Source: an uncultured Erysipelothrix sp. | GTDB lineage: Bacteria > Bacillota_I > Bacilli_A > Erysipelotrichales > Erysipelotrichaceae | Direction of reading: 5' to 3' | DNA: 26,738 nt | Assembly: GCA_964464075.1 (NCBI GenBank) | Contig: CAYXES010000003.1 | Coordinates: 1 to 26,738 of the forward strand | Shown: positions 1 to 26,738 of the stretch, in pieces | Numbering within the stretch: the stretch's first letter is position 1 | How the letters are laid out: each line of letters opens with the position of its first letter | The notes under the pieces: generated by a model | What the model was told of the DNA's origin: nothing | Database searches by the model: none | What the model saw: only the letters and a program-made list of their open reading frames with translations | Program-made: the position numbers and the translations under genes

Positions 1-2
1 GG

Positions 3-40
3 TGTAACCGCTTGCAAATAATTGTGAACTAGTATAAAAT
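3..40 (+). promoter_or_regulatory. sigma-A promoter of the DUF4332 gene with an overlapping cre (CcpA)-like site
   Basis: TTGCAA (12-17), 17 nt spacer, TAAAAT (35-40); TGTAACCGCTTGCA (3-16) resembles the cre consensus TGWAANCGNTNWCA; SD AAGGAGG at 48-54. Confidence 0.65.
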
Positions 41-63
41 TATCACTAAGGAGGAGTTCAAGT

Positions 64-468
64 ATGCCAAGAATTGACGTAGTTGAAGGAATTGGCCCAG
101 CTTATCAAGAAAAGTTAAATGCAATCGGTATTTATACGACCAATGATTACATTAAACGATGTGCCACGAAAAAAGGACGAGTAGAAGTTGCCCAGGAATC
201 TGGAATTTCTGAAAAATTGATTTTAACATGGGCTAACCACATTGATTTATTTAGAATCAAAGGGGTTAGCGAACAATTCGCCGAATTATTAGAAGGTGCT
301 GGAGTTGATACTGTGGTTGAACTTGCTCATCGTAATCCTGTAAATCTATACAACAAACTAAAAGAAACCAACGATGAAAAGAAATTAGTTCGTAGATTAC
401 CAGGCTTAAAGCAAGTTGAAAACTGGATCGCCCAGGCTAAAGACCTACCAAGACTTTTAGAATATTAA
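64..468 (+). CDS. DUF4332-type helix-hairpin-helix domain protein
   Basis: Two HhH-like motifs (IDVVEGIGPAYQEKL, LFRIKGVSEQFAELL) and C-terminal RRLP..QVENWIAQAK typical of DUF4332; strong SD. Confidence 0.8.
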   Translation: MPRIDVVEGIGPAYQEKLNAIGIYTTNDYIKRCATKKGRVEVAQESGISEKLILTWANHIDLFRIKGVSEQFAELLEGAGVDTVVELAHRNPVNLYNKLKETNDEKKLVRRLPGLKQVENWIAQAKDLPRLLEY

Positions 469-484
469 ACCTTAAATAAAGTCA

Positions 485-519
485 AAAAAAGAACCAACCG
501 TTAAGCAGTTGGTTTTTTT
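485..519. terminator. bidirectional intrinsic terminator
   Basis: AACCAAC (492-498) / GTTGGTT (508-514) stem flanked by A and T tracts, between convergent genes. Confidence 0.8.
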
Positions 520-532
520 AATAGTCAGAATA

Positions 533-1222
533 TTATGGATGTAGAATCTCTATGATCGATCTTAAGACATTTTGATCAAAACCATAATCAAAGGAATGGT
601 TTAAGCGTACTGCTTTACCAAAATGGTAAGCATCCGCTTGAATGGTTTGATCAAGGGCTTGAATGTTGTTTAAATCAAGACCAGAACCAGGCATGATGAT
701 GGGTCCATTCACTTCTCTTTGACGTTTAACCAATTCTTTAAGATGTTCTTGACCTTCCATGCAGTTGTCTTTACCTCCTGAGGTTAAAATCCATTTAACT
801 TCAGGATATTTGGATAAGACATCATAGGCTTCAAAAACATCCCGGCTTTGATCAAAAGCCCGGTGGAAAGTGATATTCATTTGGGGGAACTGACTAATGA
901 TGGTTTCTAAAAAGACTTCATCCACACTTAAATCCTCATTAAGAGCACCAACCACAATGTTAGTACCATGATACTTATCAATTAAGGCAATGGTATCTAG
1001 CATTTCAAGTTTGTCTTGATCACTGTAAATAAAAGAATCATCATGAGGTCTAACCATAATATGAACGGGTAAAAAATCCATTAATAAACAATCTTTAATG
1101 GTACGCTCATCGGGGGTTAAACCACCTTTATCCATATTGGATACCAATTCCACCCGACTAGCACGTCCATAAGCAGCTTCTACAATCTCTTTACTCTGTT
1201 GAACAATGACTTCCACAATCAT
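533..1222 (-). CDS. cutC: CutC-family TIM-barrel protein (copper homeostasis protein CutC)
   Basis: Motifs RVEL..GGLTP, HIMVRP, TFHRAFD, ILTSGG, IMPGSG; start moved from 1237 to ATG 1222 because GGAGGA lies 7 nt upstream of it. Confidence 0.85.
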   Translation of the reverse strand: MIVEVIVQQSKEIVEAAYGRASRVELVSNMDKGGLTPDERTIKDCLLMDFLPVHIMVRPHDDSFIYSDQDKLEMLDTIALIDKYHGTNIVVGALNEDLSVDEVFLETIISQFPQMNITFHRAFDQSRDVFEAYDVLSKYPEVKWILTSGGKDNCMEGQEHLKELVKRQREVNGPIIMPGSGLDLNNIQALDQTIQADAYHFGKAVRLNHSFDYGFDQNVLRSIIEILHP

Positions 1223-1354
1223 TTGATTATCCTCCATCTAACATACTTATTTTACCATAGAAGTCGCCAAAAGCAGCTGTTGAACATAGTCGAATATAAT
1301 CATTCTACTTTAATTTTTGGCTATTTCATTATAAAATCTAATTCGAGGTAAACT

Positions 1355-2338
1355 ATGAGATACATTATAAACAAATCAACCAATCCTTATTTTAATTTAG
1401 CCTTAGATGAATATGCTTTAAGGCAAGTGGATGTGGATGAAGACTTCTTTATTTTATGGCAGAATGAGCCTTCGGTTATTATTGGGAAGAATCAAAATAC
1501 CATGGAGGAGATTAATCAAGCCTATATTGATGAGCATGGTGTAAAAGTGGCCCGTCGGGTATCCGGTGGGGGCGCGGTTTATCATGATTTTGGGAACTTG
1601 AACTTTACTTTTATTATTAAGGTTGATGATCCTTCCACGGTTAACTATAAAAAATATGTACAACCGATTATTGATGCCTTAGGATCCATGAATATTAAGG
1701 CGGAAGCCAGTGGTCGTAATGATGTTTTAGTCGATGGTTTAAAGATATCAGGGAATGCTCAACGCATGGCTAATGGTAAGCTTATGCATCATGGTACTAT
1801 CCTTTTTGATGTGGATATTGAAGCCATGGTTCAGGCTCTTAGTGTGGATGCTACCAAGTATGTGTCTAAGGCATCTAAATCCGTACGTTCACGGGTAACG
1901 AATATTAAGGATCATTTACCACCTAACACGACTTTAGAAATGTTTTGGGAGAAACTCCATTACTATTTATCCAATAAAAATCAAGATGCTGAGATTGTCC
2001 TTAGTGAATCAGATTATGAGAAAATTAATAAACGGGCCCAAGAACAATTCTCTACTTGGGAGTGGAACTACGGGGCATCACCAGATTTTGATTACCATCA
2101 CAAATCCCGTTTTGATGGTGGAACTTTAGAAGTCAGTGCTCAGGTAGACCAAGGAGTCATTAAACTACTTCAGTTTAATGGTGACTTTTTAGGCCTTGAA
2201 GATGTATCAGCGATTGAAAAGGCACTAATTGGTGTACGTTATGACCTAGCGAGTGTCAAAGCATGCTTATCACAGTTTGATTTATCGCTTTATTTTGGGA
2301 TGATTTCACTTGAAAATATCCTTAGTTTGATGTTTTAA
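1355..2338 (+). CDS. lplA: lipoate-protein ligase A
   Basis: RRVSGGGAVYHDFGNLNFT, GRND, KISGNAQ, HGTILFD, WEWNYG motifs; directly upstream of pdh. Confidence 0.93.
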   Translation: MRYIINKSTNPYFNLALDEYALRQVDVDEDFFILWQNEPSVIIGKNQNTMEEINQAYIDEHGVKVARRVSGGGAVYHDFGNLNFTFIIKVDDPSTVNYKKYVQPIIDALGSMNIKAEASGRNDVLVDGLKISGNAQRMANGKLMHHGTILFDVDIEAMVQALSVDATKYVSKASKSVRSRVTNIKDHLPPNTTLEMFWEKLHYYLSNKNQDAEIVLSESDYEKINKRAQEQFSTWEWNYGASPDFDYHHKSRFDGGTLEVSAQVDQGVIKLLQFNGDFLGLEDVSAIEKALIGVRYDLASVKACLSQFDLSLYFGMISLENILSLMF

Positions 2339-2353
2339 GAGCGGGCATAATTA

Positions 2354-2408
2354 TTGAATAGCCCCTTCTTCGGTGGTAGGGTGAAATTGTGAGATGTAGT
2401 CCACAATT
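2354..2408 (+). promoter_or_regulatory. putative pdh promoter with downstream inverted-repeat operator
   Basis: TTGAAT (2354-2359), 17 nt, TGn-TAGGGT (2377-2382); inverted repeat AATTGTG-N10-CACAATT at 2385-2408. Confidence 0.45.
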
Positions 2409-2410
2409 AA

Positions 2411-3550
<1,140 letters not shown>

Positions 3551-3552
3551 TC

Positions 3553-4536
3553 ATGGCTGAACTAACGATGATTCAAGCAATTACCCAAGCTTTAGATCAA
3601 GCGCTTGAAAATGATCCCAACACCCTAATCTTTGGGGAAGATGTTGGGGTTAATGGAGGTGTCTTTCGGGCAACCGATGGCCTTCATGAGAAATATGGGG
3701 AAGAACGGGTCTTTGATACACCTTTGGCTGAATCAGCCATTGGAGGCTTAGCCTATGGTTTAGCTTTGGAAGACTTCCGTCCGATTATGGAAATTCAATT
3801 TTTTGGTTTTGTTTTTGAGGTCATGGACTCCTTGGTCGCTCAAATGGCACGTAAACGTTACCGCTCTGGTAATACCCGTTCCATGCCAGTGACCATTCGT
3901 TCACCTTTTGGGGGTGGAGTTCATACCCCTGAGTTGCATGCGGATAGTTTAGAAAGCTTAATTGCGCATTCTCCGGGAATTCGCGTGGTAATTCCTTCCA
4001 ATCCTTATGATGCCAAAGGTTTACTCTTAGCATCGATTGAAAGTAATGATCCGGTGGTCTTCTTAGAACATATGCGTCTCTATCGTTCCTTTAAAGAAGA
4101 AGTACCAGCCGAATACTATACCGTGGAACTTGATAAGGCCAATGTGGTAATGGAAGGTGATGATATCACCTTAGTAACCTATGGTTACATGGTGCAAGAA
4201 GCTAAAAAGGCAGCCCTTGCCTTAGCTGAGCAAAATATCAAGGTGGAAGTGATTGACTTACGTACCATTTCACCAATTGACGTGGAAACCATTGTGAAGT
4301 CGGTTGAGAAAACCGGACGTTTAATCGTGGTGCAAGAAGCACAACGCCAAGCTGGCGTTGGGGCAACCATTATTGCGGAAGTTGCGGAACGTGCCATCTT
4401 AAGTCTTAAAGCTCCGATTGCTCGCGTTGCGGCTCCAGATACCGTTTATCCATTTGGCTTAGCGGAACATGATTGGTTACCAAACCAAGAAGATATTAAA
4501 GAAGCAATACTTAAGCTCATGAGTTTTGAGGTGTAA
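3553..4536 (+). CDS. pdhB: pyruvate dehydrogenase E1 beta subunit
   Basis: [47 protein letters not shown] motifs. Confidence 0.96.
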
Positions 4537-4546
4537 AGGAGGATCT

Positions 4547-5089
4547 ATGACATACATATACAAGATGCCGGATGTGGGTGAAGGCCTACATGAAGGTGAA
4601 ATCATAAGTTGGTTTGTCAAAGAAGGGGATTTCATTAAAGAAGATGAACCACTTTTAGAGATCCAAAATGACAAACTCTTACAAGAGATTCCAGCACCTC
4701 GTACTGGAATCATCAAGAAAATATTTAAAGCAGCGGGTGCCATTGCCCAAGTGGGTGAAGATCTGGTTGAGTTCCAACTAGAGGGATCAGCCCAAGCTGA
4801 AGCTGAACCAGTTGAAACGACAACTGAAGCAACCCAAACTACCACTACTGCAGGCCACCCCTTTAGCTTTGCCATGCCGGATGTCGGTGAAGGCATTCAT
4901 GAAGGGGAAATTATCCTATGGTATGTGAAGGAAGGGGACTTCATTGAAGAAGCTGAACCCCTACTAGAAATTCAAAATGATAAACTAACCCAAGATATCT
5001 TAGCGCCCGTTACCGGAAAAGTAACCAGCATTAAGTTTGATGTGGGTAGTGTGGTTCAAGTGGGTCAGATTATCGTGGATTTTGAAACT
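4547..5089 (+). repeat. internal duplication of the lipoyl domain (about 4547-4780 and 4862-5089)
   Basis: Near-identical DNA ATGCCGGATGT.GGTGAAGGC.T.CATGAAGG.GAAAT at 4565 and 4874. Confidence 0.85.
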
Positions 5090-6154
5090 GAAGAAGATCA
5101 ACAAGGTCGCTTTTCGAAGCCTTTAGCACAAACTGCGAAAACTGAAGCAGTTGTAGAGGCACCAAAAGCATCTGGTATTAAAGTGGTTGATACCCGTGCT
5201 ACAGAAGCACCTGCAAGTGCTCCAGCCGCATCGACTGAAGCAACCGGCGTGATTTTGGCTATGCCATCTATCCGTCGTTATGCCCATCAAAATGATGTGG
5301 TTTTAAGTTTAGTAAAAGGAACTGGTTCACGGGGCCATATTACCAAAGCGGATATTGATCAATATCTCGCAAGTCCAAGCCCACAAGTGATTGAAAGTAC
5401 TCAAAGTGCACCAGTCACAAGTAGTCCAGTCCTTGAAGTGGTCGAAGGTGAAATGACCAGTCGTCAAAAAATGACTGTAACTCGCCGTGCCATTTCTCAA
5501 GCCATGCGCCAATCGAAAGATAAGGCCGCGCATGTTACCTTATTTGATGAGGTGGAAGTATCGAAACTAATGGCTCATCGAGCTCGTTTTAAAGAACACG
5601 CTCAAGCACAAGGTATTAAGCTAACTTATTTAAGCTATGCCATAAAAGCACTGATTAGTGTGGTTAAGAAATATCCAGTCCTCAATGCATCCATTGATGA
5701 TGCGACCCAGGAGATTGTGTATAAGAATTACTATAACATTGGTTTTGCGACCGATACTGAGCATGGTCTTTATGTCCCTAACATTAAACATGCAGATCAA
5801 AAATCTATGTTTAAGATTGCGACTGAAATCGTAACCTTAGCCCAAGCGGCTCATAATCAAGCCTTATCCATGTCGGATATGCGTGATGGTACCATTACCA
5901 TCACCAACATTGGATCGGCTGCCGGTTTATGGTTTACACCAATTATTAATTATCCAGAAGTTGCGATTTTAGGTTTAGGTCGGATTGATAAGAAACCGAT
6001 TGTCTTAGATGATGATAGCATTGGGGTTGGTCATATGATGGCCTTATCCTTAAGCTTTGATCATCGGATTGTGGATGGGATGACCGCCCAATTAGCGATG
6101 AATGAATTAAAACGACTGCTTAGTGATCCTGAGTTGTTGTTGATGGAAATGTAG
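4547..6154 (+). CDS. pdhC: dihydrolipoamide acetyltransferase E2 with two lipoyl domains
   Basis: Two MPDVGEG..QNDK lipoyl domains, E3-binding GTGSRGHITKADI, catalytic DHRIVDG; SD AAGGAGGA before ATG 4547. Confidence 0.96.
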   Translation: MTYIYKMPDVGEGLHEGEIISWFVKEGDFIKEDEPLLEIQNDKLLQEIPAPRTGIIKKIFKAAGAIAQVGEDLVEFQLEGSAQAEAEPVETTTEATQTTTTAGHPFSFAMPDVGEGIHEGEIILWYVKEGDFIEEAEPLLEIQNDKLTQDILAPVTGKVTSIKFDVGSVVQVGQIIVDFETEEDQQGRFSKPLAQTAKTEAVVEAPKASGIKVVDTRATEAPASAPAASTEATGVILAMPSIRRYAHQNDVVLSLVKGTGSRGHITKADIDQYLASPSPQVIESTQSAPVTSSPVLEVVEGEMTSRQKMTVTRRAISQAMRQSKDKAAHVTLFDEVEVSKLMAHRARFKEHAQAQGIKLTYLSYAIKALISVVKKYPVLNASIDDATQEIVYKNYYNIGFATDTEHGLYVPNIKHADQKSMFKIATEIVTLAQAAHNQALSMSDMRDGTITITNIGSAAGLWFTPIINYPEVAILGLGRIDKKPIVLDDDSIGVGHMMALSLSFDHRIVDGMTAQLAMNELKRLLSDPELLLMEM

Positions 6155-6168
6155 GGAGGTAAACAACT

Positions 6169-7575
6169 ATGGTTGTTGGTGATATTGCCATCGATCTGGA
6201 TACCATTGTTATAGGTTCGGGACCCGGTGGTTATGTGGCTGCGATTCGGGCAGCCCAACTTGGAAAAAAAGTAACGATTGTTGAACGTGATGCGATTGGT
6301 GGGGTGTGTTTAAATGTGGGATGTATCCCATCAAAAGCATTGATTAATGCAGGTCATCAATATCAAAATGCCCTTTATGCTAAGCAAATGGGGATTAATA
6401 TTGATGATGTTAGTGTTGATTTTAAGGCGACCCAAAAGTGGAAAGACGAAGAAGTGGTTCGTAAACTTACGCGCGGGATTGAAGCCTTACTTAAAAAGAA
6501 TAAAGTAGAAATTATTAAAGGCACGGCCTTTTTCAATGACACCCATCAACTACGGGTTGTGGATGATGAATTCGCCCAATCCTATACCTTTAAGAATGCG
6601 ATTATTGCAACCGGAAGTCGTCCCATTGAAATCAATGGTTTCAAGTTCTCTAAGCGGGTACTTGATTCAACTGGAGGTCTTAACCTTAAAGAAATCCCTA
6701 AGAAGCTAATAGTGATTGGGGGCGGTTATATCGGGAGTGAACTTGCCGGGGTATACGCTAATCTAGGAAGTGAAGTTACCATTATTGAAGGATTGCCTTC
6801 CATCTTAGCGCAATTTGATGATGATATGATTAAGTTAGTAGTGGATGAATTTAAAGCTAAAAATGTTAATATCATCACCAGTGCCAAAGCCATTGAAGCG
6901 ATTGAAAATGATGATGGCGTTTCAGTAACTTATGAGGTTGATAATAAACAAGAAACCATTGAAGGAGACTATGTTTTAGTCACCGTGGGTCGCCGTCCTA
7001 ATACGGATGATTTAGGTTTAAATATGGCAGGTGTGGAAGTGAATGAACGTGGCTTAATCAATGTTGATAATCAAGGACGCACCTCCCAAGCGCATATCTT
7101 TGCGATTGGGGATGTAGTACCTGGTCTTGCCTTAGCGCATAAGGCCAGCTATGAAGCAAAAGTAGCTGCCGAAGTCATTGCCGGTCAAGATAATATTATT
7201 GATTATGTGACCATTCCGGCAGTCTGTTTCACCGATCCTGAACTCGCTAGTGTCGGCTTAACTCAAAGTGAAGCCCAGGCTCAAAACTTTAAGGTGAAGG
7301 TTGCGACCTTCCCACTGGCAGCCAATGCCCGCGCCTTGTCCTTAAACGCACCTCAGGGCTTTGTACGCTTGGTTTCAGATGCCGATACTGGATTACTGCT
7401 CGGTGGTCAAATCGCCGGTGTAGGAGCCTCAGACATCATTGGAGAGCTTGGTTTAGCGATTGAAGCACGGATGAATGTCGAAGATTTGGCTTTAACCATA
7501 CACGCTCATCCAACTTTAGCGGAAACGATTATGGATGCTTCAGATTTATCCTTGGGTTTCCCAATTCATATCTAA
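6169..7575 (+). CDS. pdhD: dihydrolipoamide dehydrogenase E3
   Basis: GSGPGGY FAD motif, redox [19 protein letters not shown] motif, HAHPTLAE. Confidence 0.97.
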
Positions 7576-7585
7576 GTAACATAAG

Positions 7586-7611
7586 AAAAACTCTCGATTG
7601 AGAGTTTTTTT
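7586..7611. terminator. bidirectional intrinsic terminator
   Basis: AAAAACTCTC-GATT-GAGAGTTTTT perfect hairpin between convergent pdhD and the macrodomain gene. Confidence 0.88.
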
Positions 7612-7634
7612 GTGTTCTAATAAAGAAGCAACAA

Positions 7635-8096
7635 CTAAGGGTAAAGACAGAGATAAACCTTGAGTGGATGTTGATCAATAAAAGCTTCAATGGTTTTAAT
7701 GGCGATCTGCTTAGCTTGCTGGTAAGGATAACCATAAATACCCGCTGAGATCAAGGGAAAGGCCATGGATTGGCACTCCTGCTTCAGCGCTAATTTCATA
7801 GAATTTAGATAAGCCATTTCAAGTTGTTTAGCTTCATTGGATTGTCCATCTTGATAGATGGGCCCCACTGTATGAATAATATACCTAGCTTTTAAATTGA
7901 AGCCTGGTGTAATCACCGCTTGTGAGGTTGAGATTGGTGCCAGTGGCTGACAAGCTGCGCTTAAGGCATCTATCCCAGCCGCTTTAAATATCGCACCACA
8001 AACTCCACCACCCATAATTAACTTAGAATTAGCGGCATTCACAATGACATCCACATCCATTTGCGTGATATCTTGATGAACCATCTTAAAGCTCAT
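7635..8096 (-). CDS. macrodomain protein (MacroD/YmdB-like ADP-ribose binding or hydrolase)
   Basis: DIT..DVIVNAAN..GGGVCGAIF, IIHTVGP, AFPLISAGIYGYP; SD GAGGAG. Confidence 0.9.
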   Translation of the reverse strand: MSFKMVHQDITQMDVDVIVNAANSKLIMGGGVCGAIFKAAGIDALSAACQPLAPISTSQAVITPGFNLKARYIIHTVGPIYQDGQSNEAKQLEMAYLNSMKLALKQECQSMAFPLISAGIYGYPYQQAKQIAIKTIEAFIDQHPLKVYLCLYP

Positions 8097-8144
8097 TGGA
8101 TCACTCCTCTTATAATATGTTGATAAGTTTATTTACCTAACAAG

Positions 8145-8153
8145 ATTATAGCA
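8145..8153 (-). promoter_or_regulatory. extended -10 promoter of the macrodomain gene
   Basis: TGCTATAAT on the minus strand; no good -35. Confidence 0.5.
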
Positions 8154-8158
8154 TGCTT

Positions 8159-8184
8159 AAAAAAAGAGCGTTTAGAACGCTCTT
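8159..8184 (-). terminator. intrinsic terminator overlapping the permease stop codon
   Basis: Minus strand AAGAGCGTT-CTA-AACGCTCTT followed by a T tract. Confidence 0.8.
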
Positions 8185-10649
8185 AAATCTTCGACTAGAT
8201 TTAACTTCTTACTCTCTACATACAAGGAATAAGAATTCACGATAATAATCAGAATCACTAAGGTACTCGCTAATATGAGAATTTTGATGGGGAAAGAAAA
8301 CTGAATTTGACCATGAAGATCAAAGAGTTCAACGCTGAGGCGATAAATGCCATAGGCCAAGCTAGTCCCTAAGGCTGAACCAAGCAGCCAAGGTTGACCA
8401 ACACTATAGATACTTTCATAGATAAACATACTTAGGATATCTTTACGCTGGGCACCCAGTGAGCGTAAGGCTGCGATTTCAGGCTTACGCTTTTGATAAC
8501 TCGCCATGGATATGGAAACCATATTAATTAAGATGACAATCGCAATGAAAATAAAGACCGCAGTCGTAATAGTATTGATCGAATATTTAATGGTTCGATT
8601 CATTAAATCTTCATAACGAGTACTGTAAAGGTTGATCGTCATCGGTAACTCTTGATCCAGTATTTTTAGGTTTAAGGCTTTTATTTCCAGGGCATCTAAA
8701 TCACTCTCAAGTAGAAATTGAATATAGCTAATTCCTAATTTGGATGTGATTAGCGATTGATAATGATCAAGTGAAATAATAACTAGAGGAGAGGAACGAT
8801 CGAGATAATAGAAATCTAATGGCATATTTTCTATGACATCATCAACCGCAATACTAAGATCAACTTTCCCATCCGTTAGTTTAAGGACATCCTCTGCCTT
8901 TACATCATACATGGGCCCATCATAATCAAGTAAAATATCTTCGCCCCAGTATTCTTTAATCTGCATATGGTTATATAAAACTACACGATCAAGGCTTTGT
9001 GATGAAGCTTTGATTTGTTTTAAGAAAGCTTTCATACTTTGGTTATCTAAACCAAGGATCGTAATATCAAAGCGGCCTCTATCTTCTGGATCAAGGTTTA
9101 ATGCTAAAACATTGGGATGATATGCAAACTCATCGTTAAGGGTGAGGTAGGTCGTTTCATAGTAATGAACTTGACTCTTAATCTCTTTTTCGGCATCAAG
9201 GATGAGTTGTAGCTTCGCCATATCTTGATTTAAGTTGTCAATTTGGGACATGCCTCGCATCGTGATAGTTGTGTCATGTTTGCGAACTAAGGCTTCCGAG
9301 AAATTAAGCAAAGAACCAACCCAGGCATTAATGACGATTAAGATTACCAGCGCAATCCCTAGGGAAGCTTTAATTCCTTTATAGTCTTGGTGACGCATGA
9401 TATTAAAGCGAGCATATTGTTTTAATGGTTTTGTTGATAAGGTAGTTTGTGCTTTAATCTTTTTAATCTGTTTGAGGCGCAGGGTTTCTAAGGAACTACG
9501 TTTAAAGAGTTTACGACTCATAACAATTAAGGCTAAGGCAATGGCGATGATCGCTCCAACAATAATGATCAGAAGCACCGGAAAAGGAAGGTTAAAGAAT
9601 ATGTTTGGGATTTCTCGTGTCGAATCGATAAAAATCGAACCAAGATTATTATGGAGAAACTTTAGTAATAAGAGTGTGAGTAACATCCCCATCCCTAAGC
9701 CCAAGCTAATACCAATAAAACCTAAGAGCATGGCCTCAAATATTAGTACCAACTTGAGTTGATTTTGGGTTGCCCCAACGGAGCGTAGAACCCCAAAGGT
9801 ATGGAACTTATGAGTAAAGAGAGTATTGAAGGCATTGAAGATAAGTGAGAAAGTCGCTAGAGCTACAATTACAATCATGGTTAGGGTAATCACAATAAAG
9901 CCGTAGAGTACCGGTGGTGCTTTACTTTGAAAGCCCCCAAAGAAATTATACTCTTCATTATAATAAGCAAGAGCCCCTTCATAAGCTAGCGTAGGATTGT
10001 TGAGGGCAGCTCCAATAAGTTGATCAATATTTTTAGTACCTTTAACGAAAGCCAAATCAATATATAAACCATGTGGTCCAACCTCGATCTCATTTGGTTT
10101 TTGATAAAAGCTGGCAATACGATCCTTTTTAGAACGACCCACCACGATTGCTTCAATCTGATGACTTGCTTGCGTTTCATTATCAATGATTTCGATCGTC
10201 ACTTGATCATTGATTTGAAGCGGTGAGCCTTGTGGAATCACAATCTCATTGATGCTAGTCGAGGCGCGTCCATCGATGATGGTTTTCTCATCACAAAATT
10301 CTTTTGGCTCATCCAAATGACATGGACCATAGGTTGAGCTAGTAAGATAGATATCATCTTCAAGTAGCATCATACGAAGTCCGCTACTTTCAATTCCCAC
10401 ATTAAAAGCTGCAATATGTTCCCGTCCAATCGCATCTAAAAATGGGTCTAATTCTTTAATCCGTACCACCGATGCATTCGATTCAATTTCACGGGTCATG
10501 TGTTTACCATAACTGGCGAAAACACTGGTCATGGTCATGGAGACCATGCTGATCATAGCGATGGTTAAGGCCACACTAAGAATCACCAGAAAAGAAGTAT
10601 AACCGTACTTCTTCAGATTAGATGCGGATAGTTGCCACAATATTTTCAT
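8172..10649 (-). CDS. ABC exporter permease, FtsX/MacB-like, duplicated architecture
   Basis: Multiple TM segments; two FtsX-type motifs (FGVLRSVGAT, IAALRSLGAQ); 4-nt overlap with the ATPase gene. Confidence 0.88.
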   Translation of the reverse strand: MKILWQLSASNLKKYGYTSFLVILSVALTIAMISMVSMTMTSVFASYGKHMTREIESNASVVRIKELDPFLDAIGREHIAAFNVGIESSGLRMMLLEDDIYLTSSTYGPCHLDEPKEFCDEKTIIDGRASTSINEIVIPQGSPLQINDQVTIEIIDNETQASHQIEAIVVGRSKKDRIASFYQKPNEIEVGPHGLYIDLAFVKGTKNIDQLIGAALNNPTLAYEGALAYYNEEYNFFGGFQSKAPPVLYGFIVITLTMIVIVALATFSLIFNAFNTLFTHKFHTFGVLRSVGATQNQLKLVLIFEAMLLGFIGISLGLGMGMLLTLLLLKFLHNNLGSIFIDSTREIPNIFFNLPFPVLLIIIVGAIIAIALALIVMSRKLFKRSSLETLRLKQIKKIKAQTTLSTKPLKQYARFNIMRHQDYKGIKASLGIALVILIVINAWVGSLLNFSEALVRKHDTTITMRGMSQIDNLNQDMAKLQLILDAEKEIKSQVHYYETTYLTLNDEFAYHPNVLALNLDPEDRGRFDITILGLDNQSMKAFLKQIKASSQSLDRVVLYNHMQIKEYWGEDILLDYDGPMYDVKAEDVLKLTDGKVDLSIAVDDVIENMPLDFYYLDRSSPLVIISLDHYQSLITSKLGISYIQFLLESDLDALEIKALNLKILDQELPMTINLYSTRYEDLMNRTIKYSINTITTAVFIFIAIVILINMVSISMASYQKRKPEIAALRSLGAQRKDILSMFIYESIYSVGQPWLLGSALGTSLAYGIYRLSVELFDLHGQIQFSFPIKILILASTLVILIIIVNSYSLYVESKKLNLVEDLRAF

Positions 10650-11326
10650 ACCAGCACCTCATCAAGGATGATTTTCCCATCCTCAAGTTTAATGATACGG
10701 TTGGCTTGTTGGGCGATGCTTTCATCATGAGTAATCAAAATAATGGTTTGATTGAGCTCTTGATGGGATGTTTTAATGGTATCGATGATTTCTTGGGAAT
10801 TCTTCTGGTCTAGATTACCGGTAGGTTCATCCAGCAAGAGTAATGAAGGACGATTCATAAGAGCCCGCGCAATGGAAACCCGTTGTTGTTGACCACCGGA
10901 TAGTTGACTGGGTAAATGGCTTAAGCGATCCACTAAATGGAATTTGTTGATCAACAAATCAAAATATGTTTCATCCACTTTTTCATTATCAAGCAGAATA
11001 GGTAAGCGGATATTATTGCCAACATCCAAGGTTGGAATTAAATTATAAAACTGATAAACTAAACCAATCTGTCTTCTACGAAAGATGGTCAGGGCATTTT
11101 CATTTAATCGTGAAATATCAACCCCATCAATTTCAATGGATCCTGAAGTTGGGGTATCTACACAACCCAACATATGGATAAGGGTTGATTTACCACTACC
11201 ACTAGCACCTACTACCGCAATGAATTCACCTTTATCCACTGAAAAAGAGACATCATTTAACGCATAAATGTCTTCCTGAGCTTGTTTATAAATTTTTGTA
11301 AGATTTTTGACTTCTAATAGTTTCAT
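10646..11326 (-). CDS. ABC transporter ATP-binding protein (LolD/MacB type)
   Basis: Walker A GASGSGKS, signature LSGGQQQ, Walker B LLLLDEP, H-loop ITHD. Confidence 0.95.
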
Positions 11327-11372
11327 AGTTTCACCTCATTGTTAGTTTAGTATAAAATCTACTGATCAAAAC

Positions 11373-11387
11373 GAACAATTGTGTCAC
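11373..11387 (-). promoter_or_regulatory. putative response-regulator box upstream of the ABC genes
   Basis: GAACAATTGTGTCAC (+ strand), 13/15 identical to 13013-13027; -10 TATACT at 11349-11354 on the minus strand. Confidence 0.55.
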
Positions 11388-12340
11388 TATTGAAACCGTT
11401 GAAATTGAAAGGTGAAGGTATTTCCATCCACTAAATATAAATCACCGTCTTGATTCAGCATAATCGCTTTAGCGATCGCTAAACCGATTCCTAAGGTATT
11501 AGAACTAGCTCCCGCTAAGGTGAAGAAACGCTCAAAGATGCGTTCACGATAAACTTTCGCGATCGCATCTCCATCATCGGAAATATGAATCAGGGTGGAT
11601 AGTCCTTGACTGATTGTGGTAATTTCAATCTTGGTTTTGGCATATCGGAGTTTATTTGAAAGCACATTAAGAAGTGCTTCTTGAGATTTACTTACATCAC
11701 AAAGACAAGCACTATCTTCAAGCTCTAAAATAATATCAAGTTTAGCTTCATCAATTAAGGGCTGCATACTCATTAAGGTATCTTCAATAAGGTCAACTAC
11801 TGAAATAGTTTCCAATTTAAAAACCTCGGTTTGTGCTTCGAGTTTGATTAAGCGTAATAATCTATCAATTAGAGTCTTTAAACGCAAGATTTGATAATGG
11901 GATTGATAGACTAAATCGTCCTCTTGATTTTGTAGTTCATTAAGGATCAAAAGGGAAGCCAAGGGAGTTTTAAGCTGATGCGAGATGTCCTCAAGAGCCT
12001 GTTTTAAAAAGTCATGTTGCTGGGTGAGCTTTAAGTTCATGCTTTTTAAATGTACGGTAGTACGATTAAGTTCGGCTTGTAGTTTAGCGAGTTCTCCTTC
12101 TTGATAAGCTTCAATATCATAGGTATAGTCGCCCTCATTAAGCTTTTGGAGAAAGAGCTTAAGATTATTGACCCGCTGTTCCCGTTGATTGAGAAATTGA
12201 ACGATAAAAAGTACCACCATCAAAAAGCTAACCCCAATCCCAAGCAGGGGATGTAGATAGCTAAGTAGTGCCCCAATCACAAATGCAAGTAAGAGTTGAA
12301 CTAATAATTTAAGGTTCTCTTTGTCATTAAGATACTTCAT
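11387..12340 (-). CDS. sensor histidine kinase, intramembrane-sensing type
   Basis: Two adjacent N-terminal TMs with no extracellular loop, H-box ISHQLKTPL, DDG, GIGLAIAK. Confidence 0.92.
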   Translation of the reverse strand: MKYLNDKENLKLLVQLLLAFVIGALLSYLHPLLGIGVSFLMVVLFIVQFLNQREQRVNNLKLFLQKLNEGDYTYDIEAYQEGELAKLQAELNRTTVHLKSMNLKLTQQHDFLKQALEDISHQLKTPLASLLILNELQNQEDDLVYQSHYQILRLKTLIDRLLRLIKLEAQTEVFKLETISVVDLIEDTLMSMQPLIDEAKLDIILELEDSACLCDVSKSQEALLNVLSNKLRYAKTKIEITTISQGLSTLIHISDDGDAIAKVYRERIFERFFTLAGASSNTLGIGLAIAKAIMLNQDGDLYLVDGNTFTFQFQRFQ

Positions 12341-12978
12341 GGTTTTAAGGTATAACCTTTCTTATGGATGGTTTCGATTGTGACATAATCGGCAAGCTTA
12401 GCACGTAAACGACGCATCGCAACATTCAAAGTATTTTCTTGGTAAAGGTCATCTACAATATTTAGGTGGTCATTAAGCATTTGACGGGTGACAATTTGTT
12501 GGGGATGGCGCATCAAGAGTAAGAGAATGCGATATTCCTGGACACTAAGATGAATGACTTCATCTTGATAAGTCACAATTGCATTATGCGTATCGATTTT
12601 TAAATCTTGGAAGTGTAGATAGCCTGCTTGAGAACGTCTAAGTAGAGCATCCATCCGTTTCTTGAGCTCGACTAAGGAAAAAGGCTTGGTGATGTAATCA
12701 TCACCACCACTATCAAAGCCTTGGATAACATTGGCTTCATCATCTTTAGCGGTCAAAAACATTAAAGGGGCGTTAGAAACAGTCCTTAATTTAGTCACAA
12801 AATCATAGCCTAATCCATCACCTAGAGTAATATCGACACAGTAAAAGTCATAGCTAAAGTCCATCATGAGTGCTTCTTGCAGACTAAAAAAGAGACTGGT
12901 TTCATAGCCTTCTTGTTCAAAGTAACGTTTTAAAGCGTACGCTAAGGTACGATCATCTTCAATTAAGGCAATTCTCAT
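12337..12978 (-). CDS. OmpR-family response regulator
   Basis: IALIEDD, phospho-Asp in VDITLGDG, FLTAK, DDYITKPF, winged helix LRAKL..GY. Confidence 0.93.
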   Translation of the reverse strand: MRIALIEDDRTLAYALKRYFEQEGYETSLFFSLQEALMMDFSYDFYCVDITLGDGLGYDFVTKLRTVSNAPLMFLTAKDDEANVIQGFDSGGDDYITKPFSLVELKKRMDALLRRSQAGYLHFQDLKIDTHNAIVTYQDEVIHLSVQEYRILLLLMRHPQQIVTRQMLNDHLNIVDDLYQENTLNVAMRRLRAKLADYVTIETIHKKGYTLKP

Positions 12979-13012
12979 AATCTCATTATAACTGAAATCA
13001 CCTTATTATATG

Positions 13013-13027
13013 GAACAATCCTGTCAC
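13013..13027 (-). promoter_or_regulatory. putative response-regulator box upstream of the RR-HK genes
   Basis: GAACAATCCTGTCAC, second copy of the 11373 motif; TATAAT at 12985-12990 on the minus strand. Confidence 0.55.
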
Positions 13028-13569
13028 ATTTTACGGGCAATCCCAAAGGTGAAGACGCCTTTACGATTGAAGTTTAATTGAAAACCTAAACTTTCAATTA
13101 ACTTATGGCTTTCACGATTGATATTACAGCCATTCGTCATCCTGCTCCAAAGTGGGTTCACAAAATTAAAGATGGGTTTTAAAAAAGAGTGTTGAGCTTG
13201 TTCATGTTCGATGAAAAAATATTGTCCTTGAGGTTTTAAGACCCGCTTAATTTCTAAGATTGCTTTACTTGGATCAGGAATTGAACATAAGGCTAAGCTC
13301 ATAACGATACTATCAAAACTTTCATCTTCAAAGGGTAGGTCTTCCGCGGAAAAAACATGGTAGGTCACCTGATCAAAGTAAGTCATCTTATCATGCACAT
13401 CCAAAGCATCTAGACTCTCTATCTGATTAAAGTTATAGTATTTCATATTGACCCCCGTAGCAAAACCGATTTCTAAAACCTTACCCCGTGCTTGAGGCAT
13501 AAGATTTTTGCGTATCTCATCTAAGATAAGAAGCTCTAAAGGCTTCATAAAGATATCATAGGCTTTCAT
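13024..13569 (-). CDS. class I SAM-dependent methyltransferase
   Basis: Motif I VLEIGFATG, AEDLPFEDESFD, LCSIPDP..RVLKPQG; SD AAGGAG. Confidence 0.88.
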   Translation of the reverse strand: MKAYDIFMKPLELLILDEIRKNLMPQARGKVLEIGFATGVNMKYYNFNQIESLDALDVHDKMTYFDQVTYHVFSAEDLPFEDESFDSIVMSLALCSIPDPSKAILEIKRVLKPQGQYFFIEHEQAQHSFLKPIFNFVNPLWSRMTNGCNINRESHKLIESLGFQLNFNRKGVFTFGIARKM

Positions 13570-13646
13570 AGAGGTCTCCTTAAATTATGCCAATTATAAC
13601 ATGGGTGAATGCATGTGGATTTAATGATGCTTAGCAAGCATATGAT

Positions 13647-13675
13647 TTGCCTTAAGTGTGAGGCAGTTCTACAAT
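13647..13675 (+). promoter_or_regulatory. sigma-A promoter of the CMD/AhpD gene
   Basis: TTGCCT, 17 nt, TACAAT. Confidence 0.6.
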
Positions 13676-13712
13676 TAAATCAGAGAACGATAAGTTCGAT
13701 GGAGGTGAATTC

Positions 13713-14165
13713 GTGGTGAAGAAAACTAATTTCTTTGAGGTTGCCCCAAAAGCAATGAGTAATCTAATTAAGATGGAAGGTTATTTCCAACAGGAATCAA
13801 CCATTGACCCCATTATTAAAGAATTAATTAAGATTAGAGTATCCCAGATTAATGGTTGTGCCTATTGTTTAAATATGCATGCGATTGATGCTTTAAAAAT
13901 AGGTGAAACCCAACAACGTATCTTTTTAACCAGTGCTTGGTGGGAAACAGAACTTTTCACAGCTAAGGAAAAAGCAGTATTGAAACTTGCTGAACATATA
14001 ACCTTAATTAGTGAAAAGGGAGTACCTCATGATTTACTCGAAGAAGTCTTAAGCTTCTTTAGTGAAAAAGAGTTTGTGGATTTGGTATTAATGATTACTC
14101 AAATCAATACCTGGAATCGTATTAATATCGCAACTCATAACGATATTGATAAAGATTATAAGTAA
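13713..14165 (+). CDS. carboxymuconolactone decarboxylase / AhpD-like protein
   Basis: ELIKIRVSQINGCAYCLNMH (CXXC), INTWNR; GTG start with SD GGAGGTG. Confidence 0.9.
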   Translation: MVKKTNFFEVAPKAMSNLIKMEGYFQQESTIDPIIKELIKIRVSQINGCAYCLNMHAIDALKIGETQQRIFLTSAWWETELFTAKEKAVLKLAEHITLISEKGVPHDLLEEVLSFFSEKEFVDLVLMITQINTWNRINIATHNDIDKDYK

Positions 14166-14181
14166 GTTAAGCCTATGGCCA

Positions 14182-14215
14182 AAAAAAGATATACTCATTA
14201 GGGTATATCTTTTTT
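14182..14215 (+). terminator. intrinsic terminator
   Basis: AAAAAAGATATAC / GTATATCTTTTTT stem. Confidence 0.85.
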
Positions 14216-14357
14216 AATGTCTTTTGTCAATTCAAGATTAAGCGATCACTATAATTCAAATCAAGTAATCAATGATTAATATCATTGGATTTTAAGGTGA
14301 AAAATAGTTAAAGATAGTTGATTATGAGGATAATTTTTCATCGTTTTAAACAGAGAG

Positions 14358-14366
14358 TGATATAAT
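14358..14366 (+). promoter_or_regulatory. extended -10 promoter of the gfo-amidohydrolase operon
   Basis: TGATATAAT, followed by SD AGGAGG at 14372. Confidence 0.6.
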
Positions 14367-14382
14367 AAAATAGGAGGCAATC

Positions 14383-15351
14383 ATGAAAAAGATAAGCTAT
14401 GGTATTTTAGGACCCGGTTATATTGCGCCACGATTTGTGGAAGCTGTGAATTTAAGTGATGTTGGGCAGGTAATGGCAGTAGCGTCCCTCACAGAAGGTC
14501 GTGCTTATGAATTTGCCCAGAAGCATGAGATTAAATACCACTATGATAATTATGAAGCTTTAGTTTCTAATCCTTTGATTGATGTCGTTTATATTTCAAC
14601 CCGCCATGATGATCACTACGATCATATTATGCTGGCTTTAAAACATCATAAGCATGTTTTGGTTGAGAAACCCATGGTTTTAAAAGAAGCACAAGCTGTA
14701 GCTTGTTTTGCTTATGCAAAGGCGCAGGGTTTATTTTTGATGGAAGCCCAAAAGATGGTGTTTTTGCCTTTAATTAAGGAATTGAAAAAACAAGTTGATG
14801 CGGGTATTATTGGTGACTTACGTTTAATTGAAACCTCATTCTCTTTTGCGGATCGTTTTGAAACAGGTCATTGGATGATTTCCTTCAAACATGGTGGTGG
14901 TTTATTCGCAACCTCATCCTATGGCTTAAGTTTTTCCCATTACTTTGCCAATAGTAAGCCTGCAAAGATAAGTGCGTTAGCGAGCTTGTATGAAAATAAA
15001 GCTGATCGCTATGGTGTCGCAAGTATCCTCTATGAGAATGGGATTTTAGCTCACACTCGTTTTGGTACGGATGTTGAAACGCGCAATCAAGCCTTTTTAT
15101 ATGGTTCCAAAGGTTATATAAAAATAGATTTATTCTGGAAGAATGACTTTGCGAAATTATTTCTTCATGATGGAACTACTCAGGATATTCAAGTGGATAC
15201 CATCAATGATATGGTATATGAAATCAATCATGTCAATGAGTGTTTAAACAAGGGATTGCTGGAATCACCAACGATGTCGGCCACCTTCACAACTCAATTA
15301 ATCTATGATATGGAAACCATTAAGAATATGATTAGTGAGAATGGAAGCTAG
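14383..15351 (+). CDS. Gfo/Idh/MocA-family NAD(P)-dependent oxidoreductase
   Basis: GILGPGYIA Rossmann start, DVVYIST, HVLVEKP, FLMEA. Confidence 0.9.
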   Translation: MKKISYGILGPGYIAPRFVEAVNLSDVGQVMAVASLTEGRAYEFAQKHEIKYHYDNYEALVSNPLIDVVYISTRHDDHYDHIMLALKHHKHVLVEKPMVLKEAQAVACFAYAKAQGLFLMEAQKMVFLPLIKELKKQVDAGIIGDLRLIETSFSFADRFETGHWMISFKHGGGLFATSSYGLSFSHYFANSKPAKISALASLYENKADRYGVASILYENGILAHTRFGTDVETRNQAFLYGSKGYIKIDLFWKNDFAKLFLHDGTTQDIQVDTINDMVYEINHVNECLNKGLLESPTMSATFTTQLIYDMETIKNMISENGS

Positions 15352-15352
15352 G

Positions 15353-16624
15353 ATGATTTTTGGTTTTGGACAAGTAGAAATTTCTATCAATGAACCCATG
15401 CGTATGGATGGCTATTTTGATCGAGTTCAAGCTTCAAGTGGTATGACCTTTCCTTTAATGAGCACGGCATGTATCATTAAAACAAGCAACCATACATTAG
15501 TGATTATTGGTCTTGATATTTTAGGTGTTGATTTAAATATTACCCAAAAAGTAAAGGCCACGATTAGTAAGAGATATCAAATTGATGAGCAGCATATTAT
15601 TCTTAATGCTTCCCATACTCATGCCTCCTATGCATCCGCTCGTTTTGGAGACTTAGGTGGTTTTTTTGTGTTGGAAGATCCAAATGAACTTGAATTAAGT
15701 TATTATGAGAATTTACCTAATAAGATTGTTGAAAGTGTAGATGTTGCTTTTAAAAATCTTCAAAAGGGAAGCATAAGCTACCAACAATGTACCATCGAAG
15801 GAGTTTCATCCAATCGGGTTAATAAACATAACTCTTTTAATCAGGTAGCGACCATCTTTCATTTTAAGGATGCACAAGATCAGTTAAAAGGAATATGGAC
15901 GATTTTTGCGAATCATCCCACCGTTCTTAATTATACGAATACCCAAGTGTCCAATGACTTTATATCCTATTATCATCAAAAGTTAAAGGAACACTATCCT
16001 GATATCACATGCTTGTATCTTCAAGGTTGTGCAGGCGATATTTCCAGTCGTTTTGTGAAGCAAGATGCCAGTATGGCTCAAGCTCAGATGATTGGGTCAC
16101 AATTCGCAAAGCAAGTGTTAACATGTCAAACCCCTTTAATTCAACTCACAAAGTTAAAAGATATTAAATATAGAGAGTTAATATTTGATGCCCGTAACTT
16201 TAGTGAAGATCTTGATAATCAACTTAAACAAGCTTATGATGCTTATCAAAGTGGTCAAGCCCAGGGTCTTCATCACTATGAATTGCGTAGTTTATATGCA
16301 ACTTATGAAGGCTTTTTGATGGCCAAACAAATTCAAATAAAGTTGAAAGTTCCGACTTTAAAGGCAAGTATGAGTGCCATTGAATGGGAAGAACTCATCC
16401 TCATTACAACTCCCTTTGAAACCTTCACTGGTATTGATATGCAGATTCAAGCCATGAGTTCAAAGGATGTGGTGGTTTTGGGCTATACCAATGGGTATCT
16501 TGGATACTTGGTGGATGAAGCGAATGAAGACAATGAGTTATCTTATGAAAGACAGATGATGGTTATAAAAAAAGACTCCTACAAGCAAGTGCTTGATCAG
16601 AGTCAAAAATTCATTGAAAAGTAA
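15353..16624 (+). CDS. neutral/alkaline ceramidase-like (N-terminal domain family) Zn amidohydrolase
   Basis: ASHTHAS, FANHPT, QGCAGDIS, PFETF, GYTNGYLGY motifs; probable start ATG 15353 just after the gfo stop (the ORF track starts at 15335). Confidence 0.72.
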   Translation: MIFGFGQVEISINEPMRMDGYFDRVQASSGMTFPLMSTACIIKTSNHTLVIIGLDILGVDLNITQKVKATISKRYQIDEQHIILNASHTHASYASARFGDLGGFFVLEDPNELELSYYENLPNKIVESVDVAFKNLQKGSISYQQCTIEGVSSNRVNKHNSFNQVATIFHFKDAQDQLKGIWTIFANHPTVLNYTNTQVSNDFISYYHQKLKEHYPDITCLYLQGCAGDISSRFVKQDASMAQAQMIGSQFAKQVLTCQTPLIQLTKLKDIKYRELIFDARNFSEDLDNQLKQAYDAYQSGQAQGLHHYELRSLYATYEGFLMAKQIQIKLKVPTLKASMSAIEWEELILITTPFETFTGIDMQIQAMSSKDVVVLGYTNGYLGYLVDEANEDNELSYERQMMVIKKDSYKQVLDQSQKFIEK

Positions 16625-16648
16625 AAGGGATGTCAGCGACATCCCTTT
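16624..16648. terminator. bidirectional intrinsic terminator
   Basis: AAAGGGATGTC-AGC-GACATCCCTTT perfect 11-bp stem. Confidence 0.88.
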
Positions 16649-16668
16649 ATTAGCATATAATATGTGGC

Positions 16669-17490
16669 TTAGAAGAAACCAACGAGTGCACCTAATAGAC
16701 CAAGAACTAGGACTAATAAGATACATTTGACTGGTGACCAGCCGCGTTTGATTAGATAGTAAAGCAATAAGGTAATTCCAAGTGGAATTAATTTAGGCAT
16801 AATACCATCTAATACTTCTTGAATAATTACAGGTTCTGCAGCATCTGGGTTTAATACTAATTTAGTAGCAGTACCACCATAAACGGAGGTAAGAGCTCCA
16901 ACAACCATAACCCCCAGAATACTTGCAGCTCTGGTAAATTCTTTAGCGTGTTTGGTTAGTGCATCAATGGCGTTAACACCAAGGTCATATGACCAGTGCA
17001 TCAACCAGTAACGAACCCCGAAGTGAACGATATTGAACATTGCCAAGAATACGAATGGTCCAGCGATGTTGCCTTCAAGTGCTAAGTTAGCACTGATACC
17101 GGCAGCAATTGGAATTAAAGTAAACCAGAAAATAGCATCACCAATACCACCTAGTGGACCCATTGCAGCTACACGTACTGCACGGATGGTTGCGATATCA
17201 GCTTTTTGTTGCTCAAGGGATAAAACGATACCCATAACGAAAGTTACTAGGAATGGGTGAGTATTAAAGAACTCAAGGTTGTGTCCCATAGAAGCAGCTA
17301 AGTCTTCTTTGTCTGTATGAATCTTTTTAAGCCCTGGAATGATTCCATATAACCAACCAGCAGCTTGCATACGTGCGTAGTTAAATGAACCTTGAAGGAA
17401 CAATGAACGCCATGCCATTTGATTCAGTACTTTTTTATCCAGCTTTGCGGCTGGTGTCAAATTTCTGTATTGTTCAACATTAGATGCCAT
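16669..17490 (-). CDS. agaD: PTS mannose-family EIID, GalNAc/galactosamine type (AgaE/AgaD-like)
   Basis: QGSFNYARMQAAG, HNLEFFNTHP, MGPLGGIGDAIFW; start ATG 17490 with GGAGG 8 nt upstream. Confidence 0.88.
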   Translation of the reverse strand: MASNVEQYRNLTPAAKLDKKVLNQMAWRSLFLQGSFNYARMQAAGWLYGIIPGLKKIHTDKEDLAASMGHNLEFFNTHPFLVTFVMGIVLSLEQQKADIATIRAVRVAAMGPLGGIGDAIFWFTLIPIAAGISANLALEGNIAGPFVFLAMFNIVHFGVRYWLMHWSYDLGVNAIDALTKHAKEFTRAASILGVMVVGALTSVYGGTATKLVLNPDAAEPVIIQEVLDGIMPKLIPLGITLLLYYLIKRGWSPVKCILLVLVLGLLGALVGFF

Positions 17491-18274
17491 CAGTGTCGCC
17501 TCCTTGTCCTCCGGACATGCCGGCAATTTTAACATTCATTTGGAAGTCATACACTGCAACAGCGATACCAATTAAAGCAATCGCTAGAAGTGCGGCGCCT
17601 CCAAGCACAGGATCAACAACGTTTGCGATAGCAAATCCCGCAAAGTAGAAGCCCCAGTATTCTTTAGAAAGCATAACTTTCATAAGCACTGCAAATCCTA
17701 CGAAGCGCATCATACCACCAGCAGCACCTAAACCGTCCCAAACCCATTGTGGGAATACTTCGGTTAAGGTTGTACCGATTTGTTGACCGAATAATAAACC
17801 TAAGAATACAACTAAGCCGAATAATAAACCAAGCATAGCCATTGCAAAGTAGTTAAGAAGTTCAATACCTCTTGTGTCAGCTTTTTCAGCCATTTGATCA
17901 GCTTTAGTCATAAGTGGGGACATTACTGTAAATAGTAATACAACAGCTTGTTGTCCCAATAATGCAAATGGAATAGATAATCCAAGTGCTTGTTCTGGAT
18001 CAGTTAGATCCATCGAAATTGCAAATACGGTTGCCATAATTCCACCGATAACGGCGTTAGGTGGTTGTGCACCACCGACTGGCATACTTCCAATCATCAT
18101 TAATTCGTAGGATCCACCAACAATTAAGCCGGTTTGCAAGTCCCCTAGGATTGCCCCTACAATCGGCCCCATAACGATAGGGCGGTAGAATGATTCGAGG
18201 AAGTTGAATTGGTCGATTGCTGCCACGAAGGTAACAAGTACAACCAATAAAATTTGAAACATATTAAATTCCAT
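17480..18274 (-). CDS. agaC: PTS mannose-family EIIC, GalNAc/galactosamine type (AgaW/AgaC-like)
   Basis: RPIVMGPIVGAILGDLQTGLIVGG.YEL, GGAQPPN. Confidence 0.88.
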   Translation of the reverse strand: MEFNMFQILLVVLVTFVAAIDQFNFLESFYRPIVMGPIVGAILGDLQTGLIVGGSYELMMIGSMPVGGAQPPNAVIGGIMATVFAISMDLTDPEQALGLSIPFALLGQQAVVLLFTVMSPLMTKADQMAEKADTRGIELLNYFAMAMLGLLFGLVVFLGLLFGQQIGTTLTEVFPQWVWDGLGAAGGMMRFVGFAVLMKVMLSKEYWGFYFAGFAIANVVDPVLGGAALLAIALIGIAVAVYDFQMNVKIAGMSGGQGGDTDGI

Positions 18275-18293
18275 ACAATTTCATCTCCCTTTC

Positions 18294-18770
18294 TTATTTA
18301 AATAATTTTCCGAGGTTCTCAGCAGATTCGCTAGGAACTTTGCGGATTTCGAGTTCGACACCCAACTCCTGCAAACGCTTAAAAGCAGCTACATCATCAT
18401 CATCAACTGCCACTACAGTTGCGACTTGACGTTTGCCTTCCGCCATATGCATGTTACCGATGTTAACTTTCTTAATGGGAACGCCACCCTCAACCATCTT
18501 TACGACGTCTTGGGGATTATCCACAATAATGAAAATCTTCTGACTATCACTCGCTTTATGAATTACGTTGATTGTTTTTTCAATCGTAAAATAGCGAGTT
18601 TGAGCGTAACTTGGTGCGCTCATGTTCATTAGATTTTGGCGAAAGCTATCGCCGGCGACTTGGTCATTAGCAACCAAAATAAGATTGGCTCCTACAACCG
18701 ATGTCCACTGGGTTGCCACTTGACCGTGTATCAAGCGACTGTCAATTCTGGTAAGAAGTATATTTGGCAC
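18294..18770 (-). CDS. agaV: PTS mannose-family EIIB, AgaV-like
   Basis: MPNILLTRIDSRLIHGQV (phospho-His), NIGNMH; GTG start with SD AAGGAGG. Confidence 0.9.
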   Translation of the reverse strand: MPNILLTRIDSRLIHGQVATQWTSVVGANLILVANDQVAGDSFRQNLMNMSAPSYAQTRYFTIEKTINVIHKASDSQKIFIIVDNPQDVVKMVEGGVPIKKVNIGNMHMAEGKRQVATVVAVDDDDVAAFKRLQELGVELEIRKVPSESAENLGKLFK

Positions 18771-18803
18771 GTCCTCTATCCTCCTTCAGCGTAAACACTT
18801 TTG

Positions 18804-18830
18804 TGTAAACGTTTACCTGCCTTAATTATA
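18804..18830 (-). promoter_or_regulatory. PTS operon promoter -10 with a cre site at the transcription start
   Basis: TATAAT (18825-18830, minus); GGTAAACGTTTACA (18804-18817) matches cre at 13/14 and contains the palindrome GTAAACGTTTAC; no consensus -35. Confidence 0.75.
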
Positions 18831-19119
18831 ACTTACATCATTTTTTTAATATTTATAATTTTCTGTGTTGTATTTGACTTTTTTAGTAATTTTTAAAAAC
18901 AAAATTGACAAATTATGCTTATTTTTGTATTTATGCGTTATAATGATGATAGATAAAGAAATTGTTAATCATTAATAGGTAAGACCAGGAAAAGCATGCT
19001 TTTTTAGTTCAACTCATAAAACATAGTGAAATACATATTAAACGAAGTTTTCTAATTATTCTATGGAAAGGGGGCTATGATTAGGCCGCCATAATCTAAC
19101 CTAATCATACAATATTATC

Positions 19120-20283
19120 ATGTTTAATAAAACTACTTCCGCCCAAATTACTAAGTATTATCAGATTTTTAATGAATTAACCGATGATACCATCTCAACT
19201 TTGAATGTGACAACGAAGAACATTCGTCATCAAAACATTAATCGTTTCTTTCAATTTGATAAGCCTACCTACATAAAATGTACCAAGGGAATCGTGATGA
19301 TGGCCTTAGCGAATGAGGATAATCCCGATCAGATTGACTTTTATGTGGTGCACCGGGTTGTGAAGATTAATAAACGCGTTCTCTATAATTTTGTATCATT
19401 AACCAAATCCAGTACCTTGGTTATTTACAGTGAGCCAGGTACAAAACGCAATATCATCCACTTGGATAAAGAAATCAAGATACCCAAGATTATTCCAACC
19501 TTTTCCATTAATCAAGTTTATGCCTATTACTTACAGGTCAAAGGGTCAGCTTATTTCTTTAGTGGAGAAAAACATAATTATTGGGAATTAACCTATGTGG
19601 ATACGGGTCAATTAAAGACCACCATTAATGGGATTACCCATGAATTGAATGATAAGGATCTCATTATTTATGGGCCCAATCAATTCCATAATCAATTCAT
19701 TGATAATGATCGGGTATGTTCCTATCTAACGGTGATGTTTGAGATGAATCCCGAACATTATTCAACCATAGTCAATCGTAAATTCCATGTGAATCGTCAT
19801 CTGCATCCCATCATGCAAAAGATTATGAAGGCCACCACCAATGAAACCTTACTGGGTGAACAACTCCTTTTAGTTTATCTAAAGGAATTAATTTTAGAAC
19901 TCTATCAGTATGATTATGTGGATGCTCAAATGATTACCACACCCGCTCAACAACGCTTTGAGGATGAGATGCTGAATGAAATCATTGTCTTTATTAATGA
20001 GAATTTATCTGAGCCTTTAACGGTGGAGGCTATCTGTCAGAAATATGCGATTAGTCGCTCTACCTTACAAGCACTCTTTAAGAAGAATATGAATGTAGGG
20101 CCCAAGCATTTCATTAATGAACGCAAGCTCGCTCAAAGCAAGCTCTTAATTAAGGAGAATAAGTATACCTTATCCGAAGTAAGTGAGATGTTGTCTTATA
20201 CCTCCATCCATTATTTCTCAAGGACCTTTAAAAAACGCTTTGGTATCACTCCAAGTGAATATGCCAAATCCATCTATAAATAA
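19120..20283 (+). CDS. AraC-family transcriptional regulator with long N-terminal extension
   Basis: Cupin HNYWELTYVDTG..FH and C-terminal double HTH (ISRSTLQALFKK, YTSIHYFSRTFKKRFGITPSEY); 387 aa. Confidence 0.92.
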   Translation: MFNKTTSAQITKYYQIFNELTDDTISTLNVTTKNIRHQNINRFFQFDKPTYIKCTKGIVMMALANEDNPDQIDFYVVHRVVKINKRVLYNFVSLTKSSTLVIYSEPGTKRNIIHLDKEIKIPKIIPTFSINQVYAYYLQVKGSAYFFSGEKHNYWELTYVDTGQLKTTINGITHELNDKDLIIYGPNQFHNQFIDNDRVCSYLTVMFEMNPEHYSTIVNRKFHVNRHLHPIMQKIMKATTNETLLGEQLLLVYLKELILELYQYDYVDAQMITTPAQQRFEDEMLNEIIVFINENLSEPLTVEAICQKYAISRSTLQALFKKNMNVGPKHFINERKLAQSKLLIKENKYTLSEVSEMLSYTSIHYFSRTFKKRFGITPSEYAKSIYK

Positions 20284-20284
20284 A

Positions 20285-20308
20285 AAAACTCATCGCAAGA
20301 TGAGTTTT
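20285..20308. terminator. bidirectional intrinsic terminator (GCAA tetraloop)
   Basis: AAAACTCATC-GCAA-GATGAGTTTT between convergent araC and agaZ. Confidence 0.88.
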
Positions 20309-21587
20309 AACGTTGAATAGCGTAAATATAATCGTCTAAGAATTCTCCAATGCAATCATAAACAATGTCTTCAAAGGTTGCTTGGATTTCACCTGCGACA
20401 ACTTTACGGTATTGGTTCGGTAGCCATTGGTACAAGACCGGCATCAAGATTTCATTATGATTGATGTTATGACGGAGGGTTTCAATCGCAGCTTCCACTT
20501 GATCATAAGGCAAGTAATAGCGAATCCGATCCGAATAGGAATAAGCACGTTTTAGTTTTTGTGCCTTGTCATCACCCACATAATATTTTTGCCAGTATTT
20601 AGGATCTTCAAGCATGACACTTTCTAATACTTCTCTTAAATTAGAAGGATTATCTAACATGAGTTCACTTTCAATCTGTGCTAAAGCAAAGAGAGCTTGA
20701 CGATAACCAAAGGTTAGACCTGGACCAACTTTTAGAATGGCGATATCATCATCGACCATTTGACGTAAACCTTCTTTGGTTTGATAGTCGGTACTGTGTC
20801 CTTCAAAGACTAAACTATCATAAGCAGCTTTTGCTGCAACTAAGTTTTGAGCTTTTTCACTGTTGTAGTGGAAGACTTGGTTATCTCCAAATTCAACGCC
20901 CGGTTGAACCACAATCCCAACGACATCATCCCAGTTTTCAGCCGGTAAGGTTGATTTAAAGACATTGACTTGATGATTGAAATCATCAACTTGGGTAACT
21001 TCTAAGGTATCGACCTCTTCTTGTTCACCACCTGGAATTGGTACTTCACTACCAACGATAAAACTTGGTTTAATGGCTTGGGGGTCTTGCTGTTTCAAAT
21101 CCGCATAGGCCTTATTCGCGACTTCCATTAAGATGGCAGCCCGCTTCGCAACCACTTCGACTGGAAGGGGAGCGTGAGGGTCATCACTGGAAATCTTCAT
21201 TGAAGTATCAATATGGATTTTAGTAAAACCCGCAAAGACATATTGGTAAATAAGTTCTTTCGCCTTTTCCATCGCGGTTGCTTCATCATGATTAATAAAG
21301 GTTAAAGGACCTAAATGGTCGCCTCCTAAGATAATCTTATTAAAGTCATAGCCCATTTCATCACATAGGTCTTTTACCATATTTTTAAAATCAATGGGTT
21401 TCATACCGGTATAACCACCATATTGATCCACCTGATTAGCTGTGGCTTCAATCACTAAGGGAGTATCGGTTGTTTTTGCTTTTTTAATACAAGCCTTTAA
21501 GACCATGGGATTAGCCGTACAGGCACTGTAGACACCTTTGATATTGGATTGATGTCGATTTTTTAAGAGTTGTTTTAAGGGATTCAT
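20307..21587 (-). CDS. agaZ: GatZ/KbaZ(AgaZ)-family protein (tagatose-6P 4-epimerase / aldolase non-catalytic subunit)
   Basis: SACTAN, IEATANQVDQYGGYTGM, LGGDHLGP, HIDTSM, GSEVPIPGG, VVQPGVEF, FEGHSTDYQ, LKVGPGLTF, YSYSDRIRYY. Confidence 0.92.
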   Translation of the reverse strand: MNPLKQLLKNRHQSNIKGVYSACTANPMVLKACIKKAKTTDTPLVIEATANQVDQYGGYTGMKPIDFKNMVKDLCDEMGYDFNKIILGGDHLGPLTFINHDEATAMEKAKELIYQYVFAGFTKIHIDTSMKISSDDPHAPLPVEVVAKRAAILMEVANKAYADLKQQDPQAIKPSFIVGSEVPIPGGEQEEVDTLEVTQVDDFNHQVNVFKSTLPAENWDDVVGIVVQPGVEFGDNQVFHYNSEKAQNLVAAKAAYDSLVFEGHSTDYQTKEGLRQMVDDDIAILKVGPGLTFGYRQALFALAQIESELMLDNPSNLREVLESVMLEDPKYWQKYYVGDDKAQKLKRAYSYSDRIRYYLPYDQVEAAIETLRHNINHNEILMPVLYQWLPNQYRKVVAGEIQATFEDIVYDCIGEFLDDYIYAIQR

Positions 21588-21871
21588 TTTTCCTCCTTTG
21601 AGAGCACTTCACTGATAGAGTAACGTGAGATATCAAGATGGGCTCCCCGCTTAACTTCCACGGTAATAATGTCATCCTTGATTTCAATGACTTTACCATA
21701 GATACCACCCGCAAATAAAATACGTTTACCAACTTGGATATCTTGGTGTAATTGAACAAGATAAGCTTTACGCTTTTTCACCATGGAAAAGCTATATAAA
21801 TAGTAGACTACAATAACAATTAGAAATAAACCTGCCATCACAATGGATGACGCTAAAATTTGTTCCCACAT
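21584..21871 (-). CDS. YajC-family small membrane protein
   Basis: One N-terminal TM, then L..G..I...GGIYGKV..I.DD.I.VEV YajC-like pattern. Confidence 0.78.
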   Translation of the reverse strand: MWEQILASSIVMAGLFLIVIVVYYLYSFSMVKKRKAYLVQLHQDIQVGKRILFAGGIYGKVIEIKDDIITVEVKRGAHLDISRYSISEVLSKEEK

Positions 21872-21883
21872 AGTGCTGCTCCT

Positions 21884-22321
21884 TTAAATTCCATCTTCGC
21901 TATCGAAGTCATCTTGGGTAGGTGCTTCATAGACAAAACGTAGAATTTGTTCTTTACCGGTGTTCACAACTTGGTCGGCTAAGCCTACAACATCACTTTC
22001 AAATTGTCTCATCATATTTAATTCAATTAAAAGTGGTAGATTAGCGCCCGCAAGCACTTCAATGTTTTCATAATTGCTGGCGACGATACAGGCAGACTTA
22101 AAGGGTGAACCACCCGCTAAGTCAGTTGCGAAGATGATTCCATCGCAGGTTTGATTTAAGTCTTCAATCGCATTCACCATCGCTGCTTCGAGCGTCTCAG
22201 TGGTTGCGCCTTCAATAAAATCCAAGGCATAAAAATGGGTTGGTTTCCCCCCAATGAGGGTCAAGGAACTTTCTAGACCTGTTGCAAAGTGTCCATGACC
22301 AGAAATAATTAATCCTATCAT
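21884..22321 (-). CDS. agaF: PTS mannose-family EIIA, AgaF-like
   Basis: IISGHG (phospho-His), DLAGGSPF, GANLPLLIE. Confidence 0.88.
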   Translation of the reverse strand: MIGLIISGHGHFATGLESSLTLIGGKPTHFYALDFIEGATTETLEAAMVNAIEDLNQTCDGIIFATDLAGGSPFKSACIVASNYENIEVLAGANLPLLIELNMMRQFESDVVGLADQVVNTGKEQILRFVYEAPTQDDFDSEDGI

Positions 22322-23487
22322 GATTGACCTCCATGTCCGTATAAGGTTACCCCTTTAACCACTCTATTTACACTTCCACTTGGATCGGGATTATCAGGGG
22401 TCCGATCTAAGGCTAATGATTTAAATAAGCTCAGCGTTTGTGCCAAACTTACATAAGCTAACGTCACAAGATTATCATGAAGTGACTTGGCTTCTTGGTA
22501 GATAACCTTTAAATGATCAAAGTCATAATCTGAAGCATTCTTTAGGGTATCAACAATTAGAATTTGACCCTTATTTTCTTCTTGACTCATTTCAGTAATT
22601 AAATCAATTTCATAACGACGTACTTCTGGTTTGGTGGATAAGTACATCACACTTAAGGTTTTAGCATTTAAGAATGATTTCGGACCATGTCTAAAGCCTA
22701 AGAAGGTGTTAAAGAGACTGGCGGTCTCACCACCGGTTAATTCTAAAAGCTTTAGGGCTGATTCTTGCGCAATTCCTTTGTGGGTATGGCTACCGAGGTA
22801 GACAATGCGCTCAAAATCAAATTGATCCATTTGTTGTTTCAAGACTTGGTAACCTTCATTTAAGAATGCTTCCACCGCAAGGCTGAGAGTTTCAACATCA
22901 TTACTGGTGATTGAAGAATCAAGCAGTAATAAAGCCATCAGATACATATTGGTGAAGCTAGAAGTCATCGCAAAACCAATATCATGGGTTTCTGGTGTTA
23001 ATTCAATGGATAAGATATTATCATGATGATTCGCAAGATCAGCGAGCTTACCATTGGCATTACAAGTAATAAAGATGTGCTTAATATCAGTGCAGTGGTT
23101 TTCGACCTCAAGAAAAGCCCCAATGGATTCGGGTGAGTTACCAGAACGTCCAAAAGACACCATAATGGTTGGTGCATCTTTATCCAAACAAGCTGCGACA
23201 TCAGTAAGTAAATCAGTCGTTGGAATGGATTGTAGGTTAGCCTTAACTTTAGTTTTCAAATTACCCATGAGGGTATTCCCCACAAACTCAGAGGAACCCG
23301 CACCACTAAAGACAATGTTGGCTAGGGGATTATTGATATAATCCTTGATAAATGCTTGATATTTTTCTTGGTTGGCATCATATTGTTGTTTGGTTTTACG
23401 CCATGTGGATGGCTGATGATTTATTTCTCTTGCGGTTTCATACGCATCGAGTTGCTTTAAAGTTTCTTTTGATAAATTAAAATACAT
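22318..23487 (-). CDS. agaS: SIS-domain galactosamine-6P deaminase/isomerase AgaS
   Basis: REINHQP, SGAGSSEFVG, SFGRSGNSPES, FAMTSSFT, ESALKLLELT, GFRHGPKS, PDNP.PSG.VNRVVKGV; start ATG 23487 with SD AAGGGA. Confidence 0.92.
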   Translation of the reverse strand: MYFNLSKETLKQLDAYETAREINHQPSTWRKTKQQYDANQEKYQAFIKDYINNPLANIVFSGAGSSEFVGNTLMGNLKTKVKANLQSIPTTDLLTDVAACLDKDAPTIMVSFGRSGNSPESIGAFLEVENHCTDIKHIFITCNANGKLADLANHHDNILSIELTPETHDIGFAMTSSFTNMYLMALLLLDSSITSNDVETLSLAVEAFLNEGYQVLKQQMDQFDFERIVYLGSHTHKGIAQESALKLLELTGGETASLFNTFLGFRHGPKSFLNAKTLSVMYLSTKPEVRRYEIDLITEMSQEENKGQILIVDTLKNASDYDFDHLKVIYQEAKSLHDNLVTLAYVSLAQTLSLFKSLALDRTPDNPDPSGSVNRVVKGVTLYGHGGQS

Positions 23488-23514
23488 ACTATCCCTTCTT
23501 TCTATGTCACTTTT

Positions 23515-23566
23515 ATTATAAGGCATTAAACTTGTGATAAGGTTGTTAGTTTTGTGTTAGTGTTTG
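23515..23566 (-). promoter_or_regulatory. agaS operon promoter with putative activator site
   Basis: TATAAT at 23515-23520 (minus), weak -35, motif TGTGTTAGTGTTTG at 23553-23566 shared with the agaV promoter. Confidence 0.5.
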
Positions 23567-23641
23567 CATTTATTAACGAATGTTAAATTTAGAATACACA
23601 AAATTAAAAAACTCACTATAATAAAAGGTGAGGTGTTACTT

Positions 23642-24157
23642 ATGAAAAAAAGAGATTTACGCCATATTAATTTATATGAAGATAAAAAAGGACAAACAAT
23701 TTTATATGATCCTAAGAAAAAAGAAGGCTATATCGTTCCTGCTGATGATGTTGGTAAGTTGGCCGCACTACAATACCGTTGGTATGTGGTTTTAGCGGTT
23801 GGGATTTTAGCTCATTTATTATTTAATTTGAAATGGTGGTTAAGTTTAGCCATTGTGGTAGTCGTGTTTATCTTAGGTGAGTATACCTATCGTGTTGGGA
23901 TGCTTAAGAAATATGATCGGATTCAAAACTATACACCAGCAAACATTTTGGATAAGTCCATTGAGGCTTACAAACAAGATAAGAAGGCGATGCTAAGTCG
24001 GATTGCTTTGTATTCAGCTCTAGGAGCCTTAGCGTTTCTATCAACCCAGGGACAATCCATTAAAATGGTTGAAACTCAAATTATGTATTTGGTAGGAGCT
24101 TTTGCCTTATTAAATGCTGGCTATCATCTTTACATTTATCTAAAAAGAAATAAATAA
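23642..24157 (+). CDS. hypothetical membrane protein (about 4 TM segments)
   Basis: Hydrophobic segments; SD AGGTGAGG before ATG 23642; TATAAT at 23617-23622. Confidence 0.75.
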   Translation: MKKRDLRHINLYEDKKGQTILYDPKKKEGYIVPADDVGKLAALQYRWYVVLAVGILAHLLFNLKWWLSLAIVVVVFILGEYTYRVGMLKKYDRIQNYTPANILDKSIEAYKQDKKAMLSRIALYSALGALAFLSTQGQSIKMVETQIMYLVGAFALLNAGYHLYIYLKRNK

Positions 24158-24162
24158 ATAAG

Positions 24163-24190
24163 AGCGATTGATTCATTCAATCGCTTTTTT
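24163..24190 (+). terminator. intrinsic terminator
   Basis: AGCGATTGA-TTCAT-TCAATCGCT followed by a T tract. Confidence 0.82.
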
Positions 24191-24252
24191 CTAGATTGAC
24201 AAGTATGATAGCATGTATTATTTTGGTGATAGTAAAGATTGAGGTGATTAAG

Positions 24253-24771
24253 ATGCGCATCATTGATTTAAGTATGGAGCTTAAGAGTGGGATGGATGTT
24301 TATGAAAGTGATCCCCCAGTAACAATAAATGTAGTTCATGATTATCATACCCATAACTGGCAACTACGCCATCTTAGTATGGGTTCCCATACTGGAACTC
24401 ATGTAGATGCTTTTTCTCACATGCACCAAGGAAAAGCCAATCTCGATCAAATACCGCTAAAACGCTTTTTTGGACCCGCTCAATGTGTGAGTTTAAACCA
24501 AACGTTTCCTAAGGGTCTTGGGCTTTTCTTTATTGAAGCAGTGTCAATCAAACATCTAGATAGGATATTAGAATCCAACCCTGGATTTGTGGGTGGAAAT
24601 ATTAGTGAAAGTCTAGAAAGAGCCTTATTAAAAAATAATATCATTACTTATACGAATCTAATCAATTTGGAATTGCTCCCTAAAAATCAAACCTTCATGT
24701 TTTATGGCTTACCTTTAAAGATTCAAGCGGGGGATGGTTCGCCGGTACGAGCGATTGCGATTATAGATTAA
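24253..24771 (+). CDS. cyclase-family protein (kynurenine formamidase-like metal hydrolase)
   Basis: IIDLS, HTGTHVDAFSH (HxGTHxDxxxH), C-terminal PLKIQAGDGSPVRAIA; SD GAGGTG before ATG 24253; TTGACA at 24196-24201. Confidence 0.88.
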   Translation: MRIIDLSMELKSGMDVYESDPPVTINVVHDYHTHNWQLRHLSMGSHTGTHVDAFSHMHQGKANLDQIPLKRFFGPAQCVSLNQTFPKGLGLFFIEAVSIKHLDRILESNPGFVGGNISESLERALLKNNIITYTNLINLELLPKNQTFMFYGLPLKIQAGDGSPVRAIAIID

Positions 24772-24772
24772 A

Positions 24773-24797
24773 AAAAGACCATTAAGTATGGTCTTTT
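24773..24797. terminator. bidirectional intrinsic terminator
   Basis: AAAAGACCAT-TAAGT-ATGGTCTTTT between the cyclase and tRNA-Leu. Confidence 0.82.
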
Positions 24798-24809
24798 ATT
24801 TGATTAGGA

Positions 24810-24896
24810 TGGTGCCCGAGGACGGACTCGAACCGTCATGATATCTCTATCGGTGGATTTTGAGTCCACTGCGTCTACCAATTCCACCACTCGGGC
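24810..24896 (-). tRNA. tRNA-Leu(CAA)
   Basis: GCCCGAG acceptor, anticodon arm GTGGA-CT-CAA-AA-TCCAC, long variable arm, GGTTCGAGTCC, encoded CCA. Confidence 0.96.
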
Positions 24897-24907
24897 ATTG
24901 CTTTTAT

Positions 24908-24936
24908 ATTTTAAATCAAAAGGATTTGAATTGCAA
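24908..24936 (-). promoter_or_regulatory. tRNA-Leu promoter
   Basis: TTGCAA, 17 nt, TAAAAT on the minus strand. Confidence 0.7.
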
Positions 24937-24984
24937 TCAAAAAGAGGTTGTGGCGAGGGCGAATCCATGCTCAGTAATATAAAT

Positions 24985-25007
24985 AAAAAAACCCATATTT
25001 GGGTTTT
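24985..25007 (-). terminator. tRNA-Ser terminator
   Basis: Minus strand AAAACCCA-AATA-TGGGTTTT plus T tract. Confidence 0.72.
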
Positions 25008-25017
25008 AATCTTTTAA

Positions 25018-25105
25018 TGGCGGAGAGCATGGGATTCGAACCCACGGAAGCTTGCACTTCGCTGCCTTTCCAAGACAGTGCCTTAAACCGCTCGGCCAAC
25101 TCTCC
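25018..25105 (-). tRNA. tRNA-Ser(GGA)
   Basis: GGAGAGT acceptor, anticodon arm CTGTC-TT-GGA-AA-GGCAG, long variable arm, GGTTCGAATCC, G73 and encoded CCA. Confidence 0.95.
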
Positions 25106-25119
25106 AACAGTCAACAAAC

Positions 25120-25148
25120 ATTATACAAAAAAATAAGATGTTTGTCAT
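25120..25148 (-). promoter_or_regulatory. tRNA-Ser promoter
   Basis: ATGACA, 17 nt, TATAAT on the minus strand. Confidence 0.7.
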
Positions 25149-25155
25149 CCACTAT

Positions 25156-25428
25156 TTAAGCTTTATACCAAATGTCTTGGTATTGTGGGGTGGTTTCAAA
25201 TTTATGAACCACATAAGGGCAGACTGGTTTGATCTTGAGTTGGTGGGTTCGCGCATAATCAACAACATGTTCCAACAAGCGAGCTGCAAGTCCTTGATTT
25301 CTTAAGCTAGGATCGGTATTGGTGCTAGTAATGGACATCACCTCATCTTTGATCTTATAACGCATGGAAACGTCCATTTTAGCCTCATCACCCATATAGA
25401 AATACTTTTCATTTTGCTTAATCTTCAT
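25156..25428 (-). CDS. small GNAT acetyltransferase, YjdJ-like
   Basis: DPSLRNQGLAARLL acetyl-CoA motif, KIKPVCPYV. Confidence 0.85.
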   Translation of the reverse strand: MKIKQNEKYFYMGDEAKMDVSMRYKIKDEVMSITSTNTDPSLRNQGLAARLLEHVVDYARTHQLKIKPVCPYVVHKFETTPQYQDIWYKA

Positions 25429-25516
25429 TTTATCTTATCCATCCTTTATAATCTATGTAAGTTTATTGTACAAAAAGTGTGCTTTAAATACCACTTTTGT
25501 GAGCTAGGAGGATCTG

Positions 25517-26047
25517 ATGCGTTTATTTTTAGGAATTGAACTTACAAGTGAAGTCAAAAACCATCTCTTAAATATTCAACATCGTTTAAAACCTTACTTT
25601 TATAGTGGACGTTTAGTACCACTTGAAAGATTACATATGACCTTATTCTTTTTTGGTGAAGTTAATGATGGCCAATTTCATGACTTAGAAGACCTTTTAA
25701 ATGACTTTGATACTTCTAGTTTTGATCTTAACTTTACTAACCTTGATTTCTTTATGAAGCGTAGTGGCAATGTGAGCTATTGTGGGGTGGAAAAGAATCA
25801 AGCTTTATTAGAAGTCTACGAGGCTTTATCAAATCGACTCAAAGAGTCAAAAATTGAGTTTGATCAAAAACGTTTTAATCCTCATATTACGCTAGTACGA
25901 CAAGTGAAACTAAAACATGATGTGGATATTATTTTACCGCATGTAAGTATTGAGCCTATGCCGGTTAAACATTTAACGCTCTTTCAATCTCATCAAGTCG
26001 CTAATCAATTAACCTATACACCACTTTTAAAGATCGATTTGGATTAA
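25517..26047 (+). CDS. thpR: RNA 2',3'-cyclic phosphodiesterase (2H phosphoesterase)
   Basis: MRLFLGI start, two HxT motifs (HMTL, HITL), terminal Y; SD AGGAGG. Confidence 0.9.
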   Translation: MRLFLGIELTSEVKNHLLNIQHRLKPYFYSGRLVPLERLHMTLFFFGEVNDGQFHDLEDLLNDFDTSSFDLNFTNLDFFMKRSGNVSYCGVEKNQALLEVYEALSNRLKESKIEFDQKRFNPHITLVRQVKLKHDVDIILPHVSIEPMPVKHLTLFQSHQVANQLTYTPLLKIDLD

Positions 26048-26050
26048 AAA

Positions 26051-26067
26051 AAGATGCGAGGCATCTT
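26051..26067. terminator. bidirectional intrinsic terminator
   Basis: AAGATGC-GAG-GCATCTT between convergent thpR and the HD gene. Confidence 0.7.
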
Positions 26068-26587
26068 AGGGTATGAATAATAATAAACCAAGTAGGGAAT
26101 AGCTGTAAGCCCAGCGCTTACTTTTTTGTAGGACTTGTTTACCCAGTTCCATCAAGGTCGCACTCTTATCCGCTAAATTAACTAACCAAGCTTCTTTAGA
26201 AGCTGGTTTAACATCAGAGAATGGCCACATATGGCTGAGGATAATATTTTCCATCAATGGGCTTATTTCCATAACTGATTGAGCGTTCGCTAGCGCCATC
26301 TTGGGATGCACATACAAGTGATTGCCTGGTATGGGTTGTTCTACTCGGTGATTGTATAAGAAGAAATCGTGTAATAAAGCAGCAGGAACCATCCCCTCAA
26401 GATCAAGTTTAGAAAAACGGCCTAAACGATAGGCAAAATAAGCGACATTGAGACTATGGTTAAGCCGACTGGTGGATAAATGTTGTTCATAGTTATTTAA
26501 GGAACGAACTTTTTCATGATTTAAAAGCTCATTAATTAGTTGGTTGAAGTCATCATGCTTTAAATAGTTATGCTTTATCTTGCTCAT
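26066..26587 (-). CDS. HD-domain phosphohydrolase
   Basis: H(SLNVA)..LLHDFF..HP..SHMWP..ADK HD signature; SD AGGAG. Confidence 0.88.
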   Translation of the reverse strand: MSKIKHNYLKHDDFNQLINELLNHEKVRSLNNYEQHLSTSRLNHSLNVAYFAYRLGRFSKLDLEGMVPAALLHDFFLYNHRVEQPIPGNHLYVHPKMALANAQSVMEISPLMENIILSHMWPFSDVKPASKEAWLVNLADKSATLMELGKQVLQKSKRWAYSYSLLGLLLFIP

Positions 26588-26613
26588 AGGCTACTCCTAA
26601 ACAATTCTTCGCA

Positions 26614-26642
26614 AATATAACACTAGAACCTCCAAGATGCAA
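26614..26642 (-). promoter_or_regulatory. HD gene promoter
   Basis: TTGCAT, 17 nt, TGn-TATATT on the minus strand. Confidence 0.55.
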
Positions 26643-26706
26643 GCATTTCAATTCGATTTCATATTTGATATATTCATAGTAGAACCATTGAAAGGAAGTA
26701 AACATA

Positions 26707-26738
26707 ATGTTTGAAGCTATTTCTAAGATAAAATCAAC
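26707..26738 (+). CDS. possible 5' start of a gene truncated by the window edge (MFEAISKIKS...)
   Basis: SD-like AAAGGAAG (26691-26698) 8 nt before ATG; open to the edge; too short to identify. Confidence 0.35.
   Translation, partial: MFEAISKIKS

Follow-up and report, generated by a model that had tools for sequence, protein, structure and literature searches.

A gene for a putative ceramidase-fold hydrolase adjoins a GalNAc/GalN-type catabolic block in an uncultured Erysipelothrix-like bacterium

In the window, i.e., the whole stretch of 26,738 nt that was analysed, positions 14383-23526 encode a Gfo/Idh/MocA oxidoreductase (Gfo), a ceramidase-fold protein (CER), a complete mannose-family PTS (IIA-IID), an AraC-type regulator, AgaZ, YajC and AgaS (Table 1); all of the genes named in the earlier note are present where it had placed them. 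The region is best explained as a GalNAc/GalN-type catabolic block; the bacterium is uncultured and Erysipelothrix-like. Regarding gene starts, the agaS open reading frame extends to 23526 (its homologues are 388-389 aa long), 17493 is the likely start of IID, giving 274 aa as in its homologues, and a second possible start of CER is a GTG at 15335. The CER start listed abuts the stop codon of Gfo, to which CER is translationally coupled. As noted earlier, CER and the PTS genes converge on a common hairpin.

Table 1. Features of the amino-sugar block and its surroundings (window coordinates).
Feature	Position	Strand	Remarks
Extended -10 promoter element TGATATAAT of the Gfo-CER operon	14358..14366	+	TGnTATAAT kept upstream of Gfo in relatives
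RBS AGGAGG of Gfo	14372-14377		~6 nt past the extended -10 element
Gfo/Idh/MocA oxidoreductase, 322 aa	14383..15351	+	PF01408 + PF22725
CER, single-domain ceramidase-fold putative Zn-hydrolase, 423 aa	15353..16624	+	PF04734, N-terminal part only, 63.7 bits
Hairpin AAAGGGATGTC-AGC-GACATCCCTTT	16624..16648	.	Between convergent CER and IID; terminator-like, bidirectional
PTS mannose-family IID	16669..17535	-	PF03613, 5e-94
PTS mannose-family IIC	17480..18274	-	PF03609
PTS mannose-family IIB	18294..18770	-	PF03830
Operator-like box AAAAAAGTCAAATACAACACAGAAAA	18859..18884	-	29-54 nt upstream of the IIB -10 hexamer (18825-18830)
AraC-family transcriptional regulator	19120..20283	+	PF12833, PF00165; divergent from the IIB-IIC-IID operon
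AgaZ/GatZ/KbaZ-like protein	20307..21587	-	PF08013, 7e-160
YajC-like small membrane protein	21584..21871	-	PF02699; within operon
PTS mannose-family IIA, AgaF-like	21884..22321	-	NF040761, 132.6 bits (cutoff 130)
AgaS-family SIS protein, putative GalN-6-P deaminase/isomerase	22318..23487	-	TIGR02815, 354 bits (cutoff 529)
Operator-like box, copy 2	23548..23574	-	28-54 nt upstream of the agaS -10 hexamer (23515-23520)
Conserved small membrane protein	23642..24157	+	Divergent from agaS; in every version of the block; without Pfam match

The block resembles the Escherichia coli aga/kba GalNAc-GalN cluster (AgaVWEF/BCD, AgaA, AgaS, AgaY/Z, AgaR) and the counterparts of that cluster in Firmicutes in its four-component mannose-family PTS, its AgaS-family SIS enzyme and its AgaZ, but differs in that the regulator is AraC-type rather than a DeoR-type AgaR, that AgaA/NagA, AgaY and tagatose-6-P kinase are lacking in cis, and that IIC, IID, AgaS and AgaZ remain under the equivalog cutoffs. 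The AgaE model gives 326 bits for IID, as against 255 bits with the GalN IID model (each under its cutoff), and the AgaW model gives 243 bits for IIC (below cutoff), as against 182 bits with the GalN IIC model, while IIB passes both the GalN (199.6 bits) and the GalNAc model (199.5 bits; cutoff 180). The AgaZ-like protein matches PDB entry 2fiq (3e-97), and the AgaS-family protein shares 44-48% identity with AgaS-named proteins of Breznakia and with SIS-domain proteins from Clostridium and Erysipelotrichaceae. A YajC-like gene, as found here, occurs in many Firmicute Man-PTS loci.

No deacetylase is encoded in cis, in agreement with the earlier note: Amidohydro_1, PIG-L and CE4 domains were absent from all larger ORFs of the window (Pfam), neither the window nor any related locus of the same type matched a NagA HMM, and tblastn with NagA, AgaY and LmbE proteins returned a best E of 0.4. 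The F_bP_aldolase domain is likewise absent from the window, where the AgaZ-like protein has no AgaY partner.

Uncultured Erysipelothrix-like bacteria of at least six related lineages carry the same block. Its order, Gfo-CER / IID-IIC-IIB / AraC / AgaZ-YajC-IIA-AgaS / membrane protein, is kept in full in the window and in loci L001/L002/L011, L004, L005 and L027/L028, and partly in L010; both flanks vary between loci while the block boundaries hold. Wherever a related lineage offers enough sequence, Gfo-CER adjoins the aga-type block, so that the co-occurrence which the earlier note wished to see checked is borne out among the relatives. In L005, two fasciclin genes lie between CER and IID, and in L007 such genes follow CER. 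The orthologous block in L024/L025 has Gfo directly beside IID, the CER gene being absent, and L024 carries neither CER nor NagA; its Gfo overlaps an upstream NFACT/RqcH gene. L026, a more distant relative, has neither Gfo nor CER but canonical NagA and AgaY, both absent from the window-type block; its NagA gene is directly followed by a 168-aa gene homologous to the small membrane protein of the window, which is 51-59% identical in L001, L004, L005 and L024.

Every related block has an orthologue of the AraC-type regulator with 63-80% identity; that of L026 is 39% identical. In the window, L001, L004 and L005, both IIB and agaS have an operator-like box upstream, and so does IIB in L024; these boxes score 24-30, the next best at most 16.5. 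L026, which did not enter training, has similar matches between its AgaZ and AgaY genes. The box is a candidate site for the AraC-type regulator, which would control both aga operons through it. The ~27-bp box is absent from the Gfo-CER promoter. There, TGnTATAAT recurs at the matching position upstream of Gfo in the window, L001, L004, L005, L007, L009 and L027, in an intergenic region that is otherwise unconserved (the shortest, in L001, measuring 69 nt over the whole region). Gfo-CER thus has the promoter of its own that had been proposed, and by these sequence features it is probably transcribed separately from the aga operons, and constitutively.

The ceramidase fold and catalytic motifs attributed earlier to CER were confirmed. 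The AF2 model (pLDDT 91) yielded significant Foldseek matches solely to neutral ceramidases (TMq 0.72-0.76 and E 1e-26 to 1e-28 to 2zws and 4wgk), the only two PDB entries that phmmer also found. Across the 9-member clade and an alignment of 23 sequences, the motifs HTH (H88, H90), NR (N154, R155), NHP (H188), E356 and GYTNGYLGY (Y378, Y382, Y385) show little or no variation, and they align with the matching segments of the human and Pseudomonas aeruginosa enzymes. CER thus shares with neutral/alkaline ceramidases (PaCD, 2zws; human ASAH2, 4wgk) the fold of the catalytic domain and the His/His/Arg/His/Glu/Tyr motifs, but it is only ~16-18% identical to them, has 423 aa as against ~650 aa, lacks the C-terminal domain and a signal peptide, and occurs in an amino-sugar rather than a sphingolipid context; its score with the neutral ceramidase equivalog is 21.7 bits (cutoff 1200). 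Of all genes in the block, CER evolves fastest (39-52% identity vs 58-96% for its neighbours). Its dN/dS of 0.11 at dS 0.82 indicates that the gene is functional.

CER belongs to a large uncharacterised family of 400-440-aa proteins (4003 clusters). Of 93 outgroup loci, 41 have amino-sugar genes within 5 kb of the family gene and for the most part on its strand, the partners being SIS_2 (24), NagA (19), BadF kinase (14), Man-PTS (12), NanE (7) and NagB (4). The window clade and 12 further sequences group together in 196 of 200 bootstraps, and in this well-supported super-clade all six metagenome loci with context have CER inside a Man-PTS operon, in the order IID>CER>IIA. Several PTS-type operons (L035-L037 and L040) encode no catabolic enzymes besides CER and a SIS protein, a pair that parallels a deacylase followed by a deaminase. 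Uncharacterised CER + SIS_2 modules (NF002805/PRK02947), found in metagenomes with a Man-PTS or with an ABC transporter and a BadF kinase, share with the window the family and super-clade, a CER gene next to a Man-family IID, and a SIS-fold partner; they differ in that CER lies inside the PTS operon, with a GntR/UTRA regulator and a SIS_2 partner, whereas CER in the window is convergent to the PTS, coupled to Gfo and accompanied by AgaS and an AraC-type regulator. The outgroup loci and the Man-PTS operons of the super-clade together support a link between CER and amino-sugar catabolism, which is a new finding. The association of the wider family with Man-family PTS and amino-sugar genes is strong. 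Gfo lies beside CER-family genes in just seven of the 93 loci, and is not a recurrent partner.

Since its family often sits inside amino-sugar operons, CER is probably an amino-sugar amidase, and a candidate for a new amidase class in amino-sugar catabolism. NagA/AgaA, GlcNAc-6-P/GalNAc-6-P deacetylases of the amidohydrolase superfamily, would be functional analogues, as metal-dependent amide hydrolases ahead of a SIS-type deaminase, without any kinship to CER in sequence or fold. Our preferred reading, to which we give a probability of roughly 0.45, is that CER is an amide hydrolase whose substrate, an amino-sugar phosphate, comes from the PTS and whose product feeds AgaS. Gene content, fold, conserved catalytic residues, conserved synteny and the association of the family with amino-sugar operons are observed, whereas we infer what the substrate is, which way flux runs and what part, if any, Gfo plays. 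In this reading, the mannose-family PTS would import and 6-phosphorylate an amino sugar; the Gfo-CER operon would supply a Zn-dependent amide hydrolase that is cytoplasmic, has the catalytic domain of neutral ceramidases and would N-deacylate an N-acyl-galactosamine-6-P-like compound, possibly GalNAc-6-P; AgaS would deaminate and isomerise the free amino-sugar 6-phosphate to tagatose-6-P; and AgaZ would act on the latter, either as a C4 epimerase yielding fructose-6-P or together with an aldolase from another locus. The earlier suggestion that CER may be a non-orthologous N-acyl-sugar(-phosphate) deacylase is partly supported: it gains from the family context, but the part of it in which CER replaces AgaA/NagA is weakened, because the family often occurs beside NagA, because the Gfo-CER promoter looks constitutive and lacks the aga box, and because L024 has neither enzyme. 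The frequent company of NagA also implies that the reaction of CER is probably not identical to that of NagA. The fast evolution of CER, the fasciclin genes near it in L005 and L007, and a nearest single relative that in most bootstraps comes from outside sugar operons likewise speak against the preferred reading.

It is possible, although rather unlikely, that a distal housekeeping NagA deacetylates GalNAc-6-P and that Gfo-CER is a constitutive two-gene unit with another job, adjacent to the aga genes only by common descent within one narrow lineage. The separate promoter without the aga box would fit, as would the L024 block, which keeps its other genes without CER and NagA and in which Gfo overlaps its upstream neighbour, the fasciclin genes inserted in L005, and the Gfo paralogues of Enterococcus, which stand alone. 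Moreover, nagA can stand in for agaA in E. coli (PMC12118421), and in MAGs from the pig gut one GalNAc pathway step was always supplied in trans (bioRxiv 10.1101/2020.07.16.206219). However, the ties of the family and super-clade to Man-PTS and amino-sugar operons make pure coincidence unlikely, and the conserved block boundaries between variable flanks also argue against this reading.

The recurrence of BadF-family kinase, SIS_2 and NagA genes beside CER could be read otherwise, with a BadF/MurK-like kinase, a SIS protein and NagA as partners of CER in a route of the muropeptide recycling type (MurK is a BadF-family kinase, and MurQ has the SIS fold). CER would then be a cytoplasmic amidase for cell-wall amino sugars that, e.g., removes the peptide from MurNAc-peptide phosphates, and not an N-deacetylase. 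The nearest single relative in most bootstraps, the Erysipelothrix paralogue P0255, is encoded not in a sugar operon but in one with FtsW/RodA and RsmD, which converges on a PgeF-like gene, and some distant members of the family adjoin peptide ABC transporters and peptidases. We consider this improbable, as the SIS_2 partner is NF002805, not MurQ, which it matches only weakly and partially (E 1e-7), and AgaS and AgaZ in the window indicate galactosamine rather than muramic acid.

There is a slim chance that the PTS is specific for free galactosamine, which would make a deacetylase unnecessary. The equal fit of IIB to both models, an IIA of the shared AgaF type, and the absence of both NagA and AgaY in cis are compatible with such a specificity, but IIC and IID favour the GalNAc models, albeit below cutoff, and NagA is present in L026, the closest match among loci that have more of the genes.

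Lastly, the alternative in the earlier note, by which a true ceramidase and a GH109-like NAD-dependent glycosidase (Gfo) process GalNAc-containing glycosphingolipids for the PTS, is barely credible despite the ceramidase fold and catalytic residues of CER, given that CER has no C-terminal ceramidase domain, that neither protein has a signal peptide by sequence, that Gfo rarely accompanies the family and has no GH109 structure among its best 60 PDB matches, and that lipids are not imported by PTS. Gfo is placed by its sequence in the dimeric dihydrodiol / D-xylose 1-dehydrogenase-like subgroup, as a cytoplasmic protein; its best PDB matches are 3evn and 3e9m (3e-50), followed by dimeric dihydrodiol dehydrogenase 2o48 (3.5e-35), and its orthologues (58-100% identity) are confined to the window clade.

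We verified by ORF listing and Pfam/NCBIfam scans every gene that the earlier note had named, each at its place in the window, a piece of chromosome from a low-GC Firmicute (GC 0.34–0.45). The mannose-family PTS is complete (IIA, IIB, IIC and IID), as in canonical aga clusters; the latter include AgaA/NagA and, with AgaZ, AgaY, whereas the window locus has neither AgaA/NagA nor AgaY (KbaY). The reported absence of agaA/nagA from the window was borne out, since no Amidohydro_1 domain was found there by Pfam and searches with the NagA HMM and tblastn were likewise negative. By these means, genes for LmbE/PIG-L, CE4 and class II aldolase proteins were not found in the window either, and nagA or agaY pseudogene remnants were not found in the window clade. 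AgaS scores 354 bits against TIGR02815, below the cutoff of 529, and shares 44–48% identity with proteins named AgaS by their sources. Neither riboswitches nor leader RNAs were detected in the region by an Rfam scan, whose sole matches in the window were two tRNAs outside it. The remainder of the window carries a lipoate ligase gene, a pyruvate/2-oxoacid dehydrogenase operon, a macro-domain gene, genes for small enzymes and the two tRNAs; the permease–ABC–two-component module is Bce-like (peptide sensing/detoxification) and unrelated to the genes discussed here.

Features of the window, with strand and basis of assignment
Feature	Position	Strand	Basis
FtsX-type permease (825 aa), ABC ATPase, histidine kinase, OmpR-type response regulator	8172-12978	-	
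Gfo/Idh/MocA oxidoreductase (Gfo)	14383-15351	+	ORF listing, Pfam/NCBIfam
CER, 423 aa, N-terminal catalytic part of neutral/alkaline ceramidase family only	15353-16624	+	Pfam
Perfect hairpin between convergent CER and IID genes	16624-16648		
PTS IID, IIC, IIB, convergent with CER	16669-18770	-	Pfam/NCBIfam
~27-bp box, IIB copy	18859-18884	-	conserved promoter sequence
AraC-type regulator	19120-20283	+	Pfam
Operon AgaS-IIA-YajC-AgaZ	23487-20307	-	Pfam/NCBIfam
AgaZ	20307-21587	-	
~27-bp box, agaS copy	23548-23574	-	conserved promoter sequence
Small membrane protein, no Pfam match, divergent from agaS	23642-24157	+	
Two tRNA genes, 3′ of the block	24813-24896 and 25021-25105	-	Rfam

The ceramidase-fold protein, here called CER, matches profile positions 17–221 of the 509 in PF04734 (63.7 bits). 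By sequence, its only matches in the PDB are the neutral ceramidases of human and P. aeruginosa (E 6e-5 and 1.5e-4), and an AlphaFold2 model built from 23 homologues (pLDDT 91, pTM 0.92) retrieved with Foldseek neutral ceramidases as the sole significant matches (E 1e-26 to 1e-28, TMq 0.72–0.76, 15–18% identity), among them 2zws (E 2e-28, TMq 0.74). The HTH, NH, E and GY motifs that the earlier note had singled out (H88-T-H90, N-H188-P, E356 and G-Y378-T-N-G-Y382-x-G-Y385), together with N154-R155, do not vary within the clade and hardly vary in a wider alignment (H88, H90, R155, H188, E356, Y378, Y385 and Y398 being invariant or nearly so); they align to the HTHS, NRS, VHS and GYANAYASY segments of 2zws and 4wgk, and we take the residues concerned to be the Zn ligands and catalytic residues of the PaCD and human ceramidase structures. 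CER thus shares with neutral ceramidase (EC 3.5.1.23) the fold of the catalytic N-terminal domain and its H-x-H, Arg, His, Glu and Tyr residues; neutral ceramidase, in contrast, has a C-terminal domain, for which CER gave no Pfam match. Against the NCBI ceramidase equivalog NF041649, CER scores 21.7 bits (cutoff 1200), and it has no signal peptide, no N-terminal hydrophobic signal being seen by eye. In these three traits of its sequence, CER departs from typical ceramidases. The gene is in working order, since dN/dS is 0.11 between the orthologues of loci L004 and L009, the only pair with unsaturated synonymous sites (other pairs, dS > 2). Translation could start at a GTG (15335; 17-nt overlap with Gfo) or at an ATG (15353; 1 nt past the Gfo stop); the homologues are 423–430 aa long and begin with M-x-F/V-G, which favours 15353.

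Close homologues of CER are rare: among 5.8 billion proteins they form nine clusters at 90% identity, to which four representatives at 50% identity correspond in the full scan. Wherever the contig is long enough, they occur in a block of the same order: Gfo-CER, IID-IIC-IIB, AraC, AgaZ-YajC-IIA-AgaS and the small membrane protein (L001/L002/L011, L004, L027/L028 and L005; partially in L010). The genes to the left and right of the block differ between loci; therefore, the block travels as a unit. In one sub-lineage, an insertion of two fasciclin-domain genes separates CER from IID (L005 8104-9957; L007 5781-6820). CER is the fastest-evolving gene of the block, with protein identities of 39–52% as against 58–67% for AgaS, 63–71% for Gfo, 67–80% for AraC, 75–80% for AgaZ and 78–96% for the PTS. 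Two relatives, L024 and L025, have an orthologous block (AgaS 55%, AraC 63%, Gfo 58%, membrane protein 52% identity) without CER, in which Gfo is directly convergent on IID across a 31-nt gap and overlaps an NFACT/RqcH gene at its 5′ side. The more distant locus L026 (AgaS 49%, homologous AraC regulator 39%) carries a canonical set (NagA-type amidohydrolase, AgaZ and class II aldolase, HAD hydrolase, PTS) and neither Gfo nor CER; its NagA gene lies directly upstream of a 168-aa gene (8145-8651) homologous to that of the small membrane protein in the window. On account of this gene set and the shared membrane protein, the window-type locus resembles the L026 type with NagA and AgaY taken away. 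All versions of the block encode the small membrane protein divergently from agaS; together with its homologue downstream of the L026 NagA, this suggests that it is a part of these aga loci that has gone unrecognised.

The caveat that Gfo-CER has its own promoter and shares only a terminator with the PTS operon also held. A perfect hairpin separates the convergent CER and IID genes. Upstream of Gfo, every lineage has a terminator and then TGnTATAAT, only a few bases from the ribosome-binding site; the intergenic region there can shrink to 69 nt. The IIB and agaS promoters have in common a ~27-bp box, AAAAAGKnCAAAyA...CACAAAA, 28–54 nt upstream of their -10 hexamers, kept at the same distance in the window, L001, L004 and L005, and in L024 upstream of IIB. 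A position weight matrix trained on these IIB and agaS sites, which it rediscovers with scores of 24–30 (only the L026 matches being independent), scores everything else at 16.5 or less, the L026 sites apart; two similar sites in the divergent AgaZ/AgaY region of L026, outside the training set, score 21.0 and 17.5. In none of the loci did the matrix give a site upstream of Gfo, and co-regulation of Gfo-CER by the AraC-type regulator was rejected. The box is presumably a candidate binding site of that regulator; from its distribution, the two aga operons appear to share such a site, while Gfo-CER appears to be expressed independently of them.

An exhaustive HMMER scan placed CER in a family of 4003 clusters at E ≤ 1e-3 (1072 at E ≤ 1e-10) of single-domain proteins, most of 400–440 aa. 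CER belongs with these short ceramidase-fold proteins by full-length similarity, length class and common invariant residues (R24, H88, H90, H188, Y378 and Y385). Distant relatives from a word-indexed search and a genome scan (L012–L023) have unrelated surroundings, e.g., peptide transporters or gamma-glutamyl transpeptidase; the view taken from them, that the family lacks a common theme, was overturned by the exhaustive scan and by a metagenome scan. The latter, seeded by the nearest CER outgroups, yielded 80 loci, of which neighbours were clustered and representatives annotated; amino-sugar genes recur there, mostly co-directional with CER. Within 5 kb of CER in 93 outgroup loci (where the flank available averaged 5.7 kb of a possible 10 kb), we counted a SIS_2 protein (NF002805/PRK02947) in 24, a NagA-type amidohydrolase in 19, a BadF-family sugar kinase in 14, a DegT aminotransferase in 12, mannose-family PTS components, all on the same strand, in 12, NanE in 7, Gfo in 7, a GntR/UTRA regulator in 6 and NagB in 4. 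For a gene picked at random, NagA would be expected within 5 kb in well below 1% of cases (rough estimate). Of the 93 loci, 41 had one or more neighbours of amino-sugar type; the association of CER-like genes with amino-sugar/PTS loci, which the earlier note had proposed to check, is thus seen at the family level, and the context in the window (SIS-fold AgaS, mannose-family PTS) is in line with it. Gene orders include NagA-SIS_2-IIB-IIC-IID-NanE-CER-IIA (L033), GntR-IIB-IIC-IID-CER-IIA-SIS_2 (L037/L040) and ABC-NanE-SIS_2-BadF-CER-NagA (L065). CER and SIS_2 (NF002805/PRK02947) form a recurrent module (L033, L037, L040, L065, L104 and others of the metagenome loci L032–L111) accompanied either by a mannose-family PTS or by an ABC transporter and a BadF-family kinase, often with NanE, NagA and NagB; in L104 these are joined by an LmbE/BshB1-like deacetylase and a TIM-barrel protein (AP_endonuc_2). 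We found no paper in the literature describing this module or the link of the family to amino-sugar genes.

In a neighbour-joining phylogeny (Poisson distance, 200 bootstraps), the window CER clade was monophyletic in 200/200 replicates and grouped with 12 sequences (P0253–P0258, L033–L037, L040) in 196/200, with varying internal order. All six metagenome loci of this super-clade are mannose-family PTS operons with CER by IID. The single closest relative of the window clade in 155/200 replicates is P0255, an Erysipelothrix paralogue (28% identity) encoded in an FtsW/RodA-RsmD-CER operon (L030 7252-11153; L031), where CER overlaps RsmD and is convergent with a PgeF-like (Cu-oxidase_4) gene; this setting hints at a cell-wall-related housekeeping role of the paralogue.

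Amino-sugar catabolism (GlcNAc, GalNAc, ManNAc, MurNAc) is regarded as well mapped, its amide-cleaving steps being assigned to NagA/AgaA, LmbE/PIG-L-type or CE-family enzymes. We estimate the probability that CER is functionally tied to such a pathway at about 0.45–0.55. The PTS would yield an amino-sugar phosphate inside the cell, from which CER, as a cytoplasmic amide hydrolase, would cleave the substituent and so supply AgaS with the free amine; the minimal PTS, CER and SIS operons (L035–L037, L040) parallel this order of deacylase and deaminase. It is rather unlikely that Gfo-CER lies next to the aga genes without a functional relation to them, deacetylation being left to NagA in trans, since the family-level data make the position of CER beside a mannose-family PTS and a SIS enzyme improbable by chance and favour a real functional link.

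The earlier idea of a non-orthologous N-acyl-sugar(-phosphate) deacylase is partly supported, in its general form, by the minimal operons and the family context, but replacement of AgaA by CER is not established: members of the family are often directly beside NagA, neither CER nor NagA is present in L024, and Gfo-CER is transcribed separately from the aga operons. Moreover, in E. coli, nagA takes over from agaA (Hu et al. 2013, as cited in PMC12118421), and in pig-gut MAGs one GalNAc pathway step was always supplied in trans (bioRxiv 10.1101/2020.07.16.206219). That CER specifically is the missing GalNAc-6-P deacetylase, we consider unlikely. As the family so often accompanies NagA, its reaction probably differs from that of NagA, and the target of CER might be another N-acyl group or an amide-linked substituent. 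A cell-wall-fragment amidase is a possibility, consistent with the BadF kinase, SIS and NagA partners in family loci and with the FtsW-linked paralogue.

The amino-sugar reading, in its broadest and quite doubtful version, would make short ceramidase-fold proteins unrecognised cytoplasmic amino-sugar-phosphate N-deacylases, non-homologous to NagA/AgaA or LmbE-type enzymes and working in several phyla with SIS-fold deaminases, downstream of mannose-family PTS or kinase systems; here, one would have displaced AgaA (acting on GalNAc-6-P or N-acyl-GalN-6-P) in a reduced aga locus. In all window-type blocks, AgaZ occurs without AgaY and without a tagatose-6-P kinase, whereas L026 (5712-8114) pairs AgaZ with the class II aldolase. 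As E. coli GatZ and KbaZ have fructose-6-P/tagatose-6-P C4-epimerase activity (PMC11907403), AgaZ alone may convert tagatose-6-P to fructose-6-P, and AgaS and AgaZ could by analogy suffice from GalN-6-P to fructose-6-P.

The family data suggest that amino-sugar metabolism includes an enzyme family so far uncharacterised. If this is true, ceramidase-fold hydrolases, which have thousands of members and are repeatedly part of amino-sugar operons, would be a new enzyme class for these pathways, and the routine annotation of these bacterial proteins as “neutral ceramidase”, wrongly implying sphingolipid metabolism, would be corrected; the family may also mark an unrecognised substrate. Since GalNAc use by Erysipelotrichaceae bears on gut ecology (bioRxiv 10.1101/2020.07.16.206219), knowing which genes such loci contain is important when users of mucin-derived sugars are to be predicted.

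The alternative that CER and a GH109-type Gfo process GalNAc-containing glycolipids is not supported, as nothing in the PDB and NCBIfam matches ties Gfo to GH109: its nearest solved relatives are structural-genomics Gfo proteins of Streptococcus and Enterococcus (3evn, 3e9m), then dimeric dihydrodiol dehydrogenase, no alpha-N-acetylgalactosaminidase (GH109) is among the best 60 of 65 PDB matches, and in NCBIfam it comes closest to D-xylose 1-dehydrogenase, with a score far under the cutoff. Orthologues of Gfo (58–100% identity) occur only within the same narrow clade; the next relatives (38% identity or less) are stand-alone genes, e.g., in Enterococcus. The Gfo and CER genes always abut or overlap, which implies translational coupling, yet Gfo is kept where CER is missing. 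Gfo as a general partner of the CER family was rejected, as the Gfo HMM matched only 1 of 11 and then just 7 of 93 outgroup loci, and the co-occurrence of gfo proposed earlier did not extend across the family.

The IID, IIC and IIB genes of the window are far more alike between species (versus L001, L027 and L010) than their neighbours: dS of IID is 0.6–0.8, whereas neighbouring genes are saturated (dS above 2), and between L010 and the window, IID proteins are 96% identical and CER only 52%. This similarity could stem from strong codon bias in the PTS genes or from their recent recombination. L010 (JAAYPI010000199.1) is a 2-kb contig binned in a “Bacteroidales bacterium” MAG and is almost certainly a mis-binned Erysipelothrix-like contig.

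Follow-up and report, generated by a model that had tools for sequence, protein, structure and literature searches.

What does a GatZ/KbaZ-family protein do at a locus that holds neither a tagatose-bisphosphate aldolase nor a tagatose-6-phosphate kinase? The question is raised by agaZ, a gene in an uncultured Erysipelothrix species (GenBank assembly GCA_964464075.1, contig CAYXES010000003.1), of which the stretch analysed here, referred to as the window, comprises 26,738 nucleotides. An earlier note on this DNA had proposed that AgaZ leads tagatose-6-phosphate directly to fructose-6-phosphate. Judging from gene content and sequence comparison, we consider it likely that AgaZ is a tagatose-6-phosphate 4-epimerase that feeds carbon from N-acetylgalactosamine (GalNAc) or galactosamine (GalN) to fructose-6-phosphate.

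A PTS-linked locus ending in agaZ

Four genes (agaS, EIIA, a yajC-like gene and agaZ) form a single, tightly packed operon on the minus strand (23526-20307), and profile matches bear out the gene order given in the earlier note. The first gene (22318..23526) encodes a 402-aa AgaS-family SIS protein, a proposed galactosamine-6-phosphate deaminase/isomerase that would release tagatose-6-phosphate; TIGR02815 is its best match (354.3 bits), below the cut-off of 529.2. Because this score falls short of the NCBIfam cut-off, the identity of the ketose phosphate that AgaS produces is something we infer. A 4-nt overlap leads from agaS into the gene for a mannose-family EIIA of the GalNAc/GalN type (21884..22321; NF040761 AgaF, 132.6 bits against a cut-off of 130; PF03610). 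It is followed by the gene for a YajC-like small membrane protein (21584..21871; TIGR00739, 45.9 bits against a cut-off of 44.2; PF02699, 52.5 bits), which in turn overlaps by 4 nt with agaZ itself (20307..21587; 426 aa). The operon closes, as the earlier note had stated, with a terminator-like structure directly past the agaZ stop codon (20308-20285, minus strand), where a 10-pair stem is followed by the T-run TTTATTTATA, abutting the 3′ end of a convergent araC-type gene.

That convergent gene (19120..20283, plus strand) encodes a 387-aa AraC-family regulator with C-terminal PF00165 and PF12833 matches and is located between both PTS operons. The second of these, likewise on the minus strand, consists of the genes for a sorbose/mannose-family EIIB (18294..18770; TIGR00854, 204.7 bits), EIIC (17480..18274) and EIID (16669..17535), with a terminator-like hairpin of 11 pairs 3′ of the last (16624..16648, minus strand). 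Divergent from agaS, a 197-aa hypothetical membrane protein is encoded (23564..24157, plus strand), for which no Pfam or NCBIfam match was obtained. Two further convergent genes, one of Gfo/Idh/MocA type and one ceramidase-like (14383-16624), were considered and placed outside the conserved locus, with homologues in 0 of 20 neighbourhoods. Contigs matching the locus are contained in wastewater metatranscriptomes, one of them corresponding to 16650-18854, whose end at 16650 adjoins the hairpin after EIID; this RNA evidence, being fragmentary and composed of assembled contigs only, shows the locus to be represented, with co-transcription from agaS to agaZ beyond its reach.

Which sugar does this system import? 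All four components of a mannose-family PTS of the Aga type (IIA, IIB, IIC and IID) are present at the locus, and Aga models are the top-scoring ones for every PTS subunit as well as for the SIS enzyme. EIIB is matched alike by the GalN IIB and GalNAc IIB models (both ~199.5 bits, above cut-offs of 180), whereas EIIC scores 242.7 bits with the AgaW model (NF040757) against 182.3 with the GalN-type IIC model, and EIID 326.4 bits with the AgaE model (NF040760) against 254.6 with the GalN-type IID model; these best matches of EIIC and EIID still lie beneath their cut-offs. There is no deacetylase gene at the locus. A nagA gene is found elsewhere in the genome (contig C113, 1627-2307), two genes upstream of nagB (C113, 1-709) with a 298-aa ORF between them. 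It is broken by a 100-N gap in the record, which accounts for an apparent internal deletion, and we therefore discarded its reading as a pseudogene. Given the better scores of the GalNAc-type PTS models and the presence of NagA, the substrate is no less likely to be GalNAc than GalN, which corrects the earlier note on this point. Together, this suggests a PTS-dependent catabolic unit, presumably for N-acetylgalactosamine and/or galactosamine.

AgaZ and the GatZ/KbaZ family

AgaZ matches the GatZ_KbaZ-like family PF08013 with 532.7 bits (cut-off 26.7), its residues 4-424 covering profile positions 1-419 of 420. None of the equivalog cut-offs for the non-catalytic subunit is passed, be it that of TIGR02810 agaZ_gatZ (478.7 bits, under 568.8), of KbaZ NF012002 (467.1 against 707) or of GatZ NF011626 (401.9 against 579). 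Two proteins of known structure, E. coli GatZ (PDB 2FIQ; E=3.1e-97, 41% identity) and a homologue from S. meliloti (PDB 3TXV; E=2.3e-92), align with AgaZ over ~410 residues each. AgaZ therefore shares its sequence family with enzymes for which tagatose-6-phosphate 4-epimerase activity (EC 5.1.3.40) has been demonstrated. The premise of the earlier note, that GatZ/KbaZ homologues interconvert tagatose-6-phosphate and fructose-6-phosphate, is found in the literature, which now includes E. coli GatZ and KbaZ, both converting fructose-6-phosphate to tagatose-6-phosphate in vivo (PMC11907403); in vitro or genetic evidence for epimerase activity of the Agrobacterium, Sinorhizobium and Caldilinea homologues is cited in the same paper.

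Although the family has its relatives among class II aldolases, it differs from class II FBP aldolases by an active-site set of its own, with two histidines and one glutamate as metal ligands, a catalytic aspartate, and cysteine, glutamate and lysine replacements (PMC11907403). AgaZ carries the whole of this set: its candidate residues C23, E47, D90, H91, E181, H264 and K286 align with C20, E44, D87, H88, E171, H257 and K279 of E. coli GatZ, the seven named in that paper, and are invariant in 22/22 aligned sequences, among them AgaZ and 20 family homologues. Since the same seven residues are common to E. coli GatZ and KbaZ, which are also stabilisers of GatY and KbaY, they do not discriminate between an epimerase and a helper.

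Missing partners in the genome and in the family

Is there an aldolase or a kinase with which AgaZ could work? Among 34 listed ORFs of at least 80 aa in the window, classification covered 29, namely those without a longer ORF across most of their length. They include no class I or class II aldolase, no PfkB-type kinase and no PfkA, in agreement with the earlier statement that the window lacks a kbaY/lacD aldolase and a tagatose-6-phosphate kinase, and the 5 kb of contig outside the window are likewise devoid of these enzymes. A search of the whole genome for kbaY, gatY, lacC and lacD had been set beforehand as a test of the proposal; in the organism's own metagenome-assembled genome (1.28 Mb, 88% complete), neither GatY/KbaY, nor LacD, nor a LacC/FruK-type kinase was found, an outcome that supports the proposal. 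Three PfkB-family genes were rejected as LacC/FruK, one being a ribokinase (C23) and two pseudouridine-kinase-like (C76 and C39, the latter adjoining psuG). From a DeoC/LacD Pfam search, two candidates for a tagatose-bisphosphate aldolase emerged and were dismissed as DeoC (C18) and as an LsrF thiolase (C97; NF006081, 384.6 bits) whose gene belongs to a DhaK/DhaL cluster.

While no dedicated enzyme was found, the genome is not aldolase-poor, a correction to the earlier note. Its sole class II aldolase is a glycolytic Fba (TIGR01859, 396.9 bits, over 343; TIGR01858, 241 bits, under 443.55), which is of the short subclass, like GatY/KbaY (NF009374, 254.9 bits). A class I FBP aldolase is encoded on contig C55, and PfkA (353 bits) on C45.

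To what extent is this gene content shared by relatives? We sampled 201 genomes from the family to which the organism belongs. GatZ occurs in 133 of them, representing 68 of 83 genera, and it tracks AgaS: both proteins are encoded in 125 genomes, GatZ alone in 8, AgaS alone in 3 and neither in 65 (odds ratio 339, Fisher p=1e-39, with genomes counted without correction for phylogeny). Not one of the 201 genomes contains LacD or a protein above the cut-off of the GatY/KbaY model TIGR01858 (best score, 336 bits), and both searches recovered their control genomes. Extra class II aldolases show no association with the presence of GatZ (OR 0.89), and the class I FBP aldolase, considered as a hidden partner of AgaZ, was set aside because it has no family-wide association with GatZ either (OR 1.03). 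Exactly one FBP-type aldolase gene is present in 35 of the 96 near-complete GatZ-positive genomes, including a 98% complete member of the same genus (G051). The stand-alone arrangement of GatZ and AgaS is the norm in the family rather than a peculiarity of this organism.

Gene neighbourhoods point in the same direction. We compared 21 GatZ loci of the family, 11 of which (the window included) are linked to AgaS and PTS genes. Up to a distance of 9 kb from GatZ, none of the 21 encodes a class II aldolase or a PfkB-type kinase, and fba is adjacent to GatZ in none; PfkA stands at the edge of one locus (L064), and in one family genome (G124) a class I aldolase is encoded beside AgaS-GatZ. Counting the window, the AraC-type regulator is kept in 10 of the 11 AgaS-linked loci, as is a homologue of the 197-aa membrane protein beside agaS, while a yajC-like gene occurs in 4; in many relatives, a NagA paralogue is found inside the cluster. 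As a positive control, the same method detected a genuine GatY (TIGR01858, 504 bits) adjoining GatZ in the same cluster type of Clostridium cavendishii. In another Bacillota genome assembled from metagenomes, a tagatose-kinase-like gene abuts GatZ, the same layout as in the known epimerase pathway. With the usual partner aldolase absent from the whole family, AgaZ most likely converts tagatose-6-phosphate directly to fructose-6-phosphate, as the earlier note had suggested; in line with this, agaZ shares an operon with agaS, the proposed source of tagatose-6-phosphate, with neither a LacD nor a GatY/KbaY branch.

Alternative explanations

In the main rival reading, housekeeping enzymes run the classical route. 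PfkA would then phosphorylate tagatose-6-phosphate, tagatose-1,6-bisphosphate would be cleaved by the glycolytic Fba or by the FBP aldolase of class I, and AgaZ would be a non-catalytic subunit that stabilises or activates, as E. coli GatZ and KbaZ do for GatY and KbaY. All three enzymes are encoded in the genome, its Fba is of the short type related to GatY/KbaY, a class I aldolase neighbours AgaS-GatZ in G124, and pfkA together with gatZ is assumed in published schemes for Erysipelotrichaceae (PMC8063399; bioRxiv 10.1101/2020.07.16.206219). We nonetheless regard this route as unlikely, since no aldolase of the family reaches the GatY/KbaY cut-off, aldolase paralogues do not track GatZ, fba never adjoins GatZ in the 21 loci, and a helper role has been demonstrated solely for dedicated Y subunits. 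Moreover, the class II FBP aldolase of E. coli discriminates strongly against tagatose-1,6-bisphosphate, which further counts against housekeeping enzymes in this function.

The substrate might also be another amino sugar or a ketosamine, from which the AgaS-like enzyme would make a different ketose-6-phosphate for AgaZ to epimerise or cleave. That all 128 TIGR02815 hits of the family remain under the curated cut-off (354-465 bits against 529), with EIIC and EIID beneath theirs, is compatible with this idea, as are the AraC-type regulator in place of the usual DeoR or GntR type, the lack of a deacetylase at the locus, and the organism's habitats (bioreactors, wastewater, compost and landfill, not the mucin-rich gut). 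The consistently best scores of the Aga models for PTS subunits and SIS enzyme, the NagA paralogue in the cluster of many relatives, and the better growth with GalNAc of Erysipelotrichaceae isolated from the pig gut that carry this type of cluster (bioRxiv 10.1101/2020.07.16.206219) make it quite improbable, however. Finally, in older database annotation AgaZ figures as a tagatose-6-phosphate kinase, a reading that survives in the depositors' names of PDB 2FIQ and 3TXV and in a review's remark that AgaZ has been proposed to be a kinase (PMC12118421). We give it hardly any credence: Pfam and NCBIfam matches are limited to GatZ/KbaZ aldolase-subunit models and include no kinase family, the relatives of the family are class II aldolases (PMC11907403), and an aldolase for the kinase product would still be missing.

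A proposed route to fructose-6-phosphate

If AgaZ is an epimerase, how would the pathway proceed? The mannose-family PTS, with EIIA from one operon and EIIB-IIC-IID from the other, would import the amino sugar and phosphorylate it at C6. NagA, encoded on C113, would remove the acetyl group should the substrate be GalNAc, and the AgaS-family SIS enzyme would convert galactosamine-6-phosphate to D-tagatose-6-phosphate by deamination and isomerisation. AgaZ would then epimerise C4 of tagatose-6-phosphate to yield fructose-6-phosphate, the flux presumably running in this direction, by metal-dependent retro-aldol/aldol chemistry with H91, E181 and H264 modelled as metal ligands and D90 as the base. 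Fructose-6-phosphate could enter glycolysis via PfkA and FBP aldolase, both of them housekeeping enzymes, or, delivered directly as it would be, serve biosynthesis. A single epimerase would thereby stand in for a dedicated tagatose-6-phosphate kinase and a tagatose-1,6-bisphosphate aldolase; that neither of the latter is needed would explain why small genomes keep AgaS and GatZ only. On balance, we favour the view that the Erysipelotrichaceae, and probably other Bacillota with an orphan GatZ, dispense with the tagatose-1,6-bisphosphate branch, GalNAc/GalN carbon entering at fructose-6-phosphate via AgaS and a GatZ-type epimerase.

For a well-known link between ABO host genotype and microbiome in pigs, the use of GalNAc by Erysipelotrichaceae has been proposed as the mechanism (bioRxiv 10.1101/2020.07.16.206219; PMC8063399); both there and in reviews, gatZ counts as the "aldolase" when pathway completeness is scored. 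Should the epimerase route be true, current GalNAc pathway maps and completeness scores of the KEGG type are mistaken about this "aldolase" step for the whole of the Erysipelotrichaceae, including strains whose abundance depends on the ABO genotype of their pig host, and the genome-based criteria for predicting GalNAc users change. The family would also offer natural, mesophilic, stand-alone tagatose-6-phosphate/fructose-6-phosphate epimerases for tagatose production. Our literature searches found no published proposal of an AgaS-to-epimerase route for GalNAc. Since the activity is already published for the GatZ/KbaZ family and the cluster type is known from pig-gut Erysipelotrichaceae, our result amounts to a re-annotation and a variant pathway; it adds neither a new class of enzyme nor a new kind of system.

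Comparison with known systems

In the literature, the nearest counterpart to this type of locus is the GalNAc cluster of Erysipelotrichaceae from the pig gut (OTU476-like strains 4-15-1 and 4-8-110; Yang et al., bioRxiv 10.1101/2020.07.16.206219; PMC8063399), which stems from the same family and shares an agaEFVW-type PTS, agaS and gatZ, with neither gatY nor an agaR/gntR-type repressor. Their cluster comprises nagA and fruK, ours neither, and the organism studied here comes from environmental sites (bioreactor, wastewater, compost). Those papers assign the tagatose-1,6-bisphosphate aldolase step to gatZ and the kinase step to pfkA or fruK; an epimerase was not considered.

In Clostridium cavendishii DSM 21758 (L011), EIIB-IIC-IID, AgaS, EIIA and a GatZ 50% identical to AgaZ are likewise joined in one cluster, yet the GatY/KbaY-type aldolase (over the cut-off of 443) lies directly upstream of GatZ, a Y-Z pair missing from the window and from the family. 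Similarly, the E. coli aga/kba cluster for GalNAc/GalN (agaR-kbaZ-agaVWEF-agaA-agaS-kbaY-agaBCDI) resembles ours in its mannose-family PTS (best hits AgaF/V/W/E), AgaS-family enzyme and KbaZ/GatZ gene. It differs in having KbaY, absent here from locus, genome and family, in carrying AgaA, which our locus lacks, NagA being encoded elsewhere, and in its DeoR-type AgaR, as opposed to the AraC-type regulator and the yajC-like gene inside the operon here.

The known GatZ/KbaZ-family 4-epimerases comprise those of the hexitol/tagatose pathways of A. tumefaciens C58 and S. meliloti, the fructose-6-phosphate 4-epimerase of Caldilinea aerophila, and E. coli GatZ and KbaZ. Their tagatose-6-phosphate derives from galactitol or tagatose via a dehydrogenase and tagatose kinase, whereas here it would come from an amino sugar via the PTS and AgaS, in a small-genome Bacillota host and with the activity of AgaZ proposed from its sequence. 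What unites AgaZ with these enzymes is membership over its full length in the same Pfam family and the retention of all proposed metal-binding and catalytic residues, and, as in the alphaproteobacterial pathways, it stands without a Y-type aldolase (PMC11907403).

Results

The GatZ/KbaZ-family gene agaZ (21587-20307, minus strand; full-length PF08013 match, 532.7 bits) is the last of four tightly spaced minus-strand genes, following an AgaS-family SIS protein (23526-22318; TIGR02815, 354 bits), a mannose-family EIIA (22321-21884; AgaF model, 132.6 bits, above cut-off) and a YajC-like gene (21871-21584) in this PTS/AgaS operon. Two junctions overlap by 4 nt, among them that between the YajC-like gene and the agaZ start, and the last stop codon is followed by a 10-pair hairpin and T-run (20308-20285, minus strand); gene order and hairpin thus bear out the earlier note's claim of an agaS-IIA-yajC-agaZ unit ending at a terminator. 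EIIB-EIIC-EIID form a second minus-strand operon (18770-16669), which ends at another hairpin. The two operons are separated by a gene for a 387-aa AraC-type regulator (19120-20283, plus strand) whose N-terminal region is long; it takes the place of the DeoR/GntR repressors that aga loci usually have. Diverging from agaS is a predicted membrane protein of 197 aa (23564-24157, plus strand) with no match in Pfam or NCBIfam; since it neighbours agaS in 10 of 11 AgaS-linked loci (window included), it is a conserved, uncharacterised locus member. Two plus-strand genes (14383-16624) run convergently towards the PTS operon, one for a Gfo/Idh/MocA oxidoreductase and one for a 429-aa protein with a match to the N-terminal portion of neutral ceramidase (PF04734); the 20 family neighbourhoods compared contain no homologue of either, which places them outside the conserved locus. 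The same note had read the window as devoid of an aldolase or tagatose-6-P kinase, and indeed no aldolase or sugar-phosphate kinase is found there or in the contig's remaining 5 kb. Past the end of the window, contig C3 carries a gene for a PRD-domain transcriptional regulator and, after it, EIIA and EIIB of another PTS family (C3:29500-31989), and then ends.

The nearest named relatives of agaZ, at ~50% identity, belong to Erysipelotrichaceae MAGs and Breznakia, and metagenomes from bioreactors, wastewater, compost and landfill contain near-identical DNA. Two wastewater metatranscriptomes contain contigs from the locus. One of 2205 nt (16650-18854) spans the whole EIIB-IIC-IID unit, extending from slightly ahead of EIIB as far as the predicted terminator, and shorter pieces of lower word depth cover agaZ, yajC/EIIA and agaS. 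This supports expression in situ, with DNA carry-over being possible.

Alignments of ~410 residues link AgaZ to E. coli GatZ (2FIQ), with 41% identity and E=3e-97, and to an S. meliloti homologue (3TXV), with E=2e-92. In vivo, E. coli GatZ and KbaZ are reported to turn fructose-6-P into tagatose-6-P, and GatZ has a modelled Zn site (His88, His257, Glu171), a base (Asp87) and three family-specific residues (Cys20, Glu44, Lys279) (PMC11907403). All seven are present in AgaZ (C23, E47, D90, H91, E181, H264, K286) and invariant in 22/22 aligned sequences, so the alignment shows the predicted catalytic site to be intact. An intact site alone cannot tell an epimerase from an aldolase helper, since E. 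coli GatZ and KbaZ combine the two functions.

The source genome (1.28 Mb in 161 contigs, estimated 88% complete, the 26.7 kb window being the first part of contig C3) encodes a single class II aldolase, the glycolytic Fba (TIGR01859, 396.9 bits, above cut-off), which scores 241 bits against the GatY/KbaY model TIGR01858, below its cut-off of 443.55. Alongside it are a class I FBP aldolase (C55:6135-7022, minus strand; NF003784, 449 bits), DeoC, an LsrF thiolase, PfkA and three PfkB-family kinases, namely one ribokinase and two pseudouridine-kinase-like proteins. A partial second class I copy, split over two contig ends (C128:2836-3099 and C115:3-599), may represent a paralogue or variation between strains. 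The LsrF-type thiolase (NF006081, 385 bits) is clustered with a SorC-type regulator, DhaL, DhaK and a 106-aa ORF (C97:290-4313), a set resembling a unit for processing phospho-diketones or AI-2-like compounds with a Dha-type kinase. A whole-genome search for kbaY, gatY, lacC and lacD, as the earlier note had proposed, returned no GatY/KbaY-type aldolase, LacD or LacC/FruK-type kinase in this 88% complete genome. The only deacetylase found is nagA, broken only by a 100-N gap and followed in a row by a 298-aa ORF and nagB (C113:1-2307); its product shares 54-61% identity (38% in one case) with NagA paralogues inside the aga-type cluster of other genera. With nagA present, a predicted GalNAc route is complete up to tagatose-6-P.

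Absence from an incomplete genome is weak evidence alone, and we therefore compared 201 Erysipelotrichaceae genomes, the same in every search. GatZ/KbaZ occurs in 133 of them (68/83 genera) and an AgaS-family gene in 128: 125 have both, 8 GatZ only, 3 AgaS only (87-94% complete) and 65 neither, giving an odds ratio of 339 (Fisher p=1e-39, not corrected for phylogeny). LacD was found in none of the 201, nor was any class II aldolase above the GatY/KbaY cut-off (best 336 bits against 443.55), with the Lactococcus and E. coli controls, respectively, being detected. GatZ presence was associated neither with an extra class II aldolase (OR 0.89, 201 genomes) nor with class I FBP aldolase (OR 1.03, 201 genomes), the latter present in 42 genomes. 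Of 96 GatZ-positive genomes that are at least 95% complete, 35 carry just a single FBP-type aldolase gene when all classes are counted, and one of these 35 is from the same genus (G051, 98% complete). FruK-like kinases are widespread (160/201), and never lie near GatZ among the single-contig genomes with coordinates listed.

Gene neighbourhoods were compared by clustering the window's ORFs with those lying up to 9 kb to either side of GatZ in 20 family genomes. In 11 of these 21 loci GatZ accompanies AgaS, EIIA, an AraC regulator, EIIB/C/D and the conserved membrane protein (185-197 aa); the regulator is kept in 10 of the 11 and YajC in 4 (window included in both counts), and a NagA paralogue (TIGR00221, 317 bits) is often present. 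In the other 10, GatZ stands alone amid housekeeping genes, with AgaS elsewhere in nearly all of the genomes. None of the 21 neighbourhoods holds a class II aldolase or PfkB-type kinase; one of them, L064, includes a PfkA at its edge.

Discussion

How is the product of AgaS disposed of? The most economical reading, and on these comparative data probably the correct one, is that AgaS would yield tagatose-6-P and GatZ would epimerise it at C4 to fructose-6-P. This is suggested by the retention of GatZ with AgaS across a family without GatY/KbaY or LacD, by its frequent occurrence where the genome has only one FBP aldolase, and by its never adjoining an aldolase in the neighbourhoods compared. 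The main alternative, which we consider unlikely, is that PfkA and a housekeeping aldolase take the carbon through tagatose-1,6-bisphosphate while GatZ acts as a helper, as papers on Erysipelotrichaceae implicitly assume (bioRxiv 10.1101/2020.07.16.206219; PMC8063399). Action of the locus on a different substrate appears more doubtful still, and that AgaZ is a kinase, as old annotation has it, is highly improbable. As PfkA remains necessary, epimerisation would not be a shortcut in energetic terms; it would save genes and give direct access to fructose-6-P.

Epimerase activity in the GatZ/KbaZ family (PMC11907403) and this type of locus in pig-gut Erysipelotrichaceae (bioRxiv 10.1101/2020.07.16.206219; PMC8063399) have already been published, and a 2025 review still gives KbaZ/GatZ as an aldolase subunit or possible kinase (PMC12118421). 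In the literature searched we found no statement of GalNAc catabolism via AgaS and an epimerase.

Two loci from outside this set show that the neighbourhood method detects partner genes when present. In the cultured Clostridium cavendishii DSM 21758 (L011:5538-11254), EIIB-IIC-IID, AgaS, EIIA, GatY and GatZ form one cluster, in which GatZ is immediately preceded by a genuine GatY (TIGR01858, 504 bits); this is the same kind of PTS locus as the window's but with the canonical Y-Z pair, making the organism a useful contrast strain. In the Bacillota MAG OH_CDB_36 (L018:9022-11233), the GatZ homologue overlaps at its start with a tagatose-kinase-like PfkB gene (NF049991, 279 bits), an arrangement that matches the known alphaproteobacterial pathway of tagatose kinase and epimerase, here in a Bacillota genome.
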